From positions 11,225-75,224 of the forward strand of contig CAIYES010000095.1 of the NCBI GenBank assembly GCA_903925275.1: DNA of 64,000 nucleotides, read 5' to 3'. This document shows, piece after piece, positions 1 to 64,000 of this stretch; the first letter of the stretch is position 1, and each line of letters starts with the position of its first letter. A program made the position numbers and the translations under genes. The stretch is from an uncultured Bacteroidales bacterium (GTDB lineage: Bacteria; Bacteroidota; Bacteroidia; Bacteroidales; FEN-979). The notes beneath the pieces are model-generated. The model worked only from the letters and a program-made list of their open reading frames with translations. It was not told the DNA's origin and made no database searches.

Positions 1-12
1 GATCATTATTCC

Positions 13-333
13 TTGGTCATTACCTTTGCCGGTTATCTCATCGTGCTTGGTGCATTGGCCATCATGGCTTATTTTTTCACGCGATTGCACACATTGCAGG
101 ATTTCCTGAAAAAACGCAAACTTGGTAAACCCGGTGATAATGAACAGGAACAGAAAACCAAGGTAGTAATGACTGGTGAAGAAAATGCTGCCATTGCTGC
201 TGCCCTTTATTTGTTTTTTTCAGAATTGCATGATGAGGAGAAATATGTGATGACCATCCGTAAAGTTTCGAAAACATACTCCCCCTGGAGCTCAAAGATC
301 TATGGAATCCTGAACACAATGAAACACTGGTAA
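13..333 (+). CDS. OadG-like small membrane subunit of a Na+-translocating biotin-dependent decarboxylase; the frame is open to the window edge, so the start is uncertain
   Basis: N-terminal TM helix ITFAGYLIVLGALAIMAYFF and an AAIAAALYL motif typical of OadG-family subunits. It lies directly upstream of the biotin-carrier and beta subunits. Confidence 0.55.
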   Translation: MVITFAGYLIVLGALAIMAYFFTRLHTLQDFLKKRKLGKPGDNEQEQKTKVVMTGEENAAIAAALYLFFSELHDEEKYVMTIRKVSKTYSPWSSKIYGILNTMKHW

Positions 334-336
334 ACC

Positions 337-768
<432 letters not shown>

Positions 769-771
769 CCC

Positions 772-1953
772 ATGAATACGCTGCAAACATTACTCGGGCT
801 TTGGGAAGATACCGGCTTTTATAATGCCACCTGGGAAAACATCATCATGATCCTGGTGGGCATTATCCTGGTTTTTTTAGCAATCAGGTACAGCTACAAA
901 CCACTGCTGCTCATACCTCTCGGAATGGGTGTTATTTTAGGGAATATTCCATTTCTTCACGGAGCAGCTTACCATCCCGGGATTTACCAGGAGGGCAGTG
1001 TGCTCAACTATCTTTTTTTCGGGGTGCTGAAAGGGATTTACCCGGCTTTGATCTTCCTTGGTCTGGGCGCCATGACCGATCTGTCTCCGCTTATATCAAA
1101 TCCTAAGCTTATGCTGCTTGGAGCTGCTGCCCAGGTTGGTATATTTGTGACCTTCCTTGGAGCCATGGTTTTAGGCTTCCCCATGGCAGAATCTGCCGCA
1201 ATTGCCATCATCGGCGGGGCTGATGGAAATACCGCTATTTTCCTTACCTCCCAGCTTGCCAATGGATTGCATGCAACCGGAAATGGCATGGTGATTCAAA
1301 ACCTCATAGGTCCGATTGCCATTGCTGCCTATATCTATATGTCGCTGGTTTCAGTTATTCAGCCGCCTATCATGAAGCTGCTCACTACAAAAAAAGAGCG
1401 GTTGATACGCATGAAACCCCCAAGAACTGTAAGTAAGTTTGAGAAAATTTTATTCCCGCTGCTTGGTTTGCTTTTAAGCGCGTTTGTTGCCCCTGCTTCG
1501 CTGCCCCTGCTCGGAATGTTTTTCTTTGGAAATATTTTAAAGGAATCAGGCCTGACCAAACAACTGGCCAATACAGCAAGTACCATTCTTATTGATATTG
1601 TTGTGATCCTGATCGGATTAACCGTTGGGGCTTCAACACAAGCTGATGTTTTTTTAAAATGGCAATCAATTCTTATCTTTGTTCTCGGCGCCTTTGCCTT
1701 CATGGTGGCAACCGCCGGAGGGATAATGTTTGCAAAAGTCATGAACCTCTTCCTTAAAAAGGAGAATCGGATAAATCCGCTCATTGGTGCATCGGGTGTT
1801 GCGGCAGTGCCCGACAGTGCGCGGATTGCTCATGAAATGGGACTCAGGGAAGATCCGACAAACCATCTGATTGGTCATGCAATGGCGCCAAATATTGCCG
1901 GACTGATTGGCAGTGCAATTGCTGCCGGCTTGTTATTGGGTTTCTTATTATAA
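772..1953 (+). CDS. Na+-transporting decarboxylase beta subunit (OadB/MmdB/GcdB family)
   Basis: 393-aa polytopic membrane protein with conserved blocks IIGGADGNTAIF and IGASGVAAVPDSARI. It starts 4 nt after the biotin-carrier stop. Confidence 0.85.
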   Translation: MNTLQTLLGLWEDTGFYNATWENIIMILVGIILVFLAIRYSYKPLLLIPLGMGVILGNIPFLHGAAYHPGIYQEGSVLNYLFFGVLKGIYPALIFLGLGAMTDLSPLISNPKLMLLGAAAQVGIFVTFLGAMVLGFPMAESAAIAIIGGADGNTAIFLTSQLANGLHATGNGMVIQNLIGPIAIAAYIYMSLVSVIQPPIMKLLTTKKERLIRMKPPRTVSKFEKILFPLLGLLLSAFVAPASLPLLGMFFFGNILKESGLTKQLANTASTILIDIVVILIGLTVGASTQADVFLKWQSILIFVLGAFAFMVATAGGIMFAKVMNLFLKKENRINPLIGASGVAAVPDSARIAHEMGLREDPTNHLIGHAMAPNIAGLIGSAIAAGLLLGFLL

Positions 1954-1957
1954 AACG

Positions 1958-2614
1958 ATGCTGATAATTGGAATTGCCGGTGGGTCCGGTTCAGGAAAGT
2001 CGACAGTTGTAAAACAGGTGATCAAACATCTGCCAAAAGAGGCAGTTACGGTAATTCCGCAGGATGCCTATTATAAGGATAATGGCCATAAATCGGCCGA
2101 AGATCGGGCTAAAATTAATTTTGATCATCCCAGTTCCATCGAATGGAACCTGCTAATCAGGCACCTCGAAATCCTGAAATCCAGCACATCCATTGAAATG
2201 CCATTGTATTCGTATGTTACATGTGCCCGTTCAAAAGAAACTGTAACTGTCAATCCCTCAAAAGTCATCATCGTCGAAGGAATTCTTATATTGTCCAATC
2301 CCCGCCTTCGAAAAAAGTTGGACATTAAAGTATTTGTCGATGCCGATGGCGACGACCGCCTGATGCGCATTATATGGCGCGATATCGAAGAACGGGGACG
2401 ATCTTTTCAGCAGGTTCTTGAACATTATGAGAACTTTGTTAAACCAATGCACCTGCAATTCATTGAGCCTACCAAACGTTATGCTGACATCATTGTCCCG
2501 CAGGGTGGACAAAATAAGGTTGCCATCGACATTCTCTCCTCCCGGATTAAATCGCACATTAACCGCGATGCTGATGACGGAAAAATAACCCAACCAAATA
2601 ATAAGCAGCCATAG
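1958..2614 (+). CDS. udk: Uridine kinase
   Basis: P-loop GIAGGSGSGKST, VIIVEGIL and DADGDDRLMRIIWRDIEERGR blocks. I chose the ATG at 1958 because the ORF-track start at 1907 overlaps the upstream gene. Confidence 0.9.
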   Translation: MLIIGIAGGSGSGKSTVVKQVIKHLPKEAVTVIPQDAYYKDNGHKSAEDRAKINFDHPSSIEWNLLIRHLEILKSSTSIEMPLYSYVTCARSKETVTVNPSKVIIVEGILILSNPRLRKKLDIKVFVDADGDDRLMRIIWRDIEERGRSFQQVLEHYENFVKPMHLQFIEPTKRYADIIVPQGGQNKVAIDILSSRIKSHINRDADDGKITQPNNKQP

Positions 2615-2777
2615 CCAATGGTTGTGTAAATATCCCACAAACTGTGGGGATGGGATCAGATTGTCATGGATGGATGAGAAAGTTTCTGTTGAAGTGGGCC
2701 ATTGAGAACTTGGTTTCATCGCCCATGGATATTCGCAGAAAAATTCGTAAGTTTGAATTCTCAAATCAATAGGAATT

Positions 2778-3281
2778 ATGGAAACAAAAAATGCCCTTGA
2801 AATCCTTAAAATGGCAATTCTCATGGAAAAGAGAGGTTTTGCCTTTTATGCAAAAGTCGCTGAACAAACGCCCGATCAAGAGATAAAACATATCTTCCTG
2901 ACCATGGCTGATGAGGAAACCAAACATGTGAAATTTCTCTCAGAACAATACATCAGCTATGAGAAAAACAATACCTTCAAAAAAGTGCAACTGCCTGATC
3001 TGGCAAATGAAGGCTTTGCTACACTGATTCTCACCGAAGATATGAAACAAAAGATTTCTGCTGCCGGATTTGAAGCCGCTGCCATTTCAGCCGCCATCGA
3101 TTTTGAGAAAAAAGCCGTGGAAGTCTATTCAAATCAAGCTGAATTATCAACTGACCCCAATGAAAAAGCGCTTTACCGCTGGCTTGCTGAGTGGGAAGGC
3201 GGGCACCTGAAGATCCTCAGTGATATGGACAATGAACTGAAGGAGAAAATCTGGAACGATAATCAATTCTGGCCCTTCTAA
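2778..3281 (+). CDS. Ferritin-like / rubrerythrin-family diiron domain protein
   Basis: Helical 167-aa protein with paired E..H metal-ligand motifs (ADEETKHVKFL and WEGGHLKIL). Confidence 0.6.
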   Translation: METKNALEILKMAILMEKRGFAFYAKVAEQTPDQEIKHIFLTMADEETKHVKFLSEQYISYEKNNTFKKVQLPDLANEGFATLILTEDMKQKISAAGFEAAAISAAIDFEKKAVEVYSNQAELSTDPNEKALYRWLAEWEGGHLKILSDMDNELKEKIWNDNQFWPF

Positions 3282-3282
3282 C

Positions 3283-4527
3283 CTACATTCCAGTTCTCAT
3301 TGCTTCAACAGGATCAAGTTTTGAAGCTGAATATGCTGGTAAGATACCTGAAATCAGTCCGATAATAGCTGAAACACCAATCCCGAGAAAAATATTTCCC
3401 TGGGTCAGGATTAAAGTAAATTCAGTTGTATAGGAAACGATAAGGGTAAGTAGCAGGATAATCAATAAACCGAATATTCCCCCGATCAGGGAAAGAAAAA
3501 TGGCTTCAAAAAGGAATTGCAGCAGGATAAAGTAATTCTTGGCTCCAAGCGCTTTCTGAATACCGATGATGCTGGTACGTTCTTTTACCGATACAAACAT
3601 AATGTTGGCGATTCCGAATCCTCCCACCAGCAGGGAAAACCCACCGATTATCCATCCTACCATGGCAATTACCCGGAATAAACTGTCAAACCCCTTTGAA
3701 ATGATATCTGTTTCATTGATGGCAAAATTATCTTCAGCCGACGGTTTTTGTTTCCTGATCGATCGCATAAGGCCAGTAAGTTCATCGCGCAATTCGTCAT
3801 TTGAAACCATTGGTTTTGCTTTTACAACGATGGTTGAACCCATGTCCCTTAGATCAACAACAGTTTTAAAATAATTGATCGGCAGATAAACAACCTTATC
3901 ATTTGAATTGCCAAAAAAATCTTCTCCCTCTTTTGTAATTACCCCGATCACTTCAATATTCCGTCCGAAAATCTTTATTTTCTTACCAATAGGATCACCT
4001 TCCCTGAAAAGATCCGTTGCCATATCAGCACCGATAATGGCAATATTCTTCCCACTGGCTGATTCAGTGAGGGAAAAATAACGGCCTTCGGCCAATTCAA
4101 ATTTCCAGACCTTGTCGAAATCCTGCGAAACACCCATCACTCCTATGTTTTCAACATAATTATTCTGGTATTTGACAGTCTTGTTCACCTGTACCATGTA
4201 AGCTATTGCATCGGCCAGATTTGATCGCTTCTCAACCTCACGCATGTCGTCAAGTGAGGCCTCCGGCCGTTGCCAATATTTCCACCAGGGATAATCACCC
4301 CCCATGGACCAGGGCCATTTTTGAATATAAAGAACATTGCTCCCCAACGAGGCTATGCTCTTGCGAATGGAACTTTCCATCGAATCAAAAACGGTAAAGA
4401 CCGATATAACACAAAAAATGCCGATGGTTATGCCAAGAAGGGAAAGGATTGTACGAACCTTATTTACTATAATTTCTTGAAAAGCAAATAAATAGCTTTC
4501 GCGAACTAATCGTAATATTAAAATCAT
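3283..4527 (-). CDS. ABC transporter permease, MacB/FtsX family
   Basis: N-terminal TM helix, large periplasmic MacB-like domain and a C-terminal three-helix FtsX-type domain. Confidence 0.8.
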   Translation of the reverse strand: MILILRLVRESYLFAFQEIIVNKVRTILSLLGITIGIFCVISVFTVFDSMESSIRKSIASLGSNVLYIQKWPWSMGGDYPWWKYWQRPEASLDDMREVEKRSNLADAIAYMVQVNKTVKYQNNYVENIGVMGVSQDFDKVWKFELAEGRYFSLTESASGKNIAIIGADMATDLFREGDPIGKKIKIFGRNIEVIGVITKEGEDFFGNSNDKVVYLPINYFKTVVDLRDMGSTIVVKAKPMVSNDELRDELTGLMRSIRKQKPSAEDNFAINETDIISKGFDSLFRVIAMVGWIIGGFSLLVGGFGIANIMFVSVKERTSIIGIQKALGAKNYFILLQFLFEAIFLSLIGGIFGLLIILLLTLIVSYTTEFTLILTQGNIFLGIGVSAIIGLISGILPAYSASKLDPVEAMRTGM

Positions 4528-4687
4528 GGATGAATAGATTTCATTATTTTTGAACAGTAAAGGTAATATTTAATCCCGTATGGTCGATTGCATTGTCTGA
4601 TCCGGTATTTTTTGGTAACATTGCAAAGGGGCTCAAAAATTTGAAATTAGACGCAGGTATTCAGTTCTTGTTACATAATTTTATAAG

Positions 4688-6214
4688 ATGACCGATCAAA
4701 TCAAAATTAAATCCGCACTTATTTCCGTCTTTGACAAAGAGGGGATCGAAGAACTTGCACGCAAACTTGAATCCTTCGGAATCCAGATAATCTCGACAGG
4801 AGGAACTTACGACTTTCTGAAATCCAAAGGAATATACGCTACTTCTGTTGAGTCAATTACCTCATATCCATCAATTTTGGGAGGGCGTGTAAAAACATTG
4901 CATCCAAAGGTTTTTGGAGGCATATTATGGCGCCGCGACCAGCTTGCAGATGTTGGCGATGTTGAGAAGTATGAACTTCCATCTGTTGATCTGGTTATCG
5001 TTGATCTTTATCCTTTTGAAAAGACCATAGCCTCTACCGTCAACGAGGAGGAAATTATTGAACAAATCGACATTGGAGGCATTAGCCTGATAAGGGCGGC
5101 GGCCAAAAATTATGCCCACGTTGTGGTTGTTCCGTCCACCGGGTTTTATCCCTTGCTTCTCGACATACTGGAAAAAAACAATGGTTTTACGAACCTGAAT
5201 GATCGCCGGTTATTTGCAGCTCAGGCTTTTAACATTTCATCCCATTACGATACCTTGATTTTTAATTATTTCAACCGTAAAGAGCATATCCGGGTTTTCA
5301 AACAAAGCATCCTTTCATCCTGTCCCATGCGATATGGCGAAAACCCACATCAGGAAGCTACTTTCTTTGGTGATCCTGATAGTGTTTTTATTAAATTGCA
5401 TGGAAAGGAATTATCATACAATAACTTTGTTGATGTTGATGCAGCCATTAACCTGATCGGGGAATTCACCGAACCAACAGTCGCAATCATCAAACACACC
5501 AATCCTTGTGGAGTTGCCAGCCGCTCCTCAATAAAGCTGGCATATCTTGATGCCCTTGCATGTGATCCTGTTTCAGCCTTTGGAGGCATTATTATAGCCA
5601 ATGGAATTATCGGGATGGATACTGCTGAAGAATTGAACAAACTCTTCTTCGAAATATTAATTGCAAACGATTTTGAAAATGATGCACTTGATCGGTTAAA
5701 ATCCAAGAAAAATAGAATAATTTTGCGTAAAAATTCATTTGCGTTTTCATCCCGGCAATTTAAGTCAATCCTGAATGGTGTACTTGAACAGGAGAAGGAT
5801 CTTAAATCAGAGCAAGAAACAGATTTTCAATATGTTAGCAAGAAAAGACCAACATCTCAGGAAACAGATGCGTTGATTTTTGCAAATAAAATTGTTAAGC
5901 ACTTGAAATCCAACACTATCGTGCTGATAAATAACCGTCAGCTCATAGGATGTGGAATGGGCCAGACTTCAAGGGTGGATGCACTTCGCCAGGCGATTAT
6001 CAAAGCAAATGCCTTTGGATTTGATACCGAAGGATCAGTGATGGCTTCTGATGCATTTTTTCCTTTCGCCGATTGTGTCGAGATTGCAAATGAAGCTGGT
6101 ATTAAAACGGTCATTCAACCCGGTGGATCTATCCGCGATATTGATTCGGTTAATTATTGCGACGAACATGATATGTCCATGGTTTTTACCGGAATACGTC
6201 ATTTTAAACATTGA
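4688..6214 (+). CDS. purH: Bifunctional AICAR transformylase / IMP cyclohydrolase
   Basis: Full-length 508-aa match to the PurH pattern, including ALISVFDKEGI, STGGT, GGRVKTLHP and KHTNPCG. Confidence 0.95.
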   Translation: MTDQIKIKSALISVFDKEGIEELARKLESFGIQIISTGGTYDFLKSKGIYATSVESITSYPSILGGRVKTLHPKVFGGILWRRDQLADVGDVEKYELPSVDLVIVDLYPFEKTIASTVNEEEIIEQIDIGGISLIRAAAKNYAHVVVVPSTGFYPLLLDILEKNNGFTNLNDRRLFAAQAFNISSHYDTLIFNYFNRKEHIRVFKQSILSSCPMRYGENPHQEATFFGDPDSVFIKLHGKELSYNNFVDVDAAINLIGEFTEPTVAIIKHTNPCGVASRSSIKLAYLDALACDPVSAFGGIIIANGIIGMDTAEELNKLFFEILIANDFENDALDRLKSKKNRIILRKNSFAFSSRQFKSILNGVLEQEKDLKSEQETDFQYVSKKRPTSQETDALIFANKIVKHLKSNTIVLINNRQLIGCGMGQTSRVDALRQAIIKANAFGFDTEGSVMASDAFFPFADCVEIANEAGIKTVIQPGGSIRDIDSVNYCDEHDMSMVFTGIRHFKH

Positions 6215-6238
6215 AAGATTGTATAAAGATAGCATGAT

Positions 6239-6395
6239 TGACAAGTGACAAATGACAAGTGACAAATGACAAGTGACGAATGACATTTGGATGTCGAATT
6301 TATAAAGTAGTAATCAGGGTATCAAAACTATAATCGAAAATAGAAAAAGATAAGTTCACAGGTCACTTGTCATTTGTCATTCGTCATTTTTTTTA
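6239..6395. repeat. 7-bp tandem array (TGACAAG/TGACAAA, 7 units, 6239-6287) with an inverted partial copy (6362-6386) followed by a T8 run; possibly a long-loop terminator
   Basis: Read directly from the sequence. The reverse complement of 6362-6386 is TGACGAATGACAAATGACAAGTGAC, which can pair with the first array. TGA occurs in all three plus-strand frames. Confidence 0.9.
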
Positions 6396-6426
6396 TTTAG
6401 TTTGAAAGGCTCTAAAATTTATATAC

Positions 6427-7440
6427 ATGGGATTATTTACAAAAGAAATAGCCATCGACTTGGGTACGGCCAATACCATTATTATTTATAACGATAAAGT
6501 AGTTGTTGATGAACCTTCCATAGTTGCCATTGAACGGAGTACCGGAAAAATCATTGCGGTTGGGAAGAAGGCCCAGATGATGCATGGCAAAACCCACGAA
6601 AATATCAAAACTATCCGTCCATTGCGAGGAGGTGTTATTGCCGATTTTCAGGCTGCCGAACACATGATTCGGGCTATGATCAAGATGATTGATCTTCGCA
6701 AATCCTGGTTCCCTCCTGCGCTCAAAATGGTTATTTGTATTCCATCAGGAATTACCGAAGTTGAGGAACGCGCTGTAAAAGACTCTGCCGAACAAGCCGG
6801 AGCAAAAGAGGTTCGCCTTATTCATGAACCTATGGCTGCTGCCATCGGGATCGGTATCGATGTTCTGGAACCGATCGGCAATATGGTTATCGACATCGGC
6901 GGCGGCACCAGCGAAATTGCTGTAATCGCCCTGGGTGGTATTGTTAACAATAAATCGATCCGCATTGCAGGGGATGAATTCAATGCCGACATCGAAGAAT
7001 ACATGCGCAAACAACACAATATAAACGTAGGCGAACGTACGGCAGAACGAATCAAAATAGAGGTCGGTGCAGCACTGGCGGATATAGATAACCCTCCTCC
7101 CGACTATGCCGTACACGGACGTGACCTGCTCACAGGTATTCCTAAAGAGGTTATTGTTAATCATGCTGAAATTGCGCACTGTCTTGATAAATCGGTAGCG
7201 AAAATTGAAGCTGCTGTATTGAATGCACTTGAAATGACACCCCCTGAACTTGCTTCTGATATATTCGAAACAGGCATTTATCTTACAGGAGGTGGCGCAC
7301 TGCTGCGGGGTCTTGATAAACGGATCCACCTGAAGACCAAACTGAAAGTTCATGTTGCCGAGGATCCCCTGCGGGCGGTTGCACGCGGAACAGGCATCGC
7401 ATTGAAAAACTTTGATAAGTTTACCTTCCTCATCAAGTAA
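6427..7440 (+). CDS. mreB: Rod shape-determining protein MreB
   Basis: Actin-fold motifs IAIDLGTANT and VIDIGGGTSEIAV, with 337-aa length typical of MreB. Confidence 0.95.
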   Translation: MGLFTKEIAIDLGTANTIIIYNDKVVVDEPSIVAIERSTGKIIAVGKKAQMMHGKTHENIKTIRPLRGGVIADFQAAEHMIRAMIKMIDLRKSWFPPALKMVICIPSGITEVEERAVKDSAEQAGAKEVRLIHEPMAAAIGIGIDVLEPIGNMVIDIGGGTSEIAVIALGGIVNNKSIRIAGDEFNADIEEYMRKQHNINVGERTAERIKIEVGAALADIDNPPPDYAVHGRDLLTGIPKEVIVNHAEIAHCLDKSVAKIEAAVLNALEMTPPELASDIFETGIYLTGGGALLRGLDKRIHLKTKLKVHVAEDPLRAVARGTGIALKNFDKFTFLIK

Positions 7441-7448
7441 GAGGTACC

Positions 7449-8282
7449 ATGCGGAATCTTTTTTTCTTTCTCCGGAATCACTATTTCTATTTTCTTTTTT
7501 TAGTGTTGGAGACCTTTTCGCTGACTCTGCTTTTTAACTACAATGAATTTCAGGGAAGTTCCCTCTATTCAGTTTCAAATTCCGTATCGGGATATGTAAA
7601 CAGCATGTTCAACGGGATTTCAGAGTACTTTTCGCTCCGGAAAACAAACAGGGTTCTTATTGATGAGATGGCTAAGTTGCATTCCCGCATACCGGAAGCT
7701 TTTTACACGACCGATGTTAATATTTTTTACAAAAAAGATTCCATCGTAAAATTGGAGTACAAATATATCAGCGCAAAAGTGATTAGCAATTCCACAAACA
7801 AACGAAATAATTTCCTGATGATCAACAAGGGCGCAATTCATGGCATTGAAAATCATATGGGCGTGATTATTGGCAATAAAATCGTTGGTCAGGTGGTTAG
7901 CGTTTCTCCTCATTTCAGCTGGATCATGTCAATGCTGAATAAAGACAGCCGAATATCCGGAAAATTCAAAAAGAACAACCAATTGGTGAATGTTGAATGG
8001 AACGGAGGCAGTTATCATATAGGACAGGTAAAGGAAATTCCAAAACATGTTGTGATAGTTAATGGTGATACAATTATAACCAGCGGGAATTCTGACATTT
8101 TTCCTGAAGGGCTTTTGATTGGTACCATCTCTGATTTTACAAAGGTTCAGGATGAAAATTTCAATAACGGAGAGATTTTTTTTTCAACCGATTTTAACAG
8201 TCTCGGATATGTAGAGGTGGTTGTTGATTTGATGCGAAAAGAAAAAGACGATTTAAAGGCATCCTTTAAAACTCAGCAATGA
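7449..8282 (+). CDS. mreC: Rod shape-determining protein MreC
   Basis: N-terminal TM helix and a beta-rich periplasmic domain, positioned between mreB and mreD. Confidence 0.8.
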   Translation: MRNLFFFLRNHYFYFLFLVLETFSLTLLFNYNEFQGSSLYSVSNSVSGYVNSMFNGISEYFSLRKTNRVLIDEMAKLHSRIPEAFYTTDVNIFYKKDSIVKLEYKYISAKVISNSTNKRNNFLMINKGAIHGIENHMGVIIGNKIVGQVVSVSPHFSWIMSMLNKDSRISGKFKKNNQLVNVEWNGGSYHIGQVKEIPKHVVIVNGDTIITSGNSDIFPEGLLIGTISDFTKVQDENFNNGEIFFSTDFNSLGYVEVVVDLMRKEKDDLKASFKTQQ

Positions 8283-8794
8283 CTTCAAGAACCCTCTTTT
8301 TTAACGTCATCCGGTTTTTCTTCCTGGTTTTTCTTCAGGTGTTAATATTAAATAATATTAATTTGGGGGGATATATCAATCCATACTTTTACATTTATTT
8401 TATTCTGTTATTGCCGTTTGGTGCGCCCCGGTGGCTGTTGCTAATTAGTGCATTTATCCTGGGATTAAGTATTGATATTTTCACCAACACCATCGGGCTG
8501 AATGCCGCCGCCTGTGTTGTCATGGCCTTTTTTCGTCCGTTTGTGATCTCGGCCATCTCCACCGGTCCCGAATCGCTGATCGGTGATACACCGTCACTCA
8601 GAAATCAGGGAATTAAATGGTTTCTATATTATTCAATTATCCTGGTTTTAATTCATCATTCGGTCCTGTTCTATCTTGAGATATTTCGATTCAGCGAGTT
8701 TACAGTGACCTTTATTCGCGTGCTGCTAAGCAGTGCCTTCACCATGGTACTTGTACTGATAAGCGAATATTTATTGTATCCCCGGGGGAAATAA
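8279..8794 (+). CDS. mreD: Rod shape-determining protein MreD
   Basis: 171-aa polytopic membrane protein overlapping the mreC stop by 4 nt, in the canonical mreBCD order. Confidence 0.7.
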   Translation: MTSRTLFFNVIRFFFLVFLQVLILNNINLGGYINPYFYIYFILLLPFGAPRWLLLISAFILGLSIDIFTNTIGLNAAACVVMAFFRPFVISAISTGPESLIGDTPSLRNQGIKWFLYYSIILVLIHHSVLFYLEIFRFSEFTVTFIRVLLSSAFTMVLVLISEYLLYPRGK

Positions 8795-8820
8795 AAAACC
8801 CGTTCCTTAAAGAAACGGGT
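8793..8820 (-). terminator. Rho-independent terminator downstream of tRNA-Cys; overlaps the mreD stop codon
   Basis: Stem ACCCGTT/AACGGGT with a 9-nt loop, followed on the minus strand by a T6 run. Confidence 0.6.
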
Positions 8821-8824
8821 GAAG

Positions 8825-8895
8825 AGGTTTCGAGCGGAGTCGAACCGCTGTGGACGGTTTTGCAGACCGCTGCCTAGCCACTCGGCCACGAAACC
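8825..8895 (-). tRNA. tRNA-Cys (anticodon GCA)
   Basis: Hand-folded cloverleaf. Acceptor GGTTTCG/CGAAACC, anticodon stem GCGGT/ACCGT with loop CTGCAAA, T-arm AGCGG-TTCGACT-CCGCT, and discriminator U as expected for Cys. Confidence 0.85.
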
Positions 8896-8947
8896 ATTTT
8901 TTCAATTGGAGGGCAAAGTTACAAAAAGTTTTGAATTTATTAGCAAA

Positions 8948-9319
8948 TCATTTCTTCCATTGGGTTTTGAAGCTTACTTGTTGCATCTTTCCGCCTATCG
9001 GAGGATTGATCTTGGCAATCTTAAGCTTGATCGAATCAATAGCAGGGAAATCTTTGTGAACAGCAGTCAGAATTCGCTTTGCTACGTGTTCAAGCAAATG
9101 TGATTTCTCATCCATTTCCTTTTTTACACATTGGTAAAGTCCTACATAATCTACGGTATCCCTCAGATGATCTGAAGCCTCAGAAATCGTGGTATCGGTT
9201 TTGATTTTTAAGTCAACTATGAATTTCGTCCCGATAATCTGTTCTTCTTTAAAACAACCATGAAATGCGAAGAACTCCATTCCTTCAAGTAGAATAGTAC
9301 CCATAATTCGATTTTTCAA
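8948..9319 (-). CDS. folB: Dihydroneopterin aldolase
   Basis: FolB-like pattern (LEGMEFFAFHGCFKEEQIIGTKFIVDL and DTVDYVGLY) in a ~120-aa protein. An alternative start at MGTILL (9304) is possible. Confidence 0.85.
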   Translation of the reverse strand: MKNRIMGTILLEGMEFFAFHGCFKEEQIIGTKFIVDLKIKTDTTISEASDHLRDTVDYVGLYQCVKKEMDEKSHLLEHVAKRILTAVHKDFPAIDSIKLKIAKINPPIGGKMQQVSFKTQWKK

Positions 9320-9373
9320 CCGTCTAAATTACCAAATTCCTGTTAACTAAGCCAAACGTTTTTTAAATTGTAG

Positions 9374-9381
9374 TAAGTTTG
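9374..9381 (+). promoter_or_regulatory. Candidate Bacteroidota -7 promoter box (TAAGTTTG) upstream of glnS
   Basis: Matches the TAnnTTTG consensus ~84 nt upstream of the glnS ATG. No clear -33 TTTG was found. Confidence 0.3.
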
Positions 9382-9464
9382 CAGATTAATCCGCCTGCAG
9401 CAATGAGGCTGACAAAAAGAATTTTCGATACACCGATGGTCAGTGTAATTAATATTATGGTTTT

Positions 9465-11168
9465 ATGGAAGAATTAAAAATCCAGGATGAAGAAAAGGAA
9501 CCCCGGTCTCTGAATTTCATTGAAGAAATTATCGAGGATGATATAAGGAATGGTGTCAATGAAGGCCGGGTTCATACCCGTTTTCCTCCCGAGCCGAATG
9601 GATATTTGCATATTGGTCATGCCAAATCGATCTGCCTGAATTTTGGGCTGGCAAAAAAGTACCAGGGAAAAACGAATCTGCGGTTCGACGACACCAACCC
9701 GGTCAAAGAAGATACTGAATATGTCGATTCCATAATGGAAGATGTAAAATGGCTGGGTTTTGACTGGGAGGATCGACTGTTTTATGCTTCCGATTATTTT
9801 GAACAGATCTTTGAGTATGCCATGATTCTTATCCGCAAAGAAAAGGCCTATGTGTGTGATATGACGGCAGAAGAAATGAGCGAAACCCGCGGCACACCTA
9901 CGAGACCAGGAAAAGAAAGTCCGTTCAGAACCCGGTCAGTGGAGGAAAACCTTGACTTGTTTACCCGAATGCGTCATGGTGAATTTCCTGATGGTACAAG
10001 GGTACTGAGAGCCAGAATCGACATGGCTTCTCCAAATATGCAGATGCGCGATCCGGTACTTTACCGCATTCTCCATGCACACCACCACCGTACAGGCGAC
10101 CAATGGTGCATTTATCCGATGTATGATTTTGCCCACGGACAGTCAGATTCAATCGAAAGAATTACGCATTCAATTTGTACTCTTGAATTTGAGGTTCACA
10201 GACCCCTCTATGATTGGTTTATCCGGGAAATCGGGATCTATGTGCCCAGACAAATTGAATTTGCCCGGCTTAATATGACTTATACTGTGATGAGTAAGCG
10301 GAAATTGTTGGAATTGGTACAGGAAGGATATGTAAACGGATGGGATGATCCGCGGATGCCAACGATCTGCGGCCTGCGTCGACGGGGATTTACCCCGGAA
10401 TCGATCCGTAATTTTACCGAGATCATCGGTGTTGCCAAACGTGACAATGTCATCGATGTAAGTCTGCTCGAATTCTGTATCCGGGAAAATCTTAACAAGC
10501 ATGCAAACCGATTGATGGCAGTTTTGAATCCTGTCAAAATTATTATAGATAACTATCCTGATGATCAAGAGGAAGAGTTGGAATCGGTAAATAATCCAGA
10601 AGATGAATCGCAAGGAAAACGTAAAATTCCTTTTTCAAAAACCCTGTTCATAGAACGGGAGGATTTTATGGAAGAACCACCCAATAAATTTTTCCGCCTC
10701 GCTCCTGGCCGTGAAGTGCGGTTGAAGGCTGCCTATATCATCAAGTGTGAAAATGTTGTGAAGGACCCTATAACAGGTATTATTAATGAAATCCATTGCA
10801 CCTATGACCCCATGACAAAAAGCGGCATGCCCGACAGTAGCCGTAAAGTTAAAGGCACATTGCATTGGGTATCTGAAAAACAAGCAGTCAAAATCGAAGT
10901 CAGGCTCTATGACCGGCTTTTTATCAAAGAAAACCCCGATGATATCGAGGGCGACAAAACATTTAAAGATTATCTGAACCCAGATTCCCTGAAAGTTATA
11001 ACGGCGTTTGCTGAACCGGAGGTTATTAATGCGAAAATTTATGAAAAATACCAGTTTGAACGTATTGGCTATTTTTCTGTAGATAAGGATTCAACCCCAC
11101 AAAATCTAGTATTTAATCGGGTTGTCCCATTAAAAGATTCCTGGACAAAAGCGGAAAAAGTTAAATAA
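9465..11168 (+). CDS. glnS: Glutaminyl-tRNA synthetase
   Basis: [23 protein letters not shown] and [13 protein letters not shown] blocks nearly identical to known GlnRS, plus the VMSKRK (KMSKS) motif. Confidence 0.95.
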
Positions 11169-11195
11169 AACGTGACAGCTTTGCAAAAAATGTAT

Positions 11196-11203
11196 TAATT
11201 TTG
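11196..11203 (+). promoter_or_regulatory. Candidate -7 promoter box (TAATTTTG) for tRNA-Gln
   Basis: Matches TAnnTTTG and ends 9 nt before the tRNA 5' end. A TTTG at 11180-11183 lies closer than the usual -33 spacing. Confidence 0.35.
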
Positions 11204-11212
11204 CAGTCTGAT

Positions 11213-11285
11213 TGTCCGATGGTGTAACTGGCAACACAAATGATTCTGGATCATTAGAGTCTAGGTTCGACCCCTAGTCGGACAA
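11213..11285 (+). tRNA. tRNA-Gln (anticodon CUG)
   Basis: Hand-folded 73-nt cloverleaf. Acceptor TGTCCGA/TCGGACA with U1-A72, D-stem GTGT/ACAC, anticodon stem AATGA/TCATT with loop TTCTGGA, T-arm CTAGG-TTCGACC-CCTAG. Confidence 0.85.
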
Positions 11286-11288
11286 CAA

Positions 11289-11327
11289 AAATCCCTGTTT
11301 TGCAATTGCATGCAGGGATTTTTTTTA
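11289..11327 (+). terminator. Rho-independent terminator after tRNA-Gln
   Basis: Stem ATCCCTG/CAGGGAT followed by a T8 run. Confidence 0.7.
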
Positions 11328-11374
11328 GTATAGCGTTGAAGCATTATTTATTGTTTTGATCAGGTTGACGTTCC

Positions 11375-13198
11375 TTGGCTGAAAAGCTCATCAAAAGGCT
11401 AGACATGAAAGTCATTTCACAATCAGGATCAGGGATCCGGAATAAGGTTACCGGGAAGAAAAAAACCGGGACAAATACCCCCGGTTTCCAAAAAAGGACA
11501 AACACGCAGAAAGGATTTAATTTTTCGCGCGATTACCTGCTGGCCGGAACCATCGCATTATTTACGCTTCTGCTTTACCTGCATTCGCTGCAGAACGGAT
11601 TTGTTGACTGGGATGATCCTGATTATCTTCGCGATAATCTGGTTGTGCATCAGCTAGGCTGGAAACAATTGGTAGCAATTTTTTCCTCATTCTACAGTGG
11701 AAACTATCACCCTCTTACCACACTTTCCTTTTCACTTGAATATGCTGTAAGCGGTTACCAGTCTGCTGCAATTTATCATTTCGATAATCTTTGTTTGCAC
11801 CTGGTCAATGTCCTTCTTGTCTTTTGGTTTATCCGTAAGATAACTGATAACGCACTGATTGCTCCTTTCGTTGCATTCTTGTTCGGTATCCATCCCATGC
11901 ACGTTGAATCTGTTGCGTGGATTTCTGAACGAAAGGACCTTTTGTATAGTGCCTTTTTTCTGGCTGGTTTGATCAGTTATTGTTATTTTTTAAAAGGCCA
12001 GGGACATGGAACAGCACTGAGAAATAGAAAATTTTATCTGCTTGCTTTACTTTTTTTTCTTTTTTCGCTTTTAGCGAAATCGGCGGCAGCTGTTTTGCCT
12101 TTGGTTTTGTTGCTGATCGATTTTTTACAAAACCGAAGTTTTTCCAAACAACAAATTATTGAGAAGATACCTTTCTTCGCCCTTGCGCTGCTATTTGGTA
12201 TCCTGGCCATACTCTCTCAGGAGTCGGCCATTCAACATGGCGTTGAATTGTCGTTATCTCCAATTGGCCGGTTTTTCACAGTAAACGTTGCTATTGTACG
12301 ATACATGGCGATGCTATTTTATCCTGCCGGATTGTCAGCCTACCACCCCTACCCTATTTTACAAGGAGTGAACCATGGAATTGTAAATTATCTCCCACTG
12401 TTGTTCAATGTGCTCGTTATAGGTGTTGTAATCTATTCATTAAAATATTCGCGGAAATGGGTTTTTGGATTTTTTTTCTTCATTGTCAACATAATCCTTG
12501 TTTTACAAATAATCCCTGTTGGTGGCGCTTTTATAGCAGAACGTTATTCCTACATGGCTTATATAGGCCTTTTTTACATTATCGCCTGCCTTTTTGCAAT
12601 TGCTGAAGAGAAGTTCGGAAAAGTTCTTGCTTTACGGATATTTTTATGGCTTATTTTTTTCCTGTTTTCAACGTTATTTTCTATTACCAGTTATCAGCGT
12701 ATCCGTGTCTGGAATAATTCTTTGGCGCTTTTTGATGATGTTGTTAGAAAGTATCCGGACAATTTTTTGGCATACAATCTAAGGGCTTCTGCCCGGAAAG
12801 ATAAGGATGTTGTAGGTGCAATTGAGGATTATTCGAAGTCTGTAGCCCTGAATCCAAAAAATCCAAGAGCGTTTAACAACCGGGGAAATATTTATTCGGC
12901 TAGTGGAAAATACCGGGAAGCACTTGAGGATTATAATGCCGCGCTAAAATTTGATTCAACACTTACGGAAGCATTCAACAATAGAGGAGCAATAAAAGCC
13001 ATTTTTGGCGATCTGAACGGAGCACTTTCAGATATTAATAAAGCAATAATGCTAAAACCGGAATCAAAAGATGCCTACAGGAACAGGGGACTGGTACGGT
13101 TACAATTGCATGACCTTTCCCTGGCCAGAGATGACTGGAGAAAGGCAGCAGCGTTGGGAGATGAACTTTCAGTAAAATTGCTGAATCGTTATAAGTAA
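11375..13198 (+). CDS. PMT/TMTC-like polytopic membrane glycosyltransferase-family protein with C-terminal TPR repeats
   Basis: About 10 TM helices with an early DWDD motif, then about 4 TPR units (AFNNRGNIY, AFNNRGAIK, AYRNRGLV). The TTG at 11375 or the ATG at 11405 could be the start. Confidence 0.65.
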   Translation: MAEKLIKRLDMKVISQSGSGIRNKVTGKKKTGTNTPGFQKRTNTQKGFNFSRDYLLAGTIALFTLLLYLHSLQNGFVDWDDPDYLRDNLVVHQLGWKQLVAIFSSFYSGNYHPLTTLSFSLEYAVSGYQSAAIYHFDNLCLHLVNVLLVFWFIRKITDNALIAPFVAFLFGIHPMHVESVAWISERKDLLYSAFFLAGLISYCYFLKGQGHGTALRNRKFYLLALLFFLFSLLAKSAAAVLPLVLLLIDFLQNRSFSKQQIIEKIPFFALALLFGILAILSQESAIQHGVELSLSPIGRFFTVNVAIVRYMAMLFYPAGLSAYHPYPILQGVNHGIVNYLPLLFNVLVIGVVIYSLKYSRKWVFGFFFFIVNIILVLQIIPVGGAFIAERYSYMAYIGLFYIIACLFAIAEEKFGKVLALRIFLWLIFFLFSTLFSITSYQRIRVWNNSLALFDDVVRKYPDNFLAYNLRASARKDKDVVGAIEDYSKSVALNPKNPRAFNNRGNIYSASGKYREALEDYNAALKFDSTLTEAFNNRGAIKAIFGDLNGALSDINKAIMLKPESKDAYRNRGLVRLQLHDLSLARDDWRKAAALGDELSVKLLNRYK

Positions 13199-13258
13199 AT
13201 AGATAAAAACGTTTTCCGGGGCAGATTAGGCTTATCAGGAAGGTTTCGCTAAAATTTT

Positions 13259-14803
13259 TTATTTTGTCTGCAGATGGGCTAAGCTCTCAAGTCCAAGCCT
13301 TATCCTTGTCAGGAACTCTTCCTTCCCCAAAACATCCGCCAGATCCATCATCCCTGGACCCTGATTTGAACCAACCATCAGAAGACGCAGAGGATTCATT
13401 AGTAGCCCTGTCTTGATTCCTGTTCTCTGGGTATATTCCTGAATCAGCGTATGAAAAGTATCTTTGTTTAAAACAGTGAGCGTTTCTATTTCGTTTGCAA
13501 TTTCCGTAACCAAACTGTTCGTTCCGGATTGCCAGATTTTTTGGTAAACCTGGGAATCAAAATGAACTGGACGCATAAAGAAATACCAGGAATTACTCCA
13601 TAAATCAGGAACCAGAAACGCACGCTCTTTTACTAGGTGGATAACTTTACTCAGCATTTCAGGTAATGGTAAAACACCATTTTTATCGAGCCATGGTTTT
13701 AGAAGGAGAGAAAGTTCCTCATCGGTTTTTCTTTGCAGATATTGATGATTGAACCACTTTGCTTTTTCTGGATCAAACTTTGAACCGTGTTTGCCGACTC
13801 TTTCCAAAGAAAATTGTTGAATTAGATCATTCATTGAAAAAAGCTCTTGTTCTGTTCCTGGATTCCAGCCAAGATGTGCAAGTATATTGATAACAGCCTC
13901 AGGTAAATAGCCTGATTCGCGGTAACCGGAAAATATTTCTCCGGTTTTTGGGTCGGTCCAGGCCGTCGGAAATACTGGAAATCCCATTCTGTCACCATCC
14001 CGTTTGCTTAATTTTCCGTTTCCATCAGGTTTCAATATTAAGGGAAGATGCGCAAACTGAGGCATGATATCTTCCCATCCGAAAAAACGATACAGGAGTA
14101 CATGAAGAGGTGCAGAAGGAAGCCATTCTTCCCCACGAATTACATGTGTAATCTTCATCAGATAATCATCCACCACATTTGCTAAATGGTAGGTTGGTAA
14201 GCCGTCGGATTTAAAAAGAACTTTATCATCAAGATTTGAGGTGTTTACTACTACCTCTCCCCTGATCAGGTCGTGCACGACAACTGTTTCATTTTCAGGT
14301 ATTTTTATCCGTATTACATAGGGAGTCTTGGAATCAAGCAAAGACTTGAATGTTTCTTCTGAAAGTGCAAGAGAATTCTGTAAATATTGCCGTGTTTGAA
14401 AATTATATTGAAAGAGTGTCCCCCCGGCAGATTTCGATTTTTCACGGAGGGATTCCAATTCGGATTCAGTATCAAATGCGTAATACGCATGACCTGTGGC
14501 AATGAGTTGGTGTATATATTCTTTGTAAAATTCGGAGCGCTCTGACTGGCGGTAAGGTGCGAAGGGACCCCCCTTTTGCGGGCTCTCATCGAATTCAAGG
14601 CCGCACCAGCCTAAAGAGTCCACGATATATTTTTCTGCCCCTGTGATAAACCTGTTCTGATCGGTATCTTCAATGCGTAGAATCAGCGTTCCGCCTTGCT
14701 TCCGTGCAAATAGAAAATTATAAAGAGCTGTCCTGACTCCTCCAATATGAAGTGGACCTGTCGGACTTGGTGCGAACCTCACACGAATATTTTCTTTTTT
14801 CAT
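13259..14803 (-). CDS. gltX: Glutamyl-tRNA synthetase
   Basis: RFAPSPTGPLHIGGVRTALYN (HIGH), RIEDTD and KLSKRD (KMSKS) motifs. Confidence 0.95.
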   Translation of the reverse strand: MKKENIRVRFAPSPTGPLHIGGVRTALYNFLFARKQGGTLILRIEDTDQNRFITGAEKYIVDSLGWCGLEFDESPQKGGPFAPYRQSERSEFYKEYIHQLIATGHAYYAFDTESELESLREKSKSAGGTLFQYNFQTRQYLQNSLALSEETFKSLLDSKTPYVIRIKIPENETVVVHDLIRGEVVVNTSNLDDKVLFKSDGLPTYHLANVVDDYLMKITHVIRGEEWLPSAPLHVLLYRFFGWEDIMPQFAHLPLILKPDGNGKLSKRDGDRMGFPVFPTAWTDPKTGEIFSGYRESGYLPEAVINILAHLGWNPGTEQELFSMNDLIQQFSLERVGKHGSKFDPEKAKWFNHQYLQRKTDEELSLLLKPWLDKNGVLPLPEMLSKVIHLVKERAFLVPDLWSNSWYFFMRPVHFDSQVYQKIWQSGTNSLVTEIANEIETLTVLNKDTFHTLIQEYTQRTGIKTGLLMNPLRLLMVGSNQGPGMMDLADVLGKEEFLTRIRLGLESLAHLQTK

Positions 14804-15044
14804 TTTTAAAGTATTCTATGCAAAATTAAGCTATTAAGTACTCCAAAAATATCATGTGGCGCTATTTAGTACTTTTGCAATAGGATACTAAATTTTTTTA
14901 CCGACGTTATCAATTTATTAATAGTTTAACTTGTATAGCGCAAGTAATTTTTTTTAGAATTTACCTCCAATTTATTTTATCAATATTTTCTGGATATTGC
15001 TATAATGGATATTTTGAAATGAAAACGAAATAGGACTGTATAAA

Positions 15045-18000
15045 ATGACCAGTGACCACCTACTTATTATAAAGCTTGATGACTTTATTAGGAAATATTA
15101 TAAAAACCGTCTGATCAGAGGAATAGTAGGATTTTTTACTGTTATTCCGGCATTTTATATATTTCTGGTAATACTGGAATATTTCTTCCATTTTAATCAA
15201 TTTTTGAGAACAGTTTTGTTTTTTTCATTTTCGGGATTTTCAATCTTTTTGTTTGTTAGAGTGGTATTGGTGCCACTTTTGCAGCTATATAAAATCGGGA
15301 AAATTATTACACATGACAAAGCTGCGCAAATAGTTGGACAACATTTTTCAGATATTCAGGACAAACTCCTAAATACATTGCAGTTGATAAAGCAAAAGGG
15401 AATGGTTGACCCTTACTCTGATTTGCTTACAGCTAGTATTGAACAGAAAACAAAAAGCAATGAAAGTTTTCAGATTCAGTGTCGCTATCGATTTCAGAAA
15501 AAACTTACGGTATCTGCGCTTTGCAATACTTCCAATTTCACTTATTCTGTTTATTATAATAATAGCGCCAAATATTATTTCTGAACCTACCAGTCGTATT
15601 GTTCATTTTAACCATGTTTTTGTTGTACCCCCGCCATTTAAAATCGAATTTCTGAATAAAAGCTGGACAACCCTGCAGCAAGAGGATTTTGAACTGAAAA
15701 TTAAAGTAACAGGAGAAGAAATTCCATCTGAAATTTATGTAAAAACAAAGGATTTTGCTGTAAAAATGTGCAAGGGTCAAAGATTTGCATTTTCACATCT
15801 GTTCAAATCACTTCAGAAAAATGTATATTTTAAGTTAGTGGCAGGCGACTATCAGTCGGAGGAATATGAAATTATCGTAAACCCCAAGCCCATCATTCTT
15901 AATTTTGACGTTTTTTTAAAATATCCAATATATATTAATAAGGTTGATGAAAAAGTTGAAAATCTTGGAGATTTTACTATTCCGGAAGGTACAGTGATGA
16001 CATGGAATTTTCATACCAAGGATGTTAGCTCTCTTAGGTTAAGGTTTGATAGTGTTGACATTTTATTATCAAACGCTATCAATCAAAAATTTTCCTATTC
16101 CCAAAAGATCTCAAAATCTTTAAATTATTGTATTTCACCAATAAATGTAAACGTATCTATTCCGGATTCTCTTACTTATCGGATAAGTGTTATACCTGAT
16201 GGATATCCGTCAGTGTTTATTAATGAATCTGCAGACTCAACAATTATTTCAAGCATTTTCTTTAAAGGTACGATTAAGGATGATTACGGTTTTTCCAAAC
16301 TAACTTTTAATTATGGACTTTTTTCAAAGGAAGATTCAATAGTTTCGCCATACAAGGCTGAAAGTGTTATGATTGATAATTCGATAAATAATCAGGTGTT
16401 TTACTTTTCTGCTGATTTAACTAAACTTATGGTTATAAATGGTCAGCATATGAATTATTACTTTGAAGTCTGGGATAATGATGGAATACATGGACCAAAA
16501 TCGGCAAGATCTGAAATGAAAACTATTTCAACACCAACGATTGATGAAATTTCCATACTTACATCAGAGAATGAACAATCAATTAACAAGTTTCTTGAAA
16601 AGAGCATTTCTACTTCGAAAGGGATGACGAAAACAATGGAAAATTTGAGTAAACAGTTAATCGACAAAAACACTTTATCCTGGCAAGAAAAAATGAAAAT
16701 CGAGGATTTGATAAAAGCAAATCGGGATATAGAAGATAAAGTGCAGCAAATCAGAAAGAAAAATGAAAATAATATACTAAACGAAGAGAAATTCCTGAAA
16801 ACGAGTGAACGCATCATAGAAAAACAAAAGCAATTAACTGACTTAATGGAGCAGTTGCTTTCAGAAGAGATGAAAAAAATGGTAAAAGAGATGAAAGATC
16901 TTTTGAATCAGATTGATAAAACAAAACTGGGCAACATGCTGGAGAAGATGAAGTTATTAAATGAAGATCTTGAAAATCAATTAGACAGAAACCTGGCTCT
17001 GATGAAGCAAATCGAATTCGAAAGAATATTAGAGGAATTGGTTAAAGATATTCGAAGTAATGCTGATAACCTGGAATCGCTTGCAAAGGAAACAGATAAT
17101 CAACGTAAGGATAAGGAGGTACTACTACAAAATCAGGAGTCAATTAAAAAGATAGCAGACACCCTGGCAAAGAAAGCAACCTCACTGGAAAAACAAGGAA
17201 AGGAACTGGAAACACCCACTGATATAGGAAATAATAAAAATCTGGAGGATAGTATTGGAAGGAATCTCGCTGAAAGTAAGCAAAAATTAGGAGAAGACAG
17301 AAAAAAGGAGGCTGCGGAGGCACAAAGGAAAGCAGCAAAGCAAATGAAGGAAATGGCGCAGCAAATGGAAGATTCCCAGGAGGAAAGTGAGGATGATCAG
17401 TTAGGAGAGGACGCTTCAAATATTAGAATGATAGTAGAAAATTTGTTGCGCCTTTCATTTGAGCAGGAAGATCTGATTGCAAATACACGTGTCGTCACAA
17501 ACACCGATCCAAAGTACAATGAGATTATTTTGAAACAAAAGGAACTGAGTGAGAAATTGGTGGCTGTAGAAGATTCATTATATGCAATTGCCAAACGGCA
17601 AATTATGATTAAACCAATTGTTTCTAAAGAAATATCAGCAGTAAATCAAAACATCGAATTATCACTTGAGGCTATGAAGATCCATAATATAAATATGGCG
17701 GTAGCAAAACAACAATACGCTATGACCTCCTTAAATAATCTGGCCATCTTGCTTAATGAGTCACTTGAACAGATGAATGAGCAAAAATCGATGAATATGA
17801 AAACTAAAGGAGGAAAGAAATCTTGTCAAAAGCCTACAACAAAAGGGGGAAAAATGTCGGCCAAAGACATGAAGGATTTACAGCAAAAGATTGGAAAACA
17901 ACTTGAAAAGTTAAAGTCCGGGATAGAAGAAGCGAAGAAACAAGGGCTGGGAAAAATGCAGGATAAAAGTGGTATGAATAAAGAAATTGCTAAGCTGGCA

Positions 18001-18399
18001 GCTCAACAGGAAGCCTTGCGTAATCAATTACAAAGTTATCAGGATCAAATGAGTACAAAAAATGCCCAGAATCAGAGTAATTTGAACGAGGTTTCTAAAG
18101 AGATGGAACAAATGGAGAGAGATTTAATAAATAAGAATATTACCCGGGAAACATTTCTACGGCAACAAAATATTGTAACCCGTTTATTAGAGTCTGAAAA
18201 CGCCGAGCAAACAAGGGATCAGGAAGAAAAAAGAGAGGCAACAGAAGCAAAAAATCAAAAAATTGGTAACCCTGGACAAAATTTTCAGTATAACAAGATG
18301 AAGAAAACGAGTTTAGACAACATTCAATTGGTTTTACCGGTCTTAAATTCGTTTTATAAACGTAAAGTTAACAGTTATAGTGTTAAAATTGGACAATGA
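15045..18399 (+). pseudogene. Large membrane-anchored coiled-coil protein (DUF4175-like by recollection), split over two frames by an apparent 1-nt frameshift near 15447-15456
   Basis: ORFs 15045-15584 and 15406-18399 overlap in different frames. Continuity is restored at the A-runs in cagaaaacaaaaagc (IEQKTK then AMKVFRFSVAIDF). The C-terminal half is K/E/Q-rich coiled coil. Confidence 0.55.
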
Positions 18400-18400
18400 T

Positions 18401-18886
18401 ATGAAACACGATGTCAGAGATCTGGTAATAACCGGACATAAAGAAATTACCAAGATTGAAAAATTTGTCGAGGAAATTTGTGACTTTTATAATGTAAACA
18501 ATGACTATTTTGGGAATATTTTATTGGCTACAACTGAAGCAGCTGAAATTTTATTTTCCCTCAATGAATCTTTTGAAATCGATAAGCTGGGAATTAGTTT
18601 CGAACGAACCAGAAAAGGCATGGTTTTCAAAATTAAACTTGTTAATGATTCAAAATTGGAAGTTATTGAAGAAGATTTGCTTGAAAGAGAAATCAGACGT
18701 CATAAATTGTCAAAAGAGATATTTATTATAAAAGCATTAACAGATGAAATTACCATATCTGTTAATGCGAAAAGTATTATTCTGGTGTTTTATATTTCAA
18801 GCATGAATTATGAAAAATCCCTCTATAGAATAAATCAATTGAAAGAATACTGGATAAAAATGGAAAATGTAATTCAAAAAAAGTGA
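18401..18886 (+). CDS. Hypothetical protein; weak resemblance to SpoIIAB-like anti-sigma ATPase-fold proteins
   Basis: The ATG at 18401 lies just after the upstream stop. The gene is tightly packed before ybeY, and no diagnostic motif was recognized. Confidence 0.4.
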   Translation: MKHDVRDLVITGHKEITKIEKFVEEICDFYNVNNDYFGNILLATTEAAEILFSLNESFEIDKLGISFERTRKGMVFKIKLVNDSKLEVIEEDLLEREIRRHKLSKEIFIIKALTDEITISVNAKSIILVFYISSMNYEKSLYRINQLKEYWIKMENVIQKK

Positions 18887-19311
18887 GTGAAAGCATAAAT
18901 TTTTTCAAAGATTCCACGAAGTTCAAACTAGAAAAACGAAGAGAACTCAGGAAGTGGATCAACAATGTTGTGAATTCAGAGAAATGTAATATTGAATGGA
19001 TCAACTTTGTTTTTTGCGATGATAGAATTCTGGCAGATATGAATATTAAATATTTGAATCATAATACTCTGACAGATATTCTAACTTTTTCATTTAGTAA
19101 TAGTGGAGAAAATATTAGTGGAGAGATATACATAAGTGTTCAAAGAGTTAGGGAAAACGCGTCAAATTATAAAGTCACGTTTGAAAAGGAACTGCACAGA
19201 GTGATGATTCATGGAATTCTTCATTTATTAGGATATAAAGATTCTACAAAAACCGAAAAAGATATCATGAGACAGAAGGAAAATTTTTATTTGTCTTATC
19301 TATTTCAATAG
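18883..19311 (+). CDS. ybeY: rRNA maturation endoribonuclease YbeY
   Basis: Zinc-binding motif HRVMIHGILHLLGYKD (HxxxHxxxxxH) in a ~140-aa protein. Confidence 0.9.
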   Translation: MSESINFFKDSTKFKLEKRRELRKWINNVVNSEKCNIEWINFVFCDDRILADMNIKYLNHNTLTDILTFSFSNSGENISGEIYISVQRVRENASNYKVTFEKELHRVMIHGILHLLGYKDSTKTEKDIMRQKENFYLSYLFQ

Positions 19312-19477
19312 ATCGTGCAAAATATCCTTCTTACAATAGTTTTATAATGCCCAGGGTTTTTTAATGTTTTAGCGATATCATTTATTTTATTTTTAGGCTA
19401 TTATAGAATTTAGAGTTCTTATGGAATTATTTATAATACCGTTTTAGATTTGCCAGGATATCAAAGTACAAAGTCAT

Positions 19478-19493
19478 TGTTTCACGTGAAACA
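19478..19493. promoter_or_regulatory. Perfect 16-bp palindrome TGTTTCACGTGAAACA in the mnmG leader; related copy at 21374-21389
   Basis: Read directly from the sequence. It ends 11 nt before the mnmG ATG. A TAGATTTG -7-like box lies at 19445-19452. Confidence 0.3.
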
Positions 19494-19504
19494 TTAAAAA
19501 TCTG

Positions 19505-21373
19505 ATGAGGAAATATGACATTATTGTGGTAGGAGCAGGTCATGCAGGTTGTGAAGCGGCAGCAGCTGCGGCAAATCTGGGATCTAAGGTTTTGTTGATA
19601 ACCATGAATATGTCGAACATGGCTCAAATGTCTTGTAACCCATCAATGGGAGGAATAGCAAAAGGGCAGATAGTGCGTGAAATTGATGCTTTGGGAGGAT
19701 ATTCCGGAATTGTAACTGACCGAACAATGATTCAGTTCAGAATGCTAAATCGTTCGAAGGGACCGGCAATGTGGAGCCCACGGGCTCAAAATGACAGGGT
19801 TTTATTTTCTGTCGAATGGCGCAACATGTTGGAGTGTACCGAGGGGGTAGATTTTTGGCAAGATACAGCAACAGAGATTTTGGTAAAGAAGGATAAAGTT
19901 GTTGGCATAAAAACAGGATTAGGTTTAGTTTTTAATTGCAACGCCATAATTCTGGCAAATGGCACATTTTTAAATGGAATTATATATATTGGTGAGAAGC
20001 AGTTTTCTGGAGGTAGAATCGGAGAACGGGCAGTTAAAAATTTGACAGAACAGTTAATAGGTTTAGGATTTGTTTCAACTAGAATGAAAACCGGAACACC
20101 TGTCAGGGTTGATGGAAGATCACTTGATTTTAAGAAAATGACCGAACAACCCGGTGATGAATACCCGGGGAAGTTTTCCTATACGAATACTCCGAGTTTA
20201 AAAAAACAAAGAAGTTGTTTTATTACATACACAAGTAACGAGGTTCATGATATTTTGAGGACTGGTTTTGACAAATCTCCAATGTTTTCGGGAAGGATAA
20301 TCGGGAAAGGACCTAGATATTGTCCTTCCATCGAGGATAAGATTGACAGGTTTGCTACAAAAGAACGTCATCAGCTTTTTATTGAACCTGAAGGTTGGAA
20401 TACTGTTGAATATTATGTGAACGGGTTTTCCTCTTCTCTTCCGGAAGAAATACAATTCAAAGCGCTTAGAAAAGTTAAAGGATTTGAAAAAGCCAAATTT
20501 TTCAGACCTGGGTATGCTATAGAATATGATTATTTTCCCCCTAATCAATTACATTTTACGCTAGAAACAAAAATTATCGAAGGATTGTATTTTGCAGGGC
20601 AAATAAATGGAACAACTGGATATGAAGAGGCTGCTGCACAGGGTCTGATGGCAGGAATCAATGCTCATAACAAATTAAGGAAGGAACCTGGTTTTGTATT
20701 AAAACGATCTGATGCGTACATAGGGGTTTTAATTGACGATTTGGTCACAAAAGGAACAGAAGAACCATATAGAATGTTTACATCAAGAGCTGAATACAGG
20801 GTACTTCTAAGGCAAGACAATGCTGACCAGCGGTTAACCAAGTTCTCCTGCAATCTTGGTTTGGCTTCAGCAGAGAGGTTGAAAAATGTATTAGAAAAGT
20901 ATAAGAAGATCGATAAGTTGATAAAATTCATTCAGGAGGAAAGTATCATGCCATTGCAGATTAATACCTTGCTAGCTGAAAAAATGACAGATCCGATAAA
21001 CCAGAAATATAAAATGTCGTCAATTTTACTCCGGCCCCAGATATTTTTAAAGGATATTATTGGACATATTGATTCTGTCAGAGATTTTTTTATTGATAAT
21101 GATTTACTCCAAGATGAGATAATTGAAGAAGCGGAGATTAAAATTAAGTACGAGAGCTATATTATAAAAGAACAGGCATTAGCGGATAAAATGTCACACC
21201 TTGAATATCTTTCTTTGGCAGGTGTCACGGACTATTCAAAAATTACCTCTTTGTCGTATGAAGCCCGGGAAAAACTATCAAAAGTTAAACCAGAAACAAT
21301 CGGACAAGCATCCAGGATCAGCGGTGTTTCGCCAGCGGACATATCCGTGCTTATTGTCTACATTGGTCGATGA
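19505..21373 (+). CDS. mnmG: tRNA uridine 5-carboxymethylaminomethyl modification enzyme MnmG (GidA)
   Basis: FAD-binding motif DIIVVGAGHAGCEAA and full-length 622-aa MnmG pattern. Confidence 0.95.
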   Translation: MRKYDIIVVGAGHAGCEAAAAAANLGSKVLLITMNMSNMAQMSCNPSMGGIAKGQIVREIDALGGYSGIVTDRTMIQFRMLNRSKGPAMWSPRAQNDRVLFSVEWRNMLECTEGVDFWQDTATEILVKKDKVVGIKTGLGLVFNCNAIILANGTFLNGIIYIGEKQFSGGRIGERAVKNLTEQLIGLGFVSTRMKTGTPVRVDGRSLDFKKMTEQPGDEYPGKFSYTNTPSLKKQRSCFITYTSNEVHDILRTGFDKSPMFSGRIIGKGPRYCPSIEDKIDRFATKERHQLFIEPEGWNTVEYYVNGFSSSLPEEIQFKALRKVKGFEKAKFFRPGYAIEYDYFPPNQLHFTLETKIIEGLYFAGQINGTTGYEEAAAQGLMAGINAHNKLRKEPGFVLKRSDAYIGVLIDDLVTKGTEEPYRMFTSRAEYRVLLRQDNADQRLTKFSCNLGLASAERLKNVLEKYKKIDKLIKFIQEESIMPLQINTLLAEKMTDPINQKYKMSSILLRPQIFLKDIIGHIDSVRDFFIDNDLLQDEIIEEAEIKIKYESYIIKEQALADKMSHLEYLSLAGVTDYSKITSLSYEAREKLSKVKPETIGQASRISGVSPADISVLIVYIGR

Positions 21374-21397
21374 TGTTCCACGTGAAATATAATCAAA

Positions 21398-22291
21398 ATG
21401 GAGGAAATAATTTTTTGCTGTCCCGTTTGTGGTAAAAAAGAATTCTCTGATTACTTGGAGGTTCAGGATCATTTTTTATCAAAGGAACATTTTTTAATTC
21501 AGAAATGCAATTTTTGTGGATTCAGATTTATAAATCCACGACCTGCCAAATCAGAAATTGGACGATATTATCAGTCGGATGAATACATTTCTCATGGAGT
21601 AAAAAAAAATGATTTTTTAAGTAGAATATACGGCCTAGCTCGTTTTTTTTCTATTAAAAACAAGTTCATGGTTGTAAAAAAATATGGTCATTCGGGAAAA
21701 CTTCTCGATGTTGGCTGCGGTACTGGTGAATTTCTTTCATATTGCCATAAAAACGGTTGGGAAGTTTCAGGTGTGGAGCCTAATGAAAAAGCAAGGAAAT
21801 ATGCTCAAACCAAGAATAATATTTCAGTGACCGACCAGCTAAGTTTATTGAATGACCATTCGGGCTTATTTAGTTGTATTACAATGTGGCATGTATTGGA
21901 ACATGTTCATGATCTGGATGAGACCCTGGAAACAGTAAAAAATCTTTTAACTCCGGATGGAGTTTTCGTTGCAGCTGTTCCCAACAGCAATTCTTGGGAT
22001 GCATTGAAGTATCAGGGTTATTGGGCTGCTTATGATGTTCCACGACATCTGTATCATTTTACCGAAGTTACCATGCATACTTTGGCTGCAAGGAAAGGGT
22101 TTGAGGTATTGGAAACCATCCCTCAAAAACTCGATGCTTATTATGTTTCAATGTTAAGTGAAAAGTACCTTACCGGTAGAGCAAATTATCTTAAATCTCT
22201 TATTTATGGAATTTGGTCAAATTGCAAGGCGAAAAAGAAAGGCATGGGGTATTCGAGCATTATTTTTATCCTTTCATTAAAAAGAAGGTGA
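21398..22291 (+). CDS. Class I SAM-dependent methyltransferase with an N-terminal zinc ribbon
   Basis: CPVCG...CNFCG zinc ribbon and SAM motif I LLDVGCGTGEF. Confidence 0.75.
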   Translation: MEEIIFCCPVCGKKEFSDYLEVQDHFLSKEHFLIQKCNFCGFRFINPRPAKSEIGRYYQSDEYISHGVKKNDFLSRIYGLARFFSIKNKFMVVKKYGHSGKLLDVGCGTGEFLSYCHKNGWEVSGVEPNEKARKYAQTKNNISVTDQLSLLNDHSGLFSCITMWHVLEHVHDLDETLETVKNLLTPDGVFVAAVPNSNSWDALKYQGYWAAYDVPRHLYHFTEVTMHTLAARKGFEVLETIPQKLDAYYVSMLSEKYLTGRANYLKSLIYGIWSNCKAKKKGMGYSSIIFILSLKRR

Positions 22292-22410
22292 TTTTAAGCC
22301 CCAGGATTAACCAAGGACGCAGATGGAGGAATTGTATTGCCCTGGACTGGAAACGCGTTTATAGAGGCTCTGGACGGCCCATGCTTATTGTGTTATAAAT
22401 CACGAACATA

Positions 22411-25400
22411 GTGAATCAGGGATCAAAGGACGAAAAAAAATTGAAAGTCACATTTCTTTTATGTACAATCTTCTTGTTTTTTGCCATACTTGGCTCGAAA
22501 ATATATTTCGAGAAACAAAATGATCTCAATTATATTTATTCAGGATTTCAGAAAAGCATAAATGAAACAGAAAATGAAGTAAAAAATTCCATAGATATTT
22601 TTAGAAATAAATTTGACACAAATACCAATGAGGGTACTTTCTGGAAAGCCCGCTTTCAGAACTTATTAATTGGTAGTGACAACAAGATTTCATTTTTTGT
22701 TTTCAAAAAGGATTCATTGATCTTCTGGAGTGATAATAAAATTATCCTGCCTGATGATTTCAAAACTTATTTACCGGCCTGCGATTTTGCCATAAAACTA
22801 AAAACTGGTTGGTATGGGTTTCATTGTAGACAAGCGGGCTCTTTTTTATTCATAGGCTGTTACCTGATACTACATCAATATCCTTTTCAGAATGAGTATT
22901 TAAAAAACAGATTTTCACCACGGTTCAATTTTCCGGAAATCAATTCTTTGACAAAAGAGCCCGGGCCATACGCTATTCGTTCAATTAATCATACTTATCT
23001 GTTTAGTCTGAACTTTAGCAAGAACATGGGAAAAACCATGGTTGATTCTGATTTCTACAATGGACATATTCAACAAGGGTGGCCATTTGTTTTTTACTTT
23101 GTGCTCTTTATGCTGACATTCCTTTGTTTGCTACGTTTCATTTATCTGCTTTATAAAGGAATAGACTGGTTTGCTAATCGGAAGCCACTTCTAATAATTT
23201 CATTTTGTATCGATGTGTTGCTGTTGCGGATCATACAGTTTTACTTTCGTTTTCCCGCTGAACTTTACAGCTCGGAACTCTTCGGTCCTTTCTGGTATTC
23301 CTCGTCTGTTTTTTTGCCTTCATTAGGGGATTTTTGCATAAATGTATTTCTTCTTTTTGCAATAGCTCTGGTGTTTTTCAAAAACGGAGACATCAAACCT
23401 GTAACAAGCAAAGTACACCCCGGAAGACAAGTTTTTGAAAAAGTGTTTACCATTTTCATTGTCCTGCTTTTCTTTCAAACCATGGCATACTTTATCAACG
23501 ATTTGATAATTAATTCTTCATTGCCACTGAATTTGCAAAATGTTTCAGGACTGCAACCAGAGAGCGGATATGGTTTGTTAATTGTTTCAGCGATTTTATT
23601 TTCATTCTGGATGATTTCAGCAAGCGTGTTTAACAATATTTTTCAAGAGGCAGAACGGAAGAAATGGCTGATTCTCCTGGCCGCTTGCATTGCAATAGGT
23701 TTGAATGGATTGTTTTTTGAGGTGATGAGATGGAAGATTAATTATCTGATAATTCTGTTTTATATCATTTATTTTTTGGCATATTGGTACATCAAAACCA
23801 GAAAAGGAATGATGTTCTCGATACAGAGCTTGTTATTCTTTCTTTGTTTTTATGCTGTTTTTGCAACATTTATCTTAAACAGTGCCAACCATCTGAAAGA
23901 AAATGAAAAATTGAATCTGTTAGCCGTAAAACTTGCAACACATCGAAATCCTGTAACAGAGGTACTGTATGAGCAACTGGACCGCAAACTCAGGGCAGAT
24001 TCTCTGCTTAGGAACAACTTTCAACTTTGTTTTACCTGTAGAAGGCTGAGTCCCGATAGTCTGATAACTTATCTGAAAGATCAGTATTTTAAGGATTTTT
24101 GGCGGAAATATAATATTCAGATTACTTTATGTGATTCAATGAAGGATTTACGTATTCAGCCACAGGGTTATCTTATTAACTGTAACAACTATTTTAATGG
24201 TATCATAAGAAATTATGGAGAAGAAACTGTCTTGCAAAACCTGATTTTTCTCGACTATGGATTTGGAAAGGAATATTACCTGGCAATTTTAACCGGGAAA
24301 GATTTTGGCATTGCAGGGGGAGGCAAACAAAAAATCTTTATTGAAATTAATATAAAAAACGCTTATCCCGATCCGGGTTACCCGGGATTACTTACTGACA
24401 ATACACGTATGGACCTTCCGAATCTGTCGGATTATTCGTATGGCGTATTTCAGAATGGGAGGTTGATTCATTCAGTAGGTGCTTACAGTTATAACATTGA
24501 ACTGGATCAATATAAAGAGTATTCTAAGGCAAAGCCTGCCTTTTCAGAAGAAGAGATAACTCATTATCAATATCCTATCAACAATTCAACGTTGTTACTG
24601 ATAAGTAAAAAGGAGGATACTTTATTAACATTTATCACACCATTTTCGTACCTTTTCATTTTGTTTGCTGTTCTTGTATTATTGTTCGCTGGAATTCTCA
24701 ATTTTCCAAAAAATCTTAATCGCACACCATATAGTCTCCGGAATCGGCTTCATATCTCACTCACCGGAATATTAATTATTGCTTTGCTTGCAATAGGTAT
24801 TGTTCAGGTAATCAATATTATCGACATCAATTCTAAGAAGAATACCGATAATTTACGTGAACGGGCATATTCAGTTTTGGTAGAGGTTCAACACAAATAT
24901 AGTGCGGTGAGGGAACTCCGGGATATTCCTAAAAACGAATTGGAGGATTTCCTGATCAAGTTATCGAACGTATTCTTTACTGACCTTAATTTTTATGATG
25001 TAAGTGGCTTATTAATAGCAACCAGTCGTCCGCAGATATTTGAAGAAGGCTTGGTTTCAGAAAGGATGGATCCGGAAGCCTATCAAAAATTGATTGTTGA
25101 TAATAAATCGATCTTTATTCATAAGGAATTAATTGGCAACATGCAATTCAGTTCAGCATACCTGCCGTTTTATAACGATCAGAACACCCTGCTCGGATAT
25201 ATCAATTTGCCATATTTTTTAAAGCAGGATGAGTTAAAAAAAGAAATTTCATCGTTCCTGGTCACTTTTGTAAATATTTATATTTTACTTATTTTATTTG
25301 GTGTTTTTATCACCATAATTATCTCCAATTATATTACTGCTCCATTGGCATTGCTGGCCGAAAAAATGTCGAAGCTAAGGCTTGGAAGTGTCAATGAAAA

Positions 25401-26184
25401 GATATACTGGAAGCAGCATGACGAAATAGGTCAATTGGTTACCGAATATAACCGTATGATTGACGAACTTGGAAACAGTGCTGCCATGCTCGCACAATCG
25501 GAGCGCGAAAGCGCCTGGAGGGAGATGGCCAGGCAGGTGGCGCATGAAATAAAAAATCCGCTTACACCGATGAAACTCAGTGCTCAGTATTTGCAAAGAG
25601 CCTGGCATGATAAGGCTCCTGACTGGGATCAGCGATTAGAAAAGTTCACGGCTATCATGGTTCAACAGATCGATACATTATCGGCAATTGCTTCTGATTT
25701 CTCAGAATTTGCCAAAATGCCCTCTGTTATCACTGAACAGGTTGATCTTGATGAGGTTATAAGATTTGTGCTTTTCTTATATAAGGATATCCCCGGGATC
25801 AGTGTCGAATTTCAATCCGATCTAGATATATCGTCAGTTTATGCCGACCGTTCGCAGCTAATCCGCGTTTTCACTAATTTGTTAAATAATGCGGTTCAGG
25901 CAATTGGAGATAGGAAAGGAGGAATAATAAAGATTTTGTTATCAAAGATTAATAATCAAATTATTGTGAAGATTTCCGACAACGGGGTTGGAATACCGGT
26001 TGCCCGGGCGGAAAAAATATTCCAGCCTGATTTTTCGACAAAAACCGGGGGTATGGGACTAGGTCTTGCCATCGTAAAAGGCATTGTTGAAGGAATGAAG
26101 GGAGAGATCTCATTTACTTCGGAAGAGCAAAAAGGGACTACATTTGTCATTAAAATTCCAGTCGATGTCGGGTATAAACAATAG
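22411..26184 (+). CDS. Large multi-domain sensor histidine kinase (about 10 TM helices, two extracytoplasmic domains, HAMP, HisKA, HATPase)
   Basis: H-box VAHEIKNPLTPM, N-box LLNNAVQA, G-boxes DNGVGIP and GGMGLGLAIV. GTG start. No response regulator is adjacent. Confidence 0.85.
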   Translation: MNQGSKDEKKLKVTFLLCTIFLFFAILGSKIYFEKQNDLNYIYSGFQKSINETENEVKNSIDIFRNKFDTNTNEGTFWKARFQNLLIGSDNKISFFVFKKDSLIFWSDNKIILPDDFKTYLPACDFAIKLKTGWYGFHCRQAGSFLFIGCYLILHQYPFQNEYLKNRFSPRFNFPEINSLTKEPGPYAIRSINHTYLFSLNFSKNMGKTMVDSDFYNGHIQQGWPFVFYFVLFMLTFLCLLRFIYLLYKGIDWFANRKPLLIISFCIDVLLLRIIQFYFRFPAELYSSELFGPFWYSSSVFLPSLGDFCINVFLLFAIALVFFKNGDIKPVTSKVHPGRQVFEKVFTIFIVLLFFQTMAYFINDLIINSSLPLNLQNVSGLQPESGYGLLIVSAILFSFWMISASVFNNIFQEAERKKWLILLAACIAIGLNGLFFEVMRWKINYLIILFYIIYFLAYWYIKTRKGMMFSIQSLLFFLCFYAVFATFILNSANHLKENEKLNLLAVKLATHRNPVTEVLYEQLDRKLRADSLLRNNFQLCFTCRRLSPDSLITYLKDQYFKDFWRKYNIQITLCDSMKDLRIQPQGYLINCNNYFNGIIRNYGEETVLQNLIFLDYGFGKEYYLAILTGKDFGIAGGGKQKIFIEINIKNAYPDPGYPGLLTDNTRMDLPNLSDYSYGVFQNGRLIHSVGAYSYNIELDQYKEYSKAKPAFSEEEITHYQYPINNSTLLLISKKEDTLLTFITPFSYLFILFAVLVLLFAGILNFPKNLNRTPYSLRNRLHISLTGILIIALLAIGIVQVINIIDINSKKNTDNLRERAYSVLVEVQHKYSAVRELRDIPKNELEDFLIKLSNVFFTDLNFYDVSGLLIATSRPQIFEEGLVSERMDPEAYQKLIVDNKSIFIHKELIGNMQFSSAYLPFYNDQNTLLGYINLPYFLKQDELKKEISSFLVTFVNIYILLILFGVFITIIISNYITAPLALLAEKMSKLRLGSVNEKIYWKQHDEIGQLVTEYNRMIDELGNSAAMLAQSERESAWREMARQVAHEIKNPLTPMKLSAQYLQRAWHDKAPDWDQRLEKFTAIMVQQIDTLSAIASDFSEFAKMPSVITEQVDLDEVIRFVLFLYKDIPGISVEFQSDLDISSVYADRSQLIRVFTNLLNNAVQAIGDRKGGIIKILLSKINNQIIVKISDNGVGIPVARAEKIFQPDFSTKTGGMGLGLAIVKGIVEGMKGEISFTSEEQKGTTFVIKIPVDVGYKQ

Positions 26185-26668
26185 AATCCTAATCAAACAG
26201 GCTGCATTCATATTTGTTTTTATCAGTATGAGTGTTTTATGTGGAACAGGTTGCAAAAACAGCGATAACAAAGAGTTGTACCATAAATTTCCAAATAGAA
26301 ACTGGGCAAGGTTCAATATCCTGCGTTTTGAAATTCCAGTAATAAATGTAGAAAAATTGTATAATGTATATTTATTTGCTTGCTTTTCGCCCGAATTTCA
26401 ATACGAAAAGCTTGAATTCAATATGGTTATGAATACTTCGGCAGGCGAAGAGCGGATAAACAAATACGAGATGAACGTCAGATCAAAATCAGGGACTTTT
26501 CTTGTGAATTGTAAAAATGATTCCTGCCAGGGAATCATCTTGTTGAAGAGAGAACTTAACCTGGCAAAATCAGGTATCCTGAGCATTGAGATTGAAAATC
26601 TTACACCCCGGTTAAAGACCGAAGGAATAATAGGGGTTGGTATCCGGATGGTTCCATCAGGAAAGTAA
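26165..26668 (+). CDS. GldH-like lipoprotein
   Basis: Lipoprotein-type signal ending LCGTGC. Size and sequence pattern (Y..F....W.....F.F, C-terminal GIIGVGIRM) resemble gliding-motility lipoprotein GldH as I recall it. Confidence 0.45.
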   Translation: MSGINNRILIKQAAFIFVFISMSVLCGTGCKNSDNKELYHKFPNRNWARFNILRFEIPVINVEKLYNVYLFACFSPEFQYEKLEFNMVMNTSAGEERINKYEMNVRSKSGTFLVNCKNDSCQGIILLKRELNLAKSGILSIEIENLTPRLKTEGIIGVGIRMVPSGK

Positions 26669-27127
26669 TTTTATTGCTTGTATTTTATCTTCATGGATTT
26701 GTTGAACCAACTCATCCAGATTTTTGAATTTTTTTTCATCCCGGATGCGATCAATGAAATAAACCACGAGGGTTTTGCCATACAAATCGGCAGAAAAATC
26801 AAATAAGTTTATCTCAACAGTCATTGTTTTCCCATCAATGGTAGGGCGGATTCCGGCATTGGCCATGCCGTTATAAACAATGTGGTTTATTTCAGCCTTT
26901 ACAGCATACACGCCATGTGCCAGTAAAAATGGTTTATGTTTCAGCAATTCAAGGTTGGCCGTCGGGAATCCCAATGTTCGTCCAAGGTGGTTGCCATGTA
27001 CAACCAGGGCATGAATCAGATAAACAGATCCCATTAATTCGTTGGCTTTACGGATGTTTCCTTTAGCGAGTGCATCAAGGACTTGCGAAGAATTAAGGTC
27101 GAGGCTCATGATGAAGCAAAGCTCCAA
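26657..27127 (-). CDS. ribF: Riboflavin kinase domain protein, apparently a 5'-truncated ribF lacking the FMN adenylyltransferase domain
   Basis: VVHGNHLGRTLGFPTANL, GVYAV, NAGIRPT and DLYGKTLVVYFIDRIRDEKKF align with the C-terminal half of RibF. The protein is only 156 aa, and only the tail of the N-terminal domain is retained. Confidence 0.8.
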   Translation of the reverse strand: MELCFIMSLDLNSSQVLDALAKGNIRKANELMGSVYLIHALVVHGNHLGRTLGFPTANLELLKHKPFLLAHGVYAVKAEINHIVYNGMANAGIRPTIDGKTMTVEINLFDFSADLYGKTLVVYFIDRIRDEKKFKNLDELVQQIHEDKIQAIKLLS

Positions 27128-27130
27128 TGG

Positions 27131-28033
27131 TTAATAAACAGGTGGTTTCTCTTTTTTACTTAAACGTTTAATCATAACCAGTTCATAAACGGCATACGCA
27201 TAATGAGCCCATACACCGGCCAACATGATGAGCAGGGTAATTATCATCCACAATGGCGCAATCGGCGTCCAGAGTTCCCTGGAGGGCACTTCTGCCTTAT
27301 AATATTGCTTATGAACACCCCAGTTTATCACATTTTGGCCCTGGACATTGCCAAATTTATCGCTTTCTTCAATTTTTGCGATAACAGTAAGATTTCCCAG
27401 CGTATCTCCAACAATTTCTTTTGGAAATTCAAGGGTTCCAGATCCACTTTCGTCCAGTGCTATTTCACCGATTTTCAACAAGCTGAAAAGTCTGGGAATA
27501 TATATTAGTAGTGTTTCTTTGGGGATAGCTACATCTTCGCCTTTTTCATTTTTCTGGGTTGCAGTTATTTTTAATACCCGGAGAGAGTCCTCAATGGTGA
27601 AAAACAGCCGGATTTTTGCTGGCTTGGCTGAAAAGGAGGCTTCGGCAGTGGGGTATTTGTTTGTGCCAGTGAATTTTGCAGTATAGGCCACCATGCCATC
27701 TTTTTCGATTGGCAATCCTGCTGCAGGGCATTTGAAAATGGCATTTCCCTCCTGATCGGTTGCAGCCTTTCCCAAGGATCTGCTCACTTTTCCGTCAGAT
27801 GCAGAAAAATCAATAAAAGCATTTTTCAGGAAAAACGAAGCATCTCCCTTATTAATACTCAGGGTTGCAATGAGTAAAACAGAATCAGAGCCACACAGGT
27901 AATTAAGTGAAAGGCGTGATTCAACCGGTTTAATAGTTGAGTCCGGCTTTTCTGCCGTGTTTGAATATGATGGCTTTACAGCCAAGGCAGAAGTAAGCAA
28001 AAAAACAATTAATAACGCGATAACTCTTTTCAT
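27131..28033 (-). CDS. Hypothetical exported protein with a C-terminal TM anchor; last gene of the cytochrome/quinone module
   Basis: Signal peptide, beta-rich body with no Cys or heme motifs, and C-terminal helix PLWMIITLLIMLAGVWAHYAYAV. Confidence 0.45.
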   Translation of the reverse strand: MKRVIALLIVFLLTSALAVKPSYSNTAEKPDSTIKPVESRLSLNYLCGSDSVLLIATLSINKGDASFFLKNAFIDFSASDGKVSRSLGKAATDQEGNAIFKCPAAGLPIEKDGMVAYTAKFTGTNKYPTAEASFSAKPAKIRLFFTIEDSLRVLKITATQKNEKGEDVAIPKETLLIYIPRLFSLLKIGEIALDESGSGTLEFPKEIVGDTLGNLTVIAKIEESDKFGNVQGQNVINWGVHKQYYKAEVPSRELWTPIAPLWMIITLLIMLAGVWAHYAYAVYELVMIKRLSKKEKPPVY

Positions 28034-28062
28034 GGGGTTATTTGAATAAAACCGGTAATTAA

Positions 28063-29376
28063 TTAAATGAGAACATCTTCCTTTTTTCCCTCACCTTCCA
28101 ATCCGGAAACAGGAACAATGGTAATAAATTTTGAAGCCAGGGTGAAAAGAAGACAAAATACAGCAACCCCTGCTGCCGTAAGGCTCCATTCGACCCATGT
28201 TGCAGTATAGTTAAGCCATTCGGGACGTGCATCCTGTATCGGCAGATATGGAGATTCAAGTGTTGGAACGACAATAATATAACGGTTTAGCCAGAGTGCA
28301 ATTATAACTACAATTGCTGTGAGCGTAATATTGGTGATAGTTCTAAGTTTAGCAATTCCAATTACCAGCAAGGGCAAAAGCACGCCAACGTAATTTGAAA
28401 TGATGAATGGCCAGTAGAATTCTTTGAAAAGCAATTGGATAAGCAATTCATCATTTTTTTCGGAACCATACCATTTTGTAAGGTAGTCGCTGAAAGTAAA
28501 GTAGCCGAAAAATGCAGCAAGAACAAGCATGATAACTCCAACAGCGACAAAATGTTTTTTCGTAATATATTCTTCGAGATGGTAAACTTTTCTGAAAACC
28601 CACATGCACAAAATAAGTACTGCACTTCCGGAATAGACTGCAGCAATGACGAAATAAGGTCCGAATATGGTGCTGTGCCAGCCAGGTTGCAGGGTAACGC
28701 TGAAAATCCAAGCCAACACAGAGTAAACGATGATAGCGATTGAAATAACCATCGCTGCCATAATATCTGTTGCCCTGTTTAAACGTTGTTGTTGTTCGGG
28801 GGTTCCCGTATAGCCAAGAGCAAGTGCTTTATAGATTTTTTTTCTCCAATTCGGAAGTTGAAGAAGTTCGTAATCTCTCAGTGTGGCCAGGTCGCGCAGT
28901 ACTGCAAGATAGAGGAAGATAAAACACCCGAATATATCGGTAGAGATCGCGATAACGTCCCAGGTGATAGGTGATTGGATTCTTCCGAAGAGCACCAGGT
29001 AAGGCAATCTATCAAGTCGTCCGATGCATAGCAGGATAAAACATGGGCCGATCAACAACGAGATGACTGTAATAAATTCGGCCATCCTGATTATCGGTTT
29101 ACGCCAAGCGGTTTTAAACAGGTGAAGGGTTCCTGAGATGAGTGCCCCCGCATAACTGACCCCCATAAAGAAAATAAAATTCACAATATAGACTCCCCAA
29201 ACCACATTGTCGCGCATTCCCGTAACTTCATGGCCATAAATAACCTGATTAAGAAAGGCAAAGACACCCAATCCTATCACCATAAGCAGAAAAAGGATCC
29301 AGGCGTATCCCTGAATACTGGTTCGCTCGAGTTGGGGGGCGAACTCTTTTAACGGGTTTTTTTGTTGTAGTTCCAT
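28063..29376 (-). CDS. NrfD/PsrC/HmcC-like polytopic quinone-interacting membrane subunit
   Basis: 437 aa with about 10 TM helices and an N-terminal pattern typical of the NrfD family. It lies immediately downstream of the TAT-exported FeS subunit. Confidence 0.8.
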   Translation of the reverse strand: MELQQKNPLKEFAPQLERTSIQGYAWILFLLMVIGLGVFAFLNQVIYGHEVTGMRDNVVWGVYIVNFIFFMGVSYAGALISGTLHLFKTAWRKPIIRMAEFITVISLLIGPCFILLCIGRLDRLPYLVLFGRIQSPITWDVIAISTDIFGCFIFLYLAVLRDLATLRDYELLQLPNWRKKIYKALALGYTGTPEQQQRLNRATDIMAAMVISIAIIVYSVLAWIFSVTLQPGWHSTIFGPYFVIAAVYSGSAVLILCMWVFRKVYHLEEYITKKHFVAVGVIMLVLAAFFGYFTFSDYLTKWYGSEKNDELLIQLLFKEFYWPFIISNYVGVLLPLLVIGIAKLRTITNITLTAIVVIIALWLNRYIIVVPTLESPYLPIQDARPEWLNYTATWVEWSLTAAGVAVFCLLFTLASKFITIVPVSGLEGEGKKEDVLI

Positions 29377-29378
29377 GG

Positions 29379-30341
29379 TTAAGGTTTATTTTTTTTACTG
29401 TATGGAGTATCCTTGTACCTTTCTTTAATTGCGGGATCCAAGTCGCCAAAGCCGCGTTCCACTTCGAATTGCCGTTCGACAGGAGGCAAGTAATAAACGC
29501 AGGGGCGGGTTCCCAGTGTTTCAAGATAACGGTATCCGGCCCGGTCGCTGATAAGTTTGCTGAACTGATATGTTTCGGTTCCATTGGTAACCGTATCCTC
29601 ATCAACATCGCCAAAGTAGATAACGCCCATGGGACAGGCAGAAACACAATATGGAACTTTTCCTACCCGGATCAGATCGGGACAGAAATCACATTTCGAG
29701 ACAGTCCCCTCTCTTCCCGGACTACCGGCCTCTGGTGAATAGGGCTCTTTATCTTCATCAAATTCAGCATAATGTTTCCATGCAAAAACACGGGTAGAAT
29801 AAGGGCAGCCAGTCATACAAAACTTACAGCCGATGCAGCGTTCGTTGTCGATGAGTACGATTCCGTCGCTGCGCTTATAGGTTGCGCCAACCGGGCAAAC
29901 GCTTACACACAGGGGGTTGTCACAATGGAAACAGGGTTTCGGGAACCAGTATGGAGAGGTTTTTTCAGAATCCTGCAAGAGGTATACCTTCATGAATTCC
30001 TGACTTTTTGGAAGATGATGGCCTTTCTGGCAAGCTTCCACGCATTTACGTGCATTCTTGCATTTTCCAAGATCGATAACCATCACGAATTTTCGACCGG
30101 GGATGCCTTTATGGGATTCCTCGGTTGAAACACGGGGAAGTTTAAGCAACCCTTTATCGACTTCCATGATTTCGCCATTGGTTGTAAGAACTTTTACCTT
30201 TTCTCCGGTTTCTGCAGCCGTTGCGTCAACATAAGCTGCAATAAGCCCACCACCCAGGGCAACCCCGGCGCCTGCAATTATTCCTTTTTTCAGGAACTGA
30301 CGACGGGAGTTTTTTTGGCAATTATTCGATGTTTCTTCCAC
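29379..30341 (-). CDS. TAT-exported 4x[4Fe-4S] ferredoxin subunit (NrfC/HybA/HmcB/DsrO-like)
   Basis: Twin-arginine signal SRRQFLKKGIIAGAG and four Cys clusters (CKNARKCVEAC, CFHCDNPLCVSVCP, CIGCKFCMTGCP, CDFC...CVSACP). Confidence 0.9.
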   Translation of the reverse strand: MEETSNNCQKNSRRQFLKKGIIAGAGVALGGGLIAAYVDATAAETGEKVKVLTTNGEIMEVDKGLLKLPRVSTEESHKGIPGRKFVMVIDLGKCKNARKCVEACQKGHHLPKSQEFMKVYLLQDSEKTSPYWFPKPCFHCDNPLCVSVCPVGATYKRSDGIVLIDNERCIGCKFCMTGCPYSTRVFAWKHYAEFDEDKEPYSPEAGSPGREGTVSKCDFCPDLIRVGKVPYCVSACPMGVIYFGDVDEDTVTNGTETYQFSKLISDRAGYRYLETLGTRPCVYYLPPVERQFEVERGFGDLDPAIKERYKDTPYSKKNKP

Positions 30342-30352
30342 GTGATTAAAGT

Positions 30353-30976
30353 TTAATGAGATTCATGATATCCATTAATCATGCTTTTAAAATTGCTTGT
30401 CGGGTTTTTTCCGATGGTGCAAAAATAGACATGAACACACATGATGATGCTGACAGTAAAACCGGCGACAATGTGAAGCAGGTCAGTAAGATCCAGCCCG
30501 CTGAAACCAAAAAAGCTTTTAACTGTAATTTCCGGATACAGAAGTCCCCAGCCTGAAAGAATTACAAACGGAATAAATCCATACATCAAAACAACGTAGG
30601 TAACCTGCTGCAATGGATTGAACTTGGTTTCTGTGCTCACCGGAAAAGGTGCATCTTCTTTTTTGAAAATACCAATGGTATAGTAAATGAATTGTTTTTG
30701 AAGACGTACTATAAAGCCTTTAACAGGAATTACATAATAGGTTCCGTTGGATGTAAAGAGATTGCCAATAAAAAATACGCCATAGCTAATTGTAAGAATA
30801 ATTCCGGCAATATTGTGAACGGAAACAGCAGCATTAAATTTTACAACTGTTCCCGGATTTGAAAACTGGATACTTAAACCGGTCAATATTAAAACAAGGC
30901 AGAGGAACGCATTCGTCATGTGCCAGATTCTGATCCAGACAGGATACAGATAAAGCCGTTCGGATAGATGATTCAT
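30353..30976 (-). CDS. Membrane b-type cytochrome (PhsC/FdnI/HyaC-like, 4 TM)
   Basis: 207 aa with the RIWHMTNA motif in TM1 and conserved His residues in TM helices (SVHNIAG, LLHIVAG, MCVHVYF). Confidence 0.7.
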   Translation of the reverse strand: MNHLSERLYLYPVWIRIWHMTNAFLCLVLILTGLSIQFSNPGTVVKFNAAVSVHNIAGIILTISYGVFFIGNLFTSNGTYYVIPVKGFIVRLQKQFIYYTIGIFKKEDAPFPVSTETKFNPLQQVTYVVLMYGFIPFVILSGWGLLYPEITVKSFFGFSGLDLTDLLHIVAGFTVSIIMCVHVYFCTIGKNPTSNFKSMINGYHESH

Positions 30977-30979
30977 AGG

Positions 30980-32005
30980 CTAATCGGATTTTTTTATGCG
31001 CAGAGCTGCGTGTATAATTATGGCCAGAATTGTCAAGCCAAAAATGATGATGCTAAAAATATTAAGTGTATTGCTTTTGTCGGGACCGATGGTAGTAGCA
31101 TCTCCCATCAACAGACCCCTGACCAGGCCCTCTTTCTGAATATTTTCACTTACCTGGTGCTTATAGAGTGAAGCATAGAGTATTGAATTTTTTGAATGGC
31201 ATGATTCACATTTACGCACAGCCATTTTTTTGGGCATGATGTGATGGGCTACAACCAATGTGTCTTCGTTTTTAGCATGGCATTCAATACAACGGACATT
31301 TGTAAAATGAGATGCCTGATTTGGAAGCCATTCATGTTTTTGAAGAATGTTCGGCTTTTTTTTGTCGGTGAGCAATTGATAATTGTTGATGTCCCCGTGA
31401 CAATTTAAGCAAATGAGATTATCGTATGTTATGGTTTCCTTCAGAATCTCGTTGGTACGGGCATTTATTTTATATGTATGTGCATTGTGGCACATCCAGC
31501 AGGTAAAATCTTTGCTATGTGTTTCGGAATGGACACTGGCCTGAAATTCCGATTCAATCTGTTCAAATTTGAACTTGGCATATTTTTCATCGCCGCCGTG
31601 GCAATCGATGCAGTTGGCCTTTGCTTCCATGCGCAGGTTTCCTGCATGCGGGAAAGTTCCATAATCTTCGGAATGGCAGTCAGTGCATTTAAATTCACGA
31701 TGGTTTGATGTATAAAAGATATCGCGGTTTAATATCAATTCTGCATACATCCTTTTAGTTACAGTGTTTTTCGATTCAGCATTTTCGTAGGAGTACTTTG
31801 ACTGGCCGTGACATTTGAGGCAGTTTTCGTTTTCCGCAGCATTCTTAAATTTTGAAAGATCAATTTTGGAAGGAGTTATCTGTTCGGTTTGAACTTTTTC
31901 ATCGGGTGTTGAATCAGAAGTTTTTACTAAGGTGAAGGCAAGTGTAAAAACCATCAGCAATACCAAAACTACCCATGCCGGTCGTATATTTGTTTTATAA
32001 AACAT
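30980..32005 (-). CDS. Heptaheme c-type cytochrome with N- and C-terminal TM helices
   Basis: Seven CxxCH motifs: CLKCH, CTDCH, CIDCH, CWMCH, CLNCH, CIECH, CESCH. Hydrophobic helices at both termini. Confidence 0.9.
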   Translation of the reverse strand: MFYKTNIRPAWVVLVLLMVFTLAFTLVKTSDSTPDEKVQTEQITPSKIDLSKFKNAAENENCLKCHGQSKYSYENAESKNTVTKRMYAELILNRDIFYTSNHREFKCTDCHSEDYGTFPHAGNLRMEAKANCIDCHGGDEKYAKFKFEQIESEFQASVHSETHSKDFTCWMCHNAHTYKINARTNEILKETITYDNLICLNCHGDINNYQLLTDKKKPNILQKHEWLPNQASHFTNVRCIECHAKNEDTLVVAHHIMPKKMAVRKCESCHSKNSILYASLYKHQVSENIQKEGLVRGLLMGDATTIGPDKSNTLNIFSIIIFGLTILAIIIHAALRIKKSD

Positions 32006-32042
32006 AGTAATAAATGAAGAAAGTTATTGACCTGAAAAGATA

Positions 32043-32089
32043 AAAAAATAAAAGGGTGTTAACAGAAAAGTCCCGTTAACACCCTTTTT
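32043..32089 (-). terminator. Bidirectional rho-independent terminator separating the monoheme cytochrome c gene from the heptaheme operon
   Basis: 10-bp stem GGGTGTTAAC/GTTAACACCC, flanked by an A-run on one side and a T-run on the other. Confidence 0.7.
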
Positions 32090-32116
32090 GTAAATCATCG
32101 CAGAAACAAAATGCAG

Positions 32117-32536
32117 TTACTTTTTCAATGTACGCATAAAGGCAACCAATGCCCAGCGATCGCCGATGGCAGGAATTTTTGTTTCATACTTGGGCATTTC
32201 ATCGCGCCCTTTATCTGTACGGTAAAGGAGTTCTCCGTCGGTGGAACTCTGGAAAGCGGCAGCGGAGAAATCACCCGGGAAAGTTTTCAGAGAGGCGGCT
32301 TTCGGACCATCACCTAAACCTTTGCTTCCGTGGCATGATTTGCAATGTTTTGCCCATAGATCTTTGCCTGTAGCAACATCAGTATTTGCAGGCGCTTTCA
32401 TGGCTTTGTCCTTATCTGGTACCGGCCATGGTTTTGCTTTTGCCTGTGTCTGTGCCTGCGCGAGGTTACCAAACAGGAAAACCACAGCAATAACTGCAGC
32501 TACCAATAATGATGCGATTTTTTGTGTTGTTTTCAT
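32117..32536 (-). CDS. Class I monoheme cytochrome c, periplasmic
   Basis: Signal peptide, a single CKSCH motif and a distal Met candidate (DEMPKY). Confidence 0.85.
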   Translation of the reverse strand: MKTTQKIASLLVAAVIAVVFLFGNLAQAQTQAKAKPWPVPDKDKAMKAPANTDVATGKDLWAKHCKSCHGSKGLGDGPKAASLKTFPGDFSAAAFQSSTDGELLYRTDKGRDEMPKYETKIPAIGDRWALVAFMRTLKK

Positions 32537-32578
32537 AGTTATTAGTTTTATTTGTTAGAAATTATGTTTGGTTGAAGA

Positions 32579-33661
32579 TTAAAAGGTCCACAACCGGGTT
32601 ATATTGAATCCAAGAAGAATAGCTCCGTTATAAGGATTATTGCGATTATACATTACATTTTCTTGCGGAACGAGCCCATTTGCTGCGCTCAGGAATATCT
32701 GAAATGCATGGGTACTGGTAGAAATTTCAACACCAAGACCGAAATTTGGCCATGGGGCAGTATTCAGGTAAGTCATGAGCGGTTGAGAATAACTTAACAT
32801 TATGGAAGCCTGTGGGCTGATTTTGACTTTTCCGATACCTGAAATGTTGATGTTATCGTTTTTCATACCATTGGCATGGTTATAATTCATTTCGGTAAAA
32901 TCAACAAGGTTATAATGTACCCATGAGATCCCCAATTGGGCTGAAAACTCTTTACAGAACCTGCGGGCAAACAGCATTTCGGCAAAATAGGAAAACCGGT
33001 AAGAGGCTTTAAAGGTGTGATCAAAAAGTGAGCCCAAGTCGGACTTATTGGCTCCGTTGAGCCCTGTCGCCTGATTATAGGTTATATAGTTTAAAGCATA
33101 ATTCGTGTCGTTTTGTATGACCTGGTTTGCGATGCTTCTTTGGAATGCAGTATCTTTAACAATGGAGTTGAAATCAAGGTCCGATGATAACTTATTATTT
33201 CCAAGAAAAGACTTATTCCTTGCATCGAGCGCAACATTCCCATAAAATGTGATGGTAAGCGGGAAACCGCCTTTCCGCTGGCGTGCAATGATATATTTGA
33301 CGCTGAAATCCTGGAGCATCTTTAACTTTGTGGTTCCGAAACCAACCTGCAGGTCTTTTGTAATGGTGAAATTCAATCCGATGCGGATATTGGAACCGCC
33401 CCAGATGCCATAGAGATCGGACCAGTGTTGCTGGATCGTGCCAAAATCATGTTGGATAACTGCCTCAAGGGTTTTCGCAGGGGGAAGGCAAACGGTTCGG
33501 TCTGCAATGAAATATCCGCTTTCAAAAGGTGCTTTTTCCAATGGTTTCCGGGTTGGTTGTTCCGGAATCGAATCCTGTGCAATAACCATTCCAAAACTGC
33601 TCAGCATGAAGATGAACCCTAAAAATAATCGTTTCATTTTACCCATCGTATATGTATGCAT
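32579..33661 (-). CDS. Outer-membrane beta-barrel protein (DUF5777-like by recollection)
   Basis: Signal peptide, alternating beta-strand pattern, C-terminal aromatic residue (RLWTF) and an early HDFG motif. Confidence 0.6.
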   Translation of the reverse strand: MHTYTMGKMKRLFLGFIFMLSSFGMVIAQDSIPEQPTRKPLEKAPFESGYFIADRTVCLPPAKTLEAVIQHDFGTIQQHWSDLYGIWGGSNIRIGLNFTITKDLQVGFGTTKLKMLQDFSVKYIIARQRKGGFPLTITFYGNVALDARNKSFLGNNKLSSDLDFNSIVKDTAFQRSIANQVIQNDTNYALNYITYNQATGLNGANKSDLGSLFDHTFKASYRFSYFAEMLFARRFCKEFSAQLGISWVHYNLVDFTEMNYNHANGMKNDNINISGIGKVKISPQASIMLSYSQPLMTYLNTAPWPNFGLGVEISTSTHAFQIFLSAANGLVPQENVMYNRNNPYNGAILLGFNITRLWTF

Positions 33662-33690
33662 TTCGATTAATTATTAATGTGAACAATCAA

Positions 33691-34083
33691 TTAATTATTT
33701 TTTGCTCCCTGGCTGATCCATTTGTAAACAGAATCGGCATTTGCCTTTGTGCAATAACCTGACATACTACCCCCCGTAGACATTTTCCGGTAAAGAATGC
33801 TATTCCCCGGGGCTGCTACAATAACCATATCCGCCGTATTCATCAAGGCAAGATAGGATTTTCCTTCAACTAAAACGGGAGCAACCTGACCAACCCCATG
33901 ACAACGAATACAATCTGCGGTAAAAATGGGTTGTATTTCTCCCGCAAAGCTGATTTGACCGGGTACAGGAGGTGGTGGTGCGGGTGTTGGCGGATCAGGC
34001 AGAATGGAATCCTTTGAACAGGAAGAAAGGATAAAAATCACAGACAGAATTGTGATCACTTTTTTCAACGTTCTAATTTGCAT
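33691..34083 (-). CDS. Lipoprotein with a Pro-rich linker and a monoheme cytochrome domain (Planctomycete cytochrome C / PSCyt1-like)
   Basis: Lipobox LSSC, linker PDPPTPAPPPPVPG, and IQPIFTADCIRCHG with C-terminal KWISQGA. Confidence 0.7.
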   Translation of the reverse strand: MQIRTLKKVITILSVIFILSSCSKDSILPDPPTPAPPPPVPGQISFAGEIQPIFTADCIRCHGVGQVAPVLVEGKSYLALMNTADMVIVAAPGNSILYRKMSTGGSMSGYCTKANADSVYKWISQGAKNN

Positions 34084-34167
34084 AATTACTTTTTTTAGGT
34101 TTGATCGATTAATGATTCACGAATAAATGTTTTACTAAAACAATTAATGGGTGATTGTTTGTTGTTT

Positions 34168-34202
34168 GAAAAAAAGGCTTCAGAGAACCTGAAGCCTTTT
34201 TT
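34168..34202 (-). terminator. Bidirectional rho-independent terminator after the multiheme lipoprotein gene
   Basis: 9-bp stem AGGCTTCAG/CTGAAGCCT with a 5-nt loop, flanked by A/T runs on both sides. Confidence 0.7.
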
Positions 34203-34220
34203 CTGATTTTAAGGCGTTTT

Positions 34221-35570
34221 TTAGAGACCAGCAGCGTTCAATGCTGCAATAGTATTGGTCATAAGAGCTGTTACGTAGGCGGTGTTATGAATACCAAGAC
34301 TGTACTCTCTTAAGCAGAATTGGAAATTGATAAGGGCTCCCACCTGAACATTCAATAATTTTGGGAATTTAGGTTGTGCACTACCACTCATTTTCCAATA
34401 TCCAGCAGGATTTGATGCTGCATCATAGATATCAAGGTACCCGTCATAATTGTTGGTGGTTAAACCCCACCAGAGATTTGCCGAGGAGGCTTCTCTGTGC
34501 AGAATGTCATGTCCACCGCCGGCTGCGTTAATTTTATCAGCCAGCTGATTCAGCAATGTTTGAACAGATGCTCTTGTATTGACCCATTTGGCGGAAGTTT
34601 TATCCAGTGGCTCATCAATATGACAGCCAGTAACATTACAACCGTTAAAATTCCAGGTAGTACCGGAGCCCAGGGCGGATTCTTTTGCGTTTCTTACGTT
34701 GAATGAGTGACCCCCGGCAATACCGGTCATTGGATTTGCCATATGGCAATCAACGCACGAAGCATGGGTGGTATGGTATGAATTGCTGTAAGCCATGGTC
34801 CCTGCAAATTCAATAGCACCAACTCCAGCATATACAGCTCCAACGGCACCATAATGAATGTGCATTCTGTAGGATGGTTTCACTCCGTGATTTGTCACAC
34901 CGGCAGTAGAATCATACTGAACAGTCAGGGGGAAGTTCTTCAGAGAGTCATAATTTAAAACTCTTCCAGACGCATCATAACCACATGTCAAAGGACGTGG
35001 CTGATGACATTTAGCGCATAAATTGCCGCTTCCGCTATCGGCGGGCAGATCAATCGTTTTAGCTCCGGCCCACATGGTCATAGAAATAGGGGCTGTGGTG
35101 GTAAGTGCAATATCTGATGCACCATATGTCGTATGTAAACTGCTGTGGCAGGTCCAGCAACCGATTTCACCAAATGTGCTGGCAGCGTCGGGAAAATATT
35201 GGTTTACCCATTTTCCTCCAGTAAAAAGAAAAGCAGAGGAAGTATTGTTTTGGCATACATAAACAAATGCTTTTTGTTCATGGCAAGGAGTACAGGCAGT
35301 ATTTCCTGCTTCTTCGAATGCTGTCGCACCCCATGAGTGTTTTGCCATTTGAAATTCCACTGCAATCCTGTCAACCATCGTGGCAGTATGACATATTTTG
35401 CAGGTTTCATTGGCATCTTTACCATTTGTTCCGTTTATTCCGTTTGTTCCGTCTTTACCATTAATACCAGCGACTCCCTGGGGGCCTTCTTTGGTACAGG
35501 CAGTGAATAAAAAAGCCGCAGCCGCGATCATCAATCCGGCAGCAAAAAATAATTTGTGTAAATTTTTCAT
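34221..35570 (-). CDS. Multiheme c-type cytochrome lipoprotein with an N-terminal collagen-like (GXY)8 segment
   Basis: Start at MKNLHKLFF (ATG at 35570), lipobox LFTAC, then GPQGVAGINGKDGTNGINGTNGKD. Five CxxCH motifs (CKICH, CTPCH, CWTCH, CAKCH, CVDCH) plus one CxxxxCH (CNVTGCH). Confidence 0.85.
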   Translation of the reverse strand: MKNLHKLFFAAGLMIAAAAFLFTACTKEGPQGVAGINGKDGTNGINGTNGKDANETCKICHTATMVDRIAVEFQMAKHSWGATAFEEAGNTACTPCHEQKAFVYVCQNNTSSAFLFTGGKWVNQYFPDAASTFGEIGCWTCHSSLHTTYGASDIALTTTAPISMTMWAGAKTIDLPADSGSGNLCAKCHQPRPLTCGYDASGRVLNYDSLKNFPLTVQYDSTAGVTNHGVKPSYRMHIHYGAVGAVYAGVGAIEFAGTMAYSNSYHTTHASCVDCHMANPMTGIAGGHSFNVRNAKESALGSGTTWNFNGCNVTGCHIDEPLDKTSAKWVNTRASVQTLLNQLADKINAAGGGHDILHREASSANLWWGLTTNNYDGYLDIYDAASNPAGYWKMSGSAQPKFPKLLNVQVGALINFQFCLREYSLGIHNTAYVTALMTNTIAALNAAGL

Positions 35571-35724
35571 ATTCTTACAGTTTTTGTTAATAAATACGTT
35601 TGTGGTCGCAGCAGACAACTTGTGCAAATTGTTTCGGGAACAAAAATATCGAAGTTTGTGAATCAACCTGTTGATAAGTTAGTGAGATTTGTTAATAATG
35701 TAACTGATATATCTCAACACTTCA

Positions 35725-35738
35725 TTGACATATATCAA
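35725..35738. promoter_or_regulatory. FNR/CRP-type palindromic box TTGACATATATCAA upstream of the multiheme lipoprotein gene
   Basis: One mismatch to TTGAT-N4-ATCAA. It lies in the intergenic region between fnr-like and the cytochrome gene. A TATTTTTG -7-like box lies on the minus strand at 35641-35648. Confidence 0.45.
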
Positions 35739-35829
35739 TCCGTAGATAAATAAATGAGTAAAAAAATGAAAAAAGCAGATTAAACCGGATCAAGGGAGGG
35801 CAACAAATGCCCTGATTGTTAATCTATTA

Positions 35830-36525
35830 TCAGCCGGTTTCGCTGATCTGACGCAACTGTTTCGGATTGAGGATCTCTAAGGCGTTTCCAGCAAGTGTTA
35901 AAATTCCTTCTTCTTTAAATTCCTTTAATATCCGGATCGCGCTTTCTTTCGACATGCCGGAGAGGTCGGCCAGGTCCTGTCGCGAGATGGTCAGTTCAAA
36001 CGGATTCTGGCAATAAATTTTATCAGAAAGGTAAAAGAGTACATCGGCAATCCGGCCGTGCATTTGTTTTTGTGTGAGGCTTATTACCTGGTCAAAGTTA
36101 AAAATGGACTGCAGCGACACCCGTTTAATAAATTCTTCGGCAAAATCAGCATTTTCCCGGATCAATTTTTTAAAGATGTTGACATCAACAAGGCATGCCT
36201 GACAATCCTCAACGGCAGAAGCTGAATAATAGTGGCGGTTATCGACATAGATTCCCGGACCGAAAATATAATCTACCGGTTTAATCAGCGCAAGGATTAG
36301 GTTCTTTCCATATCCCTCAATATATATTTTAGCAAGGCCGGAGGTAACGCATACAAAGTAGGGAGAAGGTGTGCCTTGTTTGAAAATGATTTCGCCAGCC
36401 TTATAACTTACCTTGAACCGGCTGCTGTTAATCAAAGAAATTTCGAAGGGACTCAGGTTTTTAAATATGGAAGCTTTACAGTTGCAATCGGCGCAATTGG
36501 AAGAATGATGTAATTTATTTACCAT
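35830..36525 (-). CDS. Crp/Fnr-family transcriptional regulator with an N-terminal Cys cluster
   Basis: cNMP-binding-like beta-roll, C-terminal helix-turn-helix (SRQDLADLSGMSKESAIRILKEF) and an N-terminal CADCNC motif. Confidence 0.85.
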   Translation of the reverse strand: MVNKLHHSSNCADCNCKASIFKNLSPFEISLINSSRFKVSYKAGEIIFKQGTPSPYFVCVTSGLAKIYIEGYGKNLILALIKPVDYIFGPGIYVDNRHYYSASAVEDCQACLVDVNIFKKLIRENADFAEEFIKRVSLQSIFNFDQVISLTQKQMHGRIADVLFYLSDKIYCQNPFELTISRQDLADLSGMSKESAIRILKEFKEEGILTLAGNALEILNPKQLRQISETG

Positions 36526-36581
36526 CAGATTTGACTGCTTGAATCATTGTTTTTGAAAAGCAGACAAATTTAATACATAAA

Positions 36582-36595
36582 TTGATATAAAACAA
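36582..36595. promoter_or_regulatory. FNR-like box TTGATATAAAACAA upstream of the fnr-like gene (possible autoregulation)
   Basis: One mismatch to TTGAT-N4-ATCAA, about 60-70 nt upstream of the ATG at 36525. Confidence 0.3.
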
Positions 36596-36635
36596 TTTTT
36601 CCGGCTCTTTTGATCAACGTAAAACTTGAGATAAA

Positions 36636-37631
36636 TCAACCTCCGGCCAATCCATTGGCGTATAAATAGGTTGCAATCTGTACAGCATTGGTGGCTGCAC
36701 CTTTCCGGAGATTATCTGCAACAATGAAGAGATTCAGGGAGTTGGGCTGTGATTCGTCACGTCGAATCCTGCCGACGAATACCTCGTCTTTGCCCTTGGC
36801 CCCGATCGGCATCGGGTAAATGTTATTTTTAATATCATCCTGAACGATTATTCCGGGTGCAGCGCCAAGCAGGGCAAAAATGTCGCGGATTTCATAATCC
36901 CGGCAAAATTCCAGGTTAATGGCTTCGGAATGACCGCCCAGAACAGGAACCCTGACAATCGTGGCCGTAATCCTGATTGAATAATCATCAAGAATTTTTT
37001 GGGTTTCGTTTACCAGTTTCATCTCTTCTGAGGTATAACCATTTTCCTGAAAAACACCTCCATGAGGAAACAGGTTCAGATCGATCGGGTATGGATATGC
37101 CATTTCTCCCATAATACCCTTGCGTTCATTTTCGAGCTGTTGTATGGCTTTTGCTCCCGTTCCGGTTACCGACTGATAAGTTGACGCAACGATGCGTTTG
37201 ATTCCATATTTCGCATGAAGTGGCGCCATAACGAGTACCAATTGAATTGTTGAGCAATTGGGATTGGCGATGATCTTGTGATCTTTAGTCAGAATTGAAG
37301 CGTTTATTTCAGGGACAATTAAAGGAATTGACTGATCCATACGCCAGGCGGAGGAATTATCTATAACCGTTATTCCTGCAGCAGCATAGCGGGGAGCCCA
37401 TTCCCTTGATGCAGCAGCGCCGGCAGAAAAGATTGCAATGTCGGGCTTTGCTCCAATTGCCTGTTCGTGGGTGTGAATAAAATAACTGTTGTGGTTGAAA
37501 GTAAGTGGAAGCCCTGCTGATTTCATTGAAGCGACAGGGATGAATAATTCGGGATAAAGCTTATGTTCATCAAGAACTTTAAGAATCTCGCGTCCCACCA
37601 AACCTGTAACACCGACAATTGCCAGCTTCAT
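36636..37631 (-). CDS. asd: Aspartate-semialdehyde dehydrogenase
   Basis: MKLAIVGVTGLVGRE Rossmann start and active-site block IANPNCSTI. The ORF-track extension to 38015 merely reads through tandem repeats. Confidence 0.9.
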   Translation of the reverse strand: MKLAIVGVTGLVGREILKVLDEHKLYPELFIPVASMKSAGLPLTFNHNSYFIHTHEQAIGAKPDIAIFSAGAAASREWAPRYAAAGITVIDNSSAWRMDQSIPLIVPEINASILTKDHKIIANPNCSTIQLVLVMAPLHAKYGIKRIVASTYQSVTGTGAKAIQQLENERKGIMGEMAYPYPIDLNLFPHGGVFQENGYTSEEMKLVNETQKILDDYSIRITATIVRVPVLGGHSEAINLEFCRDYEIRDIFALLGAAPGIIVQDDIKNNIYPMPIGAKGKDEVFVGRIRRDESQPNSLNLFIVADNLRKGAATNAVQIATYLYANGLAGG

Positions 37632-37661
37632 GTTGTATTTTTTGGCAAAGGTACAGGAAAA

Positions 37662-37782
37662 ATGGTGAAATGGTGAAATGGTGAAATGGTGAAATGGTGA
37701 GATGGTGAGATGGTGAGATGGTGAAATGGTGAAATGGTGAGATGGTGAAATGGTGAAATGGTGAGATGGTGAAATGGTGAAA
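37662..37782. repeat. 8-bp tandem array, 15 units (ATGGTGAA / ATGGTGAG), in the asd / LTD-protein divergent intergenic region
   Basis: Counted directly. Unit order is a a a a g g g a a g a a g a a. The array ends 30 nt from the asd ATG. Confidence 0.95.
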
Positions 37783-37871
37783 AAAATCCGGAATGGGAAG
37801 ATTGGCGGGGAGTTTTTATCAACACAGGTATTACTTTTCGGTAATTTCCGGATTAAGCAGAAAAACCGCAT

Positions 37872-40508
37872 ATGAAAACTTTTTATTCCAGCATTGTCAA
37901 TATTGTCTGCATTGCCTGCATTGTCTGCATTTCCTGCATTGTCTGCATTTCCAGCATTTCCCAGGCCCAGGTGACGGATGATTTTTCGGATGGAAATTTT
38001 TCCAGGAACCCGCAATGGCTAGGGGATACCATGCAGTTTGAGGTCAATACGGCCGGCCAGCTTCATTTAAAAGGTCAAAGCAGCGATACATCCCTATTAA
38101 TGACAAGAAGTGAATCCAGCTCAACCACTGAATGGCGTTTTTGGATAAAATTATCGTTCAACACCTCCTCAAATAATTATGCACGAATCTATCTCGCGTC
38201 AGACACTATAAATGTATTTTCCGCGATGAATGGCTATTTTCTTCAGACGGGTGGTGGGGATGACAGCATCTTTATCATAAAACAGTCGGGCATGGTTCAG
38301 GAAAAGATATACCGTGTTCAATTTTATAAAACGTTTCATTCAACAAATACGTTTCGGATGAAAATCACACGTGATGAAGCAGGGGGCTGGGAGGTAATGA
38401 TTGATACAACCGGGGGATTTAATTATTATCAGGACGGTAGGTTTTCAGACAATTCACTCTTTCCGGCACGATGGATTGGCGTTTGTTGCCGCTATACATC
38501 CAGTAATGCAACGAAATTTTATTTTGATGATTTTTATATAGGGCCGATCATTTATGATACCATTGCACCTTCAGTTATCTCTCAGGAATTTCAGGCAGAG
38601 AAAGTTATTAGGGTTGCTTTCTCAGAGACGATAGAAAGAAGAAACGCAGAGACTCCTGAGAATTATCAACTCGGCCCGGATGTCGGATCTCCTGATTCTG
38701 TCATTATGGATGTGCAGGAGCCTGCCGTAGCTTTGTTTCTTCATGAACCAATGAAAGAAGGCATTTATGGTTCATTGCATATTCAGGGGGTTACTGATTT
38801 GGCTGGAAACCTGATGAAAGATACCGTGGTTCCGGTATGCTGGTATCGGCCGAAAGTTTTTGACATCCTTATACATGAGATCATGGCAGACCCGGATCCT
38901 CCTGTTGAATTGCCGGATGGTGAATTTGTAGAGTTGTTTAACCGCACAGATTTCCCAATAAATCTAAAGGGTTGGAGCTTCAGTTATGGAAGCTATATCA
39001 AGATATTCCCCTCAACGGTCATTTCACCAAAGGGATATTTGCTAATTGTAAAAGATTCATCCTATTTAAGTTACGCAGTATGTGCGGTTTTATTCACATC
39101 TTCCACTTCCTTATCAAATGAAGGAACTGCCCTGATACTGAAAGATCAGTGGAATCATGTTATTCACACTGTTTCATACACCCCGGAATGGTACAAAGGT
39201 TTATTTAAAGGAGAAGGCGGATGGTCGCTGGAGATGATAGATCCGGGAAATCCATGTGGTTGTGGAGAAAACTGGGGCGCATCGCAGGCAAAATCCGGAG
39301 GAACACCCGGGAGTCCAAATTCTATTGGCAAATCCAACCCTGATCTGAAAAGTCCGGTTCCCATGAGAGCCGTGATATCTGATTCGTCATCCTTGGAAGT
39401 TTACTTTTCAGAAGCAATGGACAGCACTTCATTGCTTTCACCGGCAGGCTGGATTATAGGTTCCCCGGATGGGGCGATCCACCCCGTTAGGGCTGAACCG
39501 GTTTCTCCCGGGTTTATTTCAACAAAACTATTGTTCAGCAAAGCTTTTGAACCAGGGATATCTTACACGCTCAATGTTTCGGGTGATTTTAAAGATTGTA
39601 CGGGTAACTATTGCGACACTACCCGAACAGTCAGGTTTGCGATTCCGGATTCCGTGACCCTTCATGACATCGTCATCAACGAAATTTTATCCAATCCAGC
39701 CAGTGGAGGAGCAAGATTTGTTGAGTTAATCAACCGTTCAGAAAAAATTATTGATCTGCAAACCCTGGTATTGGCGAACCGTGACACTGTAACTGGATTT
39801 CTTCCGGGTTCAACACCGCTTTTCCCTTCCGGATATTTATTGTTCCCCGGAGATTATATCGCGCTGACTTCAAGCTCTGATGAAATCCGGGACCGGTATC
39901 ATTCACCTTTCCCGGAAGCCATCGTTTCGATGCAGGGATTTCCAGTGTTCGGAGACGACACAGGAACTGTGATCCTAGCCAGAAAAGATAATTTAATGGT
40001 CATTGACAGGATTCACTATGATCCGGATATGCATTATCCATTGCTGGCAACTTCAGAAGGAGTGTCGTTGGAGCGGACCAATCCGGACATGCCCTCCGAA
40101 AGCAAAGACAATTGGCATTCGTGTGCTGAAACGGCAGGATTTGCTACTCCTGGTTTCATAAATTCGCACTTTGTCATTCATGAAACAACGGATAGGGAAA
40201 TTGTTATCGAACCGTGTGTTTTTTCACCCGACAATGATGGGCATGATGATTTATTGTCCATCATCGTCCGTGAAAATGACCCAGACTGTACGGTCAGCAT
40301 TGAAATTTATGATTCGAAAGGACGAATAATCAACCAATTAGTCAATAACGTGTTAACTGGCAGCGAGGGAATTTTCATCTGGGATGGGATGACCTCTAAC
40401 AAGAACAAGGCACCGCTTGGCTTTTATGTTTTCCTGATTGAAATAACAAGGCCGGATGGTACGGTGAAGCACTATAAAGGGACTGCCGTGCTGGGGGGAA
40501 GACTCTGA
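37872..40508 (+). CDS. Secreted protein with two lamin-tail domains (LTD) and a C-terminal beta-sandwich carrying an FSPDNDGHDD motif
   Basis: LTD signatures HEIMADPDPPVELPDGEFVELFN...LKGW and NEILSNPASGGARFVELIN. The signal peptide ends SQAQ. The C-terminal FSPDNDG motif resembles T9SS type-B/FlgD-Ig-like domains. Confidence 0.7.
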   Translation: MKTFYSSIVNIVCIACIVCISCIVCISSISQAQVTDDFSDGNFSRNPQWLGDTMQFEVNTAGQLHLKGQSSDTSLLMTRSESSSTTEWRFWIKLSFNTSSNNYARIYLASDTINVFSAMNGYFLQTGGGDDSIFIIKQSGMVQEKIYRVQFYKTFHSTNTFRMKITRDEAGGWEVMIDTTGGFNYYQDGRFSDNSLFPARWIGVCCRYTSSNATKFYFDDFYIGPIIYDTIAPSVISQEFQAEKVIRVAFSETIERRNAETPENYQLGPDVGSPDSVIMDVQEPAVALFLHEPMKEGIYGSLHIQGVTDLAGNLMKDTVVPVCWYRPKVFDILIHEIMADPDPPVELPDGEFVELFNRTDFPINLKGWSFSYGSYIKIFPSTVISPKGYLLIVKDSSYLSYAVCAVLFTSSTSLSNEGTALILKDQWNHVIHTVSYTPEWYKGLFKGEGGWSLEMIDPGNPCGCGENWGASQAKSGGTPGSPNSIGKSNPDLKSPVPMRAVISDSSSLEVYFSEAMDSTSLLSPAGWIIGSPDGAIHPVRAEPVSPGFISTKLLFSKAFEPGISYTLNVSGDFKDCTGNYCDTTRTVRFAIPDSVTLHDIVINEILSNPASGGARFVELINRSEKIIDLQTLVLANRDTVTGFLPGSTPLFPSGYLLFPGDYIALTSSSDEIRDRYHSPFPEAIVSMQGFPVFGDDTGTVILARKDNLMVIDRIHYDPDMHYPLLATSEGVSLERTNPDMPSESKDNWHSCAETAGFATPGFINSHFVIHETTDREIVIEPCVFSPDNDGHDDLLSIIVRENDPDCTVSIEIYDSKGRIINQLVNNVLTGSEGIFIWDGMTSNKNKAPLGFYVFLIEITRPDGTVKHYKGTAVLGGRL
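37891..37962. repeat. 9-bp tandem array, about 8 units (GCATTGTCT / GCATTGCCT / GCATTTCCT), inside the signal-peptide coding region of the LTD protein
   Basis: Counted directly. It translates in frame as IVNIVCIACIVCISCIVCISSIS. ATTGCCTGC is the reverse complement of the GCAGGCAAT unit at 62958-63083. Confidence 0.9.
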
Positions 40509-40511
40509 CAT

Positions 40512-41201
40512 TCAGAGCATGGCTGTAGCAATACACGCAATACTAATCTTTACCCGGGGGATTTCCGATAAAGCCTGAATGCAGGCCTCCAGTGTAGCCC
40601 CGGTGGTAATCACATCATCGACAAGCAACAGGTGTCGTCCTTCGAATTTTTCAGGATTGCGGACAGCAAAGATTTCATGGACATTCTCATATCTTTTAAA
40701 ACGGGATTTTCGGGTTTGTGTTTCTGTGGCTTTGGTGCGGGAAAGTAAAAATCTGTCAACAGGAACAATCATAGACCTGGCAAGTCCGATGGCAAACTGT
40801 TCACTTTGGTTATATCCGCGTTGCATGTATTTTTTCTTGTGCAGCGGAACCGGGATGATGAAATCGACCGTGTTAAAAGGAGTTAAATTGCGCAATGTCT
40901 GGCCATATTGTGCACCAAGGTAAATCCCGATGTCTTTTCTCCCTTTGTATTTTAGTAGATGCACCATTTGCTGAACCCTGTTCCCTTTGTTAAAAAACAG
41001 AAAAGCTGTTCCACCTTCGATTTGTGCTCTTCCCCAGAAGAGACGGGTTACAGGATTTTCCTTTTCGAGATGAAAATTTGTTTTCGGGAGGTGGTATTCA
41101 CAGAATTTGCAGAGCACCTCCTCATGTTTCCAGAGGCTGTTGCCGCAACCGGCACAGATTCTGGGAAAAATCAGTGAAATGAAATCGTCGAACCAGAGCA
41201 T
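40512..41201 (-). CDS. comF: ComF-family phosphoribosyltransferase-domain protein
   Basis: N-terminal zinc-finger Cys pairs (CAGCG...CKFC) and PRTase motif LLLVDDVITTGATL. Start set at MLWFDD (ATG at 41201). Confidence 0.8.
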   Translation of the reverse strand: MLWFDDFISLIFPRICAGCGNSLWKHEEVLCKFCEYHLPKTNFHLEKENPVTRLFWGRAQIEGGTAFLFFNKGNRVQQMVHLLKYKGRKDIGIYLGAQYGQTLRNLTPFNTVDFIIPVPLHKKKYMQRGYNQSEQFAIGLARSMIVPVDRFLLSRTKATETQTRKSRFKRYENVHEIFAVRNPEKFEGRHLLLVDDVITTGATLEACIQALSEIPRVKISIACIATAML

Positions 41202-41289
41202 AGAATTGTTTTTGCTTAATCGGGCGAAATGGAAAAGGTGATACATAATTGAAAAAAAACACGTAGGTTTGATCAAAATTTATCAGGAA

Positions 41290-42963
41290 ATGACATTCAA
41301 TCCTTTGCTTGAGGTACGCGATCTGTCAATCGGTTTTACAGCCGACAACCAGGAGCTGATGGTGGTGGATCACATATCTTTTCAGTTAAAGGAAGCTGAA
41401 ACCCTTGCCGTAGTGGGGGAGTCGGGCTCCGGGAAAACCGTTACGGCATTGGCAATACTCAGGTTGATCCCAACACCTCCGGGTAGAATTTCAAGCGGGG
41501 AAATTTTATTCAGAAATGGGAATAGCGGGGTAACCGATATCCTGCGCATCGGGGAGGGTGAAGTTCAAAAACTCAGGGGATTCAGGATTTCAATGATTTT
41601 CCAGGAACCCATGACCTCGTTGAATCCCGTATTTACCTGCGGTGACCAGGTTACGGAAAGTCTTCGAATTCATCTGGGATTTACGAAAAAACAGTCCCGT
41701 GAAAAAGTACTGGATTTATTCAGTGAAGTTAAGCTCCCAAGGCCGGAGGCCGTGTTTAATAATTATCCGCACCAGCTTTCGGGCGGCCAGAAGCAACGTG
41801 TCATGATCGCCATGGCCATTGCATGTAATCCTGCAATTCTGATTGCTGACGAACCAACCACGGCACTGGATGTGACGGTCCAGAAAACAATTCTTGAGCT
41901 GTTAAAAAACCTGCAGTCAACCCGGAAAATGAGCATCCTGTTTATTACCCATGACCTCGGGCTTGTTGCCGGATTCGCCGACAGGGTTTTAGTTATGCAT
42001 GGAGGTAAGCTTGTTGAACAAGGTAATGTTACCGATATTTTTCAATCGCCTCAGCATGCCTACACCCGTGGATTGCTGGCTTGCCGCCCCCCGCTTGATT
42101 CCAGGCCATCCCGTTTGCCCACCATTGAAAAATATCTTAATGACAATCGGGAGGTGGCAGTACCGATCGTAACCCCGGATGAGCGAAAAAGTGAACATGA
42201 ACGGCTTTTTGCTCAGAAACCCATCTTACTCATTGAAAAACTGAGTAAACATTTTGGATCTTTTCCTGCATTGGAAAAGGCAAGTTTTAATGTATATCCA
42301 GGTGAAACCCTTGGAATTGTGGGCGAATCCGGAAGTGGAAAAACCACACTTGCCCGCGTGGTACTTGAACTTCTTCCTGCTTCCGAAGGAAAGGTGTTTT
42401 ATCGGGACTGCGATATTACAAGGCTGACCTCCCATAAACTTAAAGCACTTCGCAAAGACTTGCAGATCATATTCCAGGATCCTTATTCTTCGTTAAATCC
42501 AAGGATCTCTGCCGGTTCAGCAATTCTTGAGCCGATGAAGGTTCATAAATTGCATCGGAATGACACAACCCGAAAGGAAAGGGTGATGGAGCTCCTGCAA
42601 AAAGTTGGTCTGAAACCTGAACATTTTTCCCGTTATCCGCATGAGTTTTCGGGCGGCCAGCGGCAACGGATCTGCATTGCCAGGGCATTGGCTGTCGAAC
42701 CACGGCTGATCATCTGCGACGAATCGGTTTCAGCGTTAGATGTTTCCATCCAGGCCCAGGTATTGAACCTGCTGAATGATCTGAAAAAAGATTATGGGCT
42801 GACCTACATTTTTATCTCCCATGATCTGTCGGTTGTTAAATTCATGTCGGACCGTTTGATTGTTATGAAGAATGGAAAAATCGAAGAGATTGGAGAGGCC
42901 GACCAGGTTTATGCAAATCCACAATCGGAATATACAAGAGCGTTGCTGGAGGCGGTCAGGTAA
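41290..42963 (+). CDS. ABC transporter ATP-binding protein with two fused ATPase domains (peptide-type, YejF/GsiA-like)
   Basis: Two Walker A motifs (GESGSGKT twice), two LSGGQ signatures (LSGGQKQR, FSGGQRQR) and two Walker B motifs. No permease gene is adjacent. Confidence 0.9.
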   Translation: MTFNPLLEVRDLSIGFTADNQELMVVDHISFQLKEAETLAVVGESGSGKTVTALAILRLIPTPPGRISSGEILFRNGNSGVTDILRIGEGEVQKLRGFRISMIFQEPMTSLNPVFTCGDQVTESLRIHLGFTKKQSREKVLDLFSEVKLPRPEAVFNNYPHQLSGGQKQRVMIAMAIACNPAILIADEPTTALDVTVQKTILELLKNLQSTRKMSILFITHDLGLVAGFADRVLVMHGGKLVEQGNVTDIFQSPQHAYTRGLLACRPPLDSRPSRLPTIEKYLNDNREVAVPIVTPDERKSEHERLFAQKPILLIEKLSKHFGSFPALEKASFNVYPGETLGIVGESGSGKTTLARVVLELLPASEGKVFYRDCDITRLTSHKLKALRKDLQIIFQDPYSSLNPRISAGSAILEPMKVHKLHRNDTTRKERVMELLQKVGLKPEHFSRYPHEFSGGQRQRICIARALAVEPRLIICDESVSALDVSIQAQVLNLLNDLKKDYGLTYIFISHDLSVVKFMSDRLIVMKNGKIEEIGEADQVYANPQSEYTRALLEAVR

Positions 42964-42996
42964 TGAAATGGTGAAATAGTGAAATGGTGAAATGGT
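42962..42996. repeat. Short 8-bp array (about 4 units of TGGTGAAA-type) between the ABC ATPase stop and the rnr start
   Basis: Sequence aatgaaatggtgaaatagtgaaatggtgaaatgg, the same unit family as 37662-37782. Confidence 0.8.
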
Positions 42997-43016
42997 TTTT
43001 CGATAATAAATATTTT

Positions 43017-45173
43017 ATGGGAAAGAAGAAGAGTTTAAGTGGCAGTGAAAAAAACACCTTTGTAAAATCGGTGCTGGATGTGTTTCAGAACAATCCATAC
43101 AGCAGCTTCAATTACAAACAGGTTGCATCGAGGCTTGGGATTCAGGATCGTGCAAGCAAGGATCTGATCAGCCTGATCATCGGACAGTTATTCAAGAACC
43201 AGGAACTTGCCATGAGCAAGCGTGGGAAATACCAGATCAATACCGAAAGTCCGCGCTATGAAAAGGAGGTAAAAACCTCCCTCACCGGAACGGTCGACAT
43301 GAAACAAACCGGGAAAGCTTACGTGATCCCGGAAGATAAATCGGAAGATGTGTTTGTTGCTGCGACAAACACGAACCATGCCCTTCACGGCGATAAGGTG
43401 AAGGTGTTCATTTTTCCCCGGCGGAAGGGACATAAACTGGAAGGTGAGATAGCAGAGATCATCAAACGGAATAAGAAACAATTTGTCGGGACAATTGAAA
43501 CCTCCAAGAATTTTGCATTTCTCAGGCCTGATAATGCGACCATGCCGGTAGATATTTTCATTCCCATTTCAAAACTTAACGGAGCAAAGAACGGCCAAAA
43601 AGTTGTAGCAGTGATCACCGAATGGCCGGCCCAGTCGGCCAACCCATTCGGAGAGGTAAAAGAGGTGCTGGGGAAGCCGGGCGACAATCGTGTAGAAATG
43701 CAGTCGATACTGGCAGAAATAGATTTTCCGTTGTCTTTTTCAGCCCAGGCAGAAAAGGAAGCCTCTTCGTTTCCGGATGCCATTCCGCCTGCTGAGATCA
43801 GCACACGCAAGGATTTCAGACAGATATTTACCATTACCATTGACCCCGAGGATGCAAAGGATTTTGACGATGCCATTTCGCTGAAGCAGTTGGACAAGGG
43901 ACATTGGGAGATTGGAGTGCACATCGCTGATGTATCCTATTATGTGCAACCGGGATCGGCCATTGAGGAGGAGGCGATTGAGCGGGGAACCTCGGTTTAT
44001 ATGGTTGGTCGCACGATCCCGATGCTTCCTGAACGGTTATCAAATGGATTGTGTTCCCTGAAACAGGGCGAAGACCGGTTGTGCTTTTCGGCGGTTTTTG
44101 AAATGGATGAAACGGGTAAGATCCATGCCGAATGGTTTGGCAAGACGGTGATCAATTCGAACCGCCGTTTTGCGTATGAGGAGGTTCAGGAGATCATTGA
44201 AACCGGGAAAGGGGAATTTTCGACGGAGATCGCTGTTCTGAATAAGGTAGCCTTAAAGCTGCGTGAAGAAAGGTTCAGGAAGGGTTCGTTTAATTTTGAA
44301 ACCCAGGAGGTCAGGTTCAAACTTGATGAACTCGGCCGGCCGTTGAGCATCTATCTGCGGGAAATGAAGGATGCCAATAAGCTGATCGAAGATTTCATGT
44401 TGCTGGCAAACCGCAAGGTTGCTGAATTTATCGGAAAGAAAAGGGAAAATCAGACGGTGAAAACCTTTGTGTACAGGGTTCACGATACTCCGAATCCCGA
44501 AAAACTCGATACGTTCACCCAGTTTGTGGAGCGGCTTGGGTACAAAATGAAAATAAGTTCAAAAAAATCGCTTGCCGATTCATTTAACAAGTTGTTCAGC
44601 GATATCAAGGGCACCGGTACCGAAACCATGATCGAAACCATCGCCATCCGGACCATGTCGAAGGCCTATTATTCAACCAACAACATAGGTCATTACGGTC
44701 TGGCTTTTCAGTATTATTCACATTTCACCTCACCCATCCGCCGTTATCCCGACCTGATGGTACACCGGTTGTTGTTCAACTACATGAACAATGCCCCGTC
44801 GGTTTCGAAAGAGGTGTATGAGCCAATGTGCGAGCATGCTTCGGAAATGGAACGCAGGGCCGTTGATGCCGAAAGAATGTCGGTTAAATACAAACAAGCT
44901 GAATACATGCTTGATAAAATCGGGCAGGAATTTGATGCACTTATCTCAGGTGTAAGCAAATGGGGCATTTTTGCCGAGATCATCGGGACAAAATGTGAAG
45001 GGATGATTAGGCTTCGAGATCTGGAGGATGACTATTATTATCTTGATGAAGAAAACTACCAGATCATCGGGCAGCGCCATGGCTACCGTTTTAAGCTTGG
45101 CGACAAATTGAAAATACGGGTCAAACGCATCGATCTTGCCCGGAAGCAGATGGATTACGAGTGGGTTCCCTGA
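43017..45173 (+). CDS. rnr: Ribonuclease R
   Basis: RNB catalytic domain (TIDPEDAKDFDDA, FTSPIRRYPD) and C-terminal S1 domain. ATG at 43017 preferred over the track start inside the repeat. Confidence 0.95.
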   Translation: MGKKKSLSGSEKNTFVKSVLDVFQNNPYSSFNYKQVASRLGIQDRASKDLISLIIGQLFKNQELAMSKRGKYQINTESPRYEKEVKTSLTGTVDMKQTGKAYVIPEDKSEDVFVAATNTNHALHGDKVKVFIFPRRKGHKLEGEIAEIIKRNKKQFVGTIETSKNFAFLRPDNATMPVDIFIPISKLNGAKNGQKVVAVITEWPAQSANPFGEVKEVLGKPGDNRVEMQSILAEIDFPLSFSAQAEKEASSFPDAIPPAEISTRKDFRQIFTITIDPEDAKDFDDAISLKQLDKGHWEIGVHIADVSYYVQPGSAIEEEAIERGTSVYMVGRTIPMLPERLSNGLCSLKQGEDRLCFSAVFEMDETGKIHAEWFGKTVINSNRRFAYEEVQEIIETGKGEFSTEIAVLNKVALKLREERFRKGSFNFETQEVRFKLDELGRPLSIYLREMKDANKLIEDFMLLANRKVAEFIGKKRENQTVKTFVYRVHDTPNPEKLDTFTQFVERLGYKMKISSKKSLADSFNKLFSDIKGTGTETMIETIAIRTMSKAYYSTNNIGHYGLAFQYYSHFTSPIRRYPDLMVHRLLFNYMNNAPSVSKEVYEPMCEHASEMERRAVDAERMSVKYKQAEYMLDKIGQEFDALISGVSKWGIFAEIIGTKCEGMIRLRDLEDDYYYLDEENYQIIGQRHGYRFKLGDKLKIRVKRIDLARKQMDYEWVP

Positions 45174-45699
45174 TTTTGTGGAAATTCCTTTTAGGATTAT
45201 CTTATCGTTATCAAAAGAGACCTGAGATCAGTCAGTTCCTGGCCGGTTCAGGTATGAGGTATGAACGTCCAAAGATTAACATGACAATATTCCTATTTCA
45301 TGTTTGGGAAACCCCGGTGAAATCAACAAAAGAGTTGTTAATTAATTCACGTTTTTGAAAATATTTAACCCGGGAACCGATCTTATATCAACTCATTTTT
45401 TGTGAATCGCTTTGAAAAAGAGGATTGTATCCCTGGTTCTTCTCCAGGCTGTGGATAAAAAATCCATTGTGTAAAAGATAACAACTTGACAACCGGATAT
45501 TTATATTGTATATTGCCCTGGTTTTGTTCAAAAATGTTCCAAACTATTACCTAACCCAGTTTCGACTGGAAACCCGGTAACTACTTTGCCTGTCACTTTT
45601 TTCTATATATTGTTTAATCGCTATGGGTATAATTCCCCGCCTTGTGCAGCAGGGAAATACAATTAAATATAAACCGGATAAAACTGCAACCATTTAAAG

Positions 45700-48600
45700 A
45701 TGAGAACAATTTTCAGGCTTTTTGTAGTGCTTGGATTTATTTTTGCTATTCCAGGTCTTTCTGTTTTCAGTCAGGTTAGCATCAAAACCGATGGCAGTCC
45801 ATGCGACCCTTCAGCCATGCTGGATGTGAATGCAAAAGACCGGGGGTTACTCCTCCCGCGTATGTCGGTTGCTGCACGCAACCTGATTCTATCTCCCGCA
45901 ACCGGCCTGCTAATCTACAATACGACTTCGAACCAATTCAATTATTACAATGGCAGTCACTGGTTCCAGTTGGAAACAACCTTTATCATTTTAAAAACCG
46001 CAGGAAGCCCAAGCACAGGCAGCAACGGTGTTGCCATTGGCACTTCACTGGGAACACAGGCGGAAAGTACGGCGATGCTCGACATCAATGATCCGGCCAG
46101 GGGTATGCTGATCCCGAGAATTTCAACCTCAGCCCGCGACCTTATCCCATCGCCTGCCAATGGTTTGATCATTTACAACACATCTTCAAATCTCCTCAAT
46201 TATTACAACAATACCCGTTGGGTTACCGTGTGTGCCAGTTCAACGGGGATAACGGGTGCCAGCGGAAGCCAGGCCTCCGTCGGGATAGCTATCAAATCAG
46301 ACAATTCAAACGCGGATCCATCCGCAATACTGGATGTATCGGCTACCGACAAGGGGGTGCTGATCCCACGACTTACGAATGCCCAGCGTGATGCTATTCT
46401 TCCTGTTACCGGACTGGTCATCTATAATACCATAACCAACAATATTGAATTTTACAATGGCTCAGGCTGGTACCAGTTTGTCACAAACCTGCTCTCATCC
46501 CCATTGGCCGGTATACATGTGCCAACCGGAACAGAGATCACCTGGAACTGGAACAGCGTTGCCGGTGCCATCGGTTATAAATGGAATACGGTCGATGATT
46601 ACACAACGGCGACCGACTTGGCTGCCGTCACCACGAAGACCGAAACAGGTCTCATCCCCATCACAGCCTATTCGAGATATGTATGGGCCTACAACAGTTG
46701 CGGGGTATCGGCAGCGACCACGCTGACACAGTCGACCACAGCCTGGGCGTGCGGCTCTTCATTCACCATTGATCATGTAGCCGGCGATGTGGCACCTGTC
46801 ACAAAAACCGTTACCTACGGTACAGTTCCGAATATTGCGGGTAGTCCTGAAAAATGCTGGATTACCAGAAACCTGGGTGCCGACCAGCAGCCAACGGCCG
46901 TTGATGACGCATCCGAAGCATCGGCAGGCTGGTACTGGCAGTTTAACCGGAAACAGGGTAACAAGGTTGATCAGGATGGCTTCACCCGCAAGCCCGCTGC
47001 CACCTGGACCACGAATATTCTTGAAAGCACTTTCTGGGAGGCCGCCAACGACCCCTGCACCCATGCTCTTGGCAGCGGGTGGCGCATTCCTACTTATACG
47101 GAATGGAACTCAGTAGTAGCGCTCTTTCCAAACCATCTTAATCCATGGATATCTGATTTGAAGCTGCATGCAGCCGGTCGTCTCATCGTAGCCGATGGTT
47201 CACTATTCCAACGAGGTCTCTTCGGTGAATACTGGTGCAGCAATGGTGACGGTCCTTTAATCCCCCCCCCAGGTGTAAATACGAGCATGACCCTCTTCTT
47301 CATCGCTGGAATTATCGAAGCGGGTTTTGGGGTTAACTTTAATGCAACCGGGGAGTCGATGCGCTGCCTCAGAGATGAAGCAAGTTTCACCACTACCCCC
47401 ACCCTCACCACAACGGCTGCCGGCAATATTACTACGACAACGGCAACCGCTGGCGGCAATGTCCTCAGCGAAGGAGGGGTAGCAGGAATTGTAAAGGGTG
47501 TATGCTGGAGCACTTCACCTTTGCCCACCATTGCCGACAACCACACGACCGACGGCAGCGGAACCGGTGTGTTTACAAGCAATTTCAGCGGCCTCACGGC
47601 GAATACCCTTTATTATGCAAGGGCTTATGCTACCAATGGTTCCGGAACCGCTTACGGGAATGAGGTAAGTTTCAGGACCTTCTTCACCTGCGGTACTTCC
47701 ATCACAGTTAACCATGTTGCGGGCGATGTGGCGCCGGTTAATAAAACCGTTACCTACGGCACCGTTGCAAACATTCCCGGCGAACCAGCAAAATGCTGGA
47801 TCACCCGTAATCTGGGCGCCGACCAACAGGCTGCCGTTGATGACGATAACACCTCTGCCGCTGCAGGCTGGTACTGGCAGTTTAACCGCAAACAGGGGTA
47901 CCAGGTTGATATGAACGGGGCCAGAACACCCAATACCAGCTGGATAACCTCAATAAATGAAAACAGTGACTGGGAGGCTGCCAAGGATCCCTGTACCCTT
48001 GAACTTGGCGCTGGCTGGCGTATCCCGGCCATGTCGGAACTGGAGAACCTGGATGCAGGCGGAGCCTGGACCAATGAGAGTTTTCCTTGGAATTCCGGGT
48101 TAAAACTGCATGAAGCCGGGATCATACATGAAAATGATATGTTATTCAACCGCGGAAAGACAGGCTTTTACTGGAGCAATACACAGAACGGCGCTTCAAA
48201 GGGATGGAACCTGTTCTCCGGCGTTGGAACATGTTCCATTGAATCCAACACCAAAGTCAGTGGTATGTCGCTGCGCTGCCTCAACGATGGCGGTGCTACC
48301 ACAACCACACCTGCTGTTACAACGTTGGTTGCCAGCAATATTGCTGCTACTGCAACAACAGGCGGGGGCTATGTTTACAGTGACGGCGGAACTGCTGTAA
48401 CTTCCCGTGGAATTTGCTGGAGTAACGTACCAAATCCTACTTTGGCAAACAGCCATTCAACCAACGGCAGTGGTTCGGGTTTGTTTACTGGCAGCCTCGC
48501 CGGTCTCACACCGAATACCCTGTATTATGTATGTGCATATGCTACCAATGGTAACGGCACTGCCTATGGAAATGAAATAACTGTGACAACCACTACCAGC

Positions 48601-51600
48601 TCAACCTGCGGTACTTCCATTACCATCAATCATATAGCAGGAACCGTAGCGCCGGTGACAAAAACAGTTACTTACGGAACTGTTACAAACATACCCGGTG
48701 AACCGGCAAAATGCTGGATTACCAGCAACCTCGGGGCGGACCACCAGGCTTTGGCAATAGATGATGCCACTGAAGCCGCGGCAGGCTGGTACTGGCAGTT
48801 TAACCGCAAACAAGGGTACAAGCATGATGGAACAACCAGAACACCCCATACCGATTGGGATGAATGGATTTTTGAAAACTTTGACTGGCAGTTTGCCAAC
48901 GATCCCTGTGCCCATGAGATAGGCAGTGACTGGCGTATTCCAACGTATACCGAATGGAATAATGTTGCTGCTGGTGGAAACTGGGTAGACTGGAATGGCC
49001 CGTGGAATTCCGGTTTAAAACTCCATGCAGCAGGTTACCTGTATACTTTCAATGGTGACGGGCTGCACAACCGGGGCGAACTTGAAGATTACTGGAGCAG
49101 TTCACAGGACCCCATCTACCAAGGATGGCACCTGTTTTACCCGGGCAGTATCCAGGGCATGCCCGACGGTGGGGTGTATCATGACGGTAAAAGTTTCGGA
49201 TATCCGCTTCGTTGCATCAAAGATTCGCCCAATCCGCTCATTCCAACAGTAACAACAGCCATTGTGACGGACATCACTTCAAACACCGCCTCAGGTGGAG
49301 GAAACGTCGCTTCCGATGGAGGGGCGCTGGTAACCGCAAAAGGGGTGTGCTGGAGCACCTCGTCAAATCCTACTACTGCCAGCAGTCATACGACAGATGC
49401 CAGCCTCACAGGAGTGTTTTCAAGCAGTCTCACCGGCCTTATACAGAATACGCTATATTATGTTAGGGCATATGCAACCAACAGTGCGGGCACGGCTTAC
49501 GGAACCGGGGTGACATTTACCACCCTGAATTCTGTTCCTCCAACGGTTCTTACAACTGCCGTGACCTCCATCGCTCAAACCACCGCCACCGGCGGAGGAA
49601 ATGTCACCGCCGATGGCGGAGCACCGGTTACAGATCGTGGTGTATGCTGGAGCGCCGCATCAAATCCAACCATCCCCGGGAACAGCCATACCAATGATGG
49701 CAGCGGTACCGGAGTGTTCACCAGCAGTCTCACAGGCCTCACAGCGAATACCCTGTACCACACAAGGGCCTATGCGACCAACAATGCAGGAACGGCTTAT
49801 GGACTGGATTTGACCTTTACCACCCTGCCAAATCCGGTTATTCCAACAGTAACCACAACAGCAGCAACAGTTATAGCTCAAACCACCGCGACCAGCGGAG
49901 GAAATGTCACCGCCAATGGCGGAGCACCGGTTACAAATCGTGGCGTATGCTGGAGCACCGCATCAAATCCAACCATCCCCGGGAACAGTCATACCAACGA
50001 TGGCGGTGGCACCGGAGTGTTCATCAGCAGTCTCACAGGTCTCGCTGCGAATACCCTCTATCATGTCAGAGCGTATTCAACAAACAGCGCGGGTACTGCT
50101 TATGGGACAGACCTGACGTTCACCACATTAAACGGGGTTCTTCCATCGGTAACTACAACATCGGTTACAGAAATCACCAAGACGACTGCCACCGGAGGAG
50201 GGAATGTACTTTCTGACGGCGAAGTTACGGTCACGGCCCGTGGCATATGCTGGAGTACATCATCCCCACCTTTGGTCACGAATTATCATACGACCGATGG
50301 CGGCGGAACCGGGGCATTCACAAGCAGCCTCACCGGCCTGGCCCAGAACACCCGGTATTATGTAAGGGCTTATGCAACAAACAGTATCGGTACCGCTTAC
50401 GGGAATGTAGTAGATTTTTTAACACTCAATCCCTGTCCCGGAATTGAAACCATCACCATAAACCATGTTTCAGGTAATGTATCTCCGGAAAATAAAACCG
50501 TTACCTATGGAACTGTCATGGGTATCCCCGGAGAACCTTCAAAATGCTGGATTACCAGTAACCTGGGCGCCGACCACCAGGCAACCGCTGTTAATGATGC
50601 CACAGAACCTTCGGCAGGATGGTACTGGCAGTTCAACCGGAAGCAGGGATACAAAAACGCCGGATCAACCGTACCGGCATGGACGACAACCTATGTCAAT
50701 GAAAATCTGAACTGGGAGGCTGCCAATGACCCGTGTTTCGTTGAACTTGGTGCCGGCTGGCGTATTCCTACCTCCAGTGAATTGGGTAATGTAAGCGGAA
50801 GCTGGACCAACTGGAACGGTCCATGGAATTCAGGTTTAAAGCTCCATGCTGCCGGGTTCCTGTTCAGCAATGGTTCACTGCAAGCCCGTGGTTCCTATGG
50901 CAATTACTGGAGCAGTGAGCAGTTCGGCAATACCAATGGCTGGTACCTGAATTTTACCAGCACAACCGTCAACCCGGGCATCGTTTCAAAAGCTTACGGC
51001 ATGTCGATCCGCTGCCTGATGGATGCCACGGCCACGGTAACAACAACCGTGGTTACCAATATTGCCTCAACTACCGCCATCTCAGGCGGTAATGTTGTGA
51101 ACGAAGGCTTATCTGCCGTTACTGTCAGGGGTGTTTGCTGGAGCACTACAACATCTCCCACCATCTACGGTAATAATACTGCTGATGGTAGCGGAACCGG
51201 TGTTTTTGTGAGCAACCTGGCCGGTCTTACGCCGAATACATTGTATTATTTAAGGGCCTATGCGACGAACAGTGCCGGAACGGCATATGGGAATGAAGTC
51301 AGTTTCACAACTTCCGCTGTATTTCTCTGCGGATCCTCCCTAACCATCAACCATCTGATATCAGGAGGTGTTGCTCCTGTTGATAAATCAGTAACCTATG
51401 GCACCGTGACTAATTTACCCGGCGAACCTTCAAAATGCTGGATCACAAGTAACCTGGGGGCAAGTCAGCAATCGACCGCCGTGGATGACAATACCGAGGC
51501 TTCTGCCGGCTGGTACTGGCAATTCAACCGGATGCAGGGATACATGAATGATGGTTCAACCTATCCGTCGTGGACGATAACCAGCATCAGTGAAAATGCC

Positions 51601-51930
51601 AACTGGGAACCCGCCAACGACCCGTGTGTCATTGAACTTGGCGCAGGTTGGAGGATACCTACATTTACCGAATGGGACAATGTGAATACATGGGGCGGCT
51701 GGGCAAACTGGGACGATGCCTGGGCCTCTGAGCTCAAACTGCATGCGGCCGGGAACCTTGCTTATTGGTACGGTGGGATATTCTACAACCGGGGTTCACA
51801 GGGCTTATACTGGAGCAGCACGCAGAATGACGATATTACCGGCTATTACCTGTTCCTCTTTTCGGGATATACCACCATGAGTACAATTGAAAAGGCATCC
51901 GGCTGCCCGGTGCGCTGCCTTAAAGAGTAA
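45700..51930 (+). CDS. Giant modular cell-surface protein: 3 N-terminal ~55-aa repeats, 5 Fib_succ_major-like domains and about 10 Fn3-like modules
   Basis: Signal peptide. Repeats (A/S)xLD(V/I)...G(L/M/V)L(L/I)PR...YN(T)...YYNG..W occur 3 times. Modules H(V/I)AG.VAPV.KTVTYGTV...KCWIT.NLGA...GWRIPT..EW...YWSS...RCL occur 5 times. Modules GGNV..DGG..VT.RGVCWS...NTLYY.RAYATN.AGTAYG occur about 10 times. Confidence 0.85.
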   Translation: MRTIFRLFVVLGFIFAIPGLSVFSQVSIKTDGSPCDPSAMLDVNAKDRGLLLPRMSVAARNLILSPATGLLIYNTTSNQFNYYNGSHWFQLETTFIILKTAGSPSTGSNGVAIGTSLGTQAESTAMLDINDPARGMLIPRISTSARDLIPSPANGLIIYNTSSNLLNYYNNTRWVTVCASSTGITGASGSQASVGIAIKSDNSNADPSAILDVSATDKGVLIPRLTNAQRDAILPVTGLVIYNTITNNIEFYNGSGWYQFVTNLLSSPLAGIHVPTGTEITWNWNSVAGAIGYKWNTVDDYTTATDLAAVTTKTETGLIPITAYSRYVWAYNSCGVSAATTLTQSTTAWACGSSFTIDHVAGDVAPVTKTVTYGTVPNIAGSPEKCWITRNLGADQQPTAVDDASEASAGWYWQFNRKQGNKVDQDGFTRKPAATWTTNILESTFWEAANDPCTHALGSGWRIPTYTEWNSVVALFPNHLNPWISDLKLHAAGRLIVADGSLFQRGLFGEYWCSNGDGPLIPPPGVNTSMTLFFIAGIIEAGFGVNFNATGESMRCLRDEASFTTTPTLTTTAAGNITTTTATAGGNVLSEGGVAGIVKGVCWSTSPLPTIADNHTTDGSGTGVFTSNFSGLTANTLYYARAYATNGSGTAYGNEVSFRTFFTCGTSITVNHVAGDVAPVNKTVTYGTVANIPGEPAKCWITRNLGADQQAAVDDDNTSAAAGWYWQFNRKQGYQVDMNGARTPNTSWITSINENSDWEAAKDPCTLELGAGWRIPAMSELENLDAGGAWTNESFPWNSGLKLHEAGIIHENDMLFNRGKTGFYWSNTQNGASKGWNLFSGVGTCSIESNTKVSGMSLRCLNDGGATTTTPAVTTLVASNIAATATTGGGYVYSDGGTAVTSRGICWSNVPNPTLANSHSTNGSGSGLFTGSLAGLTPNTLYYVCAYATNGNGTAYGNEITVTTTTSSTCGTSITINHIAGTVAPVTKTVTYGTVTNIPGEPAKCWITSNLGADHQALAIDDATEAAAGWYWQFNRKQGYKHDGTTRTPHTDWDEWIFENFDWQFANDPCAHEIGSDWRIPTYTEWNNVAAGGNWVDWNGPWNSGLKLHAAGYLYTFNGDGLHNRGELEDYWSSSQDPIYQGWHLFYPGSIQGMPDGGVYHDGKSFGYPLRCIKDSPNPLIPTVTTAIVTDITSNTASGGGNVASDGGALVTAKGVCWSTSSNPTTASSHTTDASLTGVFSSSLTGLIQNTLYYVRAYATNSAGTAYGTGVTFTTLNSVPPTVLTTAVTSIAQTTATGGGNVTADGGAPVTDRGVCWSAASNPTIPGNSHTNDGSGTGVFTSSLTGLTANTLYHTRAYATNNAGTAYGLDLTFTTLPNPVIPTVTTTAATVIAQTTATSGGNVTANGGAPVTNRGVCWSTASNPTIPGNSHTNDGGGTGVFISSLTGLAANTLYHVRAYSTNSAGTAYGTDLTFTTLNGVLPSVTTTSVTEITKTTATGGGNVLSDGEVTVTARGICWSTSSPPLVTNYHTTDGGGTGAFTSSLTGLAQNTRYYVRAYATNSIGTAYGNVVDFLTLNPCPGIETITINHVSGNVSPENKTVTYGTVMGIPGEPSKCWITSNLGADHQATAVNDATEPSAGWYWQFNRKQGYKNAGSTVPAWTTTYVNENLNWEAANDPCFVELGAGWRIPTSSELGNVSGSWTNWNGPWNSGLKLHAAGFLFSNGSLQARGSYGNYWSSEQFGNTNGWYLNFTSTTVNPGIVSKAYGMSIRCLMDATATVTTTVVTNIASTTAISGGNVVNEGLSAVTVRGVCWSTTTSPTIYGNNTADGSGTGVFVSNLAGLTPNTLYYLRAYATNSAGTAYGNEVSFTTSAVFLCGSSLTINHLISGGVAPVDKSVTYGTVTNLPGEPSKCWITSNLGASQQSTAVDDNTEASAGWYWQFNRMQGYMNDGSTYPSWTITSISENANWEPANDPCVIELGAGWRIPTFTEWDNVNTWGGWANWDDAWASELKLHAAGNLAYWYGGIFYNRGSQGLYWSSTQNDDITGYYLFLFSGYTTMSTIEKASGCPVRCLKE

Positions 51931-52062
51931 TATTTGATTATCTTTATGGCGGATTAACAGGACACCTTATCCAATGCCACATTCTCCTGAAGGAGAAGGG
52001 AAATTCCTCCTCCAAACAAAGGGGGTTGTGGTGATGTTGTTTTTCAAAAGTAATAAACAACT

Positions 52063-53520
52063 ATGAACAAGAATTTTGCAAACACGGGAAATAGCTTTTT
52101 AATTGCATTTTTTCTTTTACTGGTCTCCCATTTTTATTGCCCGGCCCAGGGAAAAGATGTTACGGTAACCATACACCTGCGAGGTGTTTATGACAGCAAA
52201 ATAAGCCTTTTGGCCCTTTCTGTATCAAAAACATTTAAACCCATCGTGGAAGTACCGGGAATAAAAGATGGCGAAACCACAAAAATAACGGTCACCAGCG
52301 ATCACCTGCCCGGGGAGTTTGTACTGCGGTTCGACTACAGGGACAAAGAGTCAAGTACGCCATATCCTTCGGAGAAAAATCTTTTCATCAATGCCCAAAA
52401 CCTGGAACTGTGGGTCAGTCCGAAATACTGCAACAATTCCGACAGTACGCATTTCCAGGTGGGAGAACTGGAAAATGCCGCATTTGCCAGTTTTTCAAAA
52501 GAAAACAGCAAACAAAAGGACAAACTGGCCCTGCTTCAGAATTTTTTACTGAACTATGATGACACGCAATCGGCATTCTACCAGCAGGGCATTAATGAAT
52601 ATGAACAGCGGCGGCAAAGCTACAACCAGTGGCTGGCAGCCCGGGAACAACAGGATAAGGCACTTTTTGTAAGCAACTTGTATGATTTTCAGTATGTGCC
52701 GGAAACATCCTGGAATGGCACGGAAACCGACCGGATTGAAAGCCTGATAAAGCACTATTTTGACGGCATGGATTTTAAGGATCCCCTGCTGGTTAAAACC
52801 GCCGAGCTGAACAAATGGATGGACGGTTATGTAAACCTTTACGGCCGTCAATCAACCACCGTAGCGCTACGCGACTCCCTGTTCCCCATTGCCGGACGAG
52901 CTGCGATAGAGAAAGCTAAAAGGGGACATCCGCTGATATATGGCTGGATGGTGGATTATTTTTATAAAGGATACGAAACCAATGGGATAACCGCCGGGAT
53001 GAAAATTTTGAAACCGTATCTGAATGATACGAACTGCCTCACATCAAAACGGCAGGAAATTGCACGCAGGCTGAAAGGCATGGAAACCCTGGTGCCCGGA
53101 ACCAAAGCTCCTGATATTTCATTGAAAGATTCGGATGGCAATTTTTTTGAACTGAACACATTCGAAACATCGGCAAAGTATATTCTGTTGCTTTTCTGGT
53201 CGGCTGATTGCAGCCATTGTGTAAAAATGGTCGATCAGTTATATCCCTGGCATCAGCAAACAGAAACCCGGCAGAAAATTGCAGTTGTGGCAATCAGCCT
53301 GGATGAAACAGATATTGAGGTGAAAGTATGGGATAAAAAGATCAAAGGACTGTCAGGGTGGAAGCATATGCGGGGTTCAGATGGTATCCGCAGCAAAGTA
53401 GCAGCCGATTACTTTGTTTTAGCAACACCATTTATGGTTCTGATTGATGAAAAAACCAGGGAGATTATTGATACGCCAAATACGCTGGAGGAATTGATGA
53501 ATGCCATGCAGAAAAAATAG
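52063..53520 (+). CDS. TlpA/AhpC-like thioredoxin-fold thiol:disulfide oxidoreductase with a large N-terminal domain
   Basis: Signal peptide and a C-terminal thioredoxin fold with LLLFWSADCSHC (CxxC). Confidence 0.75.
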   Translation: MNKNFANTGNSFLIAFFLLLVSHFYCPAQGKDVTVTIHLRGVYDSKISLLALSVSKTFKPIVEVPGIKDGETTKITVTSDHLPGEFVLRFDYRDKESSTPYPSEKNLFINAQNLELWVSPKYCNNSDSTHFQVGELENAAFASFSKENSKQKDKLALLQNFLLNYDDTQSAFYQQGINEYEQRRQSYNQWLAAREQQDKALFVSNLYDFQYVPETSWNGTETDRIESLIKHYFDGMDFKDPLLVKTAELNKWMDGYVNLYGRQSTTVALRDSLFPIAGRAAIEKAKRGHPLIYGWMVDYFYKGYETNGITAGMKILKPYLNDTNCLTSKRQEIARRLKGMETLVPGTKAPDISLKDSDGNFFELNTFETSAKYILLLFWSADCSHCVKMVDQLYPWHQQTETRQKIAVVAISLDETDIEVKVWDKKIKGLSGWKHMRGSDGIRSKVAADYFVLATPFMVLIDEKTREIIDTPNTLEELMNAMQKK

Positions 53521-53526
53521 TCGGGC

Positions 53527-54260
53527 TCACGCCAATTTCTTCCGCTCCACCAAATCGAAAAAAGTTTTGTGATAGGTTTCGCTTACCGGGATGTACTGGT
53601 CGCCGATCTTGATACGGTTCCGCTCGATCGATTCGATTTTATCCAAGGCAATAAAAAAGGATTTATGAACCCTGCAGAACTGGGGCTCATGCAACACCTC
53701 TTCTAATTTACGGGCATTCATGAGGGTCATAATCCTTCGCGTTTTTGTTACAATCCGCCAGTAATCACCCATGCCTTCGACGTATAGCACATCGTTGTTT
53801 TCAATGCGTTCCATACGGGTCTCGGTTTCACAAAGAAAAAGGATGGTTCCGCAGTCTTTGGCTTGACATTTTCCGGTTTGATTGCTCCAGTATCAAATTG
53901 CATGCGTTCGCACACCTTGTTAACTCCTTTGATGAAACGTTCAAAAGAGATGGGTTTCAGCATGTAATCCACCACATCAAGTTCAAAGCCCTGTATGGCA
54001 TAACGCTCATATGCGGTGGTGAAAATCACGAAAGGACGATGTTTCAGCGCATTCAGCAACTGAATTCCGGTGAGTTCCTCCATCTGGATATCCAGGAAGA
54101 TCAGGTCGATTTTGTTTGACCGAATATATTCAATGGATTCAATGGCATTGTCGAATGTTTTCAGCAGGTTGAGGAAAACCACTTTTGAACAGTAATCTTT
54201 AATGATGTCGAGCGCCAGAGGCTCATCATCAATTGCAATACAGTTGATATTCATATCCAA
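53527..54260 (-). pseudogene. LytTR-family response regulator interrupted by a 1-nt frameshift between the receiver and LytTR domains
   Basis: The receiver domain (54260-53748) and the LytTR domain (53814-53527; VLYVEGMGDYWRIVT, RVHKSF) are in different frames. Adding one A at gtgaaacc (plus strand 53826-53828) restores FFFVKTETRMERI. Confidence 0.75.
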
Positions 54261-55276
54261 AGGATTAATAAAACATTATACAAATCGTTGTCTGTGCTGA
54301 TTTCAAGCTGATGTTTACCGGGGTAAAGCAGGTTGAGCCGGCGCCGGATGTTTGTTAACCCGATTCCACTGGCCGGGTCTTTGATAGCGTTTGTGTTTTT
54401 TCTGATATGGTTGCTGACTTCAAACCGTATTTGTTGCAACCCGATGGAAAGATCGATCCGGATTCCCGGGACAGTAACATTCCGGCTCCCGTGCTTAAAG
54501 GCGTTTTCAACAAAAGGGATAAGCAACATGGGTGCGATGGTTCGCCCCTCCACATTCCCCGAAATATTCAACTCCACAAAATCTTTGTGCCTGATCCGGA
54601 GTTTTTCAAGTTCGATGAAACTCTTGAGGTATTCAATCTCTTTTTCCAGTAAAACCTTATCGGTGGTTGCATCGTAAAGCATATAACGCATGATTGACGA
54701 CATTTTCATCACCGCTTCGGGGGCATCATCCGACTTTTTGTAAACCAGGGAATATATGTTGTTCAGGGTATTGAACAGGAAGTGCGGATTAACCTGTGAC
54801 CGGAGCAACGCCAATTCGCCCGATTGTTTTTCCAGCAACAACTCGGTTTTCAATTTCTGTGTATCAAACCAACCAATAGCAAGTTGTATCAGCAATGCGT
54901 AAATGCCATAAATGATCACCAGGCGTATGGAGTTATACCACCAGCTGCTGTCAATGACTAACGAATCAGGCACTTTGATGTGTTGGTACCCGATATATTT
55001 CCAGAAGAGATATTCAATGCCAACGCGCAATGGAACAAGGATGACAATAACCGCGATCAATAAAATAATGGGATAGCGTTTATTTTTTCTGACGAAAAAC
55101 AACGCGTAAGTGAAATAGAAGCTATAGAACGTTATAAAACTTGTGATGGGATAAATGGTAATTTCCTGAAACGGATCATACTCTTTTGCCGACATCATGG
55201 CAATAGCAAGAATAACCTGATTAAACATGTAAATCCAGAAGGCGACGTGGATCAGGATTTTATACTTTGTCTTCAT
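54251..55276 (-). CDS. LytS/YehU-type sensor histidine kinase
   Basis: Six-helix TM N-terminus, His_kinase block QVNPHFLFNTLNNIYSL and a C-terminal HATPase. It overlaps the downstream response regulator by 10 nt. Confidence 0.85.
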   Translation of the reverse strand: MKTKYKILIHVAFWIYMFNQVILAIAMMSAKEYDPFQEITIYPITSFITFYSFYFTYALFFVRKNKRYPIILLIAVIVILVPLRVGIEYLFWKYIGYQHIKVPDSLVIDSSWWYNSIRLVIIYGIYALLIQLAIGWFDTQKLKTELLLEKQSGELALLRSQVNPHFLFNTLNNIYSLVYKKSDDAPEAVMKMSSIMRYMLYDATTDKVLLEKEIEYLKSFIELEKLRIRHKDFVELNISGNVEGRTIAPMLLIPFVENAFKHGSRNVTVPGIRIDLSIGLQQIRFEVSNHIRKNTNAIKDPASGIGLTNIRRRLNLLYPGKHQLEISTDNDLYNVLLILWI

Positions 55277-55704
55277 TACATATGTTAATAAATTTTATTA
55301 ACCGATTACTGGAGATCCCCATAAAATGACATATCTGATTTTTATGATAATTGTTGAATGAACATTTTATATTGTTGAAATCCAGCGACAAATTAACAAC
55401 AGATACTGATAAAAACCAAACAAAATGACGTCAAATCGACCATGCAGGCTGTTTGTCCGCCCATAGGTTCATTTCTACCGATTACCATGGTCGATGTATT
55501 CACCAAAAAGTGTGTTTTTCAGGGTCTCCATAAAAAGAGCTTTAGCGTTAACCCCTGTTTTGCTGCATCTGGGCACATCCGGAAAATCAGACAACGTGTT
55601 AATTGTGCCTGTCGTGGCAGAAATCAGTAATTTATCATGGTACTTCTTGTAGTGAAGAATAACTTTTCGTAAGTTTGAAAGAGTAAAAGATCCTGATCTT
55701 CATC

Positions 55705-57006
55705 ATGAGCAGATTGAAAACCTTCAGCTTAAGAATTAGCCGGAATTTCTGGATTTTTGTTGTAATCATGCAGCTTGCAGGCGTCGTTACCGAGGCGCAG
55801 CGGCACTACCATTTTTATTATGGGAAGGTCACAGAGCAGGGTACAAAGGCGGCGATTCCTAATGTCAATCTTTCCTTTGCCGGATTGCGTAAAGGAACAG
55901 TAACAGACGAAAAAGGAGCGTTTTCATTTTTTATTGACAGTCTGCCTGCAACCCTTATCGTGAGTCATGTCGGTTATGAAACAAAAACCATTCTGCTTGA
56001 TGAAACATCTTATTCACTAACCTTGTACCTTTCTCGAAAAGCCAGCGAGCTGCAGGAAGTTGAAATCAAAGCAAATGTCCAGGAGGTGTTTTTCAAAGAT
56101 GAACACTACGCGGTGCTTGATTATGAGCTCGACAGCAACCAGGTTTATTTGCTGATTTACAGGCAACGGTTATCGAATGCTGAACTGATTTGTAAAAATT
56201 TCGCAGGGGATACTGTAGCCAGTTCGATGGTTTTCTATTTCACCCCGGAAAAGTTGTTCAAAGACTGCTTAGGCATGTTGCATGTGCTAAGTCATGATTC
56301 AGGATTCCAGGTATTTCGCCAGGGGAAGGTGTTGCATATGATCCATCCGGTGAAGCTGAAGAAATTTGATGATGTACTTAAAAATTGTGTGGCAACCATG
56401 CCGGATATTTTATTTTTTCAAAGAGTAACGGATCACGGGTTAGGGGTGGAGTATTACGGCGTTAATAAAAAGACCCTGCTGAAACGCGAAATCGCCCAGA
56501 TCAGGGATGAGAAAAAAGCGAAAATGCTGCGACGCAATTACGATGATGCGGCTTTGCTGGGAAGCAGCAGGCCGCCCGATTCACGGGATGATTTTGCAAA
56601 CTGGAATTATGTTCACAAGATACTTTACCGGCCGATAAAAACATCCCTGGTCAGGATCGGGAGCTATATCTGTATTTTCAACACGCCCGACCGGCAAATA
56701 GAGTTTTATGACAGCATTGGAAATTTTTCCTATAAACTTGCGCTGAATATTGATAATCTGAAAGATGGCCGTTGGTCAAATGATATTTTGGTGGATGAAA
56801 CAAAAGAGACGGTTTATACGACTTTTCTAAAAAACGGCATCTGCAACATGTATTCAATTGATCTGAATTCGGGGAATCTCAGGAAAAAGCTTTCCATTTC
56901 CCATGATTATCCTGAAAAAGTGCGTGTTTACGGTGAAAGTGTTTTTTACCTCTACAACATTCCGGGAAACCCGGATAACAAAATGCTTTACCGTCAGAAA
57001 TTTTAA
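55705..57006 (+). CDS. Hypothetical exported protein with an N-terminal carboxypeptidase-regulatory-like domain
   Basis: Signal peptide and the GKVTE..G..IPNVNLSF...GTVTDEKGAFSF...L.VSHVGYETK pattern. Confidence 0.5.
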   Translation: MSRLKTFSLRISRNFWIFVVIMQLAGVVTEAQRHYHFYYGKVTEQGTKAAIPNVNLSFAGLRKGTVTDEKGAFSFFIDSLPATLIVSHVGYETKTILLDETSYSLTLYLSRKASELQEVEIKANVQEVFFKDEHYAVLDYELDSNQVYLLIYRQRLSNAELICKNFAGDTVASSMVFYFTPEKLFKDCLGMLHVLSHDSGFQVFRQGKVLHMIHPVKLKKFDDVLKNCVATMPDILFFQRVTDHGLGVEYYGVNKKTLLKREIAQIRDEKKAKMLRRNYDDAALLGSSRPPDSRDDFANWNYVHKILYRPIKTSLVRIGSYICIFNTPDRQIEFYDSIGNFSYKLALNIDNLKDGRWSNDILVDETKETVYTTFLKNGICNMYSIDLNSGNLRKKLSISHDYPEKVRVYGESVFYLYNIPGNPDNKMLYRQKF

Positions 57007-57185
57007 TGACATTGACCGTATTATCTGGTCGTATCTCTTTCGTGACAAGGAGGATTTTTTTCCCGGGGAAGGTGAATTCAGATGCATAAGACTATTTTCA
57101 ATTAGCATAAGTGTCTGCTTAAATTTCTTATTAAATCCCATTAGGGATTTTATATGGGTAGAAAAACAGGAATAGATGCATTATT

Positions 57186-57254
57186 TCGTCCCGTACGGGA
57201 CGAGATGGTTCTCAGAACATTCGAGTTCTATCCAGATTTTGTGCCTACGGCACA
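57186..57254. repeat. REP-like pair of GC-rich hairpins (TCGTCCCGTACGGGACGA and TGTGCCTACGGCACA) in an intergenic region
   Basis: An 18-bp perfect palindrome at 57186-57203 and a 6-bp stem hairpin at 57240-57254, both read directly. Confidence 0.5.
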
Positions 57255-57369
57255 GCCTTACACATAGAAATACAACAAAATAAAAAATTCAAACAGCTTA
57301 TAAACAACCAGAAAAGGTCGGCGGATTTGAAAAATGTAGTCTATATTTGACACCTAAAATATAAACATT

Positions 57370-58053
57370 ATGGAAATCATTCAAAACAACGAAAACCCTG
57401 ATCAATTGCCATTACCGGAACCAACAGTTTCTGGCGTGTATGGCTACAGTTGGAATATCCTGAAACAAAAATTCCCGGATCTTCTTTTGGTGCTGTTAGT
57501 TCAGATGCTTCTTTCTGTCCCCATGGGATTTACCAGTATGTTTTTCAACATACAGTATGTTGGCACATTCACCACAGGCTTGTTTAATCTTATTTATGGC
57601 GTGATTGTATTGATGCCGGTAAGTTATGGCACTTCGTGGGTATTTCTGAAAGCGGTGAAGGGCGAGCCATTCCGCGTGCAGGACATTTTCTTCGCGTATC
57701 AGTCATTTGCGAACATCCTTTTGGCCAATATCCTTGTTTTTTTAATTGTCGGGGCGGGGGTCGCAATGTTATTGGTACCGGGTATTATTTTTGCCTGCAA
57801 ACTCAGTTTCGTGCCCTACCTGGTGATGGAGGAAAAGATGGAGGCCGTGGAGGCCGTAAAGAAAAGCTGGAATATGACCAAAGGGTACACCGGGACCATT
57901 TTCCTGATGGGGGTTACAGCTTTCTTTGTTGGGCTTGGTGGTTTTATTTGTTTTTTCGTTGGTATTTTTCCTGCCTCGATCTGGATCAGCCTTTCGTTTG
58001 CAGCAATTTACATGGTTGTTGCCGCGAAAGTGAAGCCGGAAGCCGGAATATAA
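57370..58053 (+). CDS. Hypothetical integral membrane protein (about 5 TM)
   Basis: Hydrophobic helices throughout; no diagnostic motif recognized. Confidence 0.45.
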   Translation: MEIIQNNENPDQLPLPEPTVSGVYGYSWNILKQKFPDLLLVLLVQMLLSVPMGFTSMFFNIQYVGTFTTGLFNLIYGVIVLMPVSYGTSWVFLKAVKGEPFRVQDIFFAYQSFANILLANILVFLIVGAGVAMLLVPGIIFACKLSFVPYLVMEEKMEAVEAVKKSWNMTKGYTGTIFLMGVTAFFVGLGGFICFFVGIFPASIWISLSFAAIYMVVAAKVKPEAGI

Positions 58054-58141
58054 AAGAACAAGGCTGCGTCGGATCTTCTGAAACAGCCTCGTTTTTGCAT
58101 TGGTAACAAACAAACAACTATACTTGTTTTTCCTTCTTCAA

Positions 58142-60781
58142 TTAGTTTGATTTAACAAGTTGCATTTCAACCCTTCTATTCATTGCACGGTCTTTTTCTG
58201 AGCTATTGCTATTGAGCGGATCAGCCTTGCCCATACCATTGGTTTTTATTCGTTCCTTTGTCAGCCCAAATTTCTGAATGAGGATGTTCATAATTGCTTC
58301 AGCTCGTTTTTGGGAAAGTTTTATATTATGATTATCAGAACCGGTATTGTCGGAATATCCTGTAATAGTAAGATAAAATCCCCGGTTTTCGTTTAAAAAT
58401 TGACCTGCCTGGATTATCTCCTTCATGTAATTAGCGTCAATTTTATCAGATTCAGTAGAAAAGTAAATTTTATCAAATTTAATTGCAGCAGGCTCAATTT
58501 CTTTCTTTTGTGCAAGAACCTCTTGTGGTTTAACGATTTCATCTTTTACCAGCGTAAGCTCACTGATAAGGTTGGTTGCACCTGCATATTTGTCGATGAT
58601 AAAGAGTACGTAACGGATATCAACGTTGATGGTGCGTTGCATCTCGGGTTCGAACATGATGTCTCCGCTCATGGCTTCCCAGTTGCCATCGAATGCAAGT
58701 CCGATGAGCTGGCCGTTGCCATTGATGACCGGACTTCCGGAGTTACCTCCGGTGATGTCGTTGGTGGTAAGGAAGCAAACAACCATTTCGCCGTTTTCGC
58801 CATACTGACCATAATCCTTGGCCTGGAAGAGCTCTTTCAGTTTCTTTTCAACAATAAACTCATCATTTGTGGGATCTTCTTTTTGCATAACACCTTTCAG
58901 GGTGGTTACATAGTCGTAGTGAACTGCATCGGCAGGATAATAATCGAGCACACTGCCATAACTCATGCGCATCGTTGAATTTGCATCGGGGTATTTCACC
59001 AGGTTCGGGTTCATCTCACGCAAACCCGCAATGAACAAGCGGTTTGAAATGCCAAGGCTTGCTCTTTCAGTCATGTAATCGCCGGAACATTTGCCCATAG
59101 CCTCCTCCATTGATTTGGCAAGTTGCCAGCCAAGATCTTTTTTAAACACGTTCAGACTGGGTTTTTCGATGAAGGCTTTCGCTTTTTCAGGGGTTGCAAA
59201 AACAGAAGTTTCATACAGCGCATCGGCAAAGGCGGTAAAATCATTTTTATACTCTTTTTCGATGGTTGCAAAGATCGAAGGCAGGGCAGATTTAGTAACC
59301 TCCCATTTTCCCGTATTCGTTAATACGGAGTCAATTTGTGGAACATCTGCTGCATACATTCTGAGCATCTCAGCAAGCGTTTTTTTTGCTATGGCCAGGT
59401 CAAACTCCTTAAAATGTTTAGCAACAGCATCTTTTAACCCACTCTGGGCCTCTTTTACTGCAGCGTTGTTCTTCTTTTCAAGCGCAGCCTTGAGCCCGCC
59501 AAACTGGTTTGCAATTTTCACAACATCAAGTCCCATTCCTCCGAGGGTGGTATAAAAAAAGGGATTAGCGACTCTTCTTATGTTTGCATAGCTCGTTTGA
59601 AGGTTGTCAAGCACTTTTCCGTATTTTTTCTGCAAACCGGGATCTTTGCTGTACCAGGTTATGAATTCCTGTTCAATCACCTTTTTCTTATCTTCAACTT
59701 TATTTCGGACAAGCATCCTTGATTGACCAATGTAATTTTTCCAGGAATTGGCAATGTTTGCATAAGTGGCAGAATAGGCAATTTTTACAGCATTATCCTG
59801 GTCCATTCGTTCTTTCATAACCTCTAATTCTTTCCCAAAAAGTTTAATCAGGGCCGGGTAAAGCATCTGGAGGTTGTATTCGATGCCATACGAAGTAAGA
59901 TAACGGGTTGTTGTGCCCGGATAGCCCCAGATCATGGCAAAATCATTTTTCTTAATGCCATTCAGGCTGATCGGCAAGTGATAAGTTGATTTAAGCGGGA
60001 CATTCCTTTCCGAATACCTGGCAGGATTGCCCTCGGGATCGGTATAAACCCGCAGAATAGAAAAATCGCCGGTATGTCGCGGCCACATCCAGTTATCGGT
60101 ATCGCCGCCAAATTTTCCGATGGAAGAGGGGGGGGCACCAACCAGACGCACATCCTTGTAAGTTTTGAAAACGAACATGTAAAACTCATTCCCTCCATAA
60201 AACGGTTTAACAGCTACTTCAAATTTACCTCCTTCTTCGGCTCTTTTGCGGATCCGGGAGGATATTTCTTTTATTTTACCGGCACGATCTGATTCTTTTA
60301 TTGTTTCTGAAAGAAAGGGAATAATGGAATCGGTGACATTTTCGATACGCTGGAGAAATGAGGCACACATGTTTTCGTTGGATAACTCTTCGCCGAACGA
60401 CTTAGCCCAGAATCCGGTGGTAAGGTAGTCGTGGTCGGTCGAACTGTGACTTTGAACTGCGCCATATCCGCAATGATGATTGGTAAAGAGAAGTCCCTGG
60501 CCGGATACCAATTCGGCGGTGCAGAAGAAACCACCACCTCCTCCACCGTTGGAGAGACCTACAATGGCATCCTTCAGGCTGTTGTGGTTGATGCTGTATA
60601 ATTCTTCTGCAGTAAGGTGAAGTCCCATCTTTTGCATGTCGACATAATTCAGCCGTTCGAGCAAAATAGGTAACCACATACCCTCATCGGGAGGGTTTTC
60701 GGCATAACTGAATGATCCCGCTGAGATAAATAGTGCAAGCGCGATCAATAATAAGTTGAATTTTTTTGATACTGTTTTCAT
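58142..60781 (-). CDS. S46-family dipeptidyl-peptidase (DPP7/DPP11-like) fused to a C-terminal OmpA-like peptidoglycan-binding domain
   Basis: S46 hallmarks DEGMWLP, FTNHHCG (His) and TGGNSGSPV (Ser). The C-terminal ~120 aa carry TGYSDNTGSDNHNIKLSQKRAEA...NRRVE, an OmpA_C signature. Confidence 0.85.
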   Translation of the reverse strand: MKTVSKKFNLLLIALALFISAGSFSYAENPPDEGMWLPILLERLNYVDMQKMGLHLTAEELYSINHNSLKDAIVGLSNGGGGGGFFCTAELVSGQGLLFTNHHCGYGAVQSHSSTDHDYLTTGFWAKSFGEELSNENMCASFLQRIENVTDSIIPFLSETIKESDRAGKIKEISSRIRKRAEEGGKFEVAVKPFYGGNEFYMFVFKTYKDVRLVGAPPSSIGKFGGDTDNWMWPRHTGDFSILRVYTDPEGNPARYSERNVPLKSTYHLPISLNGIKKNDFAMIWGYPGTTTRYLTSYGIEYNLQMLYPALIKLFGKELEVMKERMDQDNAVKIAYSATYANIANSWKNYIGQSRMLVRNKVEDKKKVIEQEFITWYSKDPGLQKKYGKVLDNLQTSYANIRRVANPFFYTTLGGMGLDVVKIANQFGGLKAALEKKNNAAVKEAQSGLKDAVAKHFKEFDLAIAKKTLAEMLRMYAADVPQIDSVLTNTGKWEVTKSALPSIFATIEKEYKNDFTAFADALYETSVFATPEKAKAFIEKPSLNVFKKDLGWQLAKSMEEAMGKCSGDYMTERASLGISNRLFIAGLREMNPNLVKYPDANSTMRMSYGSVLDYYPADAVHYDYVTTLKGVMQKEDPTNDEFIVEKKLKELFQAKDYGQYGENGEMVVCFLTTNDITGGNSGSPVINGNGQLIGLAFDGNWEAMSGDIMFEPEMQRTINVDIRYVLFIIDKYAGATNLISELTLVKDEIVKPQEVLAQKKEIEPAAIKFDKIYFSTESDKIDANYMKEIIQAGQFLNENRGFYLTITGYSDNTGSDNHNIKLSQKRAEAIMNILIQKFGLTKERIKTNGMGKADPLNSNSSEKDRAMNRRVEMQLVKSN

Positions 60782-61192
60782 GGGGTGACATTGTTAGTTT
60801 GATTTATATCGTGATTCCTGATTTTCCCCGGATAAAAAAGTAATACAGCCCCTTTGTACAAATTTCGGATGAAATGACAAAGGGGAAGGTTATATGCAAT
60901 ATTAATGACATTTTCAGTGAAACCGTGTTTTTTTTGATTAATGGGGAATATTCTCGACGATCCGTTTCTTTTAGCAGGTAAAACAGGTTCGGATAGCTTT
61001 TCGTATCACCGAACCGATTCACCTTATCCCTGGACCCTTCGCCAAAAACAAGATGGGGAATTTACGCACCTGAAGGAGTGTGTGAGGTGAAGTGACCAGA
61101 AAAAACAGGGGATTTCATCCGGTTTTTCATGGCAAACGTCAAATAAAATTGACAATCCCGAAATCAATGTTCATTTTTGCAAAAAAACCGTC

Positions 61193-62245
61193 ATGATATT
61201 CAGCAACCTTTCTCACAAGAGCAAACGGAATTTTATTTTTCAGCAGCTTTTTTTCTGGCTGATCAGTGTTGTATTGTTTACTGTAGTGCTCATTTATACC
61301 AGGGGTGATTTTAATTTCTACAGCATCGATCTGCGGCTGACGATCAACATCCTTATTACCATAGGGTTTCTGGCAATCTCGGTGTACATCAACTTATTGT
61401 GGCTGATTCCGGTATTTTTCAATAAAAGAAGATTTTTCTTGTTTTTTCTCCTTGAACTTGCCAACATTCTCCTGTTCATTCTGCTAAATTATTTTGTAAC
61501 CTATTTTTTTGAAGGAGGGAATCATCCGAATTTTATAACCGAATTTGTTGCTGAATTCATTCTGATCCTGCTGTTTCTGATCGTATCAACCTTGCTGCAG
61601 GTAATGCGCGATTCAATCACATTGCAGGATGTAGAGCTGCGGATGAAGGAGGTACAAAAACAAAAGATTGAATCAGAACTCAGAGCGCTCAAAGCGCAGA
61701 TAAATCCTCATTTTTTATTCAACACTCTGAACAGCCTTTATTCCCTGAGTCTCGACAAATCGGAAAAAGCGCCTGAAATGATCCTGAAGCTTTCCGACCT
61801 GATGCGGTATGTTATTTACGAGTCGAATGACGACCTGGTACCGGTATCAAAACAATTGGAATTTCTTCAAAGTTATGTTTACCTGGAACGGTTGCGTGCC
61901 GATGAAAACCTTAAAATCGAGTTCGAAGTAAAGGGCAATAATTTTGAACTTAAAATCGCTCCGCTATTGTACATTGCATTTATTGAAAATGCATTTAAAC
62001 ATGGATCGAAAGCGAAAAGTGACAATCCTTTTATTCATATTGCATTTGATCTGGAACACCAAGACCGGATTGGTTTCTTCATTGAAAACAGGATGGACAC
62101 GTTTCATGAAAAAACACCTTCCGGCGGATTTGGGTTGTCTAATGTTAAAAAGCGGCTTGAATTGCTATATCCCGGCAGGTATATATTGAATATTCGTGAA
62201 ATATCATCTGTTTATCGGGCAGAATTAACTATTTTAGTCGCATGA
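61193..62245 (+). CDS. LytS/YehU-type sensor histidine kinase
   Basis: TM N-terminus, QINPHFLFNTLNSLYSL block and a C-terminal HATPase. Paralogous to 54251-55276. Confidence 0.85.
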   Translation: MIFSNLSHKSKRNFIFQQLFFWLISVVLFTVVLIYTRGDFNFYSIDLRLTINILITIGFLAISVYINLLWLIPVFFNKRRFFLFFLLELANILLFILLNYFVTYFFEGGNHPNFITEFVAEFILILLFLIVSTLLQVMRDSITLQDVELRMKEVQKQKIESELRALKAQINPHFLFNTLNSLYSLSLDKSEKAPEMILKLSDLMRYVIYESNDDLVPVSKQLEFLQSYVYLERLRADENLKIEFEVKGNNFELKIAPLLYIAFIENAFKHGSKAKSDNPFIHIAFDLEHQDRIGFFIENRMDTFHEKTPSGGFGLSNVKKRLELLYPGRYILNIREISSVYRAELTILVA

Positions 62246-62958
62246 ACATCCGGTGTTTAATAATCGATGATGAACCGCTTGCACAGCGTGTCATTGAAAA
62301 GTATACTGAGAATATTCCGTTTCTCGAGATCGTCGGGAAATGCAGCAATGCGGTTGAAGCCATTGAAGTGCTGCATAACCGGGAGGTTGATCTTTTATTC
62401 CTGGATATCAACATGCCAAGGCTTAATGGCATGGACTTTCTTAAAACCCTGAAAAACCCGCCATTGGTCATCATTACCACGGCCTATGCTGAATATGCCA
62501 TCCAGGGGTATGAGCTTGATGTAGTTGATTATCTGATGAAACCGTTTGCTTTTGACCGGTTTTACAAGGCCATCCAGAAAGTCGAAGAGATGATAAAAGG
62601 GAGGGAAATACCCCAAACCGAAGCCAAAGAGGCAACCAGACAGGAAGAGACCTTCATTTTTGTCAAATCAAGTAAAAAAACCTATAAGGTCAACCTGGAT
62701 GAAATCCTTTACATTGAAGCTTTGGGAGATTATGTAAAGATATACACCACAGAGAAAATGATTATCAGCTACCAGTCGCTGAAGAATATTGAATCACTCC
62801 TGCCGGCCTCCTCTTTCCCGCGGATTCATAAATCATTTATCATAGCCTTGTCGCGTATTGATCTGATCGAGGGGAATCACGTAAAGATCAAAGACCGGCA
62901 GATTCCGATCGGCACTAATTTTAAATCTGAATTTGAGAGGCTTATTAAATCTATTTAA
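62242..62958 (+). CDS. LytTR-family response regulator
   Basis: Receiver domain (IIDDEP, DLLFLDINMP, KPF) plus LytTR domain (ILYIEALGDYVKIYT, RIHKSF). It overlaps the kinase stop by 4 nt. Confidence 0.9.
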   Translation: MNIRCLIIDDEPLAQRVIEKYTENIPFLEIVGKCSNAVEAIEVLHNREVDLLFLDINMPRLNGMDFLKTLKNPPLVIITTAYAEYAIQGYELDVVDYLMKPFAFDRFYKAIQKVEEMIKGREIPQTEAKEATRQEETFIFVKSSKKTYKVNLDEILYIEALGDYVKIYTTEKMIISYQSLKNIESLLPASSFPRIHKSFIIALSRIDLIEGNHVKIKDRQIPIGTNFKSEFERLIKSI

Positions 62959-63083
62959 TGCAGGCCATGCAAACAATGCAGGCAATGCAGGCAATGCAAA
63001 CAATGCAGGCAATGCAAACAATGCAGGCAATGCAGGCAATGCAAACAATGCAGGCAATGCAAACAATGCAGGCAATGCAGGCA
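62958..63083. repeat. 9-bp tandem array, 14 units (ATGCAGGCA / ATGCAAACA), beginning at the response-regulator stop codon (TAATG)
   Basis: Counted directly. Higher-order 45-nt periodicity (units A G G A G). It is open on the plus strand as MQAMQTMQAMQA...I, with the stop at 63087-63089. Confidence 0.95.
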
Positions 63084-63111
63084 ATTTAAATTATGCAGGA
63101 ATGTATTAATT

Positions 63112-63139
63112 ATTGCCTATTGCCTACTGCCTACTGCCT
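63112..63139. repeat. 7-bp tandem array, 4 units (ATTGCCT / ACTGCCT), partly complementary to the preceding 9-mer array
   Basis: Read directly. The reverse complement AGGCAAT is contained in the GCAGGCAAT unit. Confidence 0.85.
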
Positions 63140-63142
63140 GAA

Positions 63143-63814
63143 TTAAGGCACCTTTAAGGAGATCCCTCTGAAAAACTCTAGGAGGGAGCCTGAGATAAAA
63201 AACACCCCGATGATCATAAACAGGAGGCCAACGATCCGGTTCATCCATAATTTTACCTGAGGATTACCGGCAATTTTGATCTTGGTGGCCAGAACGACTT
63301 TAAGAATATCAGTCATCAGAATAACGGACAAGGTCCCGATAAAAAAAAGTGCTACAGCCTTCTGATTTCCGCCATAAGTGGCATTGATGGCAAGCATCGA
63401 AGTAATCCAGAACACCCAGAGAAATGGATTGGCGAAATTCAGCACAAACCCTTTAAAAAAATAGGGCATCCGGCCGTTTTTCTTTACTTTGATCTCGCTG
63501 ATTGCCTCGACCTGCTCGGTCATGGGAACCTTTTTAAAAAAGGTATATACTCCGTAAATAGTCATTACAATGCCACCGATTATTCCAAGTATCAGGTGAT
63601 ATTTAGGATTGGTGACGATTGCAGAGGCGCCGAAGTAGAACCCTACCACAAGGGCCAGGTCGCTGGTAAATATTCCGGCGGCAAGGAATATCCCGGTTTT
63701 TATCCCGTGCTTGATGCTTGTCTGAAGCAATGCAAACAACGCGGGCCCGATTGAAATGGCAACTGTCAGCCCCAGGATAATGCCTTCAAATAAGGGATGT
63801 AAAATCGAACTCAA
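63143..63814 (-). CDS. LysE/RhtB-family amino-acid exporter
   Basis: 223 aa with 6 TM helices and an N-terminal pattern GLTVAISIGPALFALLQTS typical of the LysE family. TTG start. Confidence 0.8.
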   Translation of the reverse strand: MSSILHPLFEGIILGLTVAISIGPALFALLQTSIKHGIKTGIFLAAGIFTSDLALVVGFYFGASAIVTNPKYHLILGIIGGIVMTIYGVYTFFKKVPMTEQVEAISEIKVKKNGRMPYFFKGFVLNFANPFLWVFWITSMLAINATYGGNQKAVALFFIGTLSVILMTDILKVVLATKIKIAGNPQVKLWMNRIVGLLFMIIGVFFISGSLLEFFRGISLKVP

Positions 63815-64000
63815 TTATGTTTATGTGTTTTGCAGGTTCTTATATGCTCTTCCCATCGGTCCAGCTGATTATTTTTAAGTACCCGGGGAAATTTATGTGC
63901 CCCCCCCTCTTTTCCACGGGACTTCATCCAATCGTGAAATACGTGCAAAGGTAATACTTCCGCCGATACGTTTTTAATGGCTTCTATGCGTTCAACCCTG
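63811..64000 (-). CDS. 3' end of an unidentified ORF running off the window edge
   Basis: Hand translation gives ...RVERIEAIKNVSAEVLPLHVFHDWMKSRGKEGGAHKFPRVLKNNQLDRWEEHIRTCKTHKHN, with a TGA stop overlapping the lysE-like start. The ORF contains a C8/G8 homopolymer. Confidence 0.3.
   Translation of the reverse strand, partial: RVERIEAIKNVSAEVLPLHVFHDWMKSRGKEGGAHKFPRVLKNNQLDRWEEHIRTCKTHKHN

Follow-up and report, generated by a model that had tools for sequence, protein, structure and literature searches.

A predicted Sec-exported Bacteroidales protein combining a PTL_trimer head with five FISUMP-type modules: a candidate for multivalent binding

The open reading frame at 45700..51930 (+) begins with ATG and encodes a product of 2076 aa, within a window that comprises the whole 64-kb stretch of DNA analysed here. 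Re-reading of the frame confirmed the length, the signal peptide and the five large modules of the original prediction. The full order of the product is signal peptide, three N-terminal repeats, an Fn3-like segment of ~80 aa and then five modules of ~200 aa distributed among seven Fn3-like modules of ~100 aa (Table 1). The flanking genes are of housekeeping type (RNase R, ABC ATPase, a thioredoxin-like protein and a two-component system). The upstream region, which presumably holds the promoter, had been described as unusually long. Its length of 526 bp stands and is conserved (527 bp in the orthologous contig), although nothing special was found inside: the gap matches nothing in Rfam, lacks notable inverted repeats and the Bacteroidota -7 motif (TAnnTTTG), and has one sigma-70-like match (45486-45514), which is at chance frequency.

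Table 1. Positions of the gene's parts and of the neighbouring features in the window.
Feature	Position	Strand	Remarks
Upstream intergenic region	45174..45699	+	526 bp, AT-rich (35.9% GC); presumed promoter location
Signal peptide, aa 1-24	45700..45771	+	Read from sequence; predicted SPase I cleavage between ...VFS and QVSIK, leaving N-terminal Gln
N-terminal head, three PTL_trimer (PF26696) repeats	45772..46509	+	Modelled as one compact all-beta body
Fn3-like linker domain, ~80 aa, aa 271-349	46510..46746	+	ITWNWNSVAGAIGYKWN ... YVWAYNSCG; Fn3 F/G-strand motif only
M1, FISUMP-like C-type-lectin-like module, aa 350-562	46747..47385	+	
F1, Fn3-like 'GVCWS...AYG' module, aa 563-664	47386..47691	+	Matches N-terminal domain of NF049889
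M2, aa 665-866	47692..48297	+	PF09603 20.6 bits, Lcl_C 21 bits, TIGR02145 18 bits
F2, aa 867-969	48298..48606	+	
M3, aa 970-1178	48607..49233	+	
F3-F6, four tandem Fn3-like modules, aa 1179-1579	49234..50436	+	
M4, aa 1580-1778	50437..51033	+	PF09603 29.9 bits, TIGR02145 27.3 bits
F7, aa 1779-1877	51034..51330	+	
M5, C-terminal module, aa 1878-2076	51331..51930	+	Ends ...VRCLKE, then stop; TIGR02145 30.7 bits
Exported thioredoxin-fold protein (TlpA/ResA-like), 485 aa	52063..53520	+	C383-S-H-C386 active site; 132 bp downstream, same strand; probable partner

The five large modules are 53-60% identical in pairwise comparison and each ends in RC[LI]; at the DNA level, five copies of a 222-nt unit share 66-75% identity. 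Their earlier assignment to the FISUMP domain was borne out by the HMM check. With TIGR02145, whose cutoff is 41.65 bits, the modules of the whole protein sum to 62.9 bits (E 6.1e-17); residues 34-198 of M5 cover positions 18-175 of the 176 in the model, and 43 of 50 family modules match it at E<=0.01, the best of them (E 8.7e-8) still being sub-cutoff. Because no single module reaches the cutoff of either model (15.3-30.7 bits for TIGR02145; at most 29.9 bits for PF09603, cutoff 33.9, with no PF09603 match for M1), the modules are, by profile, divergent FISUMP members. Lcl_C/DUF1566 (PF07603) does not reach its threshold of 34.9 bits with the whole protein (30.5 bits); the modules score 17.7-21 bits with it, and it is matched by 15 of the 50 at E<=0.01. 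Across 379 module instances, the DPC and RCL cysteines are invariant and the KCW cysteine is present in 96%, being lost only together with the first cysteine. Entropy rises to 2.7-3.0 bits at module positions 142-192, compared with 0.58 in GWYWQFNRxQGY. All five modules are net acidic (D+E > K+R), which argues against a heparin-like ligand.

By HMM, the protein and the FISUMP proteins (TIGR02145 / PF09603 Fib_succ_major) belong to the same superfamily, both are highly paralogous within genomes, and relatives P0006, P0032, P0087 and P0094 carry the NCBI name FISUMP domain-containing. In the FISUMP family, as quoted in PMC11661182, a lipoprotein signal is expected, whereas here an SPase I signal is followed by a PTL_trimer head, and five copies with single-module scores of 15-31 bits, below the 41.65 of the family model, are interspersed with Fn3-like spacers along 2076 aa.

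The guess of a lectin-like fold was supported by structure prediction and fold search. The AF2 model of M5 (pLDDT 95.1, pTM 0.91) has as its top Foldseek PDB match the C-terminal domain of Legionella Lcl (8q4e_A; E 5.3e-4, prob 0.99, TM only 0.29/0.42); next in rank are C-type lectin-like proteins of snake venom and the fibre tip Bd2740 of Bdellovibrio. TM values to Lcl and to the snake-venom proteins are low (0.25-0.45), and all PDB matches except Lcl have E>0.1. These best matches indicate that the large modules share the C-type-lectin-like fold of the Lcl C-terminal domain, which binds sulphated glycosaminoglycans and in which the canonical Ca2+/carbohydrate motifs of C-type lectins (EPN/QPD, WND) are absent (PMC11162425). 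Lcl of Legionella pneumophila (DUF1566 / PF07603 Lcl_C; PDB 8q4e) is the best solved structural match, and its overall logic is similar to that of the present protein: an element for surface association at the N-terminus, then an extended stalk, then a binding head at the C-terminus. It is a T2SS substrate of a gammaproteobacterium, and its C-terminal domain lacks disulfides, has a positively charged face for glycosaminoglycans and forms a homotrimer on a collagen stalk, whereas here five tandem monomeric modules with conserved cysteines are separated by Fn3-like spacers. The fold resemblance to the mosaic adhesive fibre tips of Bdellovibrio (Bd2740 C-terminal domain, PDB 8oks) is weak (E 0.45). 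Those tips and the lectin-fold variable proteins of diversity-generating retroelements (DGRs) have in common the idea of a lectin-fold tip whose diversification allows varied surfaces to be recognised, but neither a trimeric fibre nor DGR machinery is present here. A binding function of the modules would be an extrapolation from the fold and from one distant relative, Lcl.

The spacers between the modules are Fn3-like, as proposed, although not about ten of them: seven 'GVCWS...AYG' modules and the segment at aa 271-349 make eight. NF049889 matches all seven through its N-terminal domain (summed E 1.2e-58). With Fn3 PF00041 the whole protein reaches 36.8 bits, no single stretch attains the threshold of 25 and single modules stay at ~13 bits; profile matches to PDB Fn3 domains cover the F/G strands only (E 0.13). 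Relatives keep a segment of ~80 aa between the head and the first module. Its assignment to Fn3 is tentative, since it depends on the F/G-strand motif, with no significant HMM match for aa 271-349. The 81% DNA identity between F4 and F5 points to a probable recent duplication.

The N-terminal repeats (aa ~30-101, 116-187 and 200-270) are three, as originally counted, but the domain measures ~70 aa with a period of ~85 aa instead of ~55 aa. By Pfam match they are PF26696 (PTL_trimer), with precomputed matches (E<=1e-5) for orthologue P0001, which is 94% identical, and for each of the 120 head relatives among the matches listed. This identity as a phage-tail-tip domain had been missed by the original prediction. 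The AF2 models of the head span pLDDT 67 to 93.5 over five models, the best having a pTM of 0.89. No PDB fold relative was found for the head model; in BFVD it matches phage proteins with prob ~1. The domain forms the C-terminal tip of cyanophage tail proteins, namely the Sf-CH8 'tail protein' and Leptolyngbya phage gp257, and the PTL_trimer phage tail proteins (Synechococcus phage Sf-CH8 gp21 and Leptolyngbya phage Lbo-JY46 gp257) share with the head a ~60-aa unit, LDV..kG.L.PR.t..qR..i..P..GL.vYNT....l.yYnG..W, at 43-46% identity (tblastn). In these phages the domain lies at the extreme C-terminus of a tail protein without signal peptide, whereas here three copies make up the mature N-terminus of a cellular protein that is probably Sec-exported. 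The head profile is matched by 57,060 representative protein clusters.

The N-terminus, MRTIFRLFVVLGFIFAIPGLSVFS followed by QV, is shaped like a type I signal peptide. At the same cleavage position relatives have [AS] before the cut and Q[VI]x[IV] after it, a pattern consistent with the Bacteroidetes Q-rule for signal peptide cleavage (PMC5837995). Residues 1-34 contain no Cys and therefore no lipobox. Besides, no T9SS C-terminal domain (Por_Secre_tail PF18962/TIGR04183, CHU_C PF13585/TIGR04131) matched the protein at E<=0.1 in Pfam and NCBIfam, so that both absences noticed originally hold. Among the 120 relatives, 17 (2 of them also scored with a head) have in place of the head a lipobox followed by C-(K/Q/E)-KD-x-D/E, and 5 paralogues have a T9SS C-terminal domain instead. 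Head, lipobox and T9SS C-terminal domain are nearly mutually exclusive among paralogues, the head being interchangeable there with lipoprotein and T9SS signals. The product is most likely a Sec-exported protein, which we would place at the cell surface.

A second exported protein is encoded directly downstream, and the + strand between the genes has no terminator-like site. At about 12 loci, including those of Flavobacterium, Sunxiuqinia and Prolixibacteraceae, an M-terminated relative is followed after 36-460 bp by a full-length homologue of this CxxC protein, and the loci with such a gene belong to three orders, Bacteroidales, Marinilabiliales and Flavobacteriales. The association is that of a sub-lineage only, since the thioredoxin-like partner stands beside 6 of 61 large family ORFs with enough downstream sequence. 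This conserved neighbour had also gone unnoticed.

We think, with somewhat better than even confidence, that the gene encodes an intact, Sec-exported and disulfide-rich 'beads-on-a-string' protein for multivalent binding to glycans or surfaces, whose ligand and location we infer. Signal peptidase I would cleave the precursor and leave an N-terminal Gln, and the mature protein would begin with a compact head of three PTL_trimer repeats, a domain that some phage tail proteins have at their distal tip. After the head would come a flexible chain of Fn3-like spacers with five FISUMP-type C-type-lectin-like modules, the last of them forming the C-terminus. In each module, a hypervariable C-terminal third is predicted to accompany about two disulfides and an aromatic core that is conserved (GWYWQFNRxQGY, GWRIPT, YWSS). 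Such a conserved core with a hypervariable third would most likely give five related, non-identical binding sites, and hence avidity through multivalent binding to glycans or to the surfaces of particles or cells. The adjacent CxxC thioredoxin-fold protein probably assists in making or repairing the disulfides of the modules, roughly ten in all.

The reading that competes best, unlikely in our opinion but by no means negligible, is that of a soluble periplasmic or freely secreted protein, for example one capturing or scavenging polysaccharides, in which the N-terminal head would be a second ligand-binding tip instead of an anchor and there would be no cell-attached adhesin. The protein has no recognisable signal for anchoring or for crossing the outer membrane, so it could stay periplasmic or be released: it has only a type I signal peptide, and no lipid anchor, T9SS C-terminal domain or beta-barrel. 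Moreover, in phages the domain of the head makes up the distal end of the tail protein, typically the end that binds, and PTL_trimer units of other proteins sometimes lie internally or at the C-terminus. On the other hand, paralogues with the same body carry surface-directing devices at the head position or at the tail (a T9SS C-terminal domain, or a lipobox accompanied by an acidic motif resembling an export signal), and an Fn3-spaced array of 220 kDa is typical of surface fibres.

The head may act either as an anchor or as a second binding tip. A bolder and rather improbable extension of the surface reading is that the PTL_trimer head is an unrecognised device for displaying large Bacteroidota proteins on the surface without lipid anchor or T9SS C-terminal domain. 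It would dock noncovalently on the cell's own surface glycans or on an outer-membrane partner, the three repeats being a single-chain mimic of a fibre-tip trimer, and the gene would be one example of 'lectin fibres' derived from phages, a very large class with tens of thousands of protein clusters that is served by a dedicated periplasmic thiol-disulfide oxidoreductase.

That the modules are enzymes is very improbable. The formylglycine-generating-enzyme/EgtB family has a C-type-lectin-like fold too, 1 of the 50 module sequences gave a marginal EgtB match (E 0.004), FGE-sulfatase genes occur near some relatives and PF03781 lies inside relatives P0054 and P0115. However, no module matches PF03781, the best structural relatives are non-catalytic binding domains, and five tandem copies on spacers are an architecture for avidity and not for catalysis.

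Even less credible is that the gene is the target of a DGR, in which a reverse transcriptase would rewrite the C-terminal lectin-fold module, as variable region, from a template repeat. The protein ends in a domain of the appropriate kind, the C-terminal third of the module is hypervariable, and such targets have been reported among FISUMP/DUF1566 proteins of freshwater MAGs: 43 DGR target proteins are annotated FISUMP and many are annotated DUF1566, mostly from freshwater and wastewater MAGs (PMC11661182). However, no part of the gene is repeated outside it within the 64 kb, and the window holds neither an adenine-biased repeat pair nor an RT-like ORF (YxDD with [LIVM]Gx.xSQ upstream), while 74 related loci (1.18 Mb) gave a single 54-nt match, which is at chance level. 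With no template repeat, adenine-biased pair or RT-like ORF in the window, a DGR is largely refuted in cis.

A prophage or tailocin tail-fibre gene is suggested by the head domain of phage tail proteins, which in small bacterial proteins co-occurs with Peptidase_S74 chaperone and phage tail collar domains; against it, to the point of making it barely conceivable, stand the Sec signal peptide, the housekeeping flanks with no phage genes found in the neighbourhood, a GC3 that matches that of the neighbouring genes and a synteny kept in related species.

Lastly, the ending of the protein had been called abrupt and possibly due to truncation. Repetitive genes are prone to collapse in assembly, and the T9SS C-terminal domain is absent here though the organism has T9SS cargo (the neighbour gene at 37872-40508 matches CHU_C). 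A truncated or misassembled gene with its true sorting domain elsewhere is nevertheless extremely unlikely: orthologue P0001 comes from a separate assembly and has the same 2076 aa, identical synteny and the same flanks, the conserved neighbour gene follows after the stop codon, and the C-terminus lies <=5 aa from the module end, as RC[LIV]x[DE], in 98 of 120 relatives, so ending at the module is the family norm. The gene is intact.

The protein adds one more member to a very large family that is already annotated, and the gene is not exceptional within it. FISUMP and PTL_trimer rank with the most expanded protein modules of environmental Bacteroidota, and a clean intact gene that unites the two and has a conserved redox partner would be a reasonable choice for studies of expression, localisation and glycan-array binding. 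Should the modules bind polysaccharides or cell surfaces, the attachment of freshwater and sediment Bacteroidota to particles, algae or prey would depend in major part on an overlooked family. Relatives of the protein are encoded in 427 genomic stretches from species-representative genomes, with up to 8 kept loci from a single MAG.

The gene that encodes the giant protein is intact and belongs to a very large family of mosaic proteins with many paralogues; its layout was established by motif anchoring and self-alignment (see the table). After a head of three PTL_trimer (PF26696) repeats at the mature N-terminus, it combines five FISUMP-type lectin-like modules of about 200 aa (M1–M5, 53–60% mutually identical) with Fn3-like modules of about 100 aa (F1–F7, 55–67% mutually identical). 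The repeats in the DNA parallel these protein modules, with 81% DNA identity between F4 and F5, and no further copies of the three module types (head repeat, M, F) were found elsewhere in the window. The layout obtained in this way therefore bears out the original prediction, made without database searches, except that the Fn3-like units number 8 and not about 10. Relatives are annotated as 'FISUMP domain-containing protein' or 'hypothetical protein' and come mainly from uncultured freshwater or sediment Bacteroidales, as well as from Flavobacterium, Pedobacter and Sunxiuqinia.

Features of the giant protein and of its neighbourhood (nucleotide positions in the window; aa, residues of the giant protein)
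Feature	Position	Strand	Remarks
878-aa protein	37872..40508	+	lamin-tail domains, Big_5 and CHU_C type IX secretion domain
RNase R	42984..45173		upstream of giant protein gene, 526-bp gap between
Giant protein gene	45700..51930	+	single long ORF, ATG start, 2076 aa
Signal peptide	aa 1–24		motif anchoring, self-alignment
Three head repeats	aa 30–101, 116–187, 200–270		motif anchoring, self-alignment
Segment of ~80 aa	aa 271–349		motif anchoring, self-alignment
Modules	after aa 349		order M1-F1-M2-F2-M3-F3-F4-F5-F6-M4-F7-M5; motif anchoring, self-alignment
Thioredoxin-like gene	52063..53520		132 bp downstream of giant protein gene

The original prediction had described the C-terminus as abrupt. 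Ending in a module is the normal architecture of the family: 98 of 120 relatives stop at most 5 aa from the end of a module and share the RC[LIV]x[DE] ending. The orthologue from a different assembly, P0001, is 94% identical, has likewise 2076 aa and lies in the same gene order, with a gap of 527 bp followed by the genes for a thioredoxin-like protein of 485 aa, a LytTR regulator, a histidine kinase and a CarboxypepD_reg protein. Truncation or misassembly is excluded by the length and synteny of P0001 together with the shared ending of the relatives. Foreign origin, which the GC content of the gene (52% versus ~42% in the flanks) could suggest, is ruled out as well: GC3 is 0.523, inside the 0.43–0.555 range of the neighbours, and the excess sits at codon position 2 (0.548) because the protein is rich in Thr, Gly, Ala and Ser. 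The neighbourhood is Bacteroidota-like, including a Peptidase S46, a CarboxypepD_reg protein and the 878-aa protein with a CHU_C domain.

The large modules had been assigned in the original prediction to the Fib_succ_major (FISUMP) domain, and the HMM check speaks for this identity. TIGR02145 (FISUMP) scores 62.9 bits on the whole giant protein versus a cutoff of 41.65, and 15–31 bits, under that cutoff, on each single M module; on single modules PF09603 reaches at most 29.9 bits (cutoff 33.9) and Lcl_C (PF07603, formerly DUF1566) 18–21 bits. Among 50 diverse module sequences from the giant protein and its relatives, 43 were matched by TIGR02145, 26 by PF09603 and 15 by Lcl_C at E<=0.01, and none of the 50 attained the family cutoff of any of the three. 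Such matches below the cutoffs mark the M modules, as judged from these profiles, as a divergent branch of the FISUMP/DUF1566 superfamily.

The AlphaFold2 model of M5, built from the module alignment, is very confident (pLDDT 95.1, pTM 0.91). Its sole significant PDB match is the C-terminal domain of Legionella Lcl (8q4e, E 5e-4, prob 0.99), followed more weakly by snake-venom C-type lectin-like proteins, a Bdellovibrio fibre-tip domain and CLEC4D. The Lcl domain, which contains DUF1566, is called C-type-lectin-like by its authors and binds sulphated glycosaminoglycans (PMC11162425). Since the TM-scores of the matches are low, the model supports a C-type-lectin-like fold class for M5 and does not support close kinship to Lcl. 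Against PDB sequences, single-sequence searches with each module type returned only noise, and profile searches returned a marginal Lcl match and matches to Fn3 F/G strands, with nothing more.

Conservation was studied over 379 module instances. The cysteines of the DPC and RCL motifs are invariant and that of KCW is present in 96%, while all 15 instances that lack the KCW cysteine also lack the first cysteine; this joint loss is consistent with two predicted disulfides per module. The most conserved part is the GWYWQFNRxQGY segment (entropy 0.58 bits) and the most variable one the C-terminal third, at positions ~142–192 (2.7–3.0 bits). All five modules, M1–M5, carry a net acidic charge. We think that the giant protein would most likely serve, after Sec export, for multivalent binding through its five diversified lectin-like modules. 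FISUMP and DUF1566 domains have been reported as targets of diversity-generating retroelements (DGRs) in freshwater MAGs (PMC11661182), and therefore the window and 74 related loci were scanned by self-BLAST for repeats with adenine-biased mismatches and for reverse transcriptase (RT) motifs. The window contained neither such template repeats nor RT motifs and the 74 loci yielded only one 54-nt repeat match, at chance level; together with the repeat inventory of the window, these scans reject the giant protein as a DGR target.

In our opinion, the parts of the locus most worth pursuing are the head, with its phage-tail-tip domain, and the conserved neighbour with a predicted redox role. A search with residues 25–270 found 287 proteins, and PF26696, named PTL_trimer in Pfam, was present in 120 of 120 among the matches listed; a literature search on PF26696, PTL_trimer or DUF8237 found nothing. 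An exhaustive search with the head profile reached 57,060 representative proteins at E<=1e-3, and tightening the limit to E<=1e-10 left 29,079. Usually a single matched stretch at residues ~20–270 covers the three-repeat unit, which sometimes lies inside the protein or at its C-terminus instead. The first repeat begins at median residue 27 in 164 relatives, right behind a signal peptide with [AS]|Q[VI] at its end, which fits the Q-rule described for signal peptidase I substrates of Bacteroidetes (PMC5837995).

Of five joint models of the three repeats, the best is confident (pLDDT 93.5, pTM 0.89), and the lowest pLDDT among the five is 67. The best model has no fold relative in the PDB (best E 3.1) and matches many proteins of uncultured tailed phages in BFVD, each repeat with prob ~1.0, 31–37% identity and an rmsd of 1.4–2.8 A. 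By tblastn and HMM, a head repeat forms the extreme C-terminus of the 'tail protein' of Synechococcus phage Sf-CH8 (residues 756–865 of 867), whose gene adjoins a tail fibre gene, and of gp257 of a Leptolyngbya phage (320–377 of 381). Nothing phage-like was found in the flanks of the giant protein gene. In small proteins, PTL_trimer is combined with the Peptidase_S74 chaperone, a phage tail collar domain or DUF2793, and the genes lie in ordinary chromosomal surroundings, often as tandem pairs. Two loci, L078 (6001–7964, Lutibacter sp.) and L077 (985–3272), hold adjacent tandem pairs of small signal-peptide PTL_trimer genes in non-phage chromosomal contexts, one of the proteins ending in a Peptidase_S74 intramolecular-chaperone domain, which suggests Sec-exported trimeric fibres on the same head.

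The head occurs in 53 of 120 relatives. Another 5 have a Por_Secre_tail T9SS domain and none of them the head, while in 17 (2 of which also scored with the head) an acidic K/Q/E-KD-x-D/E stretch comes after a lipobox Cys, a pattern presumably akin to the surface-export signal of Bacteroidota lipoproteins. This near-exclusive alternation suggests a related purpose of the three devices in localisation. The 878-aa CHU_C protein shows that the organism uses the T9SS for other large surface proteins. Very long relatives of 4099–6174 aa, from Sunxiuqinia (L028), a Prolixibacteraceae MAG (L036) and Flavobacterium yafengii (L045), each carry a single, divergent head repeat and ~28–30 consecutive Fn3-like modules before an alternating module/spacer tail.

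When the flanking ORFs of 74 related loci were clustered, full-length homologues of the downstream 485-aa protein (37–73% identical) appeared at 19. At ~12 loci the homologue lies 36–460 bp downstream of a module-terminated relative on the same strand, including those of F. yafengii (4099 aa), Sunxiuqinia rutila (5573 aa) and the Prolixibacteraceae MAG (6174 aa). The link is confined to a sub-lineage: of the 61 large family ORFs for which the downstream sequence was long enough, 6 show it. The 485-aa protein carries a signal peptide, its thioredoxin-fold domain has the active site C383-S-H-C386, and it weakly matches ResA, TlpA and TrbB. Given the 34 cysteines of the giant protein, a reasonable reading is that this protein may be its dedicated periplasmic thiol-disulfide oxidoreductase. 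Other repeated neighbours of relatives are WD40 plus caspase (Peptidase_C14) proteins (7 loci), FGE-sulfatase-domain proteins (7), LytS-type histidine kinases (13) and further unannotated giant proteins (20), for example at L011 (5613–8651) and L007 (9464–10483). A frameshift breaks the LytTR-type response regulator at 53527–54260 (-) into overlapping ORFs of 170 aa (the receiver part, 53748–54260) and 95 aa (53527–53814), which lie in different frames; on the contig of P0001 it is one intact gene of 242 aa. The frameshift marks either a pseudogene or an error in sequencing.

In the upstream gap, described by the original prediction as unusually long and of about the same length beside P0001, nothing special was found. 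Rfam gave no match, inverted repeats of note and the Bacteroidota -7 motif were absent, promoter predictions did not exceed chance, and there is no trace of a regulatory RNA, an invertible promoter or a small ORF in it. Elsewhere in the window, an 8-nt tandem repeat, AAATGGTG/AGATGGTG, runs for about 17 units at 37628–37812, just upstream of the T9SS-cargo gene, with a second, short array of this unit at 42942–43022, at the ABC ATPase/RNase R junction; it could be a simple repeat that is prone to slippage and involved in phase variation, or a regulatory element. A 9-nt tandem repeat, AATGCAGGC/AATGCAAAC, of about 14 units lies at 62930–63117, in the gap between genes ending at 62958 and 63143. 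The region 14000–26000 is a low-GC island (33–37% versus 40–45% elsewhere), within which 16–20 kb shows a strongly positive GC skew (up to 0.23) together with AT skew.

Follow-up and report, generated by a model that had tools for sequence, protein, structure and literature searches.

The STRR heptamers of cyanobacteria belong among the long simple sequence repeats (SSRs). The REP/BIME elements of enterobacteria are likewise dispersed, and they are situated in 3' untranslated regions (UTRs) or between convergent genes, often only a few nucleotides from the stop codon, and can stabilise the upstream mRNA. Each REP unit is itself palindromic, about 35 bp long, and linked to RAYT transposases. 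Prokaryotic simple repeats with units of 5–11 nt form a known class in which, according to a later paper's summary of that work, heptamers are commonest and units that are a multiple of three are those tolerated in coding DNA (Mrazek 2007 via PMC4679880). Further, direct repeats of the heptamer TAACTGA have been reported in Beggiatoaceae, Cyanobacteria and some Bacteroidetes (MacGregor 2015, PMC4679880). In Xanthomonas and Nostoc, purine-rich heptamer SSRs lie on the sense strand no more than 50 bp from stop codons, often as inverted pairs (PMC4692102). These G-rich, stop-codon-proximal heptamers represent the closest precedent in behaviour for the repeat array described here (Rehm et al. 2015, PLoS One, PMC4692102).

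The array was found in a 64,000-nt stretch of DNA from an uncultured Bacteroidales bacterium (contig CAIYES010000095.1; hereafter the window), in the spacer between a LytTR-type response regulator gene and the convergent gene of a LysE-family exporter (Table 1). TRF reports 14.3 copies of the 9-bp period (score 181), and 3.3 copies of a 45-nt super-period at 62957–63103 (94% matches, score 252). Unit-by-unit parsing gives the order (AATGCAGGC AATGCAAAC AATGCAGGC AATGCAGGC AATGCAAAC) repeated approximately 2.8 times, the second unit of the array, CATGCAAAC, being the sole variant. The array is purine-rich on the LytTR sense strand. Both analyses bear out the 14 nine-bp units and the 45-nt super-period described in an earlier note on this DNA. 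The sequence and the ORF list also agree with its account of the junction: the TAA stop of the LytTR gene (62956–62958) overlaps the first repeat unit and an ATG at 62958 (TAATG), which opens 43 codons, MQAMQT...MQAI, with their own stop at 63087–63089. The partly complementary 7-mer array noticed downstream is equally real. TRF detects 3.7 copies of TGCCTAC at 63114–63139; read from 63112 on the plus strand as ATTGCCT/ACTGCCT, the heptamer ATTGCCT equals the reverse-complement 9-mer, ATTGCCTGC, minus GC. On the minus strand, the heptamers form (AGGCAGT)2(AGGCAAT)2, which is purine-rich and begins 3 nt past the LysE stop. An assembly artefact is ruled out because two independent assemblies give identical spacing of the LysE gene, the 43-codon ORF and the LytTR gene.

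Table 1. Features of the convergent LytTR/LysE locus, in window coordinates.
Feature	Position	Strand	Basis
LytTR-type response regulator gene	62242–62958	+	ORF; Pfam Response_reg 3.4e-22, LytTR 1.7e-18
Array of 14 nine-bp units (AATGCAGGC / AATGCAAAC) with 45-nt super-period	62957–63085	+	TRF, unit parsing
43-codon ATG frame, (MQA/MQT)n, judged a by-product and not a gene	62958–63089	+	ORF list, comparison of units and orthologues
Spacer of decayed units (AATTTAAAT TATGCAGGA ATGTATTAA...), top of the predicted hairpin	63086–63111	.	Sequence, fold
Heptamer array	63112–63139	-	TRF; gap to sense stop (LysE) 3 nt
Predicted imperfect hairpin, last ~2 nine-bp units with the heptamer array	63068–63130	.	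MFE, centroid, duplex z
Convergent LysE-family exporter gene	63143–63814	-	ORF; Pfam LysE 6.5e-24

The sequence past the stop codon was inspected at 46 metagenomic loci with a gene for a relative of the regulator. The orthologous spacer is hypervariable (0–184 nt, the window's being the longest), and it contains 9-mer arrays of 3–14 units, an array of 8-bp units, other heptamer families, GC-rich hairpins, or nothing. The locus L106, whose regulator has 93% protein identity, carries TAATG followed by a shorter array, and its frame of approximately 27 codons has a different tail. In L108 (91%), TAATG is followed mostly by 8-bp units (AATGCAGG x 10), and the ATG frame ends after 8 codons. Three loci at about 84% identity (L109, L114 and L118) have a TAG stop, with the first ATG 16 nt further on and with units in differing orders, and the array of L112 is decayed and includes ATG-TAA units. 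In L110 and L121 the heptamers are of other families and have inverted partners, L142 and L124 contain GC-rich hairpins, and the stop codons of the two genes overlap in L111 and L136, which have no spacer; several further orthologues have short, unrelated spacers. Copy number is polymorphic among relatives, with 14 units in the window, 7 in L106 and approximately 8, 8 and 5 in L109, L114 and L118, respectively. Similarly, the heptamer array has 4 units in the window versus at least 7 in L153, where LysE is identical. Two contigs that carry an identical regulator (L002 and L105) terminate in the array, and two contigs from the same sample, L001 on the LytTR side and L151 on the LysE side, leave the array into unrelated genes. 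These contig ends and misjoins are attributed to the behaviour of assemblers when a repeat is present at several loci.

The array is one copy of a dispersed family. The 12-mer GCAGGCAATGCA occurs 28 times in the window with two mismatches or fewer, compared with 6.6 ± 2.3 times in shuffles, and a second copy of the repeat lies in reverse complement at 37891–37961 (TRF and 12-mer search). Species-representative genomes contain at least 102 stretches with three consecutive units; most of the matches listed belong to a few freshwater Bacteroidales/Prolixibacteraceae-like MAGs, each of which has many loci. The window's genome is outside the matching species representatives, and the nearest fetched locus, L078, is about 77% identical. 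Period-7 and period-8 arrays with other units abound around the family loci as well, and in the window such arrays were detected by TRF at 6239–6285, 6362–6389, 37660–37782 and 42964–42996.

The placement of the family follows a marked rule. In the AATGCARRC orientation, the stop codon of a sense gene is on the 5' side of 42 of the 45 intergenic arrays for which both neighbours are known, and 32 of those 42 arrays are within 10 nt of the stop, where uniform placement in the gap would predict 7.5. Between tandem genes, 28 arrays are sense and 2 antisense (p ~9e-7, a value that is optimistic, as are all placement p-values here, because loci that share a MAG or come from related MAGs are not independent). 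Between convergent genes, the array is sense to the nearer gene in 13 of 14 pairs, and at the LytTR/LysE locus the sense-strand, stop-abutting rule is obeyed by both genes. Neighbouring genes were defined by simple longest-ORF calls; all 20 of the preceding genes that were checked have Pfam domains and are real genes, of unrelated functions. Period-8 arrays, which are unable to keep a reading frame and often contain TAG or TGA, abut stops as well (11 of 15 within 10 nt). A second array was found within 120 nt downstream of 15 of 55 family arrays, and 13 of 16 second arrays are pyrimidine-rich. Inside genes, the arrays are read in whichever frame fits the context, namely the antisense frames CIV/LSA/PAL in signal-peptide cores and the sense frame NAN in loops; a few arrays lead in the MQT frame into the starts of real genes (L035, L038, L041 and L097). 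Array position is kept between MAGs after Era (L062/L069) and after a GT2 gene (L040/L056), and the signal-peptide array of the 37872 ORF in the window is shared with the L078 orthologue. The sense-strand, stop-abutting placement hints at a selective or mechanistic cause beyond simple neutral slippage; RNA-level selection, or an expansion bias tied to purine-rich transcripts, may be put forward as speculative candidates.

Like the SSRs of Xanthomonas and Nostoc, the Bacteroidales repeats are dispersed, mostly intergenic arrays of a 7–9-nt unit; where they lie just past a stop codon, sometimes overlapping it, their purine-rich strand is the sense strand, and they are under-represented between divergent genes (PMC4692102). 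Inverted pairs capable of forming stem-loops are frequent in Xanthomonas and Nostoc, whereas complementary partners accompany a minority of the 9-mer arrays (7/56). The 9-mer family further differs in its unit length (9 bp, AATGCARRC), in its host phylum, Bacteroidota, and in that a unit of a multiple of three bases also survives inside genes, in signal peptides and loops. The pattern used to recognise G-quadruplexes (at least four G-tracts of at least three G) is absent, as the unit AATGCAGGC contains at most GG, and no G-quadruplex is possible in the 9-mer array because the unit lacks G-tracts. With the long SSRs of 5–11 nt, as far as these are relayed in PMC4679880, the family shares a lineage-specific and sporadic occurrence, proneness to slippage, arrays longer than chance and a unit present at many loci, although those SSRs are mostly heptamers and the unit here is a 9-mer (Mrazek 2007). 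TAACTGA repeats are also intergenic short-unit arrays that are long in some Bacteroidetes, at which contigs end and which related strains lack; however, they are mostly forward and just upstream of start codons, whereas the 9-mer arrays abut stops, and the units are unrelated (PMC4679880). The 3'-UTR and convergent-gene niche is shared with REP/BIME, but the unit here is a 9-bp direct repeat that lacks internal dyad symmetry. A literature search for the repeat sequence returned only two chance matches in unrelated papers, and neither the 9-mer family nor its host clade was found in the searched literature. The class of SSRs to which the family belongs is a described one.

The open frame of the array has been considered as a possible micro-protein gene, in which ribosomes terminating at the LytTR stop would re-initiate at TAATG and produce a functional 43-aa (MQA/MQT)14 peptide. 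The overlap and the unbroken frame of 43 codons are consistent with this, as are the emission of the 43-aa ORF by gene callers on other contigs, a first-ATG frame that is open across 46 of 54 family arrays, and the four arrays that enter real gene starts in the MQT frame. However, both unit types are free of stops in all six frames and each unit holds an ATG, so that an ATG frame spanning the array is expected whether or not it is translated. Four frames across the array yield listed ORFs (83, 58, 43 and 35 aa), and approximately 30% of random 9-mers with equal base composition are likewise open in all six frames when repeated. A unit that contains ATG and is free of stops yields the MQA/MQT frame automatically, as a by-product. 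Gene callers emit the 43-aa frame on two other assemblies, and the window holds a further spurious ORF of 459 aa (36636–38015) that crosses two arrays. Comparison with relatives also argues against a peptide: where the LytTR protein is 91–93% identical, the frame is reduced to 8 codons (L108) or differs in its tail (L106), and many orthologues have no such frame. The two kinds of variation that the earlier note had named as contrary to its peptide reading, namely copies with a broken frame and copies lacking an initiating ATG context, are both present in the family. The spacing from ATG to ATG is not divisible by three in 14 of 54 complete intergenic arrays, 8-bp and ATG-TAA units occur in the family, and TAATG is seen at only 8 of the 40 arrays within 10 nt of a sense stop, where the offset from the first stop base to the first ATG is 2–15 nt. 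Further, the first-ATG frame stops within the array in 8 of 54 cases, the stop often sits in a degenerate first unit such as AATGA, the usage of TAA, TGA and TAG at array junctions equals the background, and period-8 arrays with stops in every frame share the stop-abutting position. The first position of the unit, a four-fold-degenerate third base of Ala or Thr if read in the MQ(A/T) frame, is A in about 98–98.8% of 519 units and is the most conserved one, and variation falls at positions 5 and 7–9 without a three-base rhythm; constraint or homogenisation acts on the nucleotides CAATGCA and not on a peptide. An exact look-up of the 43-aa peptide in a collection of 15 billion proteins gave no match. 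Given the frame-breaking orthologues (L108 and L112), the TAG stops followed by a 16-nt gap and the array-less sites, the (MQA/MQT)14 reading is not upheld, and we regard a functional peptide as very improbable. Since 46 of 54 arrays are open from the first ATG, incidental translation of family arrays is possible.

A structural role has been weighed in the same way. Pairing of the last 9-bp units with the heptamers may give a hairpin at which the two convergent transcripts end or by which they are protected, as a bidirectional terminator or 3'-end stabiliser comparable to REP/BIME. The predicted MFE is -21.0 kcal/mol for 63065–63142 and -30.6 kcal/mol for 63047–63142, and in both the MFE and the centroid fold the heptamers bind the last two to three 9-bp units through 7-bp helices with 2-nt bulges. 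Complementarity between the array and the downstream sequence exceeds that of dinucleotide shuffles (duplex z = -3.0), and the pairing of a 9-mer with an NNTGCCT heptamer recurs at L022, where a T-run follows, and at L083, while other hairpins occur in the orthologous spacers L110, L121 and L142. Also, in Xanthomonas such repeats coincide with transcript starts or stops more often than does the control repeat set of that study (PMC4692102). On the other hand, a scan for consensus terminators and promoters found no U-tract and no terminator-like site on either strand of the spacer, approximately 11 of the 14 units are unneeded for the hairpin, and none of the array-bearing orthologues compared (L106, L108, L109, L112, L114, L117 and L118) has the heptamer partner. 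Over its full 184 nt, the spacer is no more stably folded than shuffled sequence (z -0.3 to -0.5). Neither an array with a complementary partner as a feature of the family (median duplex z +0.2; 7 of 56 below -2) nor a conserved structure at the orthologous spacer (z < -2 in 6 of 21, with four spacers of 0–19 nt) could be sustained. A search for a hairpin and T-run downstream of 55 family arrays gave 5 matches, equal to coding controls, and an Rfam 15 scan of 62700–63400 returned only noise, the best hit being RT-1 at 21 bits versus the 106 needed. A Rho-loading site was also considered, and the sense-strand unit has no YC dinucleotides. Of the structured terminator proposed in the earlier note, the non-coding character and a predicted hairpin better than chance have held, but the U-tract is missing and the structure is not conserved. 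As the hairpin is not conserved in relatives, any 3'-end role there would be dispensable, and the orthologous sequences indicate that the site does not require it. A terminator role at the locus, drawn from predicted folds, is unproven, and a hairpin that ends or protects the two transcripts seems to us rather unlikely. The LytTR family binds 9-bp direct repeats (AgrA, ComE and PlnC), and a 9-bp unit adjoining a LytTR gene could suggest iteron-like binding sites for the adjacent regulator. Known LytTR sites, however, are pairs of 9-mers about 12–13 bp apart, near the target promoters of the regulator, and are not contiguous, whereas the units here are contiguous and located between two convergent 3' ends. 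None of the 20 array-preceding genes encodes a LytTR regulator and many LytTR orthologues have no array, which all but rules out the iteron reading and leaves it a negligible probability. A broader proposal is that purine-rich arrays directly past stops act throughout the family as a 3'-end signal, on RNA or on transcribed DNA. They could serve as a platform for a single-strand RNA-binding protein, give R-loop-prone purine-rich transcripts that pause the polymerase, or form an unstructured spacer affecting termination or ribosome recycling in the Shine-Dalgarno-independent Bacteroidota. The very strong bias in orientation and position points in this direction, as do a rule common to different unit sequences and periods, arrays kept at orthologous gene ends in different MAGs, the pyrimidine-rich second array that often follows (13/16 second arrays), and an equal rule reported in two other phyla (PMC4692102). 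Against it, the array types have no common sequence, turnover at the LytTR/LysE site is high and includes complete absence, and units are also tolerated in signal peptides and protein loops, which fits tolerance wherever a repeat is harmless. Judged on these comparisons, a family-wide signal would be improbable.

The array is thus best explained as a non-coding, slippage-prone 9-bp simple repeat just past the LytTR stop and as one copy of a dispersed family, a description that we consider likely to be correct; its non-coding nature, taken alone, is held with high confidence. Slippage-type turnover is inferred from the 45-nt super-period, from unit numbers and orders that vary between related contigs, and from the decay of units at the 3' edge. 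The array would grow and shrink through duplication and deletion of units (9 bp) and blocks (45 bp). It would be transcribed, untranslated, as the 3' tail of the regulator mRNA, and it probably persists past the stop because it is harmless. Its only structural consequence at the locus would be the imperfect hairpin between the last units and the heptamers on the LysE side, which might impede exonucleases or RNA polymerase where the 3' ends of the two genes meet. We lean slightly towards a tolerated passenger without specific function; a real 3'-end role for the array is a minority prospect, and on balance doubtful.

The significance of these observations is found in the placement rule of the family and in a warning for annotation and assembly, and not in the LytTR/LysE locus itself. 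Stop-free simple repeats yield convincing yet spurious ORFs, both small and long, and such repeats break or mis-join short-read contigs (L001, L002, L105 and L151). The rule that the purine-rich strand is the sense strand and that the array starts at the stop agrees with what has been seen, so far without explanation, in Xanthomonas and Nostoc, and suggests that something selective or mutational at the 3' ends of genes shapes where such repeats live. That purine-rich short tandem arrays, always on the sense strand and starting at stops or a few bases from them, are a functional 3'-end device common to Bacteroidota, Xanthomonas and Nostoc is a long shot. If it were true, R-loop-prone or protein-bound RNA tails might set transcript ends, mRNA lifetime or the fate of ribosomes after termination, and copy number would be a fast-evolving tuning knob.

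A TAATG junction also lies elsewhere in the window: where an ABC-ATPase gene ends, a period-8 array of (TGAAATGG) starts precisely at its TAA stop, as TAATG, and stands upstream of an RNase R gene. Because of its period of 8 and the TGA within the unit, this array is unable to encode anything. It shows that the TAATG junction, which at the end of the LytTR gene had been read in the earlier note as a possible micro-protein start, is not a coding signal.

Arrays also occur within genes. In a type IX secretion protein, the signal peptide's hydrophobic core (SIVNIVCIACIVCISCIVCISSI) is formed by the reverse complement of the 9-mer that follows the LytTR gene, and the orthologue in L078 (L-numbers denote loci from other MAGs or metagenomic contigs; this one is a MAG of ~77% nucleotide identity) carries its own array at the matching position (CIVCIACIVCIVCISFIA). 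Other ORFs (L016, L019, L072 and L098) carry similar antisense arrays in their N-terminal parts, in frames LSA, PAL/FAL and IVC. Large repetitive-domain proteins in L012, L034, L081 and L096, each locus with several arrays, share the motif ...YQWK-INA(G/N)NANNANNAS-Y.Y..., the N-A-N stretch of which is encoded by the 9-mer, read in its sense frame NAN; the repeat lies inside a recurring protein loop. At four further loci, sense arrays in the MQT frame abut or overlap start codons, as in MKTMQTMQTMQTMKQ-IFAFAISLLLL. There the start codon seems to come from the final unit, and therefore translation could begin from any of several in-frame ATGs.

The 9-mer arrays last across species at some loci, unlike at the hypervariable LytTR/LysE site: Era GTPase orthologues from different MAGs (L062 and L069) each have one at the stop codon, as do GT2 glycosyltransferase orthologues (L040 and L056, likewise from different MAGs). 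Upstream of the type IX secretion gene, in the divergent spacer, the position of a period-8 array is kept between the window (AAATGGTG) and L078 (ACAGGCGG), and the unit is not. The heptamer array on the LysE side varies in copy number at strain level, with at least seven units in L153, (GGCAGTA)2 GGCAATA (GGCAGTA)3 ..., against four in the window, while the LysE protein is 100% identical. Another heptamer array, (TGACAAR), begins 24 nt past the purH stop; its inverted partner (GTCATTT) lies ~75 nt beyond it and 37 nt before mreB, and the pair resembles those at L110 and L121.

Coordinates of arrays, ORFs and contig breaks
Feature	Locus	Position	Strand
878-aa LTD/Big_5/CHU_C (type IX secretion) protein	window	37872-40508	+
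Signal-peptide array	window	37891-37961	
Signal-peptide array	L078	2186-2238	
(AAATGGTG) x 15.4, period 8	window	37660-37782	
(ACAGGCGG), 8-mer	L078	2056-2103	
(TGAAATGG) x 4, period 8	window	42961-42996	
(TGACAAR) x 6.7	window	6239-6285	
(GTCATTT) x 4	window	6362-6389	
LysE-side heptamers	L153	after 706	
Start-codon array, MQT	L035	6996-7049	
Start-codon array, MQT	L038	3732-3777	
Start-codon array, MQT	L041	7567-7621	
Start-codon array, MQT	L097	6466-6519	
Contig end or exit	L001	10716-10770	
Contig end or exit	L151	after 2172	
Contig end or exit	L002	end	
Contig end or exit	L105	end	
459-aa TTG ORF	window	36636-38015	-

Short-read contigs with identical LytTR or LysE genes terminate within the array or leave it into unrelated genes; the exits, from the same sample, lead to a pth-like gene on one side and another gene on the other. 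Such contigs are probably assembly chimeras formed via arrays common to several loci.

The 459-aa TTG ORF is listed solely because two stop-free arrays are read through, and the ATG near 37633 is the probable start of the true minus-strand gene. It exemplifies the spurious long ORFs that arise from stop-free repeats.
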